Positions 1 through 64,000 of a DNA stretch of 64,000 bases are shown piece by piece. Numbering within the stretch: position 1 is the stretch's first letter; every line of letters starts with the position of its first letter. The DNA lies in assembly GCA_965226795.1 (NCBI GenBank), contig CBDDDZ010000005.1, positions 736,001 through 800,000 on the forward strand. Direction: 5' to 3'. Made by a program: the position numbers and the translations under genes. Source of the stretch: Candidatus Latescibacterota bacterium (lineage in GTDB: Bacteria > Latescibacterota > UBA2968 > GCA-2709665). The notes under the pieces were generated by a model. That model was not told the origin of the DNA, ran no database searches, and was given only the letters and a program-made list of their open reading frames with translations.

Positions 1-186
1 GAATGAGTAGCCCATGCTCTGATGGTCGATGGACTCGGGACGGATGTAACGCCGCCAGATTTCGGAACCCCGGCTGATCAGGCTGCATTCTGCCCGGATC
101 AGAACCTGGGTGGGCGCGATCTCGGGTATGGGTACGTCTTCGATTACGATATTGTATTCGCCTTCCGGCTTTGCAACGCGTTTCAT
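1..186 (-). CDS. Zn-binding/MDR alcohol dehydrogenase-like protein, N-terminal part (runs off window)
   Basis: Manual translation MKRVAKPEGEYNIVIEDVPIPEIAPTQVLIRAECSLISRGSE resembles the GroES-like N-terminus of MDR dehydrogenases; co-oriented with the upstream operon. Confidence 0.6.
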   Translation of the reverse strand, partial: MKRVAKPEGEYNIVIEDVPIPEIAPTQVLIRAECSLISRGSEIWRRYIRPESIDHQSMGYSF

Positions 187-298
187 GATGGAGTTCCTGA
201 ATTTGAAACATCGAACAGGGTGGACGAAAACGTCTTGATGAACGAGGGAGCGAAATGCTCGACGGAGCGACTCCGGTCGTGCGCTTCGGAGTTGTCGG

Positions 299-1036
299 TT
301 ATGCCACCGGCGTGAGATCCTGGATGTCGCATCGAAAAACCCACGTGCCCTCTCTTACGTAGTGTATGGCGAACGCCAGGCGGGGCCTGCCGATGGACCG
401 GTTTGCGTACGAGCCGTGGATGGTTCCGCCGGTAAAGTAGACCCCCGACCCACGCGGTACCGTAAGAAAGGTGAGTTCGTCCGGGCGCGCGCCGGTGACT
501 TCGTGGGAGTGCATGGTTTCGGACCACTCTTTTCCGTCGGGTCCGCGCATGGCATAATCTTTCACCCACGAGGCGTGTTCACCGCTGTCTTCGGGGGGGC
601 GGGTTTTCCGGAGCGGGGCCAGGTGGCTGCCGGCGGCGACGCAGAGACCGCCGTTGTTTCTGTCGGTGTCGCTCAGTGCGAGCCAGCAGGCCATGAGGGT
701 ACCGGGTTCGTTCCGGATATAGTGGGCGTCCTGGTGCAGCGCGATGCCGGTGCCGCCTCTCGGCGCTTTCGCCATGTACATGGTTTGAACGATCATTGGC
801 GGCCCACCCAGCAGTTGGGTCGCGATGCCCGTAACGCGAGGGTGCGACGCCAGATAGCGCCACTGCGGGTCCGCAGTGTGTCTGCGCAGGCCGAGTTCCA
901 GGATTTTCGGAGGCTTCGGCTCTGCCTCCTCTTCCAGGAAGGTGTCGATTTCACGCCCGGTCAACTGGTTCGGAACCTGGATGAATCCGTTTGTTCGATA
1001 CGCTGCCATCTGTCCGGGTGTCAGTGCGAGTTCCAT
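299..1036 (-). CDS. Phytanoyl-CoA dioxygenase (PhyH) family Fe(II)/2OG oxygenase
   Basis: YRTNGFI start, LHQD and IHGS facial-triad motifs, NGGLCVAAGSH; start taken at MELALTPGQ. Confidence 0.85.
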   Translation of the reverse strand: MELALTPGQMAAYRTNGFIQVPNQLTGREIDTFLEEEAEPKPPKILELGLRRHTADPQWRYLASHPRVTGIATQLLGGPPMIVQTMYMAKAPRGGTGIALHQDAHYIRNEPGTLMACWLALSDTDRNNGGLCVAAGSHLAPLRKTRPPEDSGEHASWVKDYAMRGPDGKEWSETMHSHEVTGARPDELTFLTVPRGSGVYFTGGTIHGSYANRSIGRPRLAFAIHYVREGTWVFRCDIQDLTPVA

Positions 1037-1049
1037 CTCGGCTTCCGCT

Positions 1050-2000
1050 TCAAGCGAGGTCGTATGGATTGGACCAGGCCTTGGTGCCGTCCGTTCCGAT
1101 GACTTCGAAACGTGCCCAGCGCGCGCCGGGACGCAGCTTGAAGGTGGCACTTGTAAATGGATTCCCGGATTCTCTGTATTCGGTACCGAAGGTATCGCAA
1201 ATGGCAAGGATACACCGGGATTCGGAACATTCCACAGTGGCCTCCACGGCCCCCGGCTCACCCATGGTCTTGCGCAGGCTGATGCTGCGAATTCTCGCGC
1301 CCGTGCTCGAATAGCTCGCACCCTTTGCGAGCGCTTCGACAATGTCCCGCGGGGAGCGGTCTTTCACGCACGCCATCGTCCAGCCCCCGTAGGTATCGCG
1401 ATTGTCGGATTCGAGGGCGTGGGAATCGTCGTTGGCCAGTGCGGGATACAGCCTGCTTTCCAGGTCCATCCAATCGTCCCAGTGAACGCCGGATTCGCCC
1501 CGTCCTGCGCATCGGCAGGTCGTGTTGAACACCTCCACGCCGGCCAGTCCCGTCAGGGGCAGGGTGTCGCGGAGTATGTTGACCGAGCTCCAGTAAGGGT
1601 GGGCCAGCCACGTGCTGCCGCCCTGGTCCTGCACGGCGTCGATAACGTGCTGGGGGGGCATGTTCTCCGAGTCCAAATCTTCGTGGATGTTCAGACAGAG
1701 AAAATGGTGTTTCTGACCTCCGAACGGGTTGTCCGGATGCAGTTCTGCGCCCTGAATGAGTACAAAATCCTCAGGACAGTCCACGGAATCGATCCGGGTG
1801 ATTCTGCGATGGTCCGAAAGGCAGAGATAGTCGTATCCCTGGTTGACATAACCATCCAGGCGCTCCTGGGGCGACGCCCTGCCGTCGGAGTTCGTCGTGT
1901 GGGAGTGTAGGTTGCCCTTCAGCCAGAAATATCCGTCTTCGGCCTTAAGGCTGAAGGGATCGACAAGGTTGTGACGCGGCGGGTATTGAGCCATGGACAT
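1050..2000 (-). CDS. PHP-domain (CehA/McbA-like) metallohydrolase
   Basis: KGNLHSHTTNSDG, LSDH, AHPYWS, NDDSH and AWSNP motifs. Confidence 0.85.
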   Translation of the reverse strand: MSMAQYPPRHNLVDPFSLKAEDGYFWLKGNLHSHTTNSDGRASPQERLDGYVNQGYDYLCLSDHRRITRIDSVDCPEDFVLIQGAELHPDNPFGGQKHHFLCLNIHEDLDSENMPPQHVIDAVQDQGGSTWLAHPYWSSVNILRDTLPLTGLAGVEVFNTTCRCAGRGESGVHWDDWMDLESRLYPALANDDSHALESDNRDTYGGWTMACVKDRSPRDIVEALAKGASYSSTGARIRSISLRKTMGEPGAVEATVECSESRCILAICDTFGTEYRESGNPFTSATFKLRPGARWARFEVIGTDGTKAWSNPYDLA

Positions 2001-2072
2001 GCTCCGGTAGCAAACCGGATCGCGTCAATCAGGACCGGATCCGGGTATTGATTTGAGGGCGTGCGCACCGGG

Positions 2073-3245
2073 TCACCTTCGGCCGACAATTGACGGCAGA
2101 TTGGTTACCGGACATGCCCTGGCCCCCTTGACGTCGTATCCCATGTCTTTGAGGATACAACTGATCTGCGCTTCCAGCTTGAGCAGATAATCCTTCTCCT
2201 CGGCGCTCATGGCCTGGCGTGGCGGACCGACGTCGAAACCCCGCACCGCCACGCCCGTTTTAAAGCCTTCCGGGAAGTTCACTCCCAGCAGCATGAGGTT
2301 GATAAGGTCCAGTACGCGATATTGCATGTCGCGCGCGTTTTCGATTTCGCCGGCCAGGGTTTTTTCGTAGATGTCCACAATGACTTCGGGAATGATGCCG
2401 GATGTCGCGATCGTGCCTCCGCTCGCGCCCATCATGATTGAGGGACAGAGGATTTCTTCGCAGCCGACCAGGACCACGTACTCGGGGCGCTGCGCGCGCA
2501 GCCGGTGCATGGTGTTGATCAGGCGCGGCATGTCCCGGCTGGAGTCTTTGGTACCCATAATGCGTTCGAACGGCAGCAACCGTTCCATGATGTCCAATGT
2601 GAGTTCCTGCGTGAACTGGGGGATATTGTACACGAGAACGTCTAGAGGTGTCTGTCTGGCGATTTCGGCGAAGTATTCGAAAAGACTGGTATCGGATATC
2701 TTGTAATAGTAGGGGGGTACAAGCGATATGGCGTCGACGTCAATGCTGGCGTAGTATTCGCCCATCTTGAGCACGTCGCGGAGGTTTGCCTCGCTGGCGC
2801 CGGCCAGAACCGGCACCCGCCCCTGGTTGACGTTCGTGACAACCCGCACCACCTCTTTGCGTTCGTCGCTGGACAGGCGCACGAATTCGCCCGTGCTGCC
2901 ATTCGGATACAACCCGTGGATGCCGGCCTCGATGAGCCAGTTAACGTAGCGCTCCATCTCTCCGTAGTTGATGCGGTCGTTGCCGTCGAAGATGACGATG
3001 TTGGGGCAGAAGATGCCCTTGAATTCCCTTCTTGCACCTGCGTTTCGATGGCGGAACGGCACCGAGGTCCGCAGACCGGCGGGTGCGGCCTCGTTCCTCG
3101 TCACCTCCACGCGGTTGGCCGCCAGGTAATCCAGCGCCAACGGAGTCAGCTTTGCCCGCGGGCAGATTTCGACCTCGCGCTGCGTGCCCAGTTTATCCTT
3201 GAGCAGCTGTTCGGTAACGACCGGATCGTCAATGCGGATCATCAA
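2073..3245 (-). CDS. Dihydrodipicolinate synthase (DapA/NAL) family aldolase with N- and C-terminal extensions
   Basis: GSTGE, PPYYY, YNIPQF and GTKDSS (Schiff-base Lys); about 70 extra N-terminal residues. Confidence 0.88.
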   Translation of the reverse strand: MMIRIDDPVVTEQLLKDKLGTQREVEICPRAKLTPLALDYLAANRVEVTRNEAAPAGLRTSVPFRHRNAGARREFKGIFCPNIVIFDGNDRINYGEMERYVNWLIEAGIHGLYPNGSTGEFVRLSSDERKEVVRVVTNVNQGRVPVLAGASEANLRDVLKMGEYYASIDVDAISLVPPYYYKISDTSLFEYFAEIARQTPLDVLVYNIPQFTQELTLDIMERLLPFERIMGTKDSSRDMPRLINTMHRLRAQRPEYVVLVGCEEILCPSIMMGASGGTIATSGIIPEVIVDIYEKTLAGEIENARDMQYRVLDLINLMLLGVNFPEGFKTGVAVRGFDVGPPRQAMSAEEKDYLLKLEAQISCILKDMGYDVKGARACPVTNLPSIVGRR

Positions 3246-3281
3246 TATCCTCGGGAATGGGACAGGGCGTTCAGCACGTGA

Positions 3282-4442
3282 TCAGTGAATCAGCCGCTCT
3301 TCCAGTGCCGGAATGGGGTTGGGTATGAGATGGGCGGATACCAGCTCCCCATATTTCTCTGCTTCCATCGCGCCGACTCTCAGCGCCGTGCCAACCGCGC
3401 CGACGTCTCCCCGGATTACGCTGGCCGTGAGAAAGTACCCCACCTTGTACCGTCCCTCGTATTCCACGTCGGCGGATTTCAACATCTGATCCATGGCTTT
3501 GACCAGGGCCACGGTGCTGCGGGTTTCGATCAGGCCCATCGCCAGGTTTCCGCTCGCGGGTCTCCCGGTGTCGCTGCCGCCAAAACAGGCCAGGATTTCG
3601 GAAGATGGACGGGAAACAACGCACGACGCATTCAGTTCCCCGGCTTCCTGAGCGCCGTCGACGCCGGCCTGGACGGCTGCCTGGACCGCGTCAAGGGTAC
3701 CCTTCACCAGCGCGTCTACCCGTCCTCCTCCGGCAATGGCGAGGCGCACGAGGCCAACGTCAGCCGCTTTGACCATCGCGTCGCAGCCGCCGACCGCACA
3801 CGCATAGCCGGTCGTCTCAAGAACACCCAGCGCGCCGACGTCGATCTCCGGCCCGTTCGATATCGGTGTATAGGGAAGCAGTGGCGCGATGCCCTCTTCG
3901 GGGCTCGGAATGTCCAGGGCGGCGTAGACCTCTCCGACCTCACCCGCGCACGCTTTACCGGCCTGGACGGCGGTCCGGACCGACGATATATCGCCCCTTA
4001 CCATAAGATGAACCAGTGCGCCGCCGATGGATGCCCAGCCGGCGACGTGGACGGGCGCGCTTTTGATCATGGCGTCCGCGCCCCGGATGAGGGGCGCCAT
4101 GCCGCGGGTTTCGAGGATACCCACCGCCAGGGGTCCGACCGGCCTCGCCGCGGTTGCACCCGTCCTGTGGGGCATGGATTCCAGGGCACGCGCGTCGGGA
4201 CCCGGGATGACGTTGGCAGTGATCAGGTCGCCGTGATTCGCGGCCTCGGTTCTGCCTATTCCGACGGCGGCTTCGACGTCCGAAACGGACCCTTCAATGA
4301 CAACGGTCACCCAACCGGAACCCACGCCGTGTCGTCCAAGAACCCTGACGTCAACGGTCTTCAGCATGGCGTCGAGGGCCGCAATGAGCGCGGTCATGCC
4401 GCGGGTTTCCAGAATCCCCAGGGCATGATTTCGTGCGTTCAC
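3282..4442 (-). CDS. Microcompartment shell protein with four tandem BMC (Pfam00936-type) domains
   Basis: Four repeats of ALG(I/V/L)xET-G...DxMxK...GDV..V..AV..G, starting ALGILETRG, AVGILETRG, ALGVLETTG and AMGLIETRS. Confidence 0.92.
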   Translation of the reverse strand: MNARNHALGILETRGMTALIAALDAMLKTVDVRVLGRHGVGSGWVTVVIEGSVSDVEAAVGIGRTEAANHGDLITANVIPGPDARALESMPHRTGATAARPVGPLAVGILETRGMAPLIRGADAMIKSAPVHVAGWASIGGALVHLMVRGDISSVRTAVQAGKACAGEVGEVYAALDIPSPEEGIAPLLPYTPISNGPEIDVGALGVLETTGYACAVGGCDAMVKAADVGLVRLAIAGGGRVDALVKGTLDAVQAAVQAGVDGAQEAGELNASCVVSRPSSEILACFGGSDTGRPASGNLAMGLIETRSTVALVKAMDQMLKSADVEYEGRYKVGYFLTASVIRGDVGAVGTALRVGAMEAEKYGELVSAHLIPNPIPALEERLIH

Positions 4443-4451
4443 GGCAGCCCC

Positions 4452-5009
4452 TCAGGGGCCGAATGCCCGGAGGACTTCGGGCAAGGGTTGGGGAATCAGC
4501 GCGTCACAGAGGAAATTTTCCCCGGCTTCAACGCTCGCGCGTCCCACGGGCAGTGCTTCGCCCACGGAGGCTACATCGCCCAGAATAAGGGAGCAGACCA
4601 CCCGGTTGTGAACGGTGAGCACGTTATAGATCCGGACGTCGGCCGCTTTGACCATGTGGTCGTTGGCGGTGATGTGGGCGCCATATCCCCTGGTCTCGAT
4701 CAGACCCAGTGCACCGGACGCTGTCCGCCGTCCATGCGCTCCTGCATTAGAGACGTATTCCCGACAGATGGGTTCGGGTTGTGTCATTGGCGCCACCACC
4801 ACGTGGCTCACGACCTCTCTGGCCGCTTTTTCACCGCTCTTTAGCGCCGTATCGACCCTGCTTATGGATCCGCCCAGGAAAACGGTGGTGAATCCGCCGA
4901 TGGATTCCCAACCCAGGAGATCCACGCCGGCGGCTTTACAGGCGGCATCCGCCGCAAGAATAATGCCGGCGACGCCTTCGACTTCGATCATGCCGATTGC
5001 GGCTGACAT
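4452..5009 (-). CDS. Microcompartment shell protein with two tandem BMC domains
   Basis: AIGMIEVEG...ADAACKAAGV and ALGLIETRG...DHMVKAADV repeats. Confidence 0.92.
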   Translation of the reverse strand: MSAAIGMIEVEGVAGIILAADAACKAAGVDLLGWESIGGFTTVFLGGSISRVDTALKSGEKAAREVVSHVVVAPMTQPEPICREYVSNAGAHGRRTASGALGLIETRGYGAHITANDHMVKAADVRIYNVLTVHNRVVCSLILGDVASVGEALPVGRASVEAGENFLCDALIPQPLPEVLRAFGP

Positions 5010-5130
5010 GCTTCCGTCCAGGTGTCGTTATATCGAACGGTTAGGATCGAATATTACAAGGAGCGGCCAAAGCCAGACTTTTCCCCTGCTACCCGAGGGG
5101 CGGACGTAGACTATAGGGTGCTCCCGGAAA

Positions 5131-5173
5131 TTATCCAATCGGACAAAATAGATGCCGGTCGAACCAAAGTCAA
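5131..5173 (-). promoter_or_regulatory. Candidate sigma-70 promoter of the BMC operon with an adjacent operator-like inverted repeat
   Basis: Minus strand TTGACT-N17-TATTTT (5173-5145), followed by the imperfect palindrome TTGTCC-GATT-GGATAA (5146-5131). Confidence 0.5.
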
Positions 5174-5462
5174 GGGCTATCGACCGAACGGGCCGGGGGT
5201 ACGACCTGAGAAGGGCGCACCACAAACGCTCCGGGCCGAGACCTCTGCGTTCATGCTCGAAATGCGTCGGAATCCCCCTCAAAAGCCGTCTGACAAATGC
5301 GGCGTGACGGGTGGCCTCATCCCGGTCGGGAGCATGGCAGTTCGTTCTGCCGGAATGCCTGGCGTGAGGAAATCGGAAGGCGGACGAAACGCGATTCGCC
5401 GGAGACGTCTGAAAGACCGGCGTGCCGGCAAACGACACTTCTTGTTTTCGCGACGCAGGGGC

Positions 5463-7883
5463 TCAGAACAACAGTACCGAAACGGCTTTCTGGATCATGG
5501 CAATGGAGACGGAGGCCATACCCACGAGGGACATTCCCACCGAAAATCCGACGTAGAGCACCGCGGCATAAAGGCGCCACTGCTGTCTGCCGAATCGCTT
5601 CCAGAAATAGTACCGCGCCAGGAGTGCACCGATGATCTCGGTGATGAGGAGGTGCGGAATGCTGGTCAGGCTCCGTATGTACCCGAAAATGAGCAGTATG
5701 GGCAGGCCGAAGACGGACAGAGCCACGAACGAGATCAGGCCGACGCCGAGTCCGATGAAGATAACCTTTTTCTTGAGGGCCTCGTACAGGATCGGCACGT
5801 CGTCCGAACTCTGAAGGTAAGAACCGTCGAAGGACGGTACCTGGTCCACTTCGAACTGGTATACCAATTCCCGATCCTGCGGGTCCCGGGCTTCGAGAAC
5901 GACCATGTTGGGATTGGGGTTGTCCGCGTGGCTTTCGTCTGAAGGACTTCGCAACACGGGCGCCGAAGGCAGCCCTTGCCGCAGAGCATCGGAAATGTCC
6001 GGTTCCGCCCGGTCCACCGGGAGCGGAGGCGTGAGAGGCCGGGTGGCGTCCTCGAAGTTCGTATAAAAGTACCCCACGCGGGACCAGGGCCCGTAGGCGC
6101 GTTGTTCGTGATCTTCGATGTCAACGTCGGCCGAGGTGCGTGCCCGCCAGTACCACCAGTTGCCGTCGGGCAGATTGCTGGGCTGGAAGGACACGGTTCC
6201 GGATGACGTGTCGGTCTCCACCTCGCCCTGCATGGTGGCGGTGTACCAGACACTGCTCTGCAGCGCCCGAAGCGGCCACATCAGCTGGACGTAGGGGTAG
6301 GAGGCCGAGGGAATAGGCGCCAGCTTCCAGATGTAGGACCAGTACATGAAACTGGTGAACAGCACGAGAGGCACCATGAAATATTCTGCTTTCAGGATCC
6401 CGGTGAATTTCGTTCCCGTGAGTTCGATCTGGCGGAACCGTTCCGCCTCGGCTCCCCAGTTGTGGAGGGGGAACGGCACAAACCAGATCTCGATGCCTTT
6501 AAAGCCGCTCAGGAAGATGGTGGCTTCCCTGATATACGGGATATTGACATTCTGTCCGACCAGGCCGTCCAGACGGGCGTTGACGAAGGAGATCAGCGGG
6601 GTGTAGACAAACGCGAAGATGAAAAAGAAGGCGAGAAGAACCTTTCCAACCAGGTCGGGAAAGAGAATCTTGGCCAGGATGATGGTGTACAGGCTGGCAA
6701 TACAGAAAAGGACGATGCAGATCCAGATACGGAAATCGCCCCGTCCGGGCGGCGGCGTCCAGCTTCCCTTTTCCTTCTTTTCCAGCCGGGCGGTCCGAAC
6801 CCCTGTCCAGACCTGGTAGAATCCGATAATTGCGATGGAGACGGTGATGCCGATGCCGAAGCTCATCCAGAAATCGATGCCCGTAACGAAGTGGGTCATG
6901 ATGGTATCCATTCCCATGAACCAGTGGGGCATGTATCCGTGCTGGTACAGGATGGGGCTGGCCACGGTGTGGATGACGACGCCGATGAATGCGCCCATGA
7001 CGGCCCAGAATGGCGCCAGAAGGCCGGCGAAGATGGGCGCCAGGTGGAGCGTGAATCCCAGCGGCGTGGCCTCCAGGAAATACCCCGTATACTGGGTGAA
7101 ATCCACCCATGGGATGGGGATGAGTTGAAGCGGGTTTTCCATGAACGCGCCGGTAATGGCGGGCACGGCCACGTAAATGGCCCCCCACACCACGCCGATC
7201 ACGGCGCCGATGCTGAAGACGCGCCAGCGCCATCCGTATTGGCCACTGCTTTCTTCCGCAAGCGCCATGGCGCCCTGTGCGTTGATGGGCGCGAACGGGA
7301 AAGGCAGGCGTTCGTAGTCCGAGGTGATGCGGAAGAGCACGTAACTGGCGGTGAACCACTGGATGCGTGCCATGATCATTCCCAGGACGAGCAGGGAGAT
7401 GGGCAGGAGCCAGTCCGCGTGCAGAAAGGTGCGGTCGATCAGGGCGGGAGAGTCGGGCGGGGGCGCCCACCAGCGGGGGATGAGGTGCGAGATGCCGAAC
7501 TGTTTGGCGGCGGGTGACTGAACGTAGTACTGGTGCCAGAGCAGGCCCTCGAATGCGCCGGTTTCTCGGGCAACCAGGGCGCTGGTGACATAAAAGAGAA
7601 GGTAAAGCTCCTGCTTTTTCAGCACGGTGAACGAGCGCTTGGCCAGTTCCAGAAACAGAATGATCGTTACCCACTGGGCAGCCGAGCCAACGGACTGACC
7701 CACCATCAGTTCCAGATAGATGTTGCCCGGAACCATAATTATGGAGACGAAGAGCGCGCCGAGAATGGTCTTGGAGTTGAAGCCCTCTTCGAATTCCTTG
7801 GGGACTTCAAGGAGATCCCGGTATTCTTCGATTTCCTGGAACGGATTGGTTTTGCGCTTGCGAAAGAGGTTCGATAACGCCAT
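5463..7883 (-). CDS. OPT-like oligopeptide transporter family membrane protein with an inserted soluble domain
   Basis: Many TM segments, ERLPFPFAP motif, hydrophilic insertion of about 150 aa near the C-terminus. Confidence 0.7.
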   Translation of the reverse strand: MALSNLFRKRKTNPFQEIEEYRDLLEVPKEFEEGFNSKTILGALFVSIIMVPGNIYLELMVGQSVGSAAQWVTIILFLELAKRSFTVLKKQELYLLFYVTSALVARETGAFEGLLWHQYYVQSPAAKQFGISHLIPRWWAPPPDSPALIDRTFLHADWLLPISLLVLGMIMARIQWFTASYVLFRITSDYERLPFPFAPINAQGAMALAEESSGQYGWRWRVFSIGAVIGVVWGAIYVAVPAITGAFMENPLQLIPIPWVDFTQYTGYFLEATPLGFTLHLAPIFAGLLAPFWAVMGAFIGVVIHTVASPILYQHGYMPHWFMGMDTIMTHFVTGIDFWMSFGIGITVSIAIIGFYQVWTGVRTARLEKKEKGSWTPPPGRGDFRIWICIVLFCIASLYTIILAKILFPDLVGKVLLAFFFIFAFVYTPLISFVNARLDGLVGQNVNIPYIREATIFLSGFKGIEIWFVPFPLHNWGAEAERFRQIELTGTKFTGILKAEYFMVPLVLFTSFMYWSYIWKLAPIPSASYPYVQLMWPLRALQSSVWYTATMQGEVETDTSSGTVSFQPSNLPDGNWWYWRARTSADVDIEDHEQRAYGPWSRVGYFYTNFEDATRPLTPPLPVDRAEPDISDALRQGLPSAPVLRSPSDESHADNPNPNMVVLEARDPQDRELVYQFEVDQVPSFDGSYLQSSDDVPILYEALKKKVIFIGLGVGLISFVALSVFGLPILLIFGYIRSLTSIPHLLITEIIGALLARYYFWKRFGRQQWRLYAAVLYVGFSVGMSLVGMASVSIAMIQKAVSVLLF

Positions 7884-8010
7884 GGAATTCTATCGAGATG
7901 TGAGGGTTAGCGGGCTGGGAAAAATACAAATAAAGAGGGAATTTGCAAAGACAATTTCCGGATTGCGATATCTATATCCCAAACGCGTCCTGTCTATGCC
8001 GCATCTTTTT

Positions 8011-11000
8011 TCATGTGGTTTTCGCCCCCTGTTCGTCGGAGACGAGTATTCGCATGCCTTTTTCCCGGTAAGCCGCTTTCTCGGCAGGATCGACAGTCCG
8101 CCAGATGAGAAACTGTTTTCGCAGGGTATTCATGAACCCCTGGTTGACCCTTCGCCAGGAGGCGACTTCGCCGGAGCGGCGCCTGAGTGAGAGTGTCAGG
8201 GTGTAGATGTCGAAATTGCCGGTGGGTTCGGCCTCGAAACGAAGCTCCTGGCTCACGCCCAGATCGAATGGCGCCAGCCATAGGGTCGTGTGGATGACGT
8301 ACCCCTTTTTGTCCGCGCTACCCTTTCCGTAAAGATGGGCCCCGTCCGTATAAAAAGCCCCCATGGCTTCGCCACTGTGGGATTGGAAGTAATCGGCGAG
8401 AAAGACGCATAGCCCGAATACCTCATTGCCGCCGACCGTAAATGGGAATTCGAACCGCCAATCGTCGCCTTCCGGCTCTGGAAGTTTCCACCTGCGGGAC
8501 ACGTCCGGTACGGCCATCAGGGAGGCCTGCCGGGCCGGATAGATGGTGGACAGGATGACAACGGCCATTACCAGGACGGACGCGGCCACCGCGGAGCGGG
8601 CGGAGTAGTTTAACGTGACGCCCGAGAGCAGGTCCTGCCAGAGCAGCAGTTTGGCAACGCCCTGGCCCATCAGGTAGCCGCTCACCGTGCCGAGGACGGC
8701 GTAGACGCAAGCTTCGGCAATAAACAGAAAGGCGATATGGACGGGAGCCAGCCCCACCGCGGAATAGACGCCGATTTCCCGAAATCGCTCGTAAACCGAT
8801 CCCATCATGGTATTCAGTACGATGAGTGAGGCAATGAGGATTGGGATGAACAGATTACTCAGCCCCCGTACCGAGGTGTCGCCGAGCGAACTGAAGACGG
8901 AGACCCTGATACGCCCGTCCGCGTCCGGAAGGCCGGCAAACAGGACAACGGAGAGCCTGGACAGCAGTTCTTTGACGTACGCCCCCACGTTTGCGCCGGC
9001 TTCAAAGCGCAGAGCAACCGATTGGAGCGGGCTGCCCACCTGACGCAGGAACTTGTAGGGTACGATCATGATATCGTCCGGGTTGATGTGCTCAAAGGGC
9101 ATGATTTCAACTTCCGGTTGTTCGAGACCCTGTTTTTCTCGCGTTTCCTGGGTGGTCATCTGTTCGATGGCTTCCTCGTCCGTAAGTTTGAAATCCGCGG
9201 GACTGAGCGGTTCTTCGTCCAGGTCCTTCAGCCGATTGAACGCGCCGGCGTCGATCAGGCCGATAACCGGCAGCGATTCGCCGAAAATCCGGACTCGGGT
9301 CGCCTCCGGGCGGCCGGCGTCGACGCCGAGGAGGTCCGCTATCTTTTCGGGCAGGATGCAGGCGGTTTCGCCCGGACGGAACCAGCGCCCGGACTTGAGT
9401 GTGCGATGGACTCCGGTTACGTCCGCCTCCTGGGGCGTCATTCCCAGGACGCCAAGCACGTGCGTCGAGCGGGCTGCGGACTTTACGGGGATGATCTTCT
9501 TCTCCCGCGTGTAGTACCAACTCCGGGGGGCCGCTATGGCGGATTCCCCGAAGTGGGTGACGGCGTAATCGTAGACGACATCTTCCAGCGGGCCCCAGAA
9601 CTTGCTGCGGATGAGTATTCCTGGATACGGACCCTCGGTGTCTTTGGGAATCCGGTGGAATTCGAGAGCCGATTTGATGGACGTGAACGAGAGAACCGTG
9701 AACGTGAGCAGCAGGAGCGTCGTGAACGTAAGCGCCGTGCGCAGTTTACGGCGTTTCATGTTCGCAATGCCGAGTTGGAAAGCGGCCATGGATGCGGAGA
9801 TTCTACCGACGTCGGTTTCGTGCAGCAGCACTTCCGGGACCCGTATCCGGCGCATGGTTTCGTTGAAGCGCTTAAATACCAGGGAGATGACAAACGCGGC
9901 AAGCGCGAGAATGACAAAGGCGAGCAGCACAACCACAGGATTGGAGATCTCGAATGCCGGGTGGACATTCGATAAAAAAAGCCAGATGAGCAAAAAGATA
10001 CCAACGAATCCTGCGATCTGTCTTCGGATATCCACGGCGCTGAAGATGAGGCGTTCGGCGAAAAACGCGCATGGGATGACCAGGGCCATGAAGAAAACGA
10101 TGCCACGCACCACGTCGTTCTGGGTGTCTTTGACGTCCGGGTAGGCACGGGATTCGATGCCCAGCGCCGCGCGGGTGTGTTTCATGAAAACATCCCAGCG
10201 CTTTTCCGACATGGCGTCTTCGGCCATTTCCAGGTGGTGGCCGGCCTGGCTGTGCAGCAGGTTCAGACGCTGGTTTTCAATGGCGTATTTCTGCATTTCC
10301 TGTTTTCGGGCTTCGTTCAGGATCCACATGTCTCTGGCGGCCAGAAATGAGGTGCGCGCAAGGGCGCCGTGGGTGAGGGTGGGGTAGCCCCGGCCGCGGG
10401 CGATTTCCTCGCTCTGTGCGCTTTCGGCATTCAGCAACAGGTAGCGGATGCCTATGTCGCCTGAGCCCGCTGTGATATCGCCGCCGCGCATGGCGACTTT
10501 GACCCTCTCGCCCGGGCGCGTGAACAGGGTGCCGACGGGTTCCGTCGGCCCGAATCCGATGGCATACCCGTATTCCTGCGGCGTGATATTACCGCTTCCG
10601 TAAACGCTGATCTGAGAGAGTTTGGTAAGGTAACGCGGATCGACGGTATCGTAAAAATCCGTGGCGACGCAGGGAAACAGAATGATATTTCGTTTGGAAA
10701 TCCACCAGTTCATATCGAAATCGCCCCGGTAGATACGCGCTTGCTGTCCGAAGTTTGGTGCGTAGGTGATCTCGCCGGTCTCGGGATCCAGAAAGTAGGC
10801 GCTGACGGAAACGCGGCGTTCGGCAACGCCGGGCATGTAGAATTCGCCGTTCTCGTCGGTCAGGTCGTAATAGATGCGCCGAACGCCCTTGACTGATTTG
10901 TCGATACCCATTCGGAGCGCGGCGATGGCGCCCTTCTTGGGGCGGTCGGGTACGATGCTGCGCCTTGGAAAGGTCCGCACGAATCCCTTAAGGCCGCGCA

Positions 11001-12546
11001 TGCGGTCGTCCGGGTTGAGCCGATGGTCAGGGATGAGCGTGGGGTCGTTCAGGGCAATGTCGAGCACGCCGGTAATCAGTCTGATCTGTTTGGCGAGATT
11101 TTCAAAGTTGACCCCTTCGGGCCGGTCCAGCGGCGTATCGAAGCGAAAACGGGCATCGTTCAACGTAACCAGGGACAGCGCGAGCGTGCCTGCTTCGAGA
11201 ACCACTTCGCCATCGGTCTTCAGGTTAACGCCGGGAATATACATGTCCCAGGTCATTCCACCCGTGGGATTGATTCCGTCCATCAGTGCCTGATCGGGGT
11301 CCAGCCCGAACGCAGGTGCGATTGCATGCGAGATGCGGACGAATTTCTTGCCGAACGGTGTGAAGAACCGGTTGTAGTAGAAGTTGCGCGTGCTGTTCCA
11401 GACACCTATCTGGGCCGTCTGGCTCGAGAGGTCCAGTCCGATGAAGAGACGAATGTCGATGGGATCGGTCATCAGGGCCGCGAAATGCCTTTCTTTTCTG
11501 GCGTGGCGGCCCAGGAAATCGCAGATGCCGCGAAAGCCCAGGTGGTGAGCCGAGGTGGCCAGAAAGAGTAGCGTGCGCGCGGTGGGATATCGCTGGAAGT
11601 AATTGACCAGTTCAAGCAGTGCGACGGCGCCGCTGGCCATCTCGGCGCCGGGGGCCAGGGCGGGAACCACGGACATGGCGTCGTAGTACGCGTTGATCAC
11701 GACGATCTGGTCCCTGAGGCCCGGATCCGTGCCAGGCAGAAAGCCCAGAATATTGTGGGCGGTGTGTTTTTCCCACTCCATTCTCGCCTTCAGTTCAATT
11801 TCGAGTTCGCCGTGCAGGGCAAGCAGACGTTTGAGCGCCCGGCCGGACTGTCTGTCGATCCAGAATCGTTCCACGCTGTTAGGAACCTGCAGGAATTTCT
11901 GTTCGGCTTCGGTATAAAACGTGGAATCCGGTTCGATGAAAATAACCTGTTCCGCCCCCAGCGTGGCCGCGTTCAGCCAGTGGTTCCGTGTGTTGAATTC
12001 CATCAGGACGGCCGCGCCCTCGAGCGTGTGTCCGTTGAAGTCGGAAAATTCACCATTTGCCCCGTAGATCAGGCGAGTGCGAACCCCTTCACGCGGCAGT
12101 GTGGAGGTCTTGACCAGGTTCGGCCAGACGGCGTGGATGGGATACGAAGTGCCGTCGCGCACGAGGGTCAGGCTGCCGCCCTTGTCGATAGGTGCGGTCA
12201 CGTCGAATGGCTCGGAACGTACGTCCTTAAGGCCGGCGCGTTCGAAACTTCGCCGGATGTAATCGGCGGCAACTGCATGGCCGGTATATCCGGGAACGCG
12301 CGATCCGTGACCCGTAAAGCGGGCCATGTGGGCGCGTACGCCGTCAGACGAGACGGTATCCAGGACGCGGACCGATGTCTTTCCCGCTCCCGGGACGGGC
12401 CTGGGCGGCGAGGGTCGGGGTGCCTTCAGACCCAGTATGGCGGCAAGGTAGGGGTTGACGCGTTCCGGGCCCACAGCCATGCAGAAGAAAGCAGTAGCGG
12501 TGAGCAGGAGCGTAAGCACGAGTCCGATGCGTCGGCGGCTATTCAT
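8011..12546 (-). CDS. M28-peptidase-like/PA domain fused to an FtsX/MacB-like ABC permease (ORF extends to 12615)
   Basis: N-terminal TM, SRVPGYTG, NILGFLPG, INAYYD (M28 fold); RRKLRTALT and ERFREIGVYSAVG...FIAEA (FtsX). Confidence 0.8.
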   Translation of the reverse strand: MNSRRRIGLVLTLLLTATAFFCMAVGPERVNPYLAAILGLKAPRPSPPRPVPGAGKTSVRVLDTVSSDGVRAHMARFTGHGSRVPGYTGHAVAADYIRRSFERAGLKDVRSEPFDVTAPIDKGGSLTLVRDGTSYPIHAVWPNLVKTSTLPREGVRTRLIYGANGEFSDFNGHTLEGAAVLMEFNTRNHWLNAATLGAEQVIFIEPDSTFYTEAEQKFLQVPNSVERFWIDRQSGRALKRLLALHGELEIELKARMEWEKHTAHNILGFLPGTDPGLRDQIVVINAYYDAMSVVPALAPGAEMASGAVALLELVNYFQRYPTARTLLFLATSAHHLGFRGICDFLGRHARKERHFAALMTDPIDIRLFIGLDLSSQTAQIGVWNSTRNFYYNRFFTPFGKKFVRISHAIAPAFGLDPDQALMDGINPTGGMTWDMYIPGVNLKTDGEVVLEAGTLALSLVTLNDARFRFDTPLDRPEGVNFENLAKQIRLITGVLDIALNDPTLIPDHRLNPDDRMRGLKGFVRTFPRRSIVPDRPKKGAIAALRMGIDKSVKGVRRIYYDLTDENGEFYMPGVAERRVSVSAYFLDPETGEITYAPNFGQQARIYRGDFDMNWWISKRNIILFPCVATDFYDTVDPRYLTKLSQISVYGSGNITPQEYGYAIGFGPTEPVGTLFTRPGERVKVAMRGGDITAGSGDIGIRYLLLNAESAQSEEIARGRGYPTLTHGALARTSFLAARDMWILNEARKQEMQKYAIENQRLNLLHSQAGHHLEMAEDAMSEKRWDVFMKHTRAALGIESRAYPDVKDTQNDVVRGIVFFMALVIPCAFFAERLIFSAVDIRRQIAGFVGIFLLIWLFLSNVHPAFEISNPVVVLLAFVILALAAFVISLVFKRFNETMRRIRVPEVLLHETDVGRISASMAAFQLGIANMKRRKLRTALTFTTLLLLTFTVLSFTSIKSALEFHRIPKDTEGPYPGILIRSKFWGPLEDVVYDYAVTHFGESAIAAPRSWYYTREKKIIPVKSAARSTHVLGVLGMTPQEADVTGVHRTLKSGRWFRPGETACILPEKIADLLGVDAGRPEATRVRIFGESLPVIGLIDAGAFNRLKDLDEEPLSPADFKLTDEEAIEQMTTQETREKQGLEQPEVEIMPFEHINPDDIMIVPYKFLRQVGSPLQSVALRFEAGANVGAYVKELLSRLSVVLFAGLPDADGRIRVSVFSSLGDTSVRGLSNLFIPILIASLIVLNTMMGSVYERFREIGVYSAVGLAPVHIAFLFIAEACVYAVLGTVSGYLMGQGVAKLLLWQDLLSGVTLNYSARSAVAASVLVMAVVILSTIYPARQASLMAVPDVSRRWKLPEPEGDDWRFEFPFTVGGNEVFGLCVFLADYFQSHSGEAMGAFYTDGAHLYGKGSADKKGYVIHTTLWLAPFDLGVSQELRFEAEPTGNFDIYTLTLSLRRRSGEVASWRRVNQGFMNTLRKQFLIWRTVDPAEKAAYREKGMRILVSDEQGAKTT

Positions 12547-12651
12547 AAGGATTGCAGGTCGGGGTTCTGTTGAACGCCCGTCGATTGAAGGTGGTGGTTT
12601 TTCGTTCCATGCCACGGCCCGGACGCGGGAGAAAGCTCCTGCTGCTGCCGA

Positions 12652-14658
12652 TCAGAACCGATGAACGCTGTGGCCGCGTTCAGGGAACCAGAGGACGTCG
12701 ATGAAGGCGGAGAGTGCAACCCCCAGTATATAACCGACGAGCAGGCCGATGAAAAGCGGGCGGGATTTTCTGTATACGGAGGGTCCGCCCATCTTCAGCA
12801 TCACCAGTTTGACAAGCCAGGCGAGGAGTACGGTCAAGCTGGTTCGCCGCGCGAGGTACGAACCGGAGATGGCCATTCCCACCGGATGCAACGGCCACCA
12901 GACGAATCGATGCCGCAGGTAAATAAGCAGGAGCGTGACCAGGCCGCCCAGGCCGAAAAACACGACATGGTCGGGGTGTTCACGGTAAACCGGCGGTTCC
13001 GGTTTCTTAGTGAGGAAATTCTTGACGGAAGTCGCGGTACCTTCGAAATGTTTGGGTCCGGCACGCACGATTTCCCACGAGTTGAAGTTGTACGCGCCGT
13101 CGCGGTATCCCAGATGGATCGTGAGCAGCACGCTGGCGACGTAACTGAACATAAAGGCCAGTCCGACGGCAAGCATGAGGTTTCGGCGGTTGCCCCGGAC
13201 GCCCTCCGCCACGCGCCCGGCGTGTGCGAGGGCGGGCAGGAAGAGCCCTTTGAAGTGGGAGGTAATCCTCGATGCGAACCGAAGCGCTACCCGCGTCTTT
13301 TCGTTGACTGCCGATCCGGCAAGGAAGGGCGCCACCAGGCCCCAGGGGCCAGCTGGTACGTTGGTGTACGGCATGCCGGTTTCGGCGAGAATCTTAGCCA
13401 TGCCGACGTAGGTGAAGATCACTGCCGGAAGGAGCAGGGCGGCCAGGAGCGGATCAAATCCGATGCGCACAAGCCAGAGCCACATATACGCGAGGCCCCC
13501 GACCAGGCCGATCAGAGCCATCCGGCAGGAGAGCGGTTCGTCCCGGTCGTCCAGGGGTACGTCATTGCGCCATGCTTTGCGAACCACGTCCCTTATATGG
13601 CGTCGGGCAACCCAGAAAACCGAGGCGGCCAGCATGACAAATGCGCCTTTTGTTTGCCAATAGTAAACGCCCCGGTAATAGTAGGGCGATATGGCCGTAA
13701 GCCCCCGGCGATGCAGCCAGCCGCCTTCGAAGATAAACAGCAGGTCGAAGAACCAGATGCTGAATAGAACGTCCAGGCTGGCGAAATAGGAGAAAAAGAT
13801 GGTGAAGAGACCGAGGAAACCATAGGCAGGCGGATGCTGCCGGTCGATCCAGTACCACCTGCCGCGATAGACCGGAAACTGCGGAAAGCCGGGAAGAAAG
13901 TAGTTGATGCAGTTCCAGGCGATCATCCCGAAGGCCAGTCCGAAACCGATCCAGAACAGATAATTTTTCGTGAAATCCGGCAGGGCGGACCTGCCGCTGC
14001 CGGGTTCTTCCGCCATGTGAATCAGGGGCGCCATGGCCGGAAACGCCAGTCGTTCGTTCTGCACCCATTGTTTGCGAAAAACCACGGCGATACAGGCCAG
14101 AACCACAAATGCCGCCACGATGAACGTGGTCCACCAGAGCAGCGGCAGCAGCCAGGCATCCCAGGGGATCTGCGCACCCTTTGGGACACCCTCGAAAAAC
14201 CAGGTGACCGCATTGTTTTCGTCTGAGGGTATAAGCCACGGATTGATATACGGATGCAGGTAGGTATTCCATTCGTTGACTTCGGTAGCGAAATAGTATG
14301 GGGTCGCCATGTAACCGAGCAGATAGCCGCTGAGACCGAAGCCGGGTATGGCGGCTCCCACAACGCCCATCGCCAGAATGGTGTGCCATTCCGCCGGTGA
14401 GAGCTTCCATCGGGAAAAACGTGCGATCGCCGCGCCGATGACGATCATCAACGTAAACACGATGAGCATGGCCATCGGGACATGGCTGTAGGTCATTAAC
14501 GAGCCATGCACGACGTACCGGACGTGGATCGCCAGGACGTCCAGTCCGACGACCAGGACCAGGCCCGAAACGACGGATCGGACCGTGACGCCGTTGGCAG
14601 TTTTGGCGCAGTTTGCGTCCGTTTCAATGGGTTCGGCTGTTCGTTCGAGGCTGGGCAT
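12652..14658 (-). CDS. DUF6785/DUF6784-like polytopic membrane protein
   Basis: RKQWVQNERLAFP, WWPLHPVG and RPLFIGLLVG motifs; many TM helices. Confidence 0.75.
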   Translation of the reverse strand: MPSLERTAEPIETDANCAKTANGVTVRSVVSGLVLVVGLDVLAIHVRYVVHGSLMTYSHVPMAMLIVFTLMIVIGAAIARFSRWKLSPAEWHTILAMGVVGAAIPGFGLSGYLLGYMATPYYFATEVNEWNTYLHPYINPWLIPSDENNAVTWFFEGVPKGAQIPWDAWLLPLLWWTTFIVAAFVVLACIAVVFRKQWVQNERLAFPAMAPLIHMAEEPGSGRSALPDFTKNYLFWIGFGLAFGMIAWNCINYFLPGFPQFPVYRGRWYWIDRQHPPAYGFLGLFTIFFSYFASLDVLFSIWFFDLLFIFEGGWLHRRGLTAISPYYYRGVYYWQTKGAFVMLAASVFWVARRHIRDVVRKAWRNDVPLDDRDEPLSCRMALIGLVGGLAYMWLWLVRIGFDPLLAALLLPAVIFTYVGMAKILAETGMPYTNVPAGPWGLVAPFLAGSAVNEKTRVALRFASRITSHFKGLFLPALAHAGRVAEGVRGNRRNLMLAVGLAFMFSYVASVLLTIHLGYRDGAYNFNSWEIVRAGPKHFEGTATSVKNFLTKKPEPPVYREHPDHVVFFGLGGLVTLLLIYLRHRFVWWPLHPVGMAISGSYLARRTSLTVLLAWLVKLVMLKMGGPSVYRKSRPLFIGLLVGYILGVALSAFIDVLWFPERGHSVHRF

Positions 14659-14743
14659 CGTTCGGAGTTCGGAATCAGAGATTGGGCAGTTTTTTCCGGG
14701 GGTTGTCAGGCCGGCCGCCACGTCGAAAGCGGATGCAAGAGTC

Positions 14744-14772
14744 TTGACATCCGCGGGAGGTTTTGTTAGATT
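14744..14772 (+). promoter_or_regulatory. Sigma-70 promoter for tRNA-Phe
   Basis: TTGACA-N17-TAGATT upstream of the tRNA. Confidence 0.6.
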
Positions 14773-14820
14773 TGCGCGCTTGTCACATAACGGGAACGTT
14801 GCGTTCTCCCGCGGAATGGA

Positions 14821-14896
<76 letters not shown>

Positions 14897-15028
14897 CTTT
14901 TTTCCGTGCAAGAATATCCGGCCGACCTTCTATCTTCCCGGGCAACCAGATCCCTGGAAGGCTTCGATGATGCTGGGGGTCGCCAGTTTTATCCGACGGA
15001 CAAGACAGTTTTCCGGGCCCGGAGGGCA

Positions 15029-15211
15029 ATGATGGCTGTTCCCGAATACATCGTGAGTCGCGATCGCCTGATTGAACTGGTTCAAGAGGGCCGGACGCCC
15101 GCTCAGATCGCAGAGATGTTTCGCGTGGACCCCGCAATCATTCGGGATATGATCCGTCGACTGGAGCAAAACGGATATTACGACTTGCTTTATAGAAATG
15201 CAAAGCGTTAG
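15029..15211 (+). CDS. Small helix-turn-helix protein (60 aa)
   Basis: GGAGG RBS; GRTPAQIAEMFRVDPAIIRDMIRRL HTH pattern. Confidence 0.65.
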   Translation: MMAVPEYIVSRDRLIELVQEGRTPAQIAEMFRVDPAIIRDMIRRLEQNGYYDLLYRNAKR

Positions 15212-15286
15212 CGACCGGGCGTCATTGTGGCAGCCGGATGACTCCCGAACCCGCGGCGGGAGCGCATCCGGAGCACCGGGTACAGG

Positions 15287-15324
15287 AAAAGGCGTTCGTC
15301 GTTCTGACGGACGCCTTTTTTTTT
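15287..15324. terminator. Bidirectional rho-independent terminator
   Basis: AAAAGGCGTTCGTC-GTTCT-GACGGACGCCTTTTTTTTT between convergent genes. Confidence 0.8.
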
Positions 15325-15342
15325 GGTGCGCGCTGTCGGGTA

Positions 15343-16131
<789 letters not shown>

Positions 16132-16245
16132 GACGACTTCTCCTGAACGTTTTTCTTGGATTTTGAAAATAGCCCGCTTATGTTAGAGAAAACAGGGACT
16201 CCTGTCAAGCATTTTGTCAGACCCGAGCTTAACCTGAATAATTCA

Positions 16246-18098
16246 GTGCGCCGTGAAAAGGCGCGGAACTCCAGTGGGTGAAAGTCCCACCCGACAAATG
16301 TTGCTGCAGTCGGTAGCAATCGGAGCGGGGACGTAGGTAACGACATCTCCGAAGCCTCCGGTGTAGAGGGTCGCAAGGCGACTCGGCGAGTATGCAGGCC
16401 GTAACGTGAGTGAACGCTGAGCAGGCCTCGAAAACGGTAATGCGGGAGCCGACCCGCCTGAATTACGGGGAAGGCCGCCGTCGTTGGGTAAGAAAGCAAC
16501 GGGTGCACCCAACGGTTAATGGCGACGGCATGTATACAAGGAGATCCGACGCAACACGGGAAGCCCCAACGGTGGTGGAGGGACACCAACCGGCAGCCCG
16601 CGAGGGACAGGCCGGGCGGTTTGGGGTGGCGGAGAGGCCCGTAGTACCTGCGATGCCGGGTAACGCCGGCGGAGGGAAGGGGCCTTGGTTCAAGGGCAAC
16701 GTCAAAGGAGCGAGAGCCGGGAGAGTGGCATGGGCCTAAGACCTCCGGAAAAGGTTTGGAAGCTGCAGAGGACGTTGCATGCCAAAGCGAAGGAATCGCC
16801 CGATTACCGATTCTATGCGCTGTATGACAAGGTGTATCGCGAGGACATCCTGCTTTATGCCTACCGCAGCTGCAAGGCCAACGGCGGTGCGGCGGTGGAC
16901 GGACAGACCTTTGAGGATATCGAGTCATACGGACGGGACCAGTGGTTAGGCGAACTGGCGGAAGCCGTGAGGAGCAAATCGTATCGAGCGGATCCGATTC
17001 GTCGGGTCTACATCCCCAAGGGTGACGGCAAGCAAAGACCGCTGGGGATACCGACGGTGAAGGACCGGGTGGTGCAAAGGGCAGCGATGTTGGCAATGGA
17101 GCCAATCTTTGAAGCGGACCTGCCAGCACAGCAGTATGCCTACCGCCCGAATCACGACGCCACCAGGGCGGTCCACGCCCTGGTTACGCAGGTCATCGAC
17201 GCCGACTTGAGCGGCTACTTCGACACGATTCACGCCGAGCCGGTGGCGCGGCGCATCTCAGACGGGAAGATGCTGAGTCTGATCAAGATGTGGCTGACCG
17301 CCCCGGTTGAAGAGACCGACGCGCGGGGACGGAAACGGCGAACAACGCCGAACAAGGATCAGGGAAGGGGGATACCACAAGGCGCCCCCCTCTCCCCGTT
17401 GCTGGCGAACCTGTATATGCGGCGGTTCATCCTGGGATGGCAGCTTCTGGGACATCAGCAGCGCCTGAACGCTCATATTGTCAACTACGCGGACGATTTT
17501 GTGATTTGCTGTCGCGGCACCGCACAAGAAGATGGCGTGATGCGATCCATCATGAAAGCGCTTAAGTTGACCGTCAATGAGCAGAAGACGACGCACGCTT
17601 CCAGAAGGACGATTTGACTTTCTGGGCTACACCATCGGTCGCTGTTACTCGCCAAAGACGGGCAAGGCCTATATCGGACGCGCCCGTTTGTCGGGCCATC
17701 AGCGAGGCCACAGCGCGACGGTGGTTGCTTCAAGAACGGATTGCTGAACCGAAAGCTGGTAGGCTGGGGCAACTATTTCCGTCTTGGACCGGTAAGCAAA
17801 GCCTACCGGAGTGTGGATGCCCACACCCGGCATCGGCTCCGCTGGTGGTTGTGTAACAAGCACAAGATACCGGGAAAGGGAACATCACGCTTCCCTGACG
17901 AGGTCCTCTACGATACCCTGGGCCTGACCCGGCTGGAAGTGCAGACACGCAACTTTGTCAAGAATCCTTGTCCGAGAGCCAGATCCGCAAGTCCGGTTCG
18001 ATGAGCTGGAAACAGAGCACCTATTGAGGCACCGCCAGACGAAAGGGGCGGAAACAGATAGGCCCCTCCTAAACCACCGCGCCACATCTCGACTCTAC
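16246..18098 (+). mobile_element. Group II intron (degenerate)
   Basis: 5' GTGCG, 3' CTCGACTCTAC, eroded domain V (GAGAGCC...GTCCGGTTCG, ~17974-18005), RT ORF inside. Confidence 0.9.
16730..17960 (+). pseudogene. ltrA: Group II intron reverse transcriptase/maturase, frameshifted with microdeletions
   Basis: RPLGIPTVKDR, DADLSGYFD, PQGAPLSPLLAN and YADDF motifs; FDFLGY and GWGNYF lie in other frames; 3' end approximate. Confidence 0.88.
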
Positions 18099-18452
18099 TG
18101 AATTGTCACGGATTGCAGTTTCAGGAAGCAGAAACAGGTTCCGAGTGAATCGTGAAACGGAAGGAAAACCTGTCTGTGACGGATTTGGAGTTTTCAAGCC
18201 GCTTCAGTGGCACGTGCTGGTAACACGGTAGGGCGGGGGCGTCAGGTTGACCTTTATGCCCGTGTCAAGAGCACAGACATCTGTCTGGCCTTTGGTGGTG
18301 TCGATCAAGACGTGAAGGCGGATTCAACCGGACGATGCGTTATGGAACGGACGATGCCAGATTGTAGAGGATCTTGGCATAGAGGTGTTTGAGTGGAAAC
18401 GCGGTTGGCAGATGGAACGTGATTTTGGTTTTCATCTCACAGACGCGTCCGG

Positions 18453-18482
18453 CCTGCCTGCCGAGCATCCGGCGCAGGCAGG
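18453..18482. repeat. Hairpin insertion 1 (30 nt) CCTGCCTGC-N12-GCAGGCAGG
   Basis: Exact removal restores KVAGRV in the transposase. Confidence 0.85.
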
Positions 18483-18680
18483 CGACCTTCAAGAGGCGAT
18501 TTTGCAGCGTATTATACTGGGCGTTCGTCCACTTGGTGCCGCGCAATCCCATTTCAGCCAAGGTCTGCAACAGGACATAGGCGGCGCTGTGGAGAAAGAG
18601 CCGGAAGTGATTGGCCTCGAAGGTGTGACAAGAGGTGCGATCGGAATGGAGAAAGGTCTTGTGATTCTTGATAAAGCCTT

Positions 18681-18705
18681 CCTGCCTGCCTGGCCGGCAG
18701 ACAGG
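18681..18705. repeat. Hairpin insertion 2 (25 nt) CCTGCCTGC-N7-GCAGACAGG
   Basis: Sits at the frameshift between YCGRG and EGFIKNHK; apparently accompanied by loss of a few host bases. Confidence 0.8.
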
Positions 18706-19121
18706 CCGCGTCCACAATAGACGGTTTTGTAGATGAATGAAGGGTTGGCGCGTTGCAGGTTGGTGGCCACGAAACGGATATTGTCTCCTTGCGGTGTCAC
18801 TTCCGCCTTGCAGATGATGCGGCGTGGCGAAGCCCAGGTGCTGGCCTGATAGTCCCACGCGTTATATAGGCGCACGGTTTTGCCGGAAACGGCATACAGC
18901 GCTTTGGCCTGGTCCATCAAGGGCTGTGCCCTGGGCAGCAACTTGGCATTGCCGCTTTGTCCAAGGGCAAAATACACATTCTGTGTGTCACACAACGCGT
19001 GTACTTCCGGACACGAAAAATGTGAATCGCCACGCAACAGGATCGCCACGTCGGGCCAGGCTCGACGCAGGTAGGCGATCACCCGTTTGAGAATCGAAAC
19101 GATCTCTTTGCCCGAAGGCCG

Positions 19122-19140
19122 CCTGCCTGCAGCAGGCAGG
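19122..19140. repeat. Hairpin insertion 3 (19 nt) CCTGCCTGC-A-GCAGGCAGG
   Basis: Exact removal restores the frame: LRPGVRPSGKEIVSILKRVIAYL. Confidence 0.88.
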
Positions 19141-19657
19141 CACGCCAGGACGCAAAACCGTCGTGATCAACTTGCCGGTTTGCCCTTCATAGATATGCAA
19201 CGGCTGGTAGCAATGACTCTTAAAATACGCATTGAATAACGACAACTGCCCAGAACCATACACCTTATCTTCCGTATCGTCGATATCCAGCAGGATGGCT
19301 TTGGGCGGTTTCTTATACGAGGCGATAAACCCATCGGCAAAGGCCTTCGCGATCCGATATAAGTCGCCTCTGGTGATCCGGTTCTCGAACCGACTCATCG
19401 TGGGTTGACTGGCCAGATCCGCACCGGTCAGCGGCAACCGATCACAGGCCGCCTTGAAGCCGGGGTCCCCGCGTAACGCATTGCAGTCGTTCGCATCCTC
19501 ATACCCACACGCCATCTGAAAAACACGCTGTATGACCAGGTCCGCCAATGAGTGATCCACATAACTGGGATTCCAACTATCGGTTAAGGCCTCAATGATC
19601 CGACGCAAAATGCCGTTCTTGGCCTCCACCTCACGTATCAGCATTACTCCGCTGTCG

Positions 19658-19687
19658 CCTGTCTGCGTGCGTACACGCACAGGCAGG
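19658..19687. repeat. Hairpin insertion 4 (30 nt) CCTGTCTGCGTGCGTACACGCACAGGCAGG
   Basis: Exact removal restores LTSDSG; encodes the in-frame insert LPVRVRTQTG. Confidence 0.85.
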
Positions 19688-20095
19688 CTGGTCAGAATGC
19701 CCCCGTCGAAGACGGCTTCCACCTGTTTGCCCAAAAGACTTGCGAAAGACATCCTGTGATGTTTATCTTGAACATACACGGTAGTTTCCCCCCAGTTCAT
19801 TGTTGTAAGGTTATTTGCGTAACCATAATATAATACAATGACTTGGGTAAGGAAACTACCTTTTTTGTGAATTATTCAGGCTAAGTGGCATCCGCCCGCA
19901 TTCCGGAGTCACTTTTATCATCTTCCATTTGCATGCTGGCACGGCTCGGTTGCCGGAATCCCCACTGACGGGAGTCGCGTTCGATTGTAAAAGCGTTTCG
20001 TCCCTGTACGGGGCTGGGTAGGTCCGATTGCAGCGTCACAACACGGCGGCCGAAAATCGGTTGAAATTCCGGTTGGACGCCAGGAGGTGTCGGCT

Positions 20096-20923
20096 ATGAA
20101 GCTTGCGGTGTGCAATGAGTTTTTCGAAGGCTGGGAGATCGAGCGGGTGTTCGACTACGCCGCGCGTATCGGATGCGACGGAGTGGAGATAGCGCCGTTC
20201 ACCCTGGCCGAGTCGGTCCACGACATTTCATCCGCCAGGAGGGCGAACATTCGCCGTGCCGCGAAAACGGCGGGTGTGGAGGTCGTGGGGCTGCACTGGC
20301 TGCTGGTAAAACCCGACGGGCTATACATCAACCATCCGGATCGGCAGGTCTGGCAACGCACCCAGGACTATGTGAAGGCGCTGATCGATTTCTGCGGCGA
20401 CCTCGGGGGAAGCGTAATGATCCACGGCTCGCCGCAACAGCGGAATATCCAGGAGGGATGGAATGCTGACGACTGCTTCGCCAGGGCGGCGGAACTGTTT
20501 TCCGGATGCGCGGACTTGATGGCCGACCGGGAGGTGACGTATTGCATCGAGCCGCTTACGGATGAGGAGACCAATTTCGTGACCAGTGTGGCCGAAGCCT
20601 TGACGCTGGTTGAGGCGGTGGGACATCCTAATTTCCAGACGATGGTCGACTGCCGGGCGGCGGCCACGGAGGCCAAATCCCATACCGAGGTAATCGCCCA
20701 GGCGGGACAGGCCATGCGGCATGTACATGTAAACGACCCCAATCGGCGTGGACCCGGATTCGGCGAGCTTCAGTTTGCGCCCATCCTGAAGGCGCTGCAG
20801 GATCTGCGTTACAACGGGTATGTATCGGTAGAAGTGTTCGATTTCGATCCGGATCCGGAAACGATCGCCGCACGCAGCATAGGCTACCTGGAGGGAATTC
20901 TAGAGGGCCTTGCCACCGGATGA
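20096..20923 (+). CDS. Sugar phosphate isomerase/epimerase (ketose 3-epimerase-like TIM barrel)
   Basis: GVEIAPF, CIEPL, HVHVND and SVEVF motifs; AGGAGG RBS. Confidence 0.88.
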   Translation: MKLAVCNEFFEGWEIERVFDYAARIGCDGVEIAPFTLAESVHDISSARRANIRRAAKTAGVEVVGLHWLLVKPDGLYINHPDRQVWQRTQDYVKALIDFCGDLGGSVMIHGSPQQRNIQEGWNADDCFARAAELFSGCADLMADREVTYCIEPLTDEETNFVTSVAEALTLVEAVGHPNFQTMVDCRAAATEAKSHTEVIAQAGQAMRHVHVNDPNRRGPGFGELQFAPILKALQDLRYNGYVSVEVFDFDPDPETIAARSIGYLEGILEGLATG

Positions 20924-21045
20924 GACCCCGGGGGTCAAGCCGGACGGCCGACGCCGTCTTGCATCCCGATCATGAGGTTACGGCCATACGCATAGAGGGG
21001 ACTTCCGGTAGTAATGAAGTTCCACCCCGGTAGATCCGGGCGGGA

Positions 21046-22482
21046 TCAGAATTCTCCCGTGTTTTCTTTCGCAATGGGTGTGAGGCGCAGTACCGTTCCG
21101 GGGTTGTTCAGTACGACGTAGATGGCGCCGTCCGGCCCGCTGGCCACGTCGCGCACGCGGCCGGCATTCTTGAGGATGGTTTCCTGGTAGATCACTCGGT
21201 CGGTTTCAACCGTGAGCAGACGGACCTCCTCATACGCGAGGGCGCCGACAAGCAAACGGTTCTTCCACCGCGGGAAAAGGTCGCCGCGATAGAAGTCGAT
21301 GCCGCACACGGCGATGGAGGGCCGCCAGAACAGGACGGGTTGTTCCAGGCCGGGTTTGCGCTCGAACTCCGAGACGAGGGTCCCGTTGTAGTTTCGGCCA
21401 TAGGTGATTGCCGGCCAGCCGTAGTTTATTCCTGCCCGGATGAGGTTGATTTCATCGCCACCCATGGGTCCGTGCTCGCTTTCCCATAAAGCGCCCGTAA
21501 CCGGATGCACCGAGAGTCCCTGCGGGTTACGCTGGCCAAAGCTGAATACCGTGGGGAGGGCGCCTTTCCGCTCCAGGAAGGGGTTGTCATCGGGAATCCG
21601 GCCGTCCCGGTGGATGCGGTGGATTTTGCCGCCGGGCCGGCTCAGGTCCTGCGCATGACGGGGAATCCCGCGGTCTCCGACCGGGAAGTAGAGATAGCCC
21701 GCCGGATCGAAAACGATGCGGCACCCGTAGTGGTGCCGGGTTCTGCCATAGGTCTCGTTCGGGGCTTCGTAGATGATCTGCTGATCGGTCCATGAGTTGT
21801 TTTTCAGACGACCCCGTACGAGGCGTGTCATGGCGGGCGGACGGTCGCTATTGGCGGTGTCCTTCAACGCATGGCTGTAGGACAGGTAGATCCAGCCGTT
21901 TTCCGAATAGGCGGGATCGACGGCCACATCCATCAGCCCGCCCTGCCCCTGGTGCAGAACCTGTGGTGTATCCGACACCGGTTCGGGCCGAAGCACGCCG
22001 TTCTTCACCACGCGAAGCCTCCCGGGTCGCTCGGTGATGAGTGCGGTGGCCGCATCCGGAAAGTCTATTGACCAGGGTATCCGCAGGCCTTCCACCCAGC
22101 GTTGAACGCGGATTCGGTAGTCGTAGGTTTCGAGGGTGTCCGGTATGGGCGGTCTTGTGGCGCCTGCGGATTTTTCGATCTCCCTGATATAGGCCGAGAT
22201 GGCGTTGATCTGGCCCCCGGTGAGCAGTTCTCCGAATGCTGGCATTCCCTGCTGGACGATGCCGAACCTGATGTTTCGAGCGATGTTCCCGCGTCCGCCG
22301 TATATCCAGACGCCGTCAATCAGACTGGGCGCGCTTCTGCCCTCCAGGTTCTGCCCGTGGCAGGCTGCACAAACCTGTTCATAGAGGGTCTGGCCGTCTG
22401 AAGACGAATCGCCGCCCGCAATTGGGGGGCTGCAGAGGACGCACAAGGCGCACAGCAGGAAGAAGCCTGACACTCGTAGCAT
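21046..22482 (-). CDS. PQQ-dependent sugar dehydrogenase (GSDH family) with N-terminal cytochrome c
   Basis: Signal peptide, CAACHG heme motif, GQGGLMDV, RNPQG, EHGPMGGDEIN and GRVRDV. Confidence 0.92.
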   Translation of the reverse strand: MLRVSGFFLLCALCVLCSPPIAGGDSSSDGQTLYEQVCAACHGQNLEGRSAPSLIDGVWIYGGRGNIARNIRFGIVQQGMPAFGELLTGGQINAISAYIREIEKSAGATRPPIPDTLETYDYRIRVQRWVEGLRIPWSIDFPDAATALITERPGRLRVVKNGVLRPEPVSDTPQVLHQGQGGLMDVAVDPAYSENGWIYLSYSHALKDTANSDRPPAMTRLVRGRLKNNSWTDQQIIYEAPNETYGRTRHHYGCRIVFDPAGYLYFPVGDRGIPRHAQDLSRPGGKIHRIHRDGRIPDDNPFLERKGALPTVFSFGQRNPQGLSVHPVTGALWESEHGPMGGDEINLIRAGINYGWPAITYGRNYNGTLVSEFERKPGLEQPVLFWRPSIAVCGIDFYRGDLFPRWKNRLLVGALAYEEVRLLTVETDRVIYQETILKNAGRVRDVASGPDGAIYVVLNNPGTVLRLTPIAKENTGEF

Positions 22483-22607
22483 GAATTCTCCTTTGAGACT
22501 GTCGAAATGTGGTCATTGCGTGCGTTGACGCTTGACGAAACGAGCTTGTCGAAGCGCCCGCGTTTCGTTACCCCCGTGTAACAGCCCGATAAAAATCCGA
22601 GGAATCC

Positions 22608-23636
22608 ATGGCAGAACCGCTACAACCGGTAGGCGTCGCCGTTATCGGCCCGGGCAGGATGGGCGGTCTTTACGCTCGAATCCTCCATCAGTCGGCGCTG
22701 ACGAGGCTGGTTGCCGTCTGCGGCCAGAGGGAGGTCACCGCCCGGAAGGTGGCGACTGAAATGGGGGTGCCGGTCTATACCGGGGCCCGCTACCGCGACA
22801 TGCTCTCAGACCATCCGCAGATTGAAGCGGTCGTTGTGGCCACCTCCGAATGGGCGCACGCGGACCCCGTTGCGGCCTGTCTGGAGTCCGGGAAGCACGT
22901 CCTTGTAGAAAAGCCGATGGCGACGTCTCCTTCAGACGCCGTCCGGATGGTGCGTGAAGCGGATCGGAACGGCGTGCAACTTATGGTATGCCACAGCCTG
23001 CGTTTCGACCCCCGGTTCGCCGCCATGCGTGAGGCGGTCGTCCGCGGCGAAATCGGCGAAGTTCTCCACCTGTACAGCCGCAGATCCTCGCAACCCGCCG
23101 CCGTGGACAGGGCGCTCGGCCGATTTCCGCTGGCCTATTGGCTGCTGCCGCACGATATCGATCTGGCGCTCTGGACGTCCCGAAGCACGGTTGTGCGGGT
23201 GATGGCCTTCGCGCGATCCGGCGGGCGGCGCCGGCAGGATCTGATCGTTGTCGTCCTAACCTTCGACTGCGGCGCGGTTGCCGTTCTGGAAAACGTATGG
23301 GGATCGCCCGTCCGTGGTGGACGGCCTCAGAACCAACTCTTCACCGTACGCGGCACGGCCGGGGCCGCGGAGGTCCTTCCGTACGAGAACGGTCTCGCGA
23401 TTTACGGCGCCGCCGGCGTCGAGTATCCCGATACGTCCGTCGCACCCGACGTTCAAGGTCAGACGGAGGGTATGTCTCGTTCCCTGATCCGGCACTTCGC
23501 GGGGGTGGTACGGAACTTGTGGAAGCCGCTGATTACATCCCGGGACGGACTGGCGGTCGTCCGGATCGCCTCTGCGGTCGATGCCTCGCTGAAGGAGGGC
23601 CGCGAAATTACCATTTCACCGATGGGGGATGCATGA
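22608..23636 (+). CDS. Gfo/Idh/MocA family oxidoreductase
   Basis: GPGRMG and GKHVLVEKPMA motifs. Confidence 0.9.
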   Translation: MAEPLQPVGVAVIGPGRMGGLYARILHQSALTRLVAVCGQREVTARKVATEMGVPVYTGARYRDMLSDHPQIEAVVVATSEWAHADPVAACLESGKHVLVEKPMATSPSDAVRMVREADRNGVQLMVCHSLRFDPRFAAMREAVVRGEIGEVLHLYSRRSSQPAAVDRALGRFPLAYWLLPHDIDLALWTSRSTVVRVMAFARSGGRRRQDLIVVVLTFDCGAVAVLENVWGSPVRGGRPQNQLFTVRGTAGAAEVLPYENGLAIYGAAGVEYPDTSVAPDVQGQTEGMSRSLIRHFAGVVRNLWKPLITSRDGLAVVRIASAVDASLKEGREITISPMGDA

Positions 23637-24016
23637 TCCGATCGATCGAGCATATCGCAATTGTTGCGGCCGATTCCAACACGCTCGCCCTGTGGTACTG
23701 CGACATCCTTGGCTTTGAGATGATCCTTGAAAACGACGAAAGCCAGACCTATTTCTTGCGCCTTCCAGGCGGAGGCATTCTGGAGTTCCTGCCGTCAAAC
23801 GACCTGCCGCCCGCGGAGAGCGCCGCCGACGACGCGGGCATCCGGCATATTGCGTTCTCCGTGGACGACTTCGATTCGGCGTGCCGGATGCTGGAGGACC
23901 GTGGCGCCGCATTTGTCGGGCCGTACCGCGAGACGTCTACAGGAACCCGGTTCAACTTCCTGGCGGATCCCGAAGGCAATCTGCTGCAGATTGTGTACCG
24001 GCCTGAGCCCTTGTGA
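23633..24016 (+). CDS. VOC/glyoxalase family protein
   Basis: IEHIAI, GIRHIAFSVDD and DPEGNLLQI; ATGA overlap with the upstream gene. Confidence 0.88.
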   Translation: MIRSIEHIAIVAADSNTLALWYCDILGFEMILENDESQTYFLRLPGGGILEFLPSNDLPPAESAADDAGIRHIAFSVDDFDSACRMLEDRGAAFVGPYRETSTGTRFNFLADPEGNLLQIVYRPEPL

Positions 24017-24067
24017 CATCGGGGCCGACCGTATTGACGGGCGCGCCGGATCCGATACTCGACCGAT

Positions 24068-25150
24068 TCAATCCTTACGTTGATATTTCGGCTGCCGGGG
24101 CGTCCTGTTTCTTTGCAGTCGGTACCGGCTCCCAATCAGCGGCAATTCGACCCTTGCCCCGCCCCGGACATGCGATTCGACAAACGCGAAGATAAGTTCG
24201 GTATTGGCGCGCGCCGTTCTGACGCCGCCGCGCGGCGGTTCGCCGGTGTCCAGCGAGTGGACGAGGTCTTCGATCAACCGAACGGTTGAACTGGCAGGCT
24301 CGAAGGCCGGAAATTTTCGCGGTGCCAGCACAGACCGACCGCGATGGTCCTCGGCGCCATGTTCGCGCACGTGCCATTCCTTGCCGTTGCTCGTGCCCGT
24401 GACCACGCCGCTGTCGCCCACCGCCTCCACTTCCATGCCTCTTCCTGAATTCAGCGCGTATGCGGTAACGCCGTTTTCGAATTGCAGGATGCCGTGTCCG
24501 ACCGGGTCCTCAGTCAGGCGTTCGCCGTCGATCACCTGATCCCCGTTTGGCAGATGGGCCTGAACCCACAACACGGGATTGTCGCTGTTGAGCCTTGTGA
24601 GCGCGTCGAAGCTGTGACTGGCTCCATTAAAGAGTGGGCCGGTCTGATGGACGATCAGCGACCGCAACCGGCCTATCCGTCCGTTGTCGATCACGTCCTT
24701 CATCGCGTCGTATCCAGGATCCCAGCGCCGGTTGGTGCCCATGTTGAAAATCGCACCGTTACGCTCGAGTGCATCCACCATCGCGTCCGCTTCGTCGAGC
24801 GATGCGGCCATGGCCTTTTCTCCATAGATCGCGCGGACCCCCCGGTCGGCCGCATCGACGACGATTTCAGCGCGCTGCTCGGGCTGGGTTGCAACGCTGA
24901 CGATATCGGGGCGCTCGCGTTCGATCATCTCCTTGTAATCGAAGTACTGCTTGTCGTCAGGCACGCCGTAGCGGAGTCCGACCTGTTTCATCGCATCGCC
25001 GCGTAAATCCGAACAGGCGATCATTTCCGTACGGTCGCACGCCTCGTATCCCGCCGCATGCGAATAAGCGCCAAAGGAATCCGGTACTTCGTTGTCGATA
25101 AAGGCTCCCATTCGACTACACCCGATCAGCGCGGCCCTGTAGATTTTCAT
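24068..25150 (-). CDS. Gfo/Idh/MocA family oxidoreductase
   Basis: ALIGCSRMG, PDIVSVAT and EKAMA motifs. Confidence 0.88.
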   Translation of the reverse strand: MKIYRAALIGCSRMGAFIDNEVPDSFGAYSHAAGYEACDRTEMIACSDLRGDAMKQVGLRYGVPDDKQYFDYKEMIERERPDIVSVATQPEQRAEIVVDAADRGVRAIYGEKAMAASLDEADAMVDALERNGAIFNMGTNRRWDPGYDAMKDVIDNGRIGRLRSLIVHQTGPLFNGASHSFDALTRLNSDNPVLWVQAHLPNGDQVIDGERLTEDPVGHGILQFENGVTAYALNSGRGMEVEAVGDSGVVTGTSNGKEWHVREHGAEDHRGRSVLAPRKFPAFEPASSTVRLIEDLVHSLDTGEPPRGGVRTARANTELIFAFVESHVRGGARVELPLIGSRYRLQRNRTPRQPKYQRKD

Positions 25151-25540
25151 GGTTTTACTCTCCACCTTATTGACGGGTTTCTGTCCGAGCCCAGAGGGAA
25201 TTTTCAGGTTCGGCCAAGCCGAAACCCGCGCCGCATCGGAGTCCCCGAAAACTCGATCAGGCGTTTCCATGCGCGGGGTCGCCAATATTCGACCTTCGGG
25301 CGGGGATGTCAAGGGCAAACGACTGAAAGGGACCGGCAATGCCACCCGGAATCAGCCGCTCAAGAATGCGCCATATCTCCCGGAATGACCCTTCGCCCGC
25401 GTTGAACCTCGATCAGCCCGGCCTCAAAGCGGTCCTTGAGGCGGCCGCGTGCGCGCCGCTGGAAGGATGCCTGTTCCGCCTTGGGGGGCGCCCCCCCTGC
25501 TTTGCGGTGAGAAAAACCGGGAGAAGTCCCGTGGATCGTT

Positions 25541-26025
25541 TTGAGCGGCACCCAGGCGCTGGATGCCGTCGCGCATCAAGCGACCGCCGAGACCATTCGG
25601 GCATTCGAGGAGACGGGTTCGCCCGTCATCAGCGACGGCGAACAATGCAAGTTCGGCGGTTTCGACTTTTATTGCCTGCACGGAGCGGATAATATCGCTC
25701 CCGATGGCATAGAGGTTCGGTTTTCGGATGGTCACAGCCGGCAACTTCCGCGTCTGACATCCGGACGCTCATCCGACCCGCTCACCGCGTCTTCGTCGGC
25801 GTTATCGATGCGATCAATCCCCGCGTGGAGTCGCCCGAGGAAGTGAGAGACCGCGTTGTGGAGGCGGCCAGATACATACCGACAGCGCGTCTGGGCACAA
25901 CGGACGATTGCGGTTTTTCGCCCTTTGCGGATGACCTGTCCACCTCCCGCGAACTGACATTTGCCAAAATCCGCGCGCGGGTGGAGGGTACACGGCTCGC
26001 GGAGGATGCGCTCCGGGGAGCCTGA
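25541..26025 (+). pseudogene. Remnant of a cobalamin-independent methionine synthase II (MetE-like) gene with internal deletion
   Basis: TGSPVISDGEQ and GHSRQLPRLTSG joined out of frame to VESPEEVRDR and LGTTDDCGFSPF; N-terminus and middle missing. Confidence 0.75.
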
Positions 26026-26124
26026 AAACGACGGGTCGTCGCCTGTCAATATATGCGGCGCGTGAGCGGGAAGCCCGGGCGAATCGGCGGCCGCCGGAAG
26101 CAGCGGTACGATCCCACATTCCGC

Positions 26125-26153
26125 TTGACTTCGCCCCTGATTTCGTATAGATT
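26125..26153 (+). promoter_or_regulatory. Sigma-70 promoter upstream of tRNA-Val
   Basis: TTGACT-N17-TAGATT. Confidence 0.55.
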
Positions 26154-26286
26154 TACGTTTTGGAAAAACAAATGGGATGGAGCCGTCGATACGAAATGAC
26201 GCCAGTCCCGCCTGTGGAATTCCAATGGACCTCGAATTGGTTGTGTCCGGTTTCCGGGTGCTTTACATGACCGGTTTGCAATGGAT

Positions 26287-26363
26287 GGGCGATTAGCTCA
26301 GGTGGTTAGAGTGCTTGCTTGACATGCAAGAGGTCACTGGTTCGAGTCCAGTATCGCCCACCA
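26287..26363 (+). tRNA. tRNA-Val(GAC)
   Basis: Cloverleaf, anticodon loop TTGACAT, GGTTCGAGTCC, CCA end. Confidence 0.97.
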
Positions 26364-26380
26364 TTTTTTACTGAAATTAA

Positions 26381-26414
26381 AAGGCTTGCGATAAGAATAT
26401 CGCAAGCCTTGTTT
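26381..26414 (+). terminator. Terminator-like hairpin after tRNA-Val
   Basis: 13-bp stem AAGGCTTGCGATA/TATCGCAAGCCTT followed by a T-rich tail. Confidence 0.7.
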
Positions 26415-26554
26415 CGTTTTTATCAGTCGCGTTCCAATATCCCTTTCTGGATGAACCATGGCGGGAACGACCCGGCATGCATCCATCGTGAAAGGAATAA
26501 CGACCTGCGTGCGGATCGAGTCTCGGGGCAAACCACCTGTGATGCCCGAAACCG

Positions 26555-27862
26555 TTGAGTTCCCGGCAGCGGATGTTTTTCGTCGTTGTGCTTGCTTTGG
26601 CAGTCGCATTTCAGTACGATACCGCCAAGCCGTCGCCAGGTCGGGAACCATTGGCTTTAGCGAGAAAACCCATGGTCACCTCGGCAGGAGGAACAGGGTC
26701 TGTGCAGGAAACAAGCCAGCAGGAAGCGCGGTGTTCCGAAGATCTGAACACGTCGCCGTTGGGCTACGGGAGCGCGATTTTCAACAGGAGGAAGTTCGTT
26801 CAGGTACTCAACGATATCCACGGTCAGACGGATGTGGATGCACTGCGCAAAAGAACGTTGAGTGTTCGTAACGTCGTCGAATCTCCTGAACGCAGTTCTG
26901 ACGGTTTCTCGGAACCGAGTCCGGGGCGCGATACCGTTTCGTTGCGAAGGGATGTGCTGGTTTCGGAACTGAATCAGATCCTGGAGGCACGGACGATTGA
27001 ACGCGCAAGGTATTACGTCAATCGGTTGCGTGACGGCGTCCAGAAGGTCAGGAAGATGGAGATAAACGACATCAATCTCCTGCGGTGGAAGGAGTATGAG
27101 AACGTCGTCACGGACAGCTTATGGGTTATTGACCGGCGGGATTCGTCCGGCGGACATCTCGGATGGTATTGGGGCAACTTTGTCCCCCAGATACCTCAAC
27201 AGATGATGCTCCGATACACCCGCCGGCAAGACTGGGTGATCGATGCATTCGCGGGCAGCGGTACGACGCTGATCGAGTGCAGGCGGCTCGGGCGGAACGG
27301 CATTGGGCTGGAACTCAATAAGGGAATCGCTGCGGAGGCTGAAAAGCTCGTTGACACAACACGCAATGACGACGAAGTGACAACGAAAATCGTGGTTGGC
27401 GACAGCCGAAAGATCGACATTCGCGGCGCACTGGAGAAGAATCGCGTCAAGCAGGTGCAGCTTCTGATCATGCACCCCCCCTACCACGACATCATTCGAT
27501 TTTCCGACGACAGCGGTGATCTTTCGAACGCCGGGAGCACGGAGCGATTTCTTCAAATGTTCGGTCAAACGGTGGATAACCTGACACCGTATCTGGAGAC
27601 CGATCGATACTTTGCTCTGGTCGTCGGAGACAAATATTCCAGGGGCGAGTGGATGCCGCTCGGGTTTTATTGTATGAATGAAGTGCTCAGGAGATCCTAC
27701 GCGTTGAAGAGCATCGTTGTCAAGAATTACGACGAAACCAGATCCAAACGACACCAGGCGGAACTCTGGCGATACCGTGCCCTTGCCGGCGGTTTCTACG
27801 TTTTCAAGCACGAATACATATTTATTTTCAGGAAAACCGGCGACGCGTCAACCCGTGTCTGA
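26555..27862 (+). CDS. Orphan N4/N6 DNA methyltransferase-like protein (start uncertain)
   Basis: GNFVPQIP, DAFAGSGTT (motif I) before HPPY (motif IV), KHEYIFIF. Confidence 0.82.
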   Translation: MSSRQRMFFVVVLALAVAFQYDTAKPSPGREPLALARKPMVTSAGGTGSVQETSQQEARCSEDLNTSPLGYGSAIFNRRKFVQVLNDIHGQTDVDALRKRTLSVRNVVESPERSSDGFSEPSPGRDTVSLRRDVLVSELNQILEARTIERARYYVNRLRDGVQKVRKMEINDINLLRWKEYENVVTDSLWVIDRRDSSGGHLGWYWGNFVPQIPQQMMLRYTRRQDWVIDAFAGSGTTLIECRRLGRNGIGLELNKGIAAEAEKLVDTTRNDDEVTTKIVVGDSRKIDIRGALEKNRVKQVQLLIMHPPYHDIIRFSDDSGDLSNAGSTERFLQMFGQTVDNLTPYLETDRYFALVVGDKYSRGEWMPLGFYCMNEVLRRSYALKSIVVKNYDETRSKRHQAELWRYRALAGGFYVFKHEYIFIFRKTGDASTRV

Positions 27863-28492
27863 TTCTTTCCTGCGTCGTCTCAAGGCATCGGGAGTCTGGT
27901 CGTCTCAGGAAGTAAGCCTGCGACACGTATGTTTGCAGAAAGTATACGAAATTACCTGACGACACCGTCCATGACATAATAAGTCTGCACTTGCGACAGG
28001 AAAAACAGTGATTCCGAACCCGACGGCTGCAACCGCGGGCGGCACGTCCGCACCTTCCCAATCGGGGCACGGATTTGGCACGGCGCCTGTCTTTCTCGCG
28101 TCGATCAGCACGATCCTCGGGGCCATCCTGTTCCTTCGATTCGGATACGCCGTTGGCTCATGCCGGTCTTTGGGGCAGTCTTATGATCGTCGTTCTGGGT
28201 CATCTGGTGACTATCCCCACGGTCCTGGCGGTGTCTGAGGTTGCGACCAACCGTCGCGTGGCCGGTGGGGGAGCATACTACATCATCAGCCGGTCGTTCG
28301 GCACAAGTATCGGCGGTTCGATCGGTATAGCACTGTACCTTTCCCAGGCGATATCGGTCGCGTTCTACCTGGTCGCGTTCGCAGAGGCGTTCCAGCCGGT
28401 CTACGAGTTGGCTTCCTCGACCTATCAGGTTAACGCCGATCCACGTTGGGTGAGTCTGTCCAGTGCAATCCTGCTCGTCGTACTGATGCTAG

Positions 28493-30375
28493 TCCTTTAA
28501 TAAGCGAGTTTCGTTTGCGGCACATCGATCTGTGTTTGTGGTGAGGCGTTGGTGTCGATTTATATGGAATTGGCGTTTTGGATGGTTTTTAGGGCGGTGT
28601 TTGTCGTGGTCGCTATCGTGAATTGAGTATCCGAAGTGTCGGTCAGGCGCGTGGTGGACACACCGGTGCGTTGAGGGGTGTGGGGATGGCGCGGCGTGTG
28701 TGTGTCATCGGTCGTGCTGCATGGGTGTTATCCAAATCCGGTGCGTTCAATGATACGCCAGGTGCTGAAGAGGCGATTGAGGGTGGGTTGATAGCCGATG
28801 AGGCGCAACGTGGTGGTGTGCGCGCGTTGGATGACGTGGCAGGGAATCAAGATGATGCTGTGGATGAAGCGCCGGAATTCCATGCGGACGTACTGCTGTC
28901 GGTCCAGGTGTCGGTGCATCATCATGGCAAACCAGGATTTGAGGTTCCAGGCCAGGGCGGCGATGACCATGTAGGCCCAGTTGCTGACCAGGTCATACAG
29001 GGGCACGCGCAAGGCGTTGACGCCGTTTTTGAGTTGCTCGATGACGTTCTCCTGATCGCAGCGTTGGTTGGCACAGGCGACGATCTCGGCGGGGCTTACG
29101 TCCGTGCGTGTCGTGATATAGAAGAAATAACGGCATTCGTCGAACAGGACAAGGTCGCCCTTCATTTTGCTGATGTTCTTGCGCAGAACCACGACGCGAT
29201 ACACACGTTTACAGCGCGTGGGTTGGTAGTTGAACTCGGCCACGTGTTCGTGGTTGAGGACCAGGTTGGCGTAGGCCCGTTTGCGGACGATGCGCTGTTT
29301 CTCGTGGGGCTGATTGCGCTTCCGCTTCTGGTCGGTCACGGTGTGATAACGGGGTTTGCGTTGCAGGGGCTGCCATTGTGCCTCGTCGAGGGCCTCAGCA
29401 CGGGAACGCATCGTCGCGTTGGCGTCCATCCCGAAGATGAAGTCGACGCTTTTGGCCCATCGATCAAAATGTCGGGTCAAGGAAAAGTCGGTGTCGCCAC
29501 GTACACAGAGGCGCTTGGCGTGGGGCTGCACCAGCGCCAAGGCCGCGTCGATCCAGGGTGCCGCACCGGTGTGGCTGGGCACATTCCCCGGTCGGTTGAC
29601 CAGGAAGAGCACTTCCTTCGTGTTGGCCAGTGAGATCACCAGCGGATGGTAGCCCCAGATGCCCTGGTAAGAGATGTCCATACCCCTCTTGCGCTTTCCA
29701 TACGTCGGCACGTTTGTGCCGTCCACGTCGATATAGGTGATGTCACAAAGCAATTTGCGGCCACGCGATGCCCACAAGGAGGATCGCACCGCGTTGATGC
29801 ACGCCATCAGTTCGACGATGTCCCGTTCCGAGAAGCGTCGGCAAAAGTCACCCGCCGTGGTCGGATCGGGAATCAACTGAGCACCCAGGGCATTCATGTA
29901 GGCCCCGTCATGTCGCAAACGCTCGATATCCTCCAGGCGCGTGCCGCCGCACAACACGTTGTAAGCGATGTTGAGCACGTGGTCCGACTCATGATAGGGC
30001 AGATGCACCTTCAACAGGGACAGCGACGCGTCGATGCGCTTGGGCAGTCCCAGCTTGGTGACCAGGCGATGCACGGCGCCGATGCCTCCGTAACTCATCG
30101 CGTCGGTGTAGGCGCCCACCTCGTAGTGCACTTTGCCAGGGCTGAACATGGGCCGGGGCTGCGCCTGCCAATGCCCCGCTCGACCGTGGCGGGCGGCCAC
30201 TTTGCGTTTGCGACGAGCACTGTTCCTGCGGCTGTCATCAACCGATATTCTTTTCACCGGAAAGGTCTCCTGCGTTGGAGTGATGATTTCTAGCGCAATC
30301 CATCTATCTCCAACAACGGTAGGCCTTTCCGGTCTCTTGGACCAGAAAAATCTCACCATCACGCTTGTTTAAGGG
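28493..30375 (-). mobile_element. IS1380-family insertion sequence
   Basis: Imperfect IRs TCCTTTAATAAGCG / CCCTTAAACAAGCG; CTAG target duplication at 28489-28492 and 30376-30379. Confidence 0.92.
28728..30257 (-). CDS. IS1380-family transposase (apparently intact)
   Basis: PYHESDH, IPDPTTAGDF, IDVDGT, RGDTDF and QENVIEQLK; GTG start after AGGAG. Confidence 0.93.
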   Translation of the reverse strand: MKRISVDDSRRNSARRKRKVAARHGRAGHWQAQPRPMFSPGKVHYEVGAYTDAMSYGGIGAVHRLVTKLGLPKRIDASLSLLKVHLPYHESDHVLNIAYNVLCGGTRLEDIERLRHDGAYMNALGAQLIPDPTTAGDFCRRFSERDIVELMACINAVRSSLWASRGRKLLCDITYIDVDGTNVPTYGKRKRGMDISYQGIWGYHPLVISLANTKEVLFLVNRPGNVPSHTGAAPWIDAALALVQPHAKRLCVRGDTDFSLTRHFDRWAKSVDFIFGMDANATMRSRAEALDEAQWQPLQRKPRYHTVTDQKRKRNQPHEKQRIVRKRAYANLVLNHEHVAEFNYQPTRCKRVYRVVVLRKNISKMKGDLVLFDECRYFFYITTRTDVSPAEIVACANQRCDQENVIEQLKNGVNALRVPLYDLVSNWAYMVIAALAWNLKSWFAMMMHRHLDRQQYVRMEFRRFIHSIILIPCHVIQRAHTTTLRLIGYQPTLNRLFSTWRIIERTGFG

Positions 30376-32243
30376 CTAGTGAAGGGTGCCGGCGTCGGTG
30401 TCAGCGCGCTTTGGGTCGTCAGCGCGATTCTGGGGATGTCGGTTTTGTCGTTCCTGTTGGGGCAGGGTCCCGAATCGATCCGCCCCGACGCGCTTCATCT
30501 GACCGATACCGTTGAAGGTGGAGACGCCTTCGGCGTCGTCTTCGCAACGTGCTTTCCGGCTTTCACCGGCATGATCGCCGGTCTGGGACTTTCCGGCGAC
30601 CTGAAGAATCCCCAGCGGAGCATCCCGATCGGGACAATTGCCGCGACACTCACGGGCATGGTCGTTTACGCATTGGTCGCAATCAAGCTCGCACAGAGCG
30701 CGACGCCCCAGGCGTTGGATGCCGACCAGTTTATCATGGCGCAGATTGCAGTGTGGGGTCCTGCAATTCATATAGGTCTGGGCGCGGCAGCCATTTCATC
30801 GGCTCTTGGTTCGATCCTTGTAGCTCCGAGAACCCTTCAGGCGCTCGCCCGGGACAAAGTGCTTCCCATACCGAAATTGAATCGCCTGCTCGCAAAGGGC
30901 TGGGGCAGGGCGCAGGAGCCCGTATACGCAACCTGCGTTTCAGGTGCCGTAGCGGTGGTATTCGTCGTTCTGGGAGACATTGACTTTATCGCGCAGATTC
31001 TCAGCATGTTCTACATGGTAACCTACGGCGCCCTCTGTACGGTATCGTTCCTCGAATACTTCGCGGGGAATCCGTCGTACCGACCCACGTTTCATTCGCG
31101 CTGGTACGTTTCGCTTCTCGGCGCGATCATGTGTGCACTCATGATGATTCAAATGAGTTTTCAGTATTCCCTTTTAGCCATCACTCTCATGGCCGCAATA
31201 TACTTCGGGCTGCGTCGCACGCGAAAAGGTGAACGGGACCTCACGGCGATCTTCCAGGGGACGATGTTCCAGTTGACCCGCCGACTCCAGATCACGCTGC
31301 AGAAGAACCAGGTGGAGAAATACGATGGCGGCTGGCGGCCCTCAATTGTCGCCGTGACCCGCTTCGGCGACCGGCGTTTGGGACACTTCGACCTGCTGCG
31401 CTGGATCAGCCACCGGCACGGATTCGGACACTTCATCCAGTACTTTCAAGGTGAATACTCGTTCGACGACGAGGCGAAAGCCCGTACTCACGTGGAAAAA
31501 CTCATTGACAGGGCGGACGTCAGCAGGGCCGGTATTTTTGTCGATTCACTGATCTGCCCGTCTTTCAGGCAGGCACTGGCACAGACGCTTCAGATGCACG
31601 GCATCTCGGGTTTGCCCAACAACTGTGTTCTGCTCGAGTTCGACAAAGCGCAGTCGGAGGAAATTAACGAAACAGCAGAGGGCGTGCGCCTCGCGGCCGA
31701 GTCGATGTTCAACGTCCTGGTCTTGCGGTCGACAAACTACCGATTCGGTTACCGGTCCTCGATTCACCTGTGGGTAACGGAGGAGAATCTTACGAATGCG
31801 CCGCTGATGCTGCTCCTGGCGTACATCGTCGTGGGCCATCGCGAGTGGCGACGCGCCGAGATCCGGCTCTTCGCGTGCCACGAATCCGAGGGCGCGGAAC
31901 TCGAGACGCACCGGCTTTCCAGTCTGATGACGGAAGGCAGGCTGCCGATTTCCATGCAAAATGTGACGTCCGTTGCATGCACAACCAGTGAATCCGTCGA
32001 GGAGGAGGTTTCGCGTCGGTCTTCCGAGGCCGATCTGGTGATCGCCGGCTTAACCGAAGACGAAGTCAAATCGGATGAGGTGGAACGGGCGCTCCGGCGC
32101 TACGACGGCGCTAACGACGTTTTGTTCGTACATGCAAACGAGATGATCGCGATCGAATGACTGACCGTCCGCTGGTGAAGTCCCCGGTTGTCGATGTCAG
32201 TATTCACGGCGGCACCCCGCCCGGTTTACAAGGAGCGCCTGCG

Positions 32244-33059
32244 ATGAAGACGACAAATGAAGACACAAATGTCCAGTTACACGACCATCCCGCTCAGATC
32301 CACCCGATGTCGGATTACGAAAAGTTCCTCTTCGACCTGAAGGGTTTTCTCGTTATTCCAGCAGTGCTCACGAACGACGAAGTTCAAACGGTGCGGGAGC
32401 ACCTGGAAATACTATTGAGAAATCCGGAGAGTCTGCCCGCACACCGCCGTGCACCCATCGCCGGGCCCGCGGAATTCCTCATCGATCATCCGAGAGTCAT
32501 GGGTCTTCTGCAGGAGGTGATTCACCCGGAACGCGATCGCATTCGCCTCGAAAGCGTGTTTATCTCCGGTAGATCGGCCGAGACCACCCAGAATCAATGG
32601 CGGCCCCACGTGGGCGGGACGAATCTCGATCCGTCCTTGTCCTACCGTTTTCACAACGGCAGGATTTACAGCGGCATGACACGCATCGTCTGGGAACTGA
32701 ACGAAGTCAGAAAGGGGCAGGGCGGCACGTGTCTGGTGCCCGGTTCGCATAAAGCGAATCTGTTTTCGGCGCAGGATGGAACGTGGCCGGAGCAGGCCGA
32801 TGATCCCGACTCCGGTGTCTGGGAGACCTATGGATGTCCGCCGGGGAGTCTCATCATGTTTTCGGAGGGGGTACGGCATACCGGATCGACGTGGACAAAC
32901 CCCGACAATCCCCGCCGCGCCATTCTCATCGCGTACAACCATGTGACGGTCCGGTTCCACGAACCCAAGCCCTGTATGAATCCCGACGTGATCGGCGGTA
33001 TGTCCAGTGCGCGCCAGGCGTTCTTCAGGGAGGTCTGGTACCTGCGCAACAAGAGATAA
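32244..33059 (+). CDS. PhyH-family Fe(II)/2OG oxygenase with HxG motif
   Basis: FLFDLKGFLVIP, PHVG, GGTCLVPGSHKAN and RHTG. Confidence 0.82.
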   Translation: MKTTNEDTNVQLHDHPAQIHPMSDYEKFLFDLKGFLVIPAVLTNDEVQTVREHLEILLRNPESLPAHRRAPIAGPAEFLIDHPRVMGLLQEVIHPERDRIRLESVFISGRSAETTQNQWRPHVGGTNLDPSLSYRFHNGRIYSGMTRIVWELNEVRKGQGGTCLVPGSHKANLFSAQDGTWPEQADDPDSGVWETYGCPPGSLIMFSEGVRHTGSTWTNPDNPRRAILIAYNHVTVRFHEPKPCMNPDVIGGMSSARQAFFREVWYLRNKR

Positions 33060-33240
33060 CGGGCGATTCAAGTCGAATCCGGATGCCGGGAATACCGGGA
33101 TCAAGAGCGGTCCGAACGTGAAAAACGGAAAGCCAGGGAATCCTGCACCGCAGGCGTCCGTTCGCCCACGGGAGTGAAGACACCGGCGAGCCACAATCCC
33201 GCGTGTTCGGTGCGGTATCTGATCCCGGCGGGGAGAATGG

Positions 33241-33274
33241 AAAAGCCCGGCCAATAACCAACGCCGGGCTTTTT
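33241..33274. terminator. Bidirectional terminator
   Basis: AAAAGCCCGGC...GCCGGGCTTTTT between convergent PhyH genes. Confidence 0.7.
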
Positions 33275-33333
33275 CGGTTTCCAATTCTCGTTTCGGATTT
33301 TGACCTGAACAATTTCGTGTCAGGCGGCGGCGA

Positions 33334-34206
33334 TCAGTTCTCCCATCGCCCCGGATCGATAGCGGGTGCGTCGGTTTTCATGCCCCTGGGTTTGTGTGGT
33401 TGGTTCCAGTCCAGTCCGGTTGTGTTGGGGCTTTGCAGAAAACGCCTCGTCTGGGCCGGGGCGCCGGCCACGAGTTCCGGATCCCATTCCGGCATCGGTT
33501 GTATGGGGCCCGCCCAAGCCGGGCGGTATCCCAATTGAACCAGCGTGCGCTGGGAGCCGGTTCTGTTTGGATGGGTGCCGTGGAACAGATTGATGGGGAT
33601 CACGAGCGCCGTACCGGCCCGAACGCAAAGCGTCACCTCGCCCGGATGATATTTGTAGCGTACGTAGGGATTCGCTTCGGCGTGAAACGACAGGTGGGAG
33701 CGAGGGACGAGCCGGAAGGGCGCCCGGTCAGGGGTCAGGTCGTCAAGGTAATAAAGGACGCGGAGCAGACGCGGGGAACTTCCTTCGTAACCGAAGATGG
33801 ACGACCCGAACGGCTGTCCATCGGTGTGTAAGGAAATGGGTGGTGAACCGGAAAGCGTCTGGGTAAAGAGTCCTCGTGTGAACACGATGTCCTCGCCGAG
33901 CAGTGTCTTCAGGAACTCGATCATCGGCGGGTGCGCGATCAGTTCGGCCACGGCCCGGCTGCGCCATTGAGGCTCCAGGCAGAAGGTTTGGGCGTCGCTG
34001 TAGTCTTTCGTCTGCATCGGCGCGTTGGCCATTTCGCGTCTGATGCGATCCATGAATTCCGCATCGAGTACATCCGGAAAAACGACGTAACCTTCCACTT
34101 CGAGGTGGCGGATTCGCTCGGCCGGCGTGAAGCTCTTGAAGTCGGTTTCGTCCACGTTCATGAAACCGATCTCTTCATTCGGGTCGATTCGTTCGACGGC
34201 TTGCAT
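33334..34206 (-). CDS. PhyH-family Fe(II)/2OG oxygenase
   Basis: EGYVVF, LHTDG, LVPRSH and FHGT. Confidence 0.85.
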   Translation of the reverse strand: MQAVERIDPNEEIGFMNVDETDFKSFTPAERIRHLEVEGYVVFPDVLDAEFMDRIRREMANAPMQTKDYSDAQTFCLEPQWRSRAVAELIAHPPMIEFLKTLLGEDIVFTRGLFTQTLSGSPPISLHTDGQPFGSSIFGYEGSSPRLLRVLYYLDDLTPDRAPFRLVPRSHLSFHAEANPYVRYKYHPGEVTLCVRAGTALVIPINLFHGTHPNRTGSQRTLVQLGYRPAWAGPIQPMPEWDPELVAGAPAQTRRFLQSPNTTGLDWNQPHKPRGMKTDAPAIDPGRWEN

Positions 34207-34398
34207 CGCGGTTCTCCTTTTTCCAACGGCCGCCGCGGCCGCGGAAATCCCCCTCAGGGAGTGCCTGATCCTGGAAATCATGCATTTCGGGACGACCCAT
34301 GACCGGGTTAAAGGATCCGTCTTTGGCATCCAGACCGCAGCGCGACGACCCTACCCAAGTTAGTCGGCCAAAGATAGTCATTTCGATCGGATAGGGCA

Positions 34399-37105
34399 AT
34401 GGATGGATTGGGTGTCTTGTTCAGCCTTCTCGTACTGTGCTGGCTCTGGCCCGGGAGGTCCGGGGCCGCAACGGTTTCCCACCCGGTTTACAGCGTTTCG
34501 CTCCCGGCTGGATCACTGAAGAAACTGCGGTTTGTCGTCTCGCCGTTGATGGCAATGTCCGAGGACGAGTTGGTTGCCCTGGTGCCGGATCGTACCGGCT
34601 TCAGGTATGTGGCCTGCGCCTGCTGTGGTGAGGGAGTCAGAGAACGGCAACTCGACTGGTCAGTCGAGGATCCTCTACGAGTCCGTTGCCGGCACTGCGC
34701 AACGGTTTTTTCCGGAAGTGAATTTGCCGAGAATCGGACCTTGCGCATATTGAATCCTCTGGGGATCGAGGTCGAATACCCTTTTTACGAAGATCCGTCG
34801 GGAAGAAGATATTTCCTCCGCGCCAGGGTCTGGTGGTGCGCCCGCTTTTATCTTGCCGATCGTGCGCGGGATCTCGGGCGATTGTACCGGGCGACCGACC
34901 AGCGGCAATATGCCCGGCGGTCGGCGTTGATTCTGGATACATTTGCGCGGTATTATCCGGGTTTTCTCGTCTGGACGGACGTGGCGAATTCAGCAAAGCG
35001 GGTGTGTATGGACCCGCCTTTTCCCCGCAGGGGCGGAAAGTGGGGAGAGTGGCGCTACGCCGAAATCCCTACGGAGATGATTTACGCGTACGATTCGATA
35101 CGGGATAGCGGCGAACTGGAACGGCTTTCGGAAGAACGCGGTGTGGATGTCAGTCGCCGCATAGAGGACGGATTTTTCAGGGGGGGGAATTCGGCAGGAC
35201 GCCTTCCATGGCCTCCTGTATACCAACGCCAGTCCCGAGACCTACGAGGGATATGCGGTTGCCGGCCGCGTGTTGGGCGAGCCCGCGCTGGTTCACCGGG
35301 CCGTGCGGTGCGCGCACGGGCTCTTCCGGCGTTTTTCCGTGGATGGCTTCTGGTGCCAGGGAAGCCCCGCGTATCATCGGTATACACTGGGAGGCCTGCA
35401 CCGCGTGCTTGAAGCCCTGGCCGGATATTCCGATCCACCGGGTTATCTGGATCCGGAAGACGGCAGGCGCTTTGTCTGTCTGGATCCGGTTCGCGAATTT
35501 ACGGATGTGGAACGATGTACACGGGTTCTGGAGTCTTTCAGGTATCCCGACGGTCGGCTGATACCGGTGCACGATTCCTGGGCGAGGTATGAAGACCTGA
35601 AGCCCCCGGATCGGTCGCGCTCAGCTCTGTTTGCCGGTATGGGGCATGCGTGGCTCGGGCTGGGTGAGAAAAAATGCCAGACGCAGGCGCACCTTCATTT
35701 TTCGGAAGGTGGCCACGGACACGACCAGGCGGACCTCCTGAACTTGATACTGTACGCGTGTGGAGAGGAGTTGCTGTCGGATATGGGATACACCCATACG
35801 CGGTACAGGCCGTGGACCGTGAGCACGCTGGCGCACAACACGGTGGTTATCGACGAGCAGGAACAATCTGCGAGCGGAAATAATGGAGCGTCTCGCGGCA
35901 GGCTCCTGGCGTTCGAGACCGCGCACAATACAGTACAGTGGATGGAAGCAAGTGGTGAGGGCGCGTACCCGGGGTTGGCGCAGGAATACCGACGAATGGT
36001 CATGCTGGCCGACGCGGGTGACGGGAATGTGTATTCGGTGGATATTTTTCGTGTGCGTGGAGGTACCCAGCACGACTGGACGCTGCACGGGAGCGCAGAC
36101 CGTGACGGATGGGCCAGCCTGGACGTGCCGTTGGAGCCCTACGGGCGTCATCTGCTGAGGGGAGTTGCGGTGCGGCTGCCCGAGTACGAAGGGGATGCAG
36201 GTGACGCCGAGGGGCGCAACATAAGCTACGGATTCGTACAGAATGTATCCCACGGTCGGGTTGAAGACGGTCTAACGTTGCAAATTGACCTGGCGGGAGT
36301 GCAAACCGGGCTGCGGTGCCATCTGCCGGGACTCTCAAAGGCCGAGGTATTTCTGGGCGACGCGCCGTCGGTTCGTCGAACAGATGAGAACGAAGGCGAA
36401 CTGAGCCGGTTCAGGATGCCCGTTCTGGTAGCGCGCCGGCGCGGACGTGCACCGGTCGCGAGCGTGTTCGCCGCGATCCACGAGCCCTTCAGCGGATCTC
36501 CGTTCATTGAGTCGATCCGGCAGGTATACGCGGACGATTGGACTGTTGCGCTGGAGGTGAGACATGGGCGATATGTGGACCATATTGTGCATTGCACAGA
36601 ACGGCGCAAGGAGCGGCTGGTAGTTGGGAATCTCAGCTTGAACGGCGAGTTCGGGTTTGTACGGGAACGGGACGGCGCCCCCACGTGTATGGGGTTGTGG
36701 GGCGGAGACGAGTTGATATGGGAAGAAGAGGTAGTTCGGGGCGAGGGGGCCTATAACCTTAAGGTGACAGGTGTTCTCAGAAAGGCGGATGGAGATCCGA
36801 TCGACGGTTTGTGGGTGACCGGAGGATTTCCAGGAGGCGTGGACGTCGCGAAGGCGACGGCAATCGTGAGTTTCGGCGATGGTACGACGATGGGATGCCG
36901 CGTCAAAGGCATGGTCCGCAAGGGGCGCGAACTCACCCTGGAGACAACGGATGATCCTGGATTCTCAATCGTCAGCGGCGGAATGCGACATCTGTTTTTT
37001 CCGCTGTGTGCGATCACCGGGCCGGTGATCGCACACAGCCGGACGTCGGCGTTCGTGTGGTTGCACGGGGAAGGGCCTGAGCGTTCAGCGTTCTCCCGCG
37101 TCTGA
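34399..37105 (+). pseudogene. Heparinase II/III-like secreted polysaccharide lyase, frameshifted at a G8 tract (35180-35187)
   Basis: Signal peptide, CxxC pairs, GSPAYH, GHGHDQADLLNL, SDMGYTH and TLAHNTVVID; G7 would join both ORFs. Confidence 0.78.
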
Positions 37106-38245
37106 AGCGGCACGGTACACGTCCAGTATCGGAATGTCCTGTTCGCTCGCAATACGGACGCAGTCTTCGTATTCGGGCGCGATACGCGTCCTGCCGCCGT
37201 AATTGGCGACCTTGACGTTCACGGGGCCGAATGCGGTTTCAACGACTTCTATTCGTCGGGAGACGGTCTGCCGCTCAACGCGGCGGAGCCGGACGCCAAG
37301 CGTCGTGGTTTCACGGAAGATAAGATCCGTGGCCGACTGTGCAAGGTCCGGATCGGCGAGCACGCTGAGCATCACCCCCGGCCGTCCTTTTTTCATAATG
37401 AGGGGCGTGAGATACGCGTCTCTGGCGCCTTCGGCGAGCAGGCGGTCGATCAGGTAGCCGTAGATTTCAGGTGTCATATCGTCAATGTTGGTTTCTATAA
37501 GGGTGAGCGCGTCTGTCCGCAGGGAGGACTCGGATTCACCGATTTCCAGACGGAGCAGGTTCGGAACCTGATCCACATCACGACTGCCTGCTCCGTAACC
37601 GATCTGGCGCGTTCGAAAGGGAGGACTGGCGCCGATCTGCTCCGCCAGCGTGGTCAGAATCGCGGCGCCGGTAGGTGTAACCATTTCAAACGGTATGTCG
37701 GTACGTTCGGCCGGTACATCCCTGCAAAGAGCGAGCACCGCGGGAACGGGAATGGGCAGTATTCCGTGACAACTTCGGGTCGTTCCGCGACCGAATCGAA
37801 AGGGTGAGGCGTAGACGTGTTCGACGCCGAGCTGTTCCAGGCCGATAACGGCGCCGGCGATATCCGCGATGGCGTCTGCCGCACCTACTTCGTGAAAATG
37901 GACGCGGTCGACTGAAATGCCGTGAACTTCGGCTTCGGCTTCGGCGAGACGGCGGAAAATGGCGCCGGTCTGCCGTCTGGATTTGCTCGTGATGTCCGCG
38001 GCCTCGATGATTCCCAGCACGTCCTTCAGCCGTCGGTGTATATGCCCCTCTTCGGCGACGACATCGACTTTCGTCGCAGCGATGCCGTGCCTGTGAACCT
38101 TTCCGGCCCGAAGTCGGATTCCCTCCAGGTGGAGTTTGTCGATTTCTCTCTGCAACGTCTCGATACACAGGCCCGCATCCACCAGCGCGCCCAGAATCAT
38201 GTCGCCGCTTACGCCGGCATGGCAGTCGAAATACGCAAGTCTCAA
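37085..38245 (-). CDS. larC: Nickel pincer cofactor biosynthesis protein LarC
   Basis: YFDCHAGVSGDM, VHFHEVGAADAIAD, TPTGAA, MKKGRPG and PEYEDC. Confidence 0.95.
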   Translation of the reverse strand: MRLAYFDCHAGVSGDMILGALVDAGLCIETLQREIDKLHLEGIRLRAGKVHRHGIAATKVDVVAEEGHIHRRLKDVLGIIEAADITSKSRRQTGAIFRRLAEAEAEVHGISVDRVHFHEVGAADAIADIAGAVIGLEQLGVEHVYASPFRFGRGTTRSCHGILPIPVPAVLALCRDVPAERTDIPFEMVTPTGAAILTTLAEQIGASPPFRTRQIGYGAGSRDVDQVPNLLRLEIGESESSLRTDALTLIETNIDDMTPEIYGYLIDRLLAEGARDAYLTPLIMKKGRPGVMLSVLADPDLAQSATDLIFRETTTLGVRLRRVERQTVSRRIEVVETAFGPVNVKVANYGGRTRIAPEYEDCVRIASEQDIPILDVYRAASDAGER

Positions 38246-38473
38246 GATGTCACCTTAATCTGCCCGTGCGACCAGTCGGGCGCAGGCGAAACCCGACAGT
38301 GGCCAAGGAAGGGCGTTATTTTGATTGTACTTTGGAACGTCGATCGAATGGAAACGGGGTTCTATCGCAGACGCGGCTGCTGAGAGCAGGAGTCTCTTTA
38401 CCCGGCGCTTCGCTCGTGAGTTTATCCAGGCTGAGGGTTGGCTATCCTGCGACGAGGCTGGGGATGAGGGGAT

Positions 38474-39835
38474 TTACGGCGAAGCCTGCAGGTTGGTCAC
38501 AATCGACGCCGTCGGGTCGTCGAACAGCACCAGCAGGCGGTCGCGCTGATGCCTGAAGCTGGCAAGCAGATCCGGGGACAGCGGTCTGGCCTTGGAACGA
38601 TTGGCGAAGCTGGCAGGATTGCTGAGGCGATAACCCTTGCCGTTTCTGACAAAGAAGTTGTAATGAAGGTGAGGTCCGGTGGCGCGGCCGGTCGCTCCGA
38701 CGAAACCGATGACCTCCTTTTGGTTGACGTGCGAGCCCTTCTTCAAGCCGCGCCGGAACTTGCTGAGATGGCCGTAGCCGGTCTTGTAGCCGTTTCGGTG
38801 CCGGATTTCGATGTAGTTCCCGAGAGCGCCTTTTCGGCCTTTGAAAACAACGGTACCCGGAGCGGTTGCCCAGACATGTGTACCGTACCCTGAGGCGTAG
38901 TCGATGCCGTGGTGGGGGATGTACTTCTTAAGGATGGGGTGGAACCGGCGGCTGGAAAAACCGGAACTGATTCGCCGGTAGTGGAGCGGGGATTTCAGAA
39001 ACAGGCCGCGCAGCGACTTGCCGTTCGAATCGTAATAGCCCACGTGGCCGTCCGCGGATTTGAACAGAAAGGCCTGATGGTTTTTTCGGGCCGACTGGTA
39101 TTCGGCTGAAAGGATATCTCCATATCGCAGGAACCGGCCGTCTTTGTATATTTTCTCCAGTGCCAGTGCAAACCGGTCGCCGACGCGGCAATCGACCATA
39201 AAGTCGATGTCGTATTCAAAAATTGCGGCCATTTCGACGCTCAGCACGGCATGGTCTTCACCGGTTTCAAACAGTGCGCTCCAGAGGCTGTTGCGGATTT
39301 CACCCGTTACGACCGCGATCTGGAGTTCCAGAGGTATCTGCTCTTTGCGCGCGGTAAGTCTACCGTTCTTCCGTGTTACGACAAAACGGCTCTCGAATGC
39401 TCCTCTTTTGATGAATTCAAAGGACTGAATGGCTCCCAGGCTGTCTATGCGGAGTTCGTAGCGATCTCCGCTCTGGACGATTCTGGGATTGAGTTCCGCC
39501 CGGGAGATCCCTTTCTTGAAGGCGTCCAGCAGTTCGTAAATCTGGGATCGCGCGACGTCTTCCCGATTCAATGCGTCCCAGAATGTTTCTCTGTGTCGGA
39601 TGCGCCCGTCGACTTCCGAGAATTGCGGTTCAGGACTGGCCGGAAGAAGGGCTGGAACCGGGGGCGCTTCGTAGACGACTTCCTGACTCTGCACGGTTTC
39701 AGGCTCAGGCGGCGGGGTGGCCGCGAGCCAGATCAGTACAGCAGCGGGTAAGAAAACAGGAGCAAACTTTGCCAGCCTGAACCGGCGGCCTGTTTGTGGA
39801 GGCCGGTTCGTGCGGTCACATTTGCGAATATGCAT
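38474..39835 (-). CDS. M23 family peptidoglycan DD-metalloendopeptidase (MepM-like)
   Basis: HHGIDYA, YGHLS and ATGPHLHY; N-terminal TM. Confidence 0.92.
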   Translation of the reverse strand: MHIRKCDRTNRPPQTGRRFRLAKFAPVFLPAAVLIWLAATPPPEPETVQSQEVVYEAPPVPALLPASPEPQFSEVDGRIRHRETFWDALNREDVARSQIYELLDAFKKGISRAELNPRIVQSGDRYELRIDSLGAIQSFEFIKRGAFESRFVVTRKNGRLTARKEQIPLELQIAVVTGEIRNSLWSALFETGEDHAVLSVEMAAIFEYDIDFMVDCRVGDRFALALEKIYKDGRFLRYGDILSAEYQSARKNHQAFLFKSADGHVGYYDSNGKSLRGLFLKSPLHYRRISSGFSSRRFHPILKKYIPHHGIDYASGYGTHVWATAPGTVVFKGRKGALGNYIEIRHRNGYKTGYGHLSKFRRGLKKGSHVNQKEVIGFVGATGRATGPHLHYNFFVRNGKGYRLSNPASFANRSKARPLSPDLLASFRHQRDRLLVLFDDPTASIVTNLQASP

Positions 39836-40062
39836 ATCGGTAGTTGCTTGGAATCCCGGAACGGGTCTGAAGATAATAGGAAGACCCGCCGGATAACAGG
39901 CGGAAAAATGAACGTAACTTCTTGTTCTGAGGGCAGAACAATCTCTGAAAATAGGGCAAATTTTTCTTTCTGTCAACCACTAATTTCGCTTGCGTTTGGA
40001 ACGGCGCACCGTTAATCTCATATGTGTACCGTTGTTTACCGTGAAAACAAGGAGTTGGACAC

Positions 40063-41145
40063 ATGGCGGGGGTTTCTGATCCAATCGACCAGGTCGATCT
40101 GAAGGGATTCTATCCCGAGGAACTCGAGGCATTTGTGGCTTCCCTCGGGTTGGAGCCCTATCGTGCCAGGCAGATCGCGGCGTGGATCTACAATCGCGGC
40201 ACAACCGACTTCGCTGAGATGACCGACCTCACTAAGGCGGTTCGCGCAACGCTACGGGAGCGTGCGTCGATTTTGAGTCTGAAGGTGGCGGCAAGAGCGG
40301 GCGCGGATGCCGGCGACACGGTGAAGTACCTGTTTGAACTGCCGGACGGCAAGCGCGTTGAAAGCGTCCTGATGCGCGACGGCAGGCGCCGGACGCTGTG
40401 CGTTTCGTCGCAGGTGGGATGTCCGCTGGATTGTACGTTCTGCGCGACCGGCCGGATGGGGCTGCTCCGCAACCTGTCCGCGGGCGAAATTCTGGATCAG
40501 CTGGTTTGCGTCCGCCGTGAACTGAGAGCACGCGATGACGATCTGACCAATGTGGTGATGATGGGTATGGGGGAGCCGCTGTTGAATTACGAGAATGTCA
40601 TTCGTGCGATCCGACTGATGAATCTGGATTACGGGCTGGCTATAGGAATCCGCAGGATTACGCTTTCGACGGTCGGATACGTGCCCGGTATATTGAGGTT
40701 GGCCAGGGAGGGATTGAAGGTGGGCCTGGCGGTTTCTCTGAATGCGACAGACGATGTACAACGTTCGCAAATTATGTCGATCAACCGGCGTTGGCCGATT
40801 GCCGAGCTTCTTGCGGCGGTCAGGGCGTATCGGCAGCGGATAGACCGGAGGGTGACGTTCGAGTACGTGCTACTGCACGGGTTTAACGATTCGAGCGATG
40901 ACGCCAGACGTCTGGTAGCGCTTGTCCGGGGTATACCGTGCAAAATCAACGTCATACCATGGAATCCGATCGATGACGCACCATATGAACGGCCGCCCCA
41001 GGACGCCGTAAACCGGTTTGTGGAGATCCTCAAGAATGCGCATCTGACAACTACGGTGCGGTACAGCAAGGGAGTGGATATTGCGGCCGGATGCGGGCAG
41101 CTCTATATCCATCCCGAGGCGGCCGCGACGGCGTCCGAAGTCTGA
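40063..41145 (+). CDS. rlmN: 23S rRNA m2A2503 methyltransferase RlmN
   Basis: CVSSQVGCPLDCTFCATG, MGMGEP and AAGCGQL. Confidence 0.96.
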   Translation: MAGVSDPIDQVDLKGFYPEELEAFVASLGLEPYRARQIAAWIYNRGTTDFAEMTDLTKAVRATLRERASILSLKVAARAGADAGDTVKYLFELPDGKRVESVLMRDGRRRTLCVSSQVGCPLDCTFCATGRMGLLRNLSAGEILDQLVCVRRELRARDDDLTNVVMMGMGEPLLNYENVIRAIRLMNLDYGLAIGIRRITLSTVGYVPGILRLAREGLKVGLAVSLNATDDVQRSQIMSINRRWPIAELLAAVRAYRQRIDRRVTFEYVLLHGFNDSSDDARRLVALVRGIPCKINVIPWNPIDDAPYERPPQDAVNRFVEILKNAHLTTTVRYSKGVDIAAGCGQLYIHPEAAATASEV

Positions 41146-41312
41146 ATGGCCCGGCGGGCGGAGGCCGGCGGATTTCGTCGTAGTCGACCCGGTGCGTCGC
41201 GTCGCACATTTCCCTTGATTTTTCTGTAAAGATTTATGATATATTGCAACTTACCGAGATATACACACTATATCCGTTCTCCTGACCGGGAGTCGTCGGA
41301 GCACGTGTTTTT

Positions 41313-42605
41313 ATGGAACAGTTCGTAATTGAAGGTGGTTTTCCACTCTCCGGAACCATCACGCCTTTCGGAAACAAGAATGCCGCGCTCCCACTCCTCG
41401 CGGCGACGCTTTTGACGGACGAGACGGTGGTTTTGAAGAACGCGCCGCCCATCGGAGACGTACTTACCCTTATCAAGCTCCTGCAGGATCTGGGTGTCTC
41501 GGTTCAACACACGAGCCGGGCCGAACTGACCGCGTCCGCGGCTTCCCTGAGCAAGACCGCTCTAAATCCCGATTTGTGCAGAAAGGCCCGCGGGAGTTTT
41601 CTGCTCGCAGGGGCGCTTTTGGCGCGACACGGCCGTGCGACAATGCCCCGGCCCGGTGGGGACAAAATCGGCCGTCGGCGACTGGATACCCATCTCCGCG
41701 CTCTGGAGGCCCTGGGCGCCCGCATCCAAACCAACCATGTCTACGAAATGTGGGCGCCGGACGGATTGGCGGGTGCCGACATTTTTCTGGATGAGCGGAG
41801 CGTAACCGGCACGGAGAACGTGATCATGGCGTCCACGCTGGCGGAGGGCACAACCGTCATCCGGAATGCGGCCTGTGAACCGCACGTACAGGAGTTGTGC
41901 AATCTGCTCAACGCCATGGGCGCCCGGATTTCAGGCGTGGGTACGAATGAACTCACCATTGAAGGCGTAACGACGCTTGGCGGCGGCGAACATACCATCG
42001 GTCCCGATTATATGGAAGTGGGGAGCTTCATCGGCCTCGCGGCGGTAACCAACGGGGAGGTACGGATCAGAGACGCCGCGCCGCATCATATGCGGCGTAG
42101 TCTGATGGTTTTTGAGAGGCTGGGCGTGGAGGTGGTGGTTGACGGAGAGGACATTCTGGTTCCCGACAATCAGAGGCTGGAGATCGTCCGGGACGTCGGA
42201 GACGCGATTCCAAAGATTTTTGACGATCCCTGGCCCGGTTTTCCCGCGGATCTGATGAGCATCGCGATCGTGGTCGCCACGCAGGCACGGGGAACCGTCC
42301 TGTTTTTCGAAAAAATGTATGAGAGCCGCCTTTTCTGGCTGGATCGGTTAATCGAGATGGGGGCCGAGATCATCCTGTGCGACCCTCACCGGGCGGTTAT
42401 CGTGGGGCCGTCGAAGCTATACGGTGAGCGGATTACGAGTCCCGATATCAGGGCCGGGATGGCGTTGCTGATCGCCAGCCTTTGCGCCGAAGGCCAGAGC
42501 GTGATCCGGAACATCGAACAGATCGATCGCGGGTACGATTGCATCGACGAGCGTCTTCGCGCGCTGGGTGCCCGGATCGAACGGGTTCCCGTTCCCTTGG
42601 AATAA
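41313..42605 (+). CDS. murA: UDP-N-acetylglucosamine 1-carboxyvinyltransferase
   Basis: [24 protein letters not shown] and DIRAG. Confidence 0.96.
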
Positions 42606-42610
42606 ACGCA

Positions 42611-43978
42611 ATGGCATCTGCTCGCGACACGGCAATCGAAGTGGTTCGACGCCTCCACGCGCGGGGGTTCCGGGCGTTGCTGGCCGGTGGGTGCGTCAGG
42701 GATCTCCTGCTCGGGCTGGAACCCCGGGACTACGACGTCGCAACCGATGCCGATCCCCAACAGGTGATCGGCATTTTTCAGCGTGCCCAGCCTGTGGGCG
42801 CGCTCTTCGGTGTGGTTGAAGTGAGGCTGGCGGGGCACGTCTTCGAGGTAGCACGTTTCCGGCGTGATCTGGGCTACAGCGACGGGCGTCATCCCGACGC
42901 TGTCATATTTGCGGACGAAACCGAGGATGCCCGGCGTCGTGATTTCACCGTGAACGGGATGTTCTGGGATCCCCTGTCGGATCGGGTGCTGGATTACGTG
43001 GACGGACAGACGGATTTGAAGGAGAAAGTAATCCGAACCATTGGCCCCCCCGAGGATCGGTTTGCGGAAGACCGCCTGCGAATGATGAGGGCGTTACGGT
43101 TCGGCTGCCGCTTCCACTGGCGGATCGATGGAGCCACGTTTGCGGCGATCGGGCGTTTGAGTGAAAACCTCGCGGAGGTCAGCAGAGAACGCGTCCGGGA
43201 CGAATTTGTTAGAATTCTGACCGAAGGTGGCGCGCCTCTGGGGGTGCGGTGGCTGATCGATTCCGGGTTGATGAACGGTGTCGTACCAGAGGTGCTGGCC
43301 CTAGATAACGTCGCGCAGCCGCCTGAGTTTCATCCCGAAGGCGACGTGTTGACCCACACGTTGATTATGCTGGGGCTGATGCGCAGACCGTCACCGGAAT
43401 TGGCCATGGCGGTGCTGTTGCACGATGTGGGCAAGCCGAGCACGTTTGTATCAGCGGACCGTATTCGATTTGACAATCACGTCCGCGTGGGCGCCGAGAT
43501 GACCGACGCGATATGTCACAGGCTGCGGTTTTCCAGGGAGGCGAGCCGTCATATCGTTCGACTGGTGGCGGACCATCACCGGTTTATGCACGTCCGGCAG
43601 ATGCGGAAGAGCAAATTGAAGCGTTTTTTGCGCACGGAACGATTCGACGAACACCTTGAACTGCATCGGGTCGACTGTTTGTCCAGCCACGGGAATCTGG
43701 AGAATTACCGGTTCTGCCGGCAGGTCCTTGAAACATTGGAACCCGAGGAGATACGTCCGGAACCGTTGATTACGGGCCGGGATCTTATCGAACTCGGATA
43801 TCCGCCGGGGCCGGCTTTCAAGACTGCGCTGAGGGCGGTGGAAGACGGCCAGCTTGAAGGCCGCGTGAGAGATCGGGAAAGTGCGTTGCTGCTCGCCCGG
43901 AGTCTGTTTGAACGGGGCGTGACGTCCGGGTACGGAAGCCCTGCCGAAAACGGATCCGCTGCGGAACAGACGGGTTAG
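42611..43978 (+). CDS. CCA tRNA nucleotidyltransferase / poly(A) polymerase family with HD domain
   Basis: GGCVRD...DYDVAT, RRDFTVN, EDRLR and LLHDVGKP. Confidence 0.93.
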   Translation: MASARDTAIEVVRRLHARGFRALLAGGCVRDLLLGLEPRDYDVATDADPQQVIGIFQRAQPVGALFGVVEVRLAGHVFEVARFRRDLGYSDGRHPDAVIFADETEDARRRDFTVNGMFWDPLSDRVLDYVDGQTDLKEKVIRTIGPPEDRFAEDRLRMMRALRFGCRFHWRIDGATFAAIGRLSENLAEVSRERVRDEFVRILTEGGAPLGVRWLIDSGLMNGVVPEVLALDNVAQPPEFHPEGDVLTHTLIMLGLMRRPSPELAMAVLLHDVGKPSTFVSADRIRFDNHVRVGAEMTDAICHRLRFSREASRHIVRLVADHHRFMHVRQMRKSKLKRFLRTERFDEHLELHRVDCLSSHGNLENYRFCRQVLETLEPEEIRPEPLITGRDLIELGYPPGPAFKTALRAVEDGQLEGRVRDRESALLLARSLFERGVTSGYGSPAENGSAAEQTG

Positions 43979-44140
43979 TGGCGGCCGGAAGCAGAAGCCG
44001 AAGGATATGACCACCCCTCCGGTCTATGGATATGGTGCGTCGGCAGGCACGTTTGGAACCATTGCCGGGCAGGGGCGTTTTTAGACTGAGAAGCCCGCTC
44101 CACTTATCCATTTCACATCCACTTTGCGACAGGTGGTCCG

Positions 44141-44716
44141 ATGTCAGGTCTGATCCGATCCGCTTTGGCCATTGGTGCTATGGCCGTCTGGTTGCCGCAG
44201 CCTCAGGCAACAACCGTGGTACGGTTCGCGTTCGATTCGCTGTGTGAAAAAGCGGAGACGATCGCCCACGTTCAGTGTGTTTCTCGCAATAGTTTTATGG
44301 ATGACGGCCGTGGAGAAATTGTTACACGGCACCGGTTCAAGGTAATCACACCCGTCAAGGGCTATCCGGGAGACGAGATCGTCCTCACGCTGCCGGGTGG
44401 AGCCGCCGATGGCCGTCGGCTTTATATCCCGGGCATTCCCGAGTTCGACGTGGATGAAGAGGTTGTCCTTTTTCTTACCGGCCCGGATATGCATGGATCG
44501 GCGTGGCCCCTGGGACTCGGACAGGGCTGTTATCGCGTGCCCGAAGCGCAGGAGGGCCCCGCCCAGGTCAGGATGCAGCCGGGTACCACGCCCCTGCCCG
44601 CCGGGCCTCTGTTCAAGCCGGCGCTCAACAGGCCCTCTCGACCCTTCAATGTGCCGCTCCAGCGTTTTCTTCATCAGATCCGGCTGACGATTCCGGAACC
44701 CTCTGACGAAAGGTGA
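44141..44716 (+). CDS. Hypothetical secreted protein
   Basis: Signal peptide ending QA-TT; LPGG...GIPEF..DEEVVLFL...GLGQG pattern. Confidence 0.7.
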   Translation: MSGLIRSALAIGAMAVWLPQPQATTVVRFAFDSLCEKAETIAHVQCVSRNSFMDDGRGEIVTRHRFKVITPVKGYPGDEIVLTLPGGAADGRRLYIPGIPEFDVDEEVVLFLTGPDMHGSAWPLGLGQGCYRVPEAQEGPAQVRMQPGTTPLPAGPLFKPALNRPSRPFNVPLQRFLHQIRLTIPEPSDER

Positions 44717-45034
44717 AATACCGGACACGGTCCATCGTCGGTTCATGGATTGCCGAAACCCCTTCCTGAGAGCGACAACCGAATTTCCGGGAAGCTTTTT
44801 CCAAAGCAACGATTGTCACAGGATCCAGGGAGCGAATCCTCGTCTTCACCTTCGGATCCTTTTTTATTCCTCTTGACTTTGATCCGGCATTGTTGCATCA
44901 TATTTGCGCGGTTCATGTGCCCGCTTATGCGCGTGTAAGGTTCTGAATTTAAGTGACTTTGGTACTTTCGGCATGCTTCGAGGGCGGCGTAATGCCCTCT
45001 TTTTGTTGGCTCTGAACCGGAAGGAGGGTTTGTC

Positions 45035-46228
45035 ATGTTCAAGCTGCATTTTGACATTCGGGATATCTTTCGAGTGGTTCGGCTCGGATGGTCCGGCAAA
45101 AAGATCTGGGCGGGCTTGTGCGGTACGCTGATCGCCTATGCCGGATATTCCATCCTGGGCATTGTCGACCAGCTTTTGGCAGGGGCCACGCTTGGACAGA
45201 TCTGGCAACGGTACGGACTTTTCCCCGGGCCTGCACCATTTCCTGCCACACTGGCGGGCACGGCGATCGACGTGGTTGCAATGCTGTATGTATGGGTTGT
45301 GGTTTTATTGACGGTGTGCATGATCTGCAAAATCACCTACCAGCAGCTGAAGGGAGACGACTTTTATTCCTCGGGCGACGCATGGGGATTTATCAGACAG
45401 AACTGGGGCGGCGTTGTCTGGGGGCCGGTAGCCATGCTGGCACTGTTGATCTTCTTTGTCGTCGCCGGCATCGTGATCGGGTGGCTGGCCGGGATGATTC
45501 CCTGGGCGGGAGAAGTGGCATTCGGAATTCTCTTCATTCCGATCTTTTTTGCTGCGCTGGTTGCTATTTTTATATCGATTGCGTTTGTCGTTTCCATAAC
45601 GATGTCTCCGGCGGTCGTGGGGACAGTGGGCGAAGACGCGCTCGAGGTGGCCATCCAGTCCTTTTCATTGGCCTGGAGCCAGCCATGGCGGCTGGTACTG
45701 TATATGCTCTGGATGAAGATTTCTGTCTTAATAGGCTCGGTTTTGCTGGGAACCTTTATGGCCTCCGCAATGGGGTTGGTCAGCTGGGCCTGCGGCCTGT
45801 TTATGAAGGAAAAGCTGGCCAATATGGTCTACGTTGCGGGCCGGTATGTTCCGTTTGACTTCACCCGTTGCGATTGGTTGTCCCTGGATATTACGGCGTT
45901 TCTGCCGCCGGCAGGTACCCCTTCCGGCTCCGAACTGCTGGCTGGCGGAATTCTGGCCGGGATGTTGATTCTTCTCACGGTTATCTTCAGTTCATACGTG
46001 TTGTCCGCCTATGCTTCGGGTATCAGCCTGATTTACGTGATTCTACGGAAACGCAAGGACGATGAGAATCTGCTCGAGTGGGAGGACGACGGGGCGGAGG
46101 AAGATGAGGAACAGCCTGCAGAAGCGGAAGCGCCGGACAACGGCGGAGAGGAGACCGGTCACGGCACGTCCGAGGAATCGGAGAATGGAGACGGTGAGGC
46201 GTCGGACACGCAAGCCAAGCAGGAATGA
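45035..46228 (+). CDS. Hypothetical polytopic membrane protein with acidic C-terminal tail
   Basis: AAGGAGG RBS, several TM helices. Confidence 0.8.
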   Translation: MFKLHFDIRDIFRVVRLGWSGKKIWAGLCGTLIAYAGYSILGIVDQLLAGATLGQIWQRYGLFPGPAPFPATLAGTAIDVVAMLYVWVVVLLTVCMICKITYQQLKGDDFYSSGDAWGFIRQNWGGVVWGPVAMLALLIFFVVAGIVIGWLAGMIPWAGEVAFGILFIPIFFAALVAIFISIAFVVSITMSPAVVGTVGEDALEVAIQSFSLAWSQPWRLVLYMLWMKISVLIGSVLLGTFMASAMGLVSWACGLFMKEKLANMVYVAGRYVPFDFTRCDWLSLDITAFLPPAGTPSGSELLAGGILAGMLILLTVIFSSYVLSAYASGISLIYVILRKRKDDENLLEWEDDGAEEDEEQPAEAEAPDNGGEETGHGTSEESENGDGEASDTQAKQE

Positions 46229-46259
46229 CAGCCGGCATTCGGGAAATGTAATTGCGGAT

Positions 46260-47243
46260 GTGGCGGCCGATGCGCGCCTAGCCGAAGGTCCGGAAGGCGT
46301 TCGTCGTGTTTTGAGGGCTATTTATCGGGCGGGAACTCTGCCGGTTCGCGACCTGTCGCGGGAAACGGGACTGCCGGTTCCGGTGGTGGCGGCGGTTCGA
46401 GGCGAGTTGGAAACAAGGGGTTGGGTGGAGAGACGAGGGGGCGTCATCCTGTCTTCGGCCGGTCGGAATGCGGTTGAGAAACAGCTGGGTCTGGGTTGTC
46501 GGCGGCGGTTTGAGAGGCCGGTTTTTCCCGTGCTGGACGACGAGATGCGTGCGTTGCAAGTACGGATGGAGGCATTCGGGGAACAGAGGCCTGCCGTCGA
46601 CGTGCGGCTGGATCAATCCCATGCGACGGCGGAAACCGCGTTGCGGCGCGCGGTGTATCTGTATGAAAATGACGGGCTTGAAGGCCGCGACATCCTGATT
46701 CTTGGAGACGACGACCTGACATCTCTGGCAATCGGCCTTCTGGCGGACTTCCTGAGGATTTCAGTGCGTCGTGTGGTCGTGCTCGAATGCGACCTGCGTC
46801 TGGTGGCCTATCTGAACGCCGCGTCGCCTGAAACGGGACAGGCCGTCGAGGCCGTCGAACACGACTTGAGGTCGGATCTGCCGAGCGATTTGTCCGCCGG
46901 TTTCGATCTGTTTTTCACCGATCCACCCTATACGCTTGCGGGGTTGTCCTTGTTCGTTTCCCGAGGCGCCTCCGGGCTTCGACCGGAGGTGGGCAAGCAG
47001 GGCTTTATCTGTTTCGGAAACCGCCGGCCCGAGGAGACGGTAGCCGCCGTAAGGACAATCACGGAAACCGGACTGGCGCCGGTCGAGATCGTTCCGGATT
47101 TCAATCGGTATGTTGGCGCCCAGATGCTGGCCGGTGTCAGTCAGATGATTCGCACGGTCGCCACGGCCCGGTTGACACCCCCGGTCCGTGGCATCTACGA
47201 AGGTTCGCTCTACACGGCCGACCGGACACGGAAAGAGGGATGA
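46260..47243 (+). CDS. Bis-aminopropyl spermidine synthase (BpsA/DUF43) family protein; start uncertain (possibly 46225 with a frameshift)
   Basis: DQSHATAET...RA, LGDDDLTS and FFTDPPYT motifs; N-terminal wHTH-like region. Confidence 0.75.
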   Translation: MAADARLAEGPEGVRRVLRAIYRAGTLPVRDLSRETGLPVPVVAAVRGELETRGWVERRGGVILSSAGRNAVEKQLGLGCRRRFERPVFPVLDDEMRALQVRMEAFGEQRPAVDVRLDQSHATAETALRRAVYLYENDGLEGRDILILGDDDLTSLAIGLLADFLRISVRRVVVLECDLRLVAYLNAASPETGQAVEAVEHDLRSDLPSDLSAGFDLFFTDPPYTLAGLSLFVSRGASGLRPEVGKQGFICFGNRRPEETVAAVRTITETGLAPVEIVPDFNRYVGAQMLAGVSQMIRTVATARLTPPVRGIYEGSLYTADRTRKEG

Positions 47244-48148
47244 ATCTGCCGTTTGAAGCCGAACCCATCCGCCCCGGGCATTCTGCCCGATTGCAGGGCA
47301 TTTTCGCGTCTGCGTTGAAAAGCGCGTGGTGTTACTACGCCCCTTTCCTCTGCTGTTTCAGCCTGCCACCGGCACGGGAAGTGTTCGTGGCCGAGCACGA
47401 TGGCGCGCTATGGCTTCCGGTGCGCCGCGTCGCCAGGAATGGCCGCGTCTGGTTCGACCTTGTCATACCTCCGATTCCATTGTCGGTTGAACCCCTGGTC
47501 GCCGTGCTGAGCGAGATGCGTGCGGTCAACCGTGGCCGGTGCCCCCGCATCTTGTGGCTGGATGAGGCGGACAGGCGGCGCCTGCCGCCGGATAGACTTG
47601 AAGTTCGGATTAAGTCGAGTGAATATTTGTACGATCCGTCGAAGGTCGTGGCGGCTGTGGGACGGCCGTACCGGGACCTGCGCAAGAAACTGAGGCGCTT
47701 CCGAGAGGAGGCGGATCCGCATTTTCGGGAAATGACGCCCGGCGACGTGCCCGCCTGTCAGGCGCTTTTGCGATATTGGCGGAAACGACAGGGGCGCAAG
47801 AGAGATTTCCTGCTTGACTGGGGGTATACACGGTCGGCGTTATCGATGTATGGACACTGGAGATCCAAAGAAGCTCAGGGCTTTTGCGTGGAGGTGGAGG
47901 GCCGGATAGCGGCCTTCGCCATCGCGGGCCGAATGCACGCGGGGCTGGCCAATTTCTTTATAGCTAAAACGAATCCGGACGTGCGGGGATTGTCGGAATA
48001 TTTGCGAACGGAGGTCTATCGGGCTCTGGTGGATTACGATCTTGTCAATGACGCCGGAGACTTGGGGCTGCCGGGATTGCGGCAGCATAAGCAAAAATTC
48101 CGGCCGGTCGCCCGGATTCCGGTATACAGCGCGTCGTTTTCGGATTGA
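47240..48148 (+). CDS. DUF2156 / lysyltransferase C-terminal (GNAT-like) domain protein
   Basis: EYLY, FIAKTN...GLSEYL and VNDAGDLGLPGLRQHKQKFRP. Confidence 0.72.
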   Translation: MNLPFEAEPIRPGHSARLQGIFASALKSAWCYYAPFLCCFSLPPAREVFVAEHDGALWLPVRRVARNGRVWFDLVIPPIPLSVEPLVAVLSEMRAVNRGRCPRILWLDEADRRRLPPDRLEVRIKSSEYLYDPSKVVAAVGRPYRDLRKKLRRFREEADPHFREMTPGDVPACQALLRYWRKRQGRKRDFLLDWGYTRSALSMYGHWRSKEAQGFCVEVEGRIAAFAIAGRMHAGLANFFIAKTNPDVRGLSEYLRTEVYRALVDYDLVNDAGDLGLPGLRQHKQKFRPVARIPVYSASFSD

Positions 48149-48245
48149 GGACCGGTGCGTCCGGCTTCATACACCGGCTGAATGGATCGAATTCCGGCAA
48201 GGCTGGTGAGTCGACGTATACGATCCCTAAACATGGAGGCTGTTC

Positions 48246-48869
48246 TTGTCTGCAGCGAAAGCAACCAATATTGTGTGGCATGAAGGCCACGTGGGTCGAG
48301 CGGAGCGGGAGAGGCTGTTGGCGCAGGCGGGGTGTCTGGTGTGGCTAACAGGTCTGCCTTCCTCGGGCAAAAGCACCATTGCGTTTACCGTTGAACACGC
48401 GCTGGTTGCGAGGGGGCGAATGGCCTATGTACTCGATGGAGACAATATCCGGCACGGGTTGAATAAGAACCTGGGTTTTTCGGCTGAGGACAGGGCCGAG
48501 AATATACGCCGTATCGGCGAGGTCGGGAGGCTGTTTGTGGACGCCGGGATCCTTACGATAAGCAGCTTCGTGAGTCCGTACAGGGCAGACAGGGACGGGG
48601 TTCGCGGGCTGCTGGACGAAGGAGATTTTCTGGAAGTTTTCATCGATACGCCACTGGAGATCTGCGAGGAAAGGGATCCCAAGGGACTTTACAAAAAGGC
48701 GCGGGCGGGCGAGATTCCGAATTTCACAGGGGTCTCGGACCCTTACGAGCCGCCGGAGAATCCGGAACTCGTGATCAAGACTGCCGAGTGTTCGCCGCAA
48801 GAGGCGGCGCAAAAGATTCTGGATATGCTTGAGTCGCATGGCAGGATTCTGGAAACGTCCGCGCGATAG
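48246..48869 (+). CDS. cysC: Adenylyl-sulfate kinase
   Basis: WLTGLPSSGKST, LDGDNIRHGL and RDPKGLYKKAR. Confidence 0.96.
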   Translation: MSAAKATNIVWHEGHVGRAERERLLAQAGCLVWLTGLPSSGKSTIAFTVEHALVARGRMAYVLDGDNIRHGLNKNLGFSAEDRAENIRRIGEVGRLFVDAGILTISSFVSPYRADRDGVRGLLDEGDFLEVFIDTPLEICEERDPKGLYKKARAGEIPNFTGVSDPYEPPENPELVIKTAECSPQEAAQKILDMLESHGRILETSAR

Positions 48870-48983
48870 TGTGTAATCCTGTGTCCGGTCGCGGCAAACC
48901 GTCTTTTCCATCCCGCTGCCCTTCTTGACGGCAGGAGGTTGGCCTGCGTTGTCGGACCCGAAAGCTGAATAGCGGATACCGCA

Positions 48984-49886
48984 ATGGTTTCGGACGATCT
49001 GAGCAGACGACTCGCAACGCTCAACCGGGGCAGACTTCGGAACGTACCAGAACCGCAGGCCGCGGAATCGGCTGCGGTGCATTCTGGTGATGTTGCGGGA
49101 GAGATGGCAATCGCAGATCCGTACGCGTCGCCCCTGGATGCGGAATTTCCGGTCTCACTGGCCGACGTGGCGGACGGAATCGAGATTCACAACGCGGCTG
49201 GTTGTTTCTTCATGATTCGTCGTTTGCTCCCGGAACTGTTCGACGGGAGCGGCGCGTTTCAGATGCGGTACGCCCAGGCGATCTCATCTGTCGAGGACGG
49301 CGGTGTCCTGGCCCGGGGTAACGGGGTTTCCTCCAAGCTCAAGCACCTGACGCCGGACGACATCCTGTTTGTGGATATCGAAGCGACCGGGGTTGCGGCG
49401 CGGACGCCTCTGTTTCTGGTGGGCGTTTTGGCGTGCGAAGATGGTCGCCTCAATGCTTTTCAGTTGTTCGCGCGAGACGAATCGGAGGAGCCATCGTTGC
49501 TGGCGCATTTGTCCGGTATGCTGGCGGACGCGCGCCTCATTGTGACCTTCAACGGCAAGTCCTACGACCTGCCTTACATCCGTAACCGTTTGACGTTTCA
49601 CGGCTTATCTTGTCAATTTCCACGTTGCCATATCGATATGTTGCATGAGGCCCGCCGGCGCTGGCGTGGCCGGTTTCCCGATTACAGGCTCCAGACTCTC
49701 GAACGATGGATCTGCCGTCGGGCCAGAACGGGCGATATTCCCGGCGCCGAGATTCCGGGCGCATACCGATCGTACATGCGGACGGGTAACGCGGTCCATA
49801 TTGGGCAGATATTGCGCCATAACGCGCTGGATCTGATCACGTTGGCAGAACTGACGGTAACGATGTTGGAAGGGCGTGAGTCGTGA
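48984..49886 (+). CDS. YprB-like ribonuclease H-like (DEDD) domain protein
   Basis: FVDIEATG, VTFNGKSYD, HIDMLH and HNALD. Confidence 0.88.
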   Translation: MVSDDLSRRLATLNRGRLRNVPEPQAAESAAVHSGDVAGEMAIADPYASPLDAEFPVSLADVADGIEIHNAAGCFFMIRRLLPELFDGSGAFQMRYAQAISSVEDGGVLARGNGVSSKLKHLTPDDILFVDIEATGVAARTPLFLVGVLACEDGRLNAFQLFARDESEEPSLLAHLSGMLADARLIVTFNGKSYDLPYIRNRLTFHGLSCQFPRCHIDMLHEARRRWRGRFPDYRLQTLERWICRRARTGDIPGAEIPGAYRSYMRTGNAVHIGQILRHNALDLITLAELTVTMLEGRES

Positions 49887-51259
49887 TGCCGTTGGAAGGG
49901 CGTCGGGTGCTCGTAATGGGCCTGGGCCTGTTCGGTGGCGGCGCGGGTGCGGTGCGGTTTCTGTGCAGGGAGGGTGCGCGGGTGACCGTTACCGATTTGC
50001 GACCCGCCGAGGCGCTTCGGGAGTCGCTGCAGGCACTGGAGCCGCTGCCTGTTGTCTACCGGCTGGGCGGACATGAGGCGTCGGATTTCGGGGAGGCCGA
50101 TCTTGTTGTGGCCAATCCCGGCGTTCCCCGGGCATCCCGGTTCCTGAAGATAGCCGAGAAAAGGGGAGTCCCCGTAACAACGGAAATATGCCTGTTTGTC
50201 GAACGTTGCAGAGCCCCGGTCGTGGGAGTTACGGGCAGCAGCGGAAAGACAACGACCACGTCTCTGGTCGGAGAGATGATGCGCCGCAAGACGCCAGGGA
50301 CGATGGTAGGCGGAAATATCGGGGGGTCTTTGCTGGATCGGTTGGAGGAAATCACGCCGGCCACGCAGGTCGTACTTGAACTTTCCAGCTTTCAGCTCGA
50401 CCGTCTGACCGATTTGAAATGGAGCCCGAAAACTGCGGTCATAACGAATTTTGCCCCCAATCACCTGGATATCCACGGTTCATTGGAGGCCTATAAACAA
50501 GCGAAACGGCAGATAATCGCCCATCAGGGTGTGAATGATGTCGTGGTGTTGAATGGAGACGACCCGGAAATCCGGCAGTGGTCCGGGGACGGTCGCCGCG
50601 TTGTTTTCAGCACGAAACGGACGTCGGGTTGCGACGTCTACCTGGACGACGGAAAAATTCGGCACCGGGTTGGCCATTCCGAAAAAACCGTTTGTCCCGC
50701 CAACGCCTTGGCTCTGCCAGGCCGGCATAACCTGGAAAACGCGCTGGCCGCCTGCGGGGCGGCGCTTTACAATGGCGTAACCGAAGCGGATATTGCAACC
50801 GTCCTCCGCACGTTCAAAGGCGTGCTCCACCGGCTGGAGCGGGTGGCAGAAATAGGAGGCGTCACGTACTATAACGATTCGATTGCGACAAGTCCGGATC
50901 GCACGCAGGTGGCGCTTGCAGCCCTGCCGCCGGGTGTGGTGTTGGTTGCGGGGGGGTACGACAAGGGTTTGGCATACGACGCGCTTGGATTCCATATTGG
51001 GCGGAGAGTGTCGCATCTGATCCTGACGGGCCAGACGGCGGACGCGATATCGGCTTCGGTACCGGCAGGATCCCCAACACGTGTTTTGCGGGTGGATTCA
51101 CTGGACGACGCCGTGTCTGCCGCAGCGCGGCGGGCAGGATCGGGCAATACCGTGTTGTTCTCTCCGGCATCTGCCAGCTATGACTGCTTTCGCAATTTCG
51201 AGGAGCGCGGTGACCGGTTCAGAAAACTCGTTTTGGATATGAGGGCTTGTGATGGCTGA
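49883..51259 (+). CDS. murD: UDP-N-acetylmuramoyl-L-alanine--D-glutamate ligase
   Basis: GVTGSSGKTTT, LELSSFQL, HRLE, YNDSIAT and SPASASYD. Confidence 0.95.
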   Translation: MMPLEGRRVLVMGLGLFGGGAGAVRFLCREGARVTVTDLRPAEALRESLQALEPLPVVYRLGGHEASDFGEADLVVANPGVPRASRFLKIAEKRGVPVTTEICLFVERCRAPVVGVTGSSGKTTTTSLVGEMMRRKTPGTMVGGNIGGSLLDRLEEITPATQVVLELSSFQLDRLTDLKWSPKTAVITNFAPNHLDIHGSLEAYKQAKRQIIAHQGVNDVVVLNGDDPEIRQWSGDGRRVVFSTKRTSGCDVYLDDGKIRHRVGHSEKTVCPANALALPGRHNLENALAACGAALYNGVTEADIATVLRTFKGVLHRLERVAEIGGVTYYNDSIATSPDRTQVALAALPPGVVLVAGGYDKGLAYDALGFHIGRRVSHLILTGQTADAISASVPAGSPTRVLRVDSLDDAVSAAARRAGSGNTVLFSPASASYDCFRNFEERGDRFRKLVLDMRACDG

Positions 51260-52091
51260 AATAATCGACTTGCGGGCTGTCGCTCCGACGGTCGCCCGTG
51301 TGCTCAACGTGCCTGCGCCTGGTGGCGCAGAGGCTGAACCGATTGCGGAGGTTGTCGAGACTCTGCATGCCGCCGACCGGCTTGCGTTGGTGTTGGTTGA
51401 CGGTTTCGGCTCGTCGTTGTGGCAGTATGTCCGCGATGCCGTTCCGGTGTTGAACCGGATCGCGGCGCTCCGGCATCTTGAGATCCAATCCGTGCTGCCG
51501 TCGATGACCTATATCTGCATTTCGACGATGTTGACCGGTGTGTCTCCATCCTCGCACGGCGTGACGGATTTACAGACCTTGATCCGGGCTACCCGTTCCG
51601 CCGATATGGATACCGTCTTCAACCGGGTGAGAGACGCGGGCGGGCAGACGTTGATGGCCGTGCACAAACGGGATGTGGAGGGGCTGGACATCGAGCGATT
51701 TGCCGACCGAACGGTACTGGCCGAGGAACGGAACGACCTGGAGATATACGGCCGGGTTCCCGGTTTAATTGTTGAAAACTTGCCCACGTTCGCGTTTGTG
51801 CATTTGCTGGACATCGACGAAGCCGGCCACAGGTACGGTCCTTACACGCCGGAGGTCCGGCAGTCCGCCAGGGCGATGGACCGGCGTCTGAAGGGCCTGC
51901 TGGCCTGCCTTGCGACCTCCGGATACGCGGCGGTAATCCTGGCGGATCACGGAATGCACGAGGCTCCTCGGGAAACTCCCGATACGGAGGGGAATCGGGG
52001 AATGCACGATGGCTCGGTTCCGGAGGATTTGCTCATTCCGCTGCTGTGGGCGACGGCAGAAGAACTGGGTGATATTGTGAAAGGGAGTTAG
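51252..52091 (+). CDS. Alkaline phosphatase superfamily (phosphodiesterase-like) protein
   Basis: LVDGFG, PSMT, DEAGHRYGP and ADHG. Confidence 0.85.
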   Translation: MAEIIDLRAVAPTVARVLNVPAPGGAEAEPIAEVVETLHAADRLALVLVDGFGSSLWQYVRDAVPVLNRIAALRHLEIQSVLPSMTYICISTMLTGVSPSSHGVTDLQTLIRATRSADMDTVFNRVRDAGGQTLMAVHKRDVEGLDIERFADRTVLAEERNDLEIYGRVPGLIVENLPTFAFVHLLDIDEAGHRYGPYTPEVRQSARAMDRRLKGLLACLATSGYAAVILADHGMHEAPRETPDTEGNRGMHDGSVPEDLLIPLLWATAEELGDIVKGS

Positions 52092-52160
52092 AACGAAATC
52101 AAGGAAGCACGTTCCAGTCGTTCGGCCTCGAATTTTTCCTGGATGTTTTTCGGTCTCTGT

Positions 52161-53024
52161 TCAGGCGCCTTCGGAATAGGGCATGAGTTTGCGCACCCTG
52201 GTGGGATGGCGGAGCTTTCGGAGCGCCTTTTCCTTGATCTGGCGGATGCGTTCACGGGTGAGCCTGAACCGGATGCCGATTTCTTCAAGGGTCATCTCGG
52301 CATCACCGCCCAGGCCGAAATAGAGTCGAATGACTTCGCGTTCCCTTTCTTCCAGTGTATCCAGCGCCGCGAAGATCTCATCTTCAAGTGAATTCTGCAT
52401 GAGAAGATGGTCGGGCGATTCCTGATTTTCGTCCGTCATGATATCGAGCAGGCTGTTTTCATCGTCTTCGCCGAAGGTCATGTCGAGCGAGAGGATGCGT
52501 TGCCCGCTGGCGAGGGTATCGACTACCTGTTTGACCGAGATGCCCAGTTCCTCTGCGATTTCTTCTTCCGGAGGTCGCCCGGACGTCTCCTGTTGCCGGT
52601 TGTTCACATAGCGGGAGATGCGCCGTAGAAGGTCCACCCGGTTGAGCGGAAGACGCACGACCCGTGAATGTTCCGCCACGGTTTGCAGGATAGACTGGCG
52701 AATCCACCAGACCGCGTAGGAAATAAACTTGAACCCCCTGGTCTCGTCGAATCGCTCCGCTGCCGTGATGAGCCCCAGGTTGCCCGCACTGATTAAATCT
52801 GCCAGCGGTACGCCCTGGTTCTGATACTCGCGGGCCACGGTAATGACAAATCGAAGATTGGCCTCGACAAGCTTCCTGCGTGCTTCGAGGTCTCCCTTCT
52901 TGATGCGGCGGGCGAGAAAGACTTCCTCCTGGGCCGTCAGCGGCTTGGACGAGGCAACGTCTTTCAGGTAGCGGTACAATGAATCTTTCACCTCATCGCG
53001 GTAGATTCCGCTCTTTCTGGCCAC
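52161..53024 (-). CDS. RNA polymerase sigma-70 factor, RpoD/SigA family (short form)
   Basis: ANLRFV, FISYAVWWIRQ and TLEEIG...TRERIRQI; GTG start after GAGG. Confidence 0.93.
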   Translation of the reverse strand: MARKSGIYRDEVKDSLYRYLKDVASSKPLTAQEEVFLARRIKKGDLEARRKLVEANLRFVITVAREYQNQGVPLADLISAGNLGLITAAERFDETRGFKFISYAVWWIRQSILQTVAEHSRVVRLPLNRVDLLRRISRYVNNRQQETSGRPPEEEIAEELGISVKQVVDTLASGQRILSLDMTFGEDDENSLLDIMTDENQESPDHLLMQNSLEDEIFAALDTLEEREREVIRLYFGLGGDAEMTLEEIGIRFRLTRERIRQIKEKALRKLRHPTRVRKLMPYSEGA

Positions 53025-53448
53025 GATGACCACCTCGAATGGATGTGCGATCGGTGGATGGGATTCTGTAACCGGCGGGAGGACGTATGACCTGATACCA
53101 ACTTGAATATTCGGCGTTCCCATTAAGTTGTCAAGCGAAATTTCCGAAGCGTACTGCGGATATCCTTTTCTGGTTCCAGTTGTGCTTTCTGCCGGCGCCA
53201 AACGGTGGAAATTCCCGGTCGCTTCGTTGCCATTTCAGCATGTTCGACACCCGAAGTCAGCCGCAATACAGGCTGTACGACCGGGCCTGGCTTGACTGTG
53301 TATTTTGTTTGGCATAAATTGCGCGTCGCTCTTCCGGATCACGGTTTCTTACATCACTAATGTCTCGTCCTATGCGGCGCTGCACGGCGGGCATCGGTAG
53401 AGGCGCAGGGCCGCGGCGTGGCGAATGACGGCGTGTGGAGGCATTCCA

Positions 53449-54508
53449 ATGGATGTGCCAATTGATCGTTCACGTTTATTGAAGTTGCTGGAAAAACTCC
53501 TGATGGCCCATGCCCCTCCAGGCGCCGAAGGCGAAGTCGACGCCATTGTGATGAATGAGGTACGACCCCTTGCGGCGTCGGTCTGGCAGGATGCCGCAGA
53601 GAGTATCGTGGTCCACATCAGCGGCCGTGAGGATGGCGCGCCTGTCGCCGTCACGGCGCACAAGGATGAGATCGGCCTTATAGTCAAGCGTGTCCAGGAC
53701 GATGGACGTTTGCGCGTCCGTCCACTGGGCGGCCTCCATCCATGGGCGGTGGGAGAGGGGCCGGTTGACGTTTTGACCGAAGGTGAACCGGTGGCGGGCA
53801 TCCTGTCTGTAGGGTCCAAGCATGTCTCCGAAGAAAGTCCGGCTGGTACTCTGAAAACGGGCAAGGCGATAAAATGGGAGACGTTCTGGATCGAGACCAA
53901 GCGCTCCGCCGGGGATCTGCGGGAACTCGGCGTGCATCGCGGCAGCAAGGCCGTCCTGGCGCGGTCCAGAAAACAACCCATGTTCATAGGGGATTTCATT
54001 TGCGGTTACAATCTCGACTGCAGGGCCGGACTGGCCGTCCTGCTCGAGGCGGCCAGGCAGCTGGCCGAAACGCCGCCGCCGCGCGATGTATATCTCGTTG
54101 CAAGTTCCGAGGAGGAGATCGGCGCACAGGGCGCCGCCTTTTCGATCGGGCAACTGCCCGCTCAGACGGTGATCGCTCTGGATATCGCACCGGTGGCGGA
54201 AGAATATCAGATTGAGAATTGCGGCAATCCGGTTCTGCTTTGGGGCGATGCGTCGGGGGTTTACCACGAACGCACATTGCGTCACCTGGACGGGACTGGC
54301 GGCCCGGATGGGATTCGAAACGCAGCCGGCGGTCGTGACTTCCTATGGGAGCGACGCCAGTATTTCGAAGCGGATCGGGTCGGCCGGCCGGGCGGCCTGC
54401 ATTGCGTATCCGGGAGAGAACACCCACGGGTACGAGATCTGTTCTGTGGAAGGAATTCTGAATTCGGCGCGGCTGCTGATGGCGTATCTGATGCATCCTC
54501 TGGATTGA
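53449..54508 (+). pseudogene. M42 family aminopeptidase, +1 frameshift near 54292
   Basis: AHKDEIG, LDCRAG and SEEEIG; the C-terminus (GSDA, THGYE) lies in another frame. Confidence 0.8.
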
Positions 54509-54688
54509 GTGTCGATACGCAGGCGCCAGGGGTACCCGGTCAGCGGAAGGGCGGGTACGGACTCGGCGTTTAATTGTGGAACCCATCATGGGCAACGCGC
54601 GCAACGAACTCGACTGAACCGTTCCCCTGAGCTTGCGCCGTGAGACCGTCGAAGGGTGTCGAAGTGTCGCGAAGAATTCAAGGCTTCT

Positions 54689-55438
54689 ATGCTAATCGAC
54701 AATAAAAAAGGACAATATCAATTCCTGGAAGGAATTGATCCCTATTCATGCGGCGTCGTTGCCGCCCCCGGATACGAGGTCGTACACGCGACGTTCAAGG
54801 ACGCGCTGCCGTGGCTGGCCGGGTTTGAGAAGGTCGATATGCATCTGTGTGACTCGGGTCGGGACCGGCATGCGCTTTGCGGGGTGGAACTACGCTGCTC
54901 GAAACCGCATCCAATGGACGGGTTCATCAGGTTCAACGAGGCCTATTGCGACCTTTTGAGATCCTGGAGCTTGCATGTGGACGGGATGAACCCGGTGGCG
55001 CGAACCAATGTTTCGCCGGTGTGCAATCCGCCGGGCGAGACCGTGATGCACGGGTTTTCATATACAATGCCCCACCGCGAAGAAAGCAGCGGCACGTTCG
55101 TAATCGCGGGTGCGGGTGAATTGCTTGAAGGCGAGTTGGTGAACGACGGCATCGTCAGGCGGGGTGAGACAGGCCCGGACGCGATGCGCGAGAAAGCGGC
55201 GTACGTGGTGCGGGTGATGGCGGATCGGCTTGCGGGCGTGGGCGCGAACTGGAACCAGGTAACGACGGTGGAGGTATACACTGCCCACCCGTTGGATGGT
55301 ATTATGGATGACGTCGTGCTTCCGGGAGTCGGAATGGCGCAGCGGCACGGCTTCAGGTTGTACCGGGCGCGACCGCCGGTGTGCGGGATTGAATTCGAGA
55401 TGGATATCAGGGGAATCAGACGGGAACTCTGCGTCTGA
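54689..55438 (+). CDS. RidA-like / CnbZ-like (aminomuconate deaminase-like) protein
   Basis: PYSCGV, NPVARTNV, FVIAGAGE and RPPV..IEFEMD. Confidence 0.65.
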   Translation: MLIDNKKGQYQFLEGIDPYSCGVVAAPGYEVVHATFKDALPWLAGFEKVDMHLCDSGRDRHALCGVELRCSKPHPMDGFIRFNEAYCDLLRSWSLHVDGMNPVARTNVSPVCNPPGETVMHGFSYTMPHREESSGTFVIAGAGELLEGELVNDGIVRRGETGPDAMREKAAYVVRVMADRLAGVGANWNQVTTVEVYTAHPLDGIMDDVVLPGVGMAQRHGFRLYRARPPVCGIEFEMDIRGIRRELCV

Positions 55439-55573
55439 CAACCTGAGGCGGGCCAGCGGATGCGCGCGCTTTCACAAACGTTTTTGTCGCGGCGCATCTG
55501 GTCGTCCGGGAGAGGACTCGGGCAGAATACGGGTCGGACGTTGAGTTCGCCCCGTGTATATATTTCAGGTATT

Positions 55574-56542
55574 CTATGGGGTCAGGAGCACCTTGCCCTT
55601 CGTCTGCCTGCCTTCCAGAAGCCGGTGCGCCTCGTGGGCATCAGAAAGGGGAAGCGTACGGTCAATGCGCAGTCTGAGTTTGCCGGTTTGCAGCCAGCCA
55701 AGCACGTCCCCGGCGCGAAGATGCAGTTCCTCCCGGGTCGCGGTGTAGTCGACAAGGGTGGGGCGCGTCATGAATATCGAGCCGTGACGGGTGAGCAGCA
55801 GCGGGTCTACGGGCGGCACGGGGCCGCTGGCATTGCCGAAGAGCACGAGGCACCCCCGGGGCCGCAGACAACTCATGCTTTTTTCCCAGGTGGTTTTCCC
55901 CACCGAGTCGTATGCGACGTGCACGCCCCCGCCGTTCGTGAGGCGATTGACTTCGGCTTCGAAATCCTGTTCGGTGTATCTGATAGTATCATCCGCTCCC
56001 GCGTCCCGTGCCAGTTGTGCTTTTTCTTCCGTTGACACGGTGCCGATGACCCGCGCCCCCCGCAATTTCGCCATCTGAACCAGGATGAGTCCCACGCCGC
56101 CCGCGGCGGCGTGGATGAGAACGGTGTCGCCTTCCGCAACGACATACGTGCTGTGCACGAGATAATGGGATGTCATTCCCTGGAGCATGGCAGCCGCGCC
56201 GGCGGCTGCGTCCACGCCATCGGGAAGTCTGACGAGTCGCTCCTGTGGCGCGGCCACGAATTCGGCATACGAGCAGGGCACCCCGGCGTAGGCCACGCGG
56301 TCCCCCAATTGGAATTCGGTGACTTCAGAACCCAGAGCCGCCACCGTGCCGGCGGCCTCGAGGCCGGGAATAAAGGGCAAGTCGAGCGGATAGAGGCCCG
56401 TGCGGTGGTAGGTGTCTATATAGTTCAGACCAATGGCTTCGATTTCGACCAGTACTTCACCCGGGCCGGGCTCCGGATTCGGGACTTCCTTATAGCATAG
56501 GACTTCCGGACCGCCGGTGCGGGAAACTTGAATCGCTTTCAT
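55574..56542 (-). CDS. qor: NADPH:quinone oxidoreductase (zeta-crystallin family)
   Basis: GLNYIDTYHRTGLY, HAAAGGVG and YDSVGK. Confidence 0.92.
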   Translation of the reverse strand: MKAIQVSRTGGPEVLCYKEVPNPEPGPGEVLVEIEAIGLNYIDTYHRTGLYPLDLPFIPGLEAAGTVAALGSEVTEFQLGDRVAYAGVPCSYAEFVAAPQERLVRLPDGVDAAAGAAAMLQGMTSHYLVHSTYVVAEGDTVLIHAAAGGVGLILVQMAKLRGARVIGTVSTEEKAQLARDAGADDTIRYTEQDFEAEVNRLTNGGGVHVAYDSVGKTTWEKSMSCLRPRGCLVLFGNASGPVPPVDPLLLTRHGSIFMTRPTLVDYTATREELHLRAGDVLGWLQTGKLRLRIDRTLPLSDAHEAHRLLEGRQTKGKVLLTP

Positions 56543-56561
56543 GGAAATCTCCTTGTTGGGT

Positions 56562-58775
56562 TCAGTGCCTGGCCGTAATGCCGAGAGAGATGCGTCTGGG
56601 CGACCCCAGATTGCGTTCCACAACGGCATAGTTGTACGCCAGGGCGTTATGTGCCTTCAGGACCACCAGGACTTGTCCGAGCGTGTACGCGGCCGAGAGG
56701 TCGAGCAGATAAACCGGTATGAGATCGCGGTTCCCTTCCGGCAATATTCCGGATGCGCGCAGGATTCGGCTTCTGAACTTGAATCGGCCTTCCAACGTGA
56801 GACCGCGGAACGTGGTCTGTAATCCGGCGGTGGCAATGTGCCGGGGGCGATAGGGAAGCGGCTGGTCACCCTCGGGCAGGTTTTCAATCGCGCTGATGAA
56901 GGTATAGTTCCCTTCGAGGCGCAACGGATCCAACGCGGCGGCCAGGCCCGCTTCGACGCCGGCGGTTCGGCCTCTGGCGACGTTCCTGAAACTGACCACG
57001 CCGCCGACGTCCGGCCGTGCCTCGACGAGATCCTGATAGCGGCTCCAGAATGCCGCGGCGTTGAGGTGAGACCAGGGAGTCGGACGGTGATCCAGGGCGA
57101 CTTCGGTGGAGATGCTTTTTTCGGCCACCAGGCCGGTATTGGGAACGATAGGAATCGCGGAGAAAGTGGCGTCGGTGTAGATTTCGGCAATTGAGGGTCC
57201 TCTGAAGCCCCATCCCAGGGTCGCGCGCAACGTGGTACGCCTGGATGGCCGATAGGAGAAACCCAGCTTGGGGCTGAGACGATTTTCCGCGCCGCGGTCG
57301 TCGGTACGGTAACGGTCGTAGCGGCTGCCCCCGGACAGCGCAAACCGATCCGCGGCTTCGATTTCGGCCTGGACATAGGCGGCCAGGTTAAGCCCGGTGT
57401 GATTCCCGAAGAGGTGATCCGAAGAATGCACGGTGTCATGGATCCACTGCGTTCCGACGGTTAGCGCAACCTTTGCGGCGGGCTGGAGGTCCAACTGGAG
57501 TTCCTGGCCGAATTTGTAGGCTTCCGACCGGGTTCGCCCGCTAATTTCGTTGTCAAATTCCGTGCGATACACAAAGGATTTGAGTCGATAGCCCGATTGC
57601 GGATTGAGCAGGTGATAGAAGTCGACGTTCAGATTCAGCTTCTGAGATACGGTTTTGTCGTTTTTTGCGCTCTCAGGTACTTCCAGGGGTTCGTTTCTGT
57701 CTTTCCACAGGACGAAGGTACCGTGATCGTCCAGGGCCCAGTTGCAGGTTGCGGTAAACGTCGCCGCAGCCTTGAAGCGATGCCTGAGTTTGCCGAAGAG
57801 TTTGTATCTCCTGTGCCATGCATTTTCTCTGAATCCGTTGGTCCACTTCTGTCCGGCGCCCAGAATGAAACCCGTGTTACCGGACTGCAGGGAATGGCTG
57901 ATGTCCGTTCCCTCGAAGTACCGCCCACGCGACGACCAACGCCACTCCTGATGGCTGGGTTGGCTGTATCGCCCGCCCAGAAACCGGAAGTGCGTCTCCG
58001 GATCGGGCGACGGATTCCGGGTGATGACGTTGATGATGCCGCCAAGCGCGCCGGTGCCGTATAGCGCGGACCCGGCGCCCTTAATGATTTCCACGCGAGC
58101 GATCTGATCGATGGGAATGGCGTCCCACTTGACGTCGGCGTTGTCGGCGGATAGCGCGGGAAAACCGTCGATCAGCATAAGGACGCGGCTTCCCGTTCCC
58201 CTGGAATAACCGCTGGACCCCCTTATGTTGACCTGGCCCCCCACCATATTGACGCCGGGCACGTATTCCAGTGATTCGTTCAGGGAGACGGAATTGTCGG
58301 ACTGGAGTTCCTCCGCGCCGATGAGCGAGACGCTTGTTGGCGCGTCGACGGCGTTTCGTGCGCGTTTGCTCGCGGAGACCACAATGGCGGGCAATTCGAT
58401 GGGCGTGGAAGAGAGTCGAACGTACAGCCGGAGGGTATCGTTCGCGGTAACGCGAACGTCTTCCGCCAAGTGGGGTGCGAAACCCAGCATGGAGACGGAG
58501 ACGGTGTAGACACCCCGCGGTAAACCGGTCAGGCTGAATTTGCCGTCCACGCCGGTTTCCGTTCCGATGCCGGTGCCAAGCAATACGATGTTGGCGCCCG
58601 GCAACGGTTCACCGGTCTTTTCGTCGTTTGCTCGTCCGACCATCGTGCCGGAGGTTTCCGCCCGCAGGGTTGAGCCCGGACAGAGAAGGCAGAGGAGGCA
58701 GAAAGCCTGTGCAAACGCGGCGATCCGGCCGATCGGCGCCTTGCACGAGGTCGAAATAGGTTTGGATATCGACAT
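56562..58775 (-). CDS. TonB-dependent receptor with carboxypeptidase-regulatory-like N-domain
   Basis: GEPLPGANI, VVSASK, RVEIIKGAGSALYG..ALGGIINVIT and a beta-barrel C-terminus. Confidence 0.92.
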   Translation of the reverse strand: MSISKPISTSCKAPIGRIAAFAQAFCLLCLLCPGSTLRAETSGTMVGRANDEKTGEPLPGANIVLLGTGIGTETGVDGKFSLTGLPRGVYTVSVSMLGFAPHLAEDVRVTANDTLRLYVRLSSTPIELPAIVVSASKRARNAVDAPTSVSLIGAEELQSDNSVSLNESLEYVPGVNMVGGQVNIRGSSGYSRGTGSRVLMLIDGFPALSADNADVKWDAIPIDQIARVEIIKGAGSALYGTGALGGIINVITRNPSPDPETHFRFLGGRYSQPSHQEWRWSSRGRYFEGTDISHSLQSGNTGFILGAGQKWTNGFRENAWHRRYKLFGKLRHRFKAAATFTATCNWALDDHGTFVLWKDRNEPLEVPESAKNDKTVSQKLNLNVDFYHLLNPQSGYRLKSFVYRTEFDNEISGRTRSEAYKFGQELQLDLQPAAKVALTVGTQWIHDTVHSSDHLFGNHTGLNLAAYVQAEIEAADRFALSGGSRYDRYRTDDRGAENRLSPKLGFSYRPSRRTTLRATLGWGFRGPSIAEIYTDATFSAIPIVPNTGLVAEKSISTEVALDHRPTPWSHLNAAAFWSRYQDLVEARPDVGGVVSFRNVARGRTAGVEAGLAAALDPLRLEGNYTFISAIENLPEGDQPLPYRPRHIATAGLQTTFRGLTLEGRFKFRSRILRASGILPEGNRDLIPVYLLDLSAAYTLGQVLVVLKAHNALAYNYAVVERNLGSPRRISLGITARH

Positions 58776-59175
58776 TTTTTGTGGTTTCACCCAGGTGAAC
58801 CTGCACCGGTGTGGGAAGAGTGTCGTTGCCAACGTGGTAACAGCCGAGCAAGGAGTCGAAATTCCAGAAGCCGCCCTCGGGACGCCAGGCCACCACAATC
58901 CATTCGTAGGTACCCGGCTCTTCCAGTGGAACGAAATATTCGTAACGGTCCGCACCGATGGTCACGGTTGTGTCCCAGCCCGCAATGTTGAAGAAATCGG
59001 CCAGGGTTTGCGGGCGACGCCGGTAGACCGCCACGGCGACGTCGTTGGTTTCCGGCGGCCACTCGCCGTTGAATATGAGGGTTCCCTTGATGCCCGTTCC
59101 GTCGGGCGGCCCGGGACCGAGGCCGCGGCCGCAGGCGATAAGCACGAGAAGGATCGTTGGAATGAAGCGTTTCAT
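58609..59175 (-). CDS. Hypothetical lipoprotein
   Basis: MKRFIPTILLVLIAC lipobox; directly upstream of the TonB receptor. Confidence 0.75.
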   Translation of the reverse strand: MKRFIPTILLVLIACGRGLGPGPPDGTGIKGTLIFNGEWPPETNDVAVAVYRRRPQTLADFFNIAGWDTTVTIGADRYEYFVPLEEPGTYEWIVVAWRPEGGFWNFDSLLGCYHVGNDTLPTPVQVHLGETTKNVDIQTYFDLVQGADRPDRRVCTGFLPPLPSLSGLNPAGGNLRHDGRTSKRRKDR

Positions 59176-59322
59176 GTCGGATAAGCGGCGGGCAAGCGGC
59201 GTTTCAGAGTTCGTGCGGAATGGGTGTCGCCACGCTTGTTTTCCTTGACATGGCCTAGGGTTCAGAATAAGTTTCATCAGCACGTAAACATGTCTTTTCG
59301 GCGTTTAATAGGGAGGTCGCCA

Positions 59323-60384
59323 ATGACTGTTTCAGCGCTACATGCAGCCAAACTGGCGGCGGGCGCGGTATTCGAACGGATTGACGGCAGGGCGGCGGCG
59401 GCGCACTACGGCGATGCCGCATCCGAGTACGCTTCAGTTCGTGAGGCCGTGGGTCTGGTCGATCGGAGCGACCGGGGCCACCTGCTGGTTACCGGATCGG
59501 ACCGTGTACGTTTTTTGCACGGGATGTTGAGCAATACGGTCGAGGGGCTGGAAACAGGAGGGGGCAATTATGCGACAATGACGACGCCTCGGGGTCAGAC
59601 ACTGACCGACGTATGGGTGTATCACCGTGCGGAAGGGTTCCTGCTGGAGACGGAGCCGGGATTGCAGGAAAAATTGATGGCGTCCCTGGATAAATTCCTG
59701 ATCGCGGATGACGTCGATATCAAAGACGTTACCGGGGAACAGGCGATATTGGGCGTACACGGATACGGCGCTCGCGCGCTTATCGTGCCTTTGGTGGGTG
59801 ATGTGCCCGCCGATCTTGCGGATTGCCATACCGTCGTCCGCACGATGGATGGCGTGGATGTGTCCGTGACCGCGCGCTCCTATACGGGAGAGCCCGGCTA
59901 CGATCTCCGGATAACCGCTGACAAGGCCCCGCACCTGTGGAATGCCCTGATTTCTGCGGGCGCATCCCCCGTGGGGTTTCAGGCATTGGAAGCGTTGCGA
60001 ATAGAGTCCGGAATTCCACGTTACGGAGTGGACATGGACGAGCGGGTTGTACCGCTGGAAGCGGGCCTCTATCACGCGGTCGATTTCGAAAAGGGATGTT
60101 TTATTGGCCAGGAAACGATCGCCAAGATGCATAATTTGGGCAAGCCTAGGCGGTATCTGGTTGGTCTCCGCCTTGAGACAGAGAAAGTTCCGCCGGCTGA
60201 AACACCCCTTCGAGACGGCGAAAAACAGATCGGGTGGATTACAAGCAGCCTGCGTTCCCCTGCCCTGGGGCGGGTGGTATCGCTCGCCTCCGTCCGCCGG
60301 GGGTACGAACAGCCCGGCGGATTCCTGTCTGTCGATGGGGGAGGCCGGGCCGAGGTCGTCGAACTGCCGTTTTTTCGACGATAG
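59323..60384 (+). CDS. GcvT/YgfZ-family folate-binding protein
   Basis: GLVDRS, RIESG and KGCFIGQE. Confidence 0.88.
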   Translation: MTVSALHAAKLAAGAVFERIDGRAAAAHYGDAASEYASVREAVGLVDRSDRGHLLVTGSDRVRFLHGMLSNTVEGLETGGGNYATMTTPRGQTLTDVWVYHRAEGFLLETEPGLQEKLMASLDKFLIADDVDIKDVTGEQAILGVHGYGARALIVPLVGDVPADLADCHTVVRTMDGVDVSVTARSYTGEPGYDLRITADKAPHLWNALISAGASPVGFQALEALRIESGIPRYGVDMDERVVPLEAGLYHAVDFEKGCFIGQETIAKMHNLGKPRRYLVGLRLETEKVPPAETPLRDGEKQIGWITSSLRSPALGRVVSLASVRRGYEQPGGFLSVDGGGRAEVVELPFFRR

Positions 60385-60647
60385 GCAGCACGACCCGATC
60401 CATCAACCTAGAATACAGGCGGATATCGGTGATGTCAAGGTCTTTTTGTCCAAAAAGATCCCAACGGTACCGGGCGGTCTTTTTGGCCGGTACCGTTGGG
60501 TTGTTGACTCTGCACATTTGTTCATTTATATTGATATTAATGAAGGGTCGGGAGTGGGGCTTTTCCCGTCGGCGCCGGTGTCGTTACAAGAGGCAATTTG
60601 AGATGTGCAAGGTAGCCCGTATCCGCTGGGAGTGGCTGAGATAGGCA

Positions 60648-61004
60648 ATGGGAAACGACGTGTTGCGCCTGAAAAATATGAGGTTCTTTGCCTACCATGG
60701 GCTGTTTCCCGAAGAGGCGAAATTGGGGCAGTGGTTTGAGGTGGACGTGGAAGTCTTCTCGGACTTTCGGGGTTATGCCCGCGACGGCACCGCCGACGCC
60801 GTCGACTATTCGCGGATCTATGAAACGACACAGGCGGTTGTAACGGGGGAGCGTTTCGGTCTGGTGGAGGCCCTGGCGGATCGCATTGCTGAGGTGCTGC
60901 AGTCGAACCTTCATCTGAAGCGCCTGCGGGTCAGGGTGCGCAAACCCAATCCGCCCATACAGGCGGTATTTGACGGCGTAGAGGTCGAAGTGGAGCGGGG
61001 ATGA
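60648..61004 (+). CDS. folB: Dihydroneopterin aldolase
   Basis: FAYHG..PEE..LGQ.FEVD, VDYS and RKPNPP. Confidence 0.95.
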   Translation: MGNDVLRLKNMRFFAYHGLFPEEAKLGQWFEVDVEVFSDFRGYARDGTADAVDYSRIYETTQAVVTGERFGLVEALADRIAEVLQSNLHLKRLRVRVRKPNPPIQAVFDGVEVEVERG

Positions 61005-61007
61005 CCG

Positions 61008-61520
61008 ATGGCGCTCTCTTACATCGGTATGGGGGCGAACCTTGACGACCGGGCGGCCGTATTGCGCCGGGCGACGGCCACGCTGGACGCGCACGACAGA
61101 CTTAAGGTGAAGGCTGCCTCTCCAATCTATGAAACTGCGCCTATCGGGGTAACCGAGCAGCCGATGTTTCTGAACGCGGTGCTTGCCCTGGAAACAGACC
61201 TCGATGCGCGTGCGCTGCTGGAATGTTTGTTGGACGTGGAAAGACGGTTCGGAAGAGTCCGCAGACTGAGGTGGGGTCCACGGCTCCTGGATCTGGATAT
61301 CCTGCTCTACGGGAATGAGGTTATCCGAAGTCGCGGTTTGCAAATACCCCATCCGAGGTTACACAAGCGGGCTTTTGTTCTGGTACCCCTTTGCGACTTG
61401 ACGCCGAGAGGCCGCCATCCCGTGTTCAACAAGACCTTTTCGGAACTGGCCGAATCGATCGTTCCAACGCAGGAAGTGCGAAAACTGGACGGGGTTTCGC
61501 TGTTGGCGGTTTGCACATAA
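61008..61520 (+). CDS. folK: 2-amino-4-hydroxy-6-hydroxymethyldihydropteridine diphosphokinase
   Basis: GANL, FLNAV, RWGPRLLDLDIL and PHPR. Confidence 0.95.
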   Translation: MALSYIGMGANLDDRAAVLRRATATLDAHDRLKVKAASPIYETAPIGVTEQPMFLNAVLALETDLDARALLECLLDVERRFGRVRRLRWGPRLLDLDILLYGNEVIRSRGLQIPHPRLHKRAFVLVPLCDLTPRGRHPVFNKTFSELAESIVPTQEVRKLDGVSLLAVCT

Positions 61521-61531
61521 AGGCGTGATTC

Positions 61532-62173
61532 GTGGCCGTACGTTATCTCGCAATCGAAGGTCCCCCTTGTGTGGGCAAGACCGAACTCGCCCGCCTCCTC
61601 GGCAGATCCATACAGGCACGCCTGGTCCTTGAAGAGGCGGAGGAGAATCCGTTTCTGCGCCTGTTTTACGAGAACCCAGAGCACTACGGGTTTCAGACAC
61701 AGGTCTTCTTTATGCTGCACCGGTACCGGCAGCAGCAGGATTTGCACCAGATGGACCTGTTCGAGTCCACTGTGGTCAGCAACTATCTGTTCGCCCGGAG
61801 CGGTATATACGCCCATGTCTGCCTGAACGACGCCGAACTTTCGTTGTACGAGCGTGTGGCCGAGACGCTTCAGGAGAAGGTGCCGAATCCCGATCTGGTA
61901 ATATACCTCCACAATTCGACCGAAGATCTTCTGCAACGGGTTCGAAAGCAGGCACCGGCGTACGAACGTCTGATGACTGAAACGTACCTCGCACGGCTCG
62001 TAGAGGCGTACACCCATTTCTTCTTTCACTATACCGAATCGCCTTTGCTCATCATCAACGTTTCACAGGTCGACTTTGTGCGGAATCCGGAGGGCTTGGA
62101 GGAACTGCTTCAACAGGTGAAGGCGCCACCAGCAGGCACCCGCTATTATAGTCCGTTTCAAATTGAGGCCTGA
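61532..62173 (+). CDS. Deoxynucleoside kinase
   Basis: AIEGPPCVGKT, ENPFL..FY and PDLVIYL. Confidence 0.9.
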   Translation: MAVRYLAIEGPPCVGKTELARLLGRSIQARLVLEEAEENPFLRLFYENPEHYGFQTQVFFMLHRYRQQQDLHQMDLFESTVVSNYLFARSGIYAHVCLNDAELSLYERVAETLQEKVPNPDLVIYLHNSTEDLLQRVRKQAPAYERLMTETYLARLVEAYTHFFFHYTESPLLIINVSQVDFVRNPEGLEELLQQVKAPPAGTRYYSPFQIEA

Positions 62174-62188
62174 CGACGGAATACGGTT

Positions 62189-63067
62189 ATGGAATACGGC
62201 TTTACGGATAAGGGAGTTCCGGGCGTGTCCGACGAGGAATTGCGCGCAGCCCCCGGTTTTCTGGCGGAGATGAAGAGGCGGGGCGAACCGATCGCCATGC
62301 TGACGTGCTACGATTTTCCCACCGCCATCCTGCAGGATGCGTCGAACGTGGATGTCATCCTGGTCGGCGATTCGGTGGGGATCAATATACTCGGATACGA
62401 GAGTCCCCAACAGGTTACCATGGCGGATATGCTTCACCATACCCGCGCAGTCAGGCGGGGTGTCCAGAAGGCAATCCTGTTGGCGGATCTGCCTTACCGG
62501 TCCTACGAGACAGATTCCCAGGCGGTCAACAACGCCCGGGTGCTCGCGGACGCGGGGGCCGATATGGTAAAACTCGAGGGCGCAGAGAATGTGGCCGGAC
62601 GGATCGCGGCGATCACGGCCGAAGGCATTCCGGTGGTGGGCCATGTCGGCCATTTGCCACAGACCTGGAAGGGAAACCGGCATGTCTACGGAGACCGTGC
62701 GGACGAGGCCGCGCTGGTCCTTGCGGGCGCGCTCGCGCTCGAGGCCGCCGGGGCGGTTGCCGTGGTGCTGGAATGTGTTCCCGAGCAGGTGGCCGGCGTT
62801 GTTTCGCGCGCACTGAGCATACCCACGATCGGTATCGGGTCGGGTCGCCGGTGCGACGGACAGGTGCTCGTGGCGCCGGATCTGCTGGGCCTCAACGACT
62901 TTTCATTTCGGTATTCCAAACGCTACGCGGAACTGGGAAACACAATCTGCAAGGCCTTTTCGGCGTACGTCGACGATGTGAAGGCGAAGCGGTATCCTGC
63001 CGACGAGCATCGATATCGAATCAGGAACGAAGAGTTACGGAAGTTCAAGGCCCTCGCGGAAGGCTGA
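62189..63067 (+). CDS. panB: 3-methyl-2-oxobutanoate hydroxymethyltransferase
   Basis: MLTCYD, LVGDS, VKLEG, PTIGIGSG and DGQVLV. Confidence 0.96.
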   Translation: MEYGFTDKGVPGVSDEELRAAPGFLAEMKRRGEPIAMLTCYDFPTAILQDASNVDVILVGDSVGINILGYESPQQVTMADMLHHTRAVRRGVQKAILLADLPYRSYETDSQAVNNARVLADAGADMVKLEGAENVAGRIAAITAEGIPVVGHVGHLPQTWKGNRHVYGDRADEAALVLAGALALEAAGAVAVVLECVPEQVAGVVSRALSIPTIGIGSGRRCDGQVLVAPDLLGLNDFSFRYSKRYAELGNTICKAFSAYVDDVKAKRYPADEHRYRIRNEELRKFKALAEG

Positions 63068-63156
63068 ACACAAGGCCCGTTCGTAACAGCGACAACGCCG
63101 CGGGGCGGGGATCTCTCGCCCTGCTGTTTCGTGTGGAGAAAGGCCGCCGGCGTAGA

Positions 63157-64000
63157 ATGGGAACGGTCAGGGTCATACGGACGGTGGAGGAAATGCACCG
63201 CATTGCAGACGGGATGCGCAGTGCCGGTTTGCGGATCGGGCTGGTTCCTACCATGGGCTATCTGCACGCTGGCCATTCAAGTCTGATACGTCAGGTGCGG
63301 AGGGTGTCTGACCGGACGGTCGTCAGTATATTCGTCAATCCCGCACAGTTCGGTCCCGATGAAGATTTCGCGACGTATCCGCGCGATTTCGAACGAGACA
63401 GGGAAATCGTCCGGGGAGAGGGCGGCGACCTGATCTACGCACCTCCGCCGGAGGAGATGTACAAAGACGGCCATGCGTCGTACGTCGAGACGGTACGGCT
63501 GGCGGACCACCTGTGCGGGGCATCACGCCCAGGTCATTTCAGGGGTGTGGCCACGGTGGTGACGAAGCTCTTCGCGGCCGTCAAACCGCACGTGGCCATA
63601 TTCGGACAGAAAGATGCCCAGCAGGCAGGCGTCGTCCGCCGGCTGGTAAGGGATCTGAATCTTGACGTTGACATCTTGATAGCACCGACGGTGAGAGAGG
63701 CGGACGGGTTGGCCAGGAGTTCCCGAAACGTTTACCTGACGCCCTGCGTTCGCCGGTGCGCCACGGTGCTTTACAGGGCCCTGCAGGAAGGAAGGGATAT
63801 GGCGCTGGCGGGCGAAAAGCGCGCATCCGTGGTGGTTGACGCCATGAACCGCCGCGTGCGCCAGAGATCGGGCGCGGAGGTCGATTACATCGCGGCGGTC
63901 GATGCCGAGGATTTTCAGCCCGTAGACAAGATGGCAGGCCGGGTACTTCTGGCGGTGGCCGTGCAGTTTGGGCAATCCAGGCTCATCGACAATATCGTGG
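63157..64000 (+). CDS. panC: Pantoate--beta-alanine ligase (3' end just beyond window)
   Basis: Manual translation: LVPTMGYLHAGH, SIFVNPAQF, RPGHFRGV, FGQKDAQQ and RLIDN. Confidence 0.95.
   Translation, partial: MGTVRVIRTVEEMHRIADGMRSAGLRIGLVPTMGYLHAGHSSLIRQVRRVSDRTVVSIFVNPAQFGPDEDFATYPRDFERDREIVRGEGGDLIYAPPPEEMYKDGHASYVETVRLADHLCGASRPGHFRGVATVVTKLFAAVKPHVAIFGQKDAQQAGVVRRLVRDLNLDVDILIAPTVREADGLARSSRNVYLTPCVRRCATVLYRALQEGRDMALAGEKRASVVVDAMNRRVRQRSGAEVDYIAAVDAEDFQPVDKMAGRVLLAVAVQFGQSRLIDNIV

Follow-up and report, generated by a model that had tools for sequence, protein, structure and literature searches.

Two adjacent genes in the window, the 64,000-nt stretch of Latescibacterota DNA that was analysed, encode a two-domain (B) and a four-domain (A) BMC shell protein, and modelling indicates that B and A probably form an asymmetric 1:1 tile of 2+4 domains. 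The initial annotation had proposed such a tile as a shell-protein class not yet described. The pairing is supported by the co-occurrence of the two genes, by closure of the ring in a complex model and by a domain pattern around the ring, (C1-C2-D)x2, while its novelty is reduced by earlier descriptions of the proteins. The tile classes of the standard scheme (BMC-H, Hp, Ts, Tsp and Tdp) are six- or three-fold symmetric.

Genes, domains and conserved positions

Gene B (4452..5009, minus strand) starts with ATG and encodes a protein of 185 aa belonging to the Ts_hazel clade of Sutter 2021. Gene A (3282..4442, minus strand) starts with GTG and encodes a protein of 386 aa, the "large H_blurple" quadruple fusion. 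The sequence between them is a spacer of 9 nt (4443..4451, minus strand), and an RBS-like site, GAGGGG, overlaps the B stop codon and lies 6 nt ahead of the GTG of A; A may be translationally coupled to B and co-translated with it. A promoter scan upstream of B returned two weak sigma-70-like sites, and the number found (4, against 1.6 +/- 1.2 expected) was not significant.

Pfam places four PF00936 stretches in A (252 bits) and two in B (114.5 bits). When single domains were scored separately, all six (55-76.5 bits) exceeded the cut-off of 24.5 bits. Relatives of this genome carry a two-domain BMC protein, C (domains C1 and C2), and a one-domain BMC protein, D, and the six domains can be typed by their likeness to these. 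In ring order, and all on the minus strand, they are: B1 (4791..5000; 66.2 bits), C1-type, with the pore loop W-E-S-I-G-G-F; B2 (4485..4712; 55 bits), C2-type, with T-V-H-N-R and invariant Y109 and R136; A1 (4197..4424; 76.5 bits), D-type, with R-H-G-V-G-S-G-W; A2 (3900..4127; 75.3 bits), C1-type, with W-A-S-I-G-G-A; A3 (3606..3833; 66.4 bits), C2-type, with I-A-G-G-G-R, invariant Y213 and R241, and the edge Arg kept; and A4 (3315..3542; 67.4 bits), D-type, with Y-K-V-G-Y-F. Each domain aligns to positions 1-75 or 1-73 of the PF00936 profile in canonical order, so that none is circularly permuted and the permuted types (BMC-Hp, Tsp, Tdp) were ruled out. The BMC fold is present in the predicted models of both proteins. 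Pairwise identity among the six domains is 27-43%, with B1 and B2 at 27%.

These results bear out the initial description of a four-domain and a two-domain gene, non-permuted and 9 nt apart: its coordinates are exact, and the domain count that it called for gave four real domains in A, not fewer, and two in B. The linkers, estimated there at about 10-15 aa, measure 10-15 residues from the last helix of one domain to the first strand of the next, and the six D-x-x-x-K motifs and six differing pore loops are as quoted. The statement that the Arg of the PRPH motif survives in one domain only is right for this copy (A3) but does not extend to the family, in which A1 also carries it. Family-wide, the edge Arg is found in 103/120 rows at A1 and 112/120 at A3, and in a minority at B1 (36/121), A2 (15/120) and B2 (11/121). 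As the (P/A)RPH edge Arg of basal BMC-H is in the majority at A1 and A3 only, A and B appear to make a specialised rather than a basal tile.

The edge Lys of the KAA(N) motif is near-invariant, occurring in at least 119/120 rows at each A position and 121/121 at each B position, suggesting that each of the six domains presents an edge to an adjacent tile. Every position also has its own conserved pore loop in the family alignment, and in a quick tree covering 182 domains, with A and B taken from 16 loci, each of the six positions forms its own group with SH-aLRT values of 90-100. The conserved residues include H38 (118/120), W44 (119/120), R241 (120/120), K333 (115/120) and Y336 (115/120) in A, and H134 (103/121) and R136 (121/121) in B. 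By homology, the basic and polar residues of the pore loops would suit an anion.

Linkage and distribution of the pair

Searches yielded 258 relatives of A, with lengths of 366-402 aa and identities of 54-100% among the 120 listed, and 237 relatives of B (181-212 aa among the 120 listed), mostly from MAGs labelled Latescibacterota or Gemmatimonadota. In a phylum set of 168 genomes, A was found in 83, B in 84 and both in 83, the A-bearing genomes being kin (3 families, 17 of 49 genera). The co-occurrence check suggested by the initial annotation was thus passed in 83/83 A-bearing genomes, and partnerless A homologs were not seen. B lies directly upstream of A in 82 of the 83; in the exception (G123), the contig with B ends 393 nt away from it, and a different contig carries the 3' half of A. 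In the single genome with B only (G095), B itself is truncated where its contig of 2,050 bp ends.

A second collection of 75 genome loci, obtained from the best 80 of 100 matches and largely overlapping the phylum set rather than independent of it, comprised 68 loci with both genes whole, 6 cut by contig ends and 1 unrelated. One candidate for A outside the lineage (L139) was rejected, as it consists of four separate single-domain genes. Among 79 metagenome loci, 14 were dropped since B was cut, frameshifted or followed by less than 150 nt, and A1 follows B in all 65 informative loci. Contigs from RNA libraries of three studies, one labelled sponge metagenome, also bridge B and A, which shows presence and not transcription. 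Wherever B was seen without A, a contig end or a frameshift was involved. Families f1 and f2, in which C and D were not found, include 18 genomes that keep A and B. B plus A is the one invariant unit of the locus. The pair is nevertheless accessory, because 63 of the BMC-P-bearing genomes (146/168) have no B by our reading of the table. B is the only two-domain BMC protein of this genome, which has 8 PF00936 domains overall.

The close spacing raises the idea that B and A are made as one six-domain chain by stop-codon read-through, or are a recently split gene. In this genome the two genes do share a reading frame, separated by a single TGA and 9 nt, but the frame is shared in just 7/62 pairs, all three stop codons are used, and no six-domain protein occurs among the listed or representative relatives; read-through was rejected on the frame count, and the explanation as a whole is most improbable. 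Six-domain fusions were absent from the 120 listed near-length matches, 5 longer matches and the top 150 representatives, a search that is weak evidence among long proteins. The sole B-A1 chimera (P0391, a single member of 411 aa) has the look of a frameshift artefact, with partial domains followed by non-BMC sequence. Four apparent natural splits of A were also considered as 2+2+2 or 2+3+1 arrangements. L211 (97% identical to the intact P0048, with A interrupted by a stop and lacking a new start) and L166 (a frameshift) were judged errors or pseudogenes, L180 looks frameshifted in A1, and L181 was judged from the domain map alone.

Predicted structures and ring closure

AlphaFold2 models both proteins with high confidence when alone (A, pLDDT 91.6 and pTM 0.90; B, 93.8 and 0.91). 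For A and B together, the complex model scored 0.75 against 0.05 for the best of three controls, these being unrelated proteins and not B3, A+2H or A+C. The mark used is passed by 116/157 solved complexes and 2/215 mismatched pairs, and is rough here as our own alignments were used. Between runs, contact agreement was at least 96% and partner pLDDT at least 88. In the model, B contacts A residues 8-92 and 308-365, i.e., both ends of A: the B2 helix (107-121) lies on the A1 sheet, where W44 meets G108, Y109 and R136, and the A4 helix (309-311) lies on the B1 sheet at M7, E9, E35, F40 and T42. As modelled, the ring closes in gene order, B1-B2-A1-A2-A3-A4, through these two interfaces. The complex modelling proposed by the initial annotation therefore yielded a closed 4+2 ring, and the failure to close that it had named as a refutation did not appear. 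However, the passing score may reflect only likeness to the well-represented solved BMC hexamers and not binding; predictors favour BMC rings, and AF2 metrics suggested a homo-hexamer for the insoluble CcmK3 (PMC12058022).

It is unlikely that B is instead an ordinary homotrimer and that A fills its ring with two BMC-H monomers (4+1+1) or with the tandem protein C. Such an arrangement would agree with the normal trimerisation of two-domain shell proteins and the filing of B under BMC-Ts in the Sutter 2021 catalogue (PMC8217296), and with the known hetero-hexamers of BMC-H (PMC12058022). BMC-H genes are available in this genome to complete A, and the A-B linkage would also fit two separate tiles in one operon. 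A homotrimer of B is at odds with the finding that B was seen apart from A only where a contig ends or a frame is shifted, and with the modelled A-B contacts, which use near-invariant, position-specific residues (W44, 119/120; Y109, 121/121; T310, 112/120; T42, 119/121). As for C, it was not found in f1 or f2. Less likely again, though still deserving mention, is that the B1 and B2 surfaces are promiscuous, so that B3, A+B and A+2H co-occur and the 2+4 tile is one product among several. Cross-compatibility among BMC-H paralogs is broad (PMC12058022), but B1 and B2 are the most divergent of the domains (long branches, low mutual identity), as expected of specialised surfaces.

We consider it very unlikely that A makes rings by itself, with three chains filling two adjacent or stacked hexagons (4+2 / 2+4) or four domains forming a square. 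The arithmetic allows the former, since 12 domains from three A chains make two rings, and the A2-A3 linker, exposed and with a pLDDT of about 67 in the A model, would favour it. Yet this linker, at 20-22 residues over the measured span in 117/120 relatives, is as short and length-conserved as the others, A is modelled as one confident unit with hexamer-like tandem geometry, and self-assembly of A leaves the constant presence of B unexplained.

The best structural match for both proteins is the synthetic BMC-H tandem fusion 6NER (TM 0.87-0.91 for A and 0.84-0.87 for B). The A3-A4 part of the predicted model overlays on the 6NER tandem with Z 27.6 and an rmsd of 1.2 A over 177 aligned residues, and the B model shows the same handedness as A relative to 6NER. 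As 6NER shares the domain geometry of A and B and, according to its PDB title, builds shells, this direction of fusion is one that can do so. 6NER is, unlike A and B, engineered and a homotrimer with two identical domains. The natural BMC-Ts homotrimers (PduT, 3N79 and 3PAC; the H. ochraceum protein, 5DIH; and 3NWG) are likewise pseudohexamers of tandem non-permuted PF00936 domains, but the predicted A and B overlay poorly on them (target-normalised TM 0.38-0.46, rmsd 15-17 A over both domains), which we read as the opposite domain order around the ring. In our reading of the models, A and B have hexamer geometry with a chain direction opposite to that of PduT. The BMC-Ts are three-fold symmetric and the modelled A+B ring is not. 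Only B has the two domains of a BMC-Ts, A having four, and neither predicted model shows the BMC-Ts domain arrangement. The PduT model scores, 93.9 and 35.9 bits, lie below the cut-off of 250.3, and the A/B pore loops contain no Cys for a PduT-like Fe-S cluster.

Origin from a C and D gene pair

C was found in 63 genomes and D in 64, both only in family f4, and D follows C in 54/54 genome loci (e.g., L078:6649-7488). Five genomes have two copies of both genes, and one metagenome locus (L183) has a copy of C without D. From the resemblance of D to A1 and A4, of C1 to A2 and, often, of C2 to A3, we predicted beforehand that B1 would match C1 and that B2 would match C2. HMM and hhalign comparisons gave the best matches A1-D, A2-C1, A3-C2, A4-D, B1-C1 and B2-C2, the best of 90 balanced assignments, and 788 of 1000 column bootstraps returned this assignment (73-99% per domain). 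By these matches the ring reads (C1-C2-D)x2. When domains within the ring were paired without the C/D reference, the same pairing was the best of 15 by hhalign but came second in a BLOSUM bootstrap (417 vs 490 of 1000). The quick tree agrees in part, with A4 joining D (91) and A3 near C2 (89), and disagrees in grouping A1 with A2 and B1 (87) and in leaving B2 on a long branch.

This pattern puts domains of like type opposite each other in the modelled ring. The tile, called fully asymmetric in the initial annotation, is so in sequence, although some pseudo-two-fold symmetry can still be traced in the ring. It also follows that both inter-chain contacts (C2-to-D and D-to-C1) have covalent copies inside A. 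A homotrimer of B, by contrast, requires a B2-to-B1 (C2-to-C1) contact, of which A contains no copy.

The 2+4 tile could have arisen by tandem duplication of a C and D gene pair, after which D'-C''-D'' would have fused into A and C' would have been left as B; this order of events is our reconstruction. C and D themselves are candidates for a (2+1)x2 hetero-tile. Separately, 14 representatives with three BMC domains (283-330 aa; P0246, P0249, P0254-P0260, P0266, P0286, P0289, P0290 and P0300), which are not A orthologs, are candidates for 3+3 tiles. As their domains do not follow the C1-C2-D order, they provide no evidence for the origin proposed here.

Genomic context

Downstream of A lies a gene for a class I aldolase of the DHDPS/NAL family (2073..3242, minus strand, likely start ATG at 3242; PF00701, 192.6 bits), a likely cargo protein. 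It reached no NCBIfam cut-off. Its nearest solved structure is 3EB2 (YagE, a KDG aldolase), and the GSTGE and GTKD motifs, which we take to be catalytic, are kept in the alignment with YagE. Its N-terminal domain of about 60 aa is common to the Cys-rich protein of MUF2 loci (match E 2e-8). The aldolase is 65-93% identical across the lineage, with an ortholog in 76 of the 83 A-bearing genomes by table count; where the aldolase occurs without A, in two genomes, it lies at a contig end. G099, G101 and G106 truly lack it after A, and as at least three genomes with A and B have lost it, the tile is not tied to the aldolase alone. Six genomes (G031-G036) of families f13 and f14 have aldolase relatives that are 48-49% identical and match only from residue ~65; these families have BMC-P genes and neither A nor B.

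The next two genes, for a PHP/CehA-like metallohydrolase (1050..2000, minus strand) and a PhyH-family dioxygenase (299..1342, minus strand, true start probably internal), each have their cluster in 15/74 loci and are genus-level neighbours; the metallohydrolase is not part of the conserved core. Upstream of B (5463-14721, minus strand) are three large membrane-protein genes of 806 aa (no Pfam match), 1534 aa (FtsX domain) and 689 aa (DUF6785/DUF6784), whose place beside B is conserved no further than the genus and close family. Elsewhere in the window, at 16685-17617, 18340-19800 and 28728-30362, a degraded-looking group II intron reverse-transcriptase-like ORF and transposase-like ORFs were recognised by eye.

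In family f4, the full locus contains, with the pair, BMC-P, AldDH, PduL, C, D, the Cys-rich protein, the class I aldolase, a ThiO/DAO-like oxidase and a second DHDPS-like protein. In the present genome B, A and the aldolase alone stay together, and another contig (C4, locus L001) carries PduL, a BMC-H, three BMC-P, an acylating AldDH, a class II aldolase, acetate kinase and an extended BMC-H. The B+A locus corresponds to a satellite-like BMC locus in the sense of Axen 2014, i.e., contiguous PF00936-only shell genes with a BMC-associated gene nearby and a full locus elsewhere (PMC4207490).

The AldDH, PTAC, pfam00596 aldolase and BMC-P triplet of MUF2 are found at L001, and the pfam00701 aldolase with the shared N-domain, the double and quadruple fusions and the C-terminally extended BMC-H are present as well. 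This genome (96% complete) departs from MUF2 in having one normal and one extended BMC-H and in that the Cys-rich protein was not found; f4 loci have the MUF2 features missing here. It is a reduced, rearranged form of MUF2.

At L001, PduL (7381-8253) has an N-terminal C-x-x-C-x-x-C stretch followed by an encapsulation-peptide-like helix, a 494-aa membrane protein with no Pfam match (8421-9905) lies between PduL and BMC-H, and the BMC-H with a C-terminal extension of ~60 aa (16583-17065, H_darkrose-like) lies ~1.7 kb past the acetate kinase gene. The Cys-rich protein of ~150-165 aa (L078:7499-7996), noted in the Sutter 2021 supplement (PMC8217296), occurs in 56/74 loci, has no Pfam or NCBIfam match and ends in an encapsulation-peptide-like helix. 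In one genome a PduT-like/PduS-like pair (L107:663-2539) lies beside the MUF2 locus.

A rhamnose mutarotase-family gene is found near some f4 loci (cluster in 19/74 loci), and a PVM-like AldDH was noted in MUF2 by Sutter 2021 (PMC8217296). Together, these point to deoxy-sugars. The substrate of the aldolase may be a 2-keto-3-deoxy acid, a class that we predict with some hesitation and whose cleavage would yield pyruvate plus an aldehyde. A hydroxyproline route via the ThiO/DAO-like oxidase and the DHDPS-like protein of f4 was also considered; no close ortholog of either was found in the present genome.

Discussion

The proteins themselves have been recorded before. "Quadruple linear fusions" and Ts_hazel are listed in MUF2 loci in supplement files 3 and 4 of Sutter 2021, and the large H_blurple and Ts_hazel of MUF2 are the same proteins as A and B. 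One A ortholog (P0118, 55% identical to A) is CME28_01110, 382 aa, which adjoins the Ts_hazel protein CME28_01115, 193 aa. The locus features are also those of MUF2 in that work: a pfam00701 aldolase with the shared N-domain, AldDH, PTAC, the BMC-P triplet and an extended BMC-H. In parts of its text and supplement, "double or quadruple" fusions are mentioned in "several organisms", "quadruple" occurs once, "hetero" is absent, and pairing, stoichiometry, ring order and origin are not given (PMC8217296). What we add is the strict A-B linkage in 83 genomes. The claim of an undescribed shell-protein class thus stands only in part: the four-domain protein was catalogued in 2021 and BMC-H hetero-hexamers are known, while no description of a fixed 2+4 tile or of its (2+1)x2 origin was found in the literature searched, which mostly left out subscription journals. 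Hetero-hexamers of BMC-H (CcmK3/K4, CcmK1/K2, PduA/PduJ) are likewise mixed rings with broken pore symmetry (PMC12058022), but they are built from separate one-domain chains in variable or alternating order, whereas here fusion would fix six distinct positions in two chains. CcmO gave the best NCBIfam score for A (243.5 bits over four domains, below the cut-off of 270), and unlike A it has two domains and a carboxysomal context; the CcmO label on A relatives at JGI is an annotation artefact.

Most likely, the two proteins are co-translated, B forming a 120-degree arc and A a 240-degree arc of a single BMC hexagon. The ring would close 1:1, the B2 helix packing against the sheet of A1 and the A4 helix against that of B1, to give a tile without true symmetry in which the six pore loops differ and six edge lysines point outward. 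The tile might serve as an accessory, minor facet of a MUF2-type metabolosome, with the bulk shell and core enzymes supplied in this genome from another contig; incorporation into the shell and the chemistry of the pore are what we infer from the above. As fusion would fix the ring order, each pore loop could be tuned separately. The tile would most likely be used to gate the passage of an anionic 2-keto-3-deoxy acid, and possibly to dock it at a single site; the neighbouring class I aldolase would split this acid into an aldehyde and pyruvate, and AldDH, PduL and acetate kinase would then consume the aldehyde.

Less likely than not, but worth stating, is the reading that MUF2 has order-fixed hetero-tiles in two grades, a (2+1)x2 form made from C and D and a derived 2+4 form with six separately selected pore loops. 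If this is true, the 2+4 form would have a pore that is chiral and unique in kind, or would dock the aldolase at a single site, and would be a natural C1-symmetric shell tile in which each position could be engineered alone. How a shell builds an asymmetric pore or a single binding site could be seen from a tile of two chains whose six positions are fixed and all different, and the role of pore asymmetry in permeability would become directly testable, loop by loop. For engineers, it would be a natural scaffold with six addressable positions. Such a tile would also give a handle on the substrate of the MUF2 organelle in sponge-associated and marine Latescibacterota.

Follow-up and report, generated by a model that had tools for sequence, protein, structure and literature searches.

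An IS1380-family transposase pseudogene of a Candidatus Latescibacterota bacterium is peppered with four short palindromic inserts, which raises the question of whether such inserts constitute a mobile family of their own and, if so, how they are spread and where they persist. The locus lies in the window, i.e., the whole 64,000-nucleotide stretch analysed (contig CBDDDZ010000005.1, positions 736,001 to 800,000). The pseudogene (18340..19800, minus strand; Pfam DDE_Tnp_1_4) extends over three frames within a complete IS1380 element (16233..19880, minus strand), which an inverted-repeat search delimited by its terminal inverted repeats and which starts with CCTG and finishes with CAGG. Intact IS1380 copies show a CTAG target duplication. 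A group II intron (16246..18098, plus strand; RVT_1 and GIIM pieces, Rfam RF02003), featuring a broken reverse transcriptase (RT) gene, is a bystander located 13 nt inside the downstream IS1380 end; three further partial or full copies of the intron occur elsewhere in the source genome, and two other genomic copies carry a hairpin in the 5' RNA part. The second IS1380 of the window (approximately 28730-30360) belongs to a different subfamily, is intact and hairpin-free, and has recently expanded to about 10 near-identical copies.

Within the window, the motif CCTGYCTG-N-CAGRCAGG matches five times, at four places, where shuffled sequence would give 0.01. A 30-nt insert (18453..18482, minus strand), composed of an arm, a 2-nt bulge, an inner stem and an arm, adds 10 residues in frame near the transposase C-terminus, and a 21-nt insert (18685..18705, minus strand) adds 7 residues in frame directly ahead of the RMEGFIKNHK segment. 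The minimal 19-nt hairpin (19122..19140, no strand assigned) causes a frameshift, and another 30-nt insert (19658..19687, plus strand) adds 10 residues in frame within the FDGGILT-SDSG segment. When aligned to empty IS1380 copies of the same genome and of relatives (for instance, locus L030, 95% identical), all four inserts are clean gaps between G and C.

The original prediction that inserts with shared arms interrupt one transposase gene is therefore correct, as four places match the motif and the comparison with uninterrupted copies that it proposed yields four precise insertions. Of the sizes it listed (19, 25, 30 and 30 nt), three hold, whereas the supposed 25-mer comprises the 21-nt hairpin plus four gene bases. 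Similarly, it had deemed three insertions precise and tied the fourth to a deletion; three are indeed precise, but the fourth, the 21-mer, is precise as well, and the 4-nt deletion found a few bases downstream is a separate event, absent from the sister copies C2:167884 and C5:2617126. Finally, two inserts had been thought to shift the frame and two to preserve it. Three are in frame (10, 7 and 10 residues) and the 19-mer alone shifts it, the second frameshift of the pseudogene arising from the 4-nt deletion and not from a hairpin.

In contigs assembled from other sponge DNA and RNA runs, whose labels point to a sponge habitat for the bacterium, the 30-, 19- and 30-nt inserts are spanned without differences, and a single DNA contig spans the 21-mer, making an assembly artefact unlikely. 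Taken with the shuffle expectation and the reversed controls, these contigs lead us to reject both chance origin and artefact. No joint skipping an insert was found in four runs at each of two stretches, in contigs that drop rare forms, and RNA-run contigs, which may derive from DNA, retain the inserts. Frequent precise excision or splicing thus finds no insert-free joint in its favour among contigs that are unable to show absence. An Rfam search gave no match at the inserts.

Hairpins of this type are about 19-39 bases long and have fixed arms that form inverted repeats of 8-9 nt. In the longer types, an arm is followed by a 2-nt bulge, an inner stem, a loop and the second arm, and many copies are imperfect palindromes of 20-40 nt. 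The inner stem co-varies: in 40 distinct 33-mers, 204 of 240 cells pair, compared with a mean of 142 and a maximum of 172 after shuffling, although related types inflate this count. An arm variant forms a T-G (U-G) pair on one strand and a C-A mismatch on the other. A longer element of 275-345 bp, located between inverted REP-like hairpins, is found at G000:C3:548506-548780 (coordinates in the source genome, G000, with hairpins removed) and at about six similar places. These REP-like hairpins have 9 bases in common with the micro-hairpin arm, and the element is possibly a REPIN-like family or an evolutionary relative of the micro-hairpin.

The genome-wide motif count that had been suggested returned 101 exact copies in the 5.4-Mb source genome, including 58 of 33 nt, 12 of 30 nt and 9 of 19 nt. 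Matches are present in 32 of 41 related genomes, at 1 to 279 copies, while reversed controls are near zero; copy numbers in relatives are therefore patchy, ranging from 0 to 279. A scan of species genomes identified at least 120 stretches in records titled Bacteroidota, Patescibacteria, Chloroflexota and Omnitrophota, among others, most of them 20-mers and some attributable to chance. In the phylum of G041, a Patescibacteria genome, the 20-mer occurs in 19 of 81 genomes, the seed genome included. Inserts from the source genome and from hand-picked stretches of relatives (275 in total) were grouped into 114 site clusters, 21 of which lie within or beside another hairpin. The hairpins make up a family of extremely short palindromic insertion elements that have no coding capacity and behave as mobile DNA, as evidenced by filled and empty alleles, nested copies, patchy copy numbers in relatives and occurrence in many phyla. 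Few mobile DNA elements are likely to be smaller. The proposal that they are non-autonomous and mobilised in trans is thus borne out with regard to family and mobility. In contrast, the trans-acting enzyme is putative, no mobilising gene having been found in the source genome or at the cross-phylum loci.

The target logo is short, with a purine before the insertion point, mostly C after it, no A at -2 and no T at +2. A CNG half-site is found at 51 of 75 non-nested purine-pyrimidine sites, against a background of 29%. G^C flanks characterize 57 of the 114 site clusters and, among the 139 cross-phylum sites, for which the empty state is inferred and not aligned, only 12; of the 101 genomic copies, 15 have other flanks. 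The G^C step originally noted holds for all four window inserts, but its alternative reading as a 2-bp GC duplication fails family-wide: flanks are mixed, and no common target-duplication length emerges in the source genome, in the clusters of relatives or at cross-phylum sites. Insertion is accordingly blunt, without target duplication, at a weak purine^pyrimidine motif that often includes a CNG half-site. The flank logo of 89 oriented site clusters contains no fixed tetranucleotide of the GTAG/CGTC type. Pairing between the variable centre and the target looked suggestive by eye at two sites but found no support over 61 sites (p=0.21 against permuted pairing). Targets fold only about 2 kcal/mol better than base-shuffled controls. 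Predicted target folds reveal no preference for hairpin loops (27 versus 29.5 expected and 29 versus 33.1 expected), and no significant bias between leading and lagging replication strands is seen (41 versus 39 copies; 16 versus 8 per cluster). The lack of both argues against a single-strand HUH route, which might have shown either.

Sites, once used, tend to be used again. In one repeat family, the hairpin occupies the same base in 45 of 76 copies and is nearly always of the same type and orientation. On a flank tree built from 91 columns, the filled/empty label changes 26 times, compared with 24 for shuffles, and at least 9 changes are forced by supported branches; flanks are mosaic among empty copies too, and gain and loss are not polarised. 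The filled state is scattered at random over this tree. The repeat is non-coding, measures about 90 bp and has A/T-tract arms (for instance, C2:268837-268916), and, on either side of the hairpin site, its upstream variants combine freely with its downstream variants.

The IS1380 copies follow a comparable pattern. Three filled copies in the source genome contain all four inserts and are roughly as divergent from each other (95.7-95.8% identical) as from an empty copy (93-95%), with synonymous-rich differences lying 5-20 nt from the inserts. At three of the four window sites, other IS lineages, one of which is 74% identical, hold different hairpins. For instance, site 18453..18482 contains a 21-nt hairpin in opposite orientation in a copy of relative G010 (L329), site 18685..18705 contains a 33-nt hairpin in relative G007 (L012), and site 19658..19687 contains hairpins of 27 nt (L002) and 19 nt (L008, L329). 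Of 88 possible sites, 5 account for 8-9 events, which corresponds to p of about 1e-3 to 1e-4; the number of independent events is a judgement, and centre-swapping at filled sites could lower it. Targeting of conserved transposase codons finds no support, three of the four sites ranking 53, 34 and 6 of 82 in conservation. Given the recurrent sites and their unremarkable codon conservation, the 4-base motif does not suffice to explain where the element lands: something else guides it to positions used before, the simplest candidate being transfer of the hairpin from a filled homologue to an empty one. Part of the scatter may come from ordinary recombination, as both the repeat and the IS families are mosaic even among empty copies. 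The IS1380 copy at G000:C5:1913195-1914932 is a three-part chimera of lineages that are 70-85% identical to each other; recombination between IS1380 copies takes place readily in this genome.

On balance, we lean towards a widespread family of 19-39-base non-autonomous hairpins, moved by a putative enzyme that recognises the folded single strand, and persisting mainly where selection is weak. Rare insertions would occur anywhere, through single-strand cleavage and strand transfer resembling REP/TnpA(REP) chemistry; by analogy with TnpA(REP), the trans-acting enzyme would read the folded strand and join it at the foot of the hairpin. Once one copy of an IS or a REP-like repeat is filled, the same base of other copies would be filled by copying or re-insertion. 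This transfer would carry very little flanking DNA, producing hot spots and old, riddled IS copies such as that of the window. A bolder reading, possible but in our opinion unlikely, is that of a cross-phylum hyperparasite of 19-36 bases that is moved by a putative new enzyme, homes to the identical base of related mobile elements and acts as an inbuilt brake, inactivating insertion sequences as they age. Such homing would, on the same tentative footing, need a handful of matching flanking bases.

Of the first 80 cross-phylum loci, 75 supplied 236 frames, after the removal of five loci that looked redundant or due to chance and of two duplicate frames; no constant neighbouring enzyme was found among them. 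The anticipated nuclease or transposase gene flanked by the motif did not materialize as a consistent partner in the source genome, and the small proteins common to this genome and about half of one Patescibacteria genome (an unannotated list) included none that stood out. The candidate that fared best is a small GIY-YIG nuclease travelling with tRNA remnants and repeats, which would cut the target and leave the hairpin to be captured or copied during repair, in a homing-like manner that would account for same-site filling. In the phylum of G041, at least three GIY-YIG matches are found in 17 of 19 hairpin-positive genomes and in 30 of 62 others (Fisher p=0.0014), counts that include UvrC and non-independent kin. 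Hairpins are located 13-274 bp upstream of small GIY-YIG genes at five Patescibacteria loci and in L065. However, no GIY-YIG gene scored in the source genome, relatives rich and poor in hairpins have small GIY-YIGs alike, and only 9 of 145 examined hairpins are near one. Moreover, four of the five loci were chosen as their coordinates already matched, and the genes may simply mark remnant-rich genomes. We consider this explanation rather improbable. In L065 (1091-1899), a tRNA-Leu precedes a pair of identical small GIY-YIG genes, and after each gene of the pair comes a tRNA-like remnant with a 28-nt hairpin in its T-loop. In L361 (1-2310), an HsdM methyltransferase frame also holds DUF559 and GIY-YIG domains.

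RAYT transposases were also considered as mobilisers and were rejected. The three RAYTs of the source genome are flanked by other repeats. Strong RAYT matches occur in six hairpin-rich relatives, but none is found in G007 (136 copies; 100 contigs), and hairpin-poor relatives give weak matches. Among 13 Y1 loci examined in relatives, two have one hairpin nearby, that of L458 lying inside the RAYT's own repeat. Y1 transposases are not associated with hairpins in Patescibacteria, being present in 9 of 19 hairpin-positive and 24 of 62 other genomes. In the region G000:C2:153689-172749, one RAYT is free-standing and has repeats of its own, two RAYT domains form in-frame fusions in ORFs of 1200 residues, and a hairpin-riddled IS1380 copy lies between the RAYTs.

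Slightly less credible than the nuclease is a route through a small structured RNA, which a borrowed reverse transcriptase would copy into DNA at breaks or at sites of reverse splicing. The arm variant described above makes one strand seem the working strand, but DNA accommodates a T-G pair just as well. Group II intron RTs are available in the genome, yet the inserts display neither duplications nor truncated ends. A similar route has been put forward, as a hypothesis, in the text on yeast mitochondrial GC clusters (PMC4478555).

Where the hairpins persist bears on the second step of the favoured weak-selection account, in which purifying selection would clear most host genes of inserts and leave those at tolerated in-frame sites. 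Repeated DNA makes up 9.5% of the source genome and holds 86 of the 101 copies. According to a crude gene model, short non-coding repeats account for 57 copies and the 836 kb of unique non-coding DNA for 10, roughly five of which lie within decayed repeats as judged by eye. Host genes contain three copies, each in frame and 30-33 nt long, contrary to the original impression that housekeeping genes were spared. One of these inserts lies in a homocysteine S-methyltransferase gene; none of 12 congeners has it, and contigs of all four runs, one of them RNA, contain it. Lengths are multiples of three in 70 of the 114 site clusters, and the 19-20-mers placeable inside Pfam-named genes are in transposase or DUF559 genes. 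In-frame host copies, lengths in multiples of three and the confinement of 19-20-mers to such genes support the selection step. In relatives, hairpins are carried by IS1380, IS256, IS5/IS1182, IS630, IS110, IS21 and IS3 genes and by about ten host genes, in a sample of hand-picked, cluster-biased sites. At L502 (G041:C9), a repeat bearing the 20-mer, some copies of which are nested, recurs between genes matching a source-genome cluster that we take to be a ribosomal protein operon.

The remaining contender of substance, which we find doubtful, is a host system that aims hairpins at mobile-element genes to inactivate them. The 60 kb of transposase/RT coding DNA hold 21 of the 101 copies, in 10 of 53 pieces. 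In terms of independent sites, the 8 found in this DNA, compared with the 10 in unique non-coding DNA, represent an approximately tenfold higher density (p about 1e-5), a ratio inflated by selection on part of the unique non-coding DNA. In addition, hairpins are the sole lesions in copy C5:2616, and the seven IS families that carry them in relatives point in the same direction, subject to the bias of that sample. However, the 57 copies in short non-coding repeats inactivate nothing obvious, most copies keep the frame, and a conserved host gene carries one. One IS1380 subfamily accounts for 15 of the 21 transposase/RT copies. In the source genome, no hairpins are found in IS3 (0/6), IS630 (0/3), the 1635-bp IS1182 type (0/4) or IS1380b (0/12), the last in agreement with what had been noted for the second IS1380 of the window. 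Nor are they found in recently expanded, near-identical IS copies of this genome, an absence that could, for a defence system, reflect survivorship. The lack of guide-target matching also counts against a defence, as do the Patescibacteria contexts inspected by eye, which are mostly tRNA remnants and small repeats. The enrichment in mobile genes, a test of which had been proposed, is real when set against unique non-coding DNA, yet hairpins also occur in repeats, tRNA remnants and host genes. Of the two outcomes first envisaged, accumulation in unselected DNA, with copy-to-copy spread, likely fits better than anti-transposon defence, since repeats, tRNA remnants and in-frame host genes carry hairpins and young, intact IS copies do not; directed inactivation is retained at lower weight. 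Neutrality is not a full explanation of the tenfold enrichment in transposase genes.

That the hairpins are extreme MITEs of IS1380-type transposases, as the CCTG and CAGG ends of the host IS might suggest, is highly improbable and largely refuted: only 4 bases are in common, the hairpins lack a duplication whereas intact IS copies have CTAG, two transposase-binding ends would hardly fit into 19 nt, none of the 28 arm pairs spaced 41-6000 bp apart in the source genome delimits a longer, gene-bearing element with full arms, and lone arms there are not above the reversed control (105 and 147 versus 105 and 187).

The hairpin family is real and apparently undescribed, no description of the motif having been found in a literature covered mainly by open-access main texts. 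New at this locus are the quantified distribution, the random scatter of filled and empty copies and the recurrent sites. A precise inserter of 19-20 bases, with nearly the same letters from Patescibacteria to Bacteroidota to the source genome, would come close to the minimum size of mobile DNA. The family implies a widespread, unrecognised DNA-insertion enzyme, which could serve for scar-free tag insertion, and accounts for a class of broken transposase genes and for odd insertions of 7-12 residues in proteins of uncultured bacteria. The source genome is a suitable test bed, offering the same site many times over in filled and in empty form, while hairpin numbers in its close relatives run from 0 to 279.

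Comparison with known systems relies on what the cited texts describe. Like MITEs, the hairpins are non-autonomous, have inverted ends and are able to inactivate genes, but they lack a target duplication and an autonomous partner with the same ends and are about a tenth of the size (PMC3184786). The REP/BIME/REPIN sequences associated with TnpA(REP)/RAYT are likewise imperfect palindromes of 20-40 nt with a bulged stem and a high, patchy copy number (PMC8266576, PMC3116915, PMC3733652); they have no coding capacity, and some are intragenic and in frame. A bulged stem is a requirement of TnpA(REP), which acts at a dinucleotide by cutting and transferring single strands (PMC8266576), a reaction that would yield blunt, duplication-free joins like those of the hairpins. 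In contrast to REPs as portrayed in these papers, the hairpins have no GTAG/CGTC tag, no doublet organisation and no RAYT with the hairpin as its own repeat. A single hairpin with palindromic ends makes up the entire element, whose insertion targets include REPs, tRNA remnants, IS genes and the hairpin itself, and whose letters are near-identical in unrelated phyla. SDR5 of cyanobacteria, compared by description only, is a very small module with precise insertion into HIP1, a short GC-rich site, which it enters after the third base and before the fourth (PMC4390886), whereas the hairpins have no fixed 8-base target and a broad phylum range. The GC clusters of yeast mitochondria (GC42) are short GC-rich palindromes present or absent at homologous sites, whose units merge and shuffle, are exchanged by recombination and have a putative enzyme; unlike the bacterial hairpins, which have no duplication, they are organellar and show a putative AG target duplication (PMC4478555). 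As these accounts present them, SDR5 and the yeast mitochondrial GC clusters are the systems that behave most similarly. The hairpin family works like REP yet belongs neither to the REPs nor to the MITEs.
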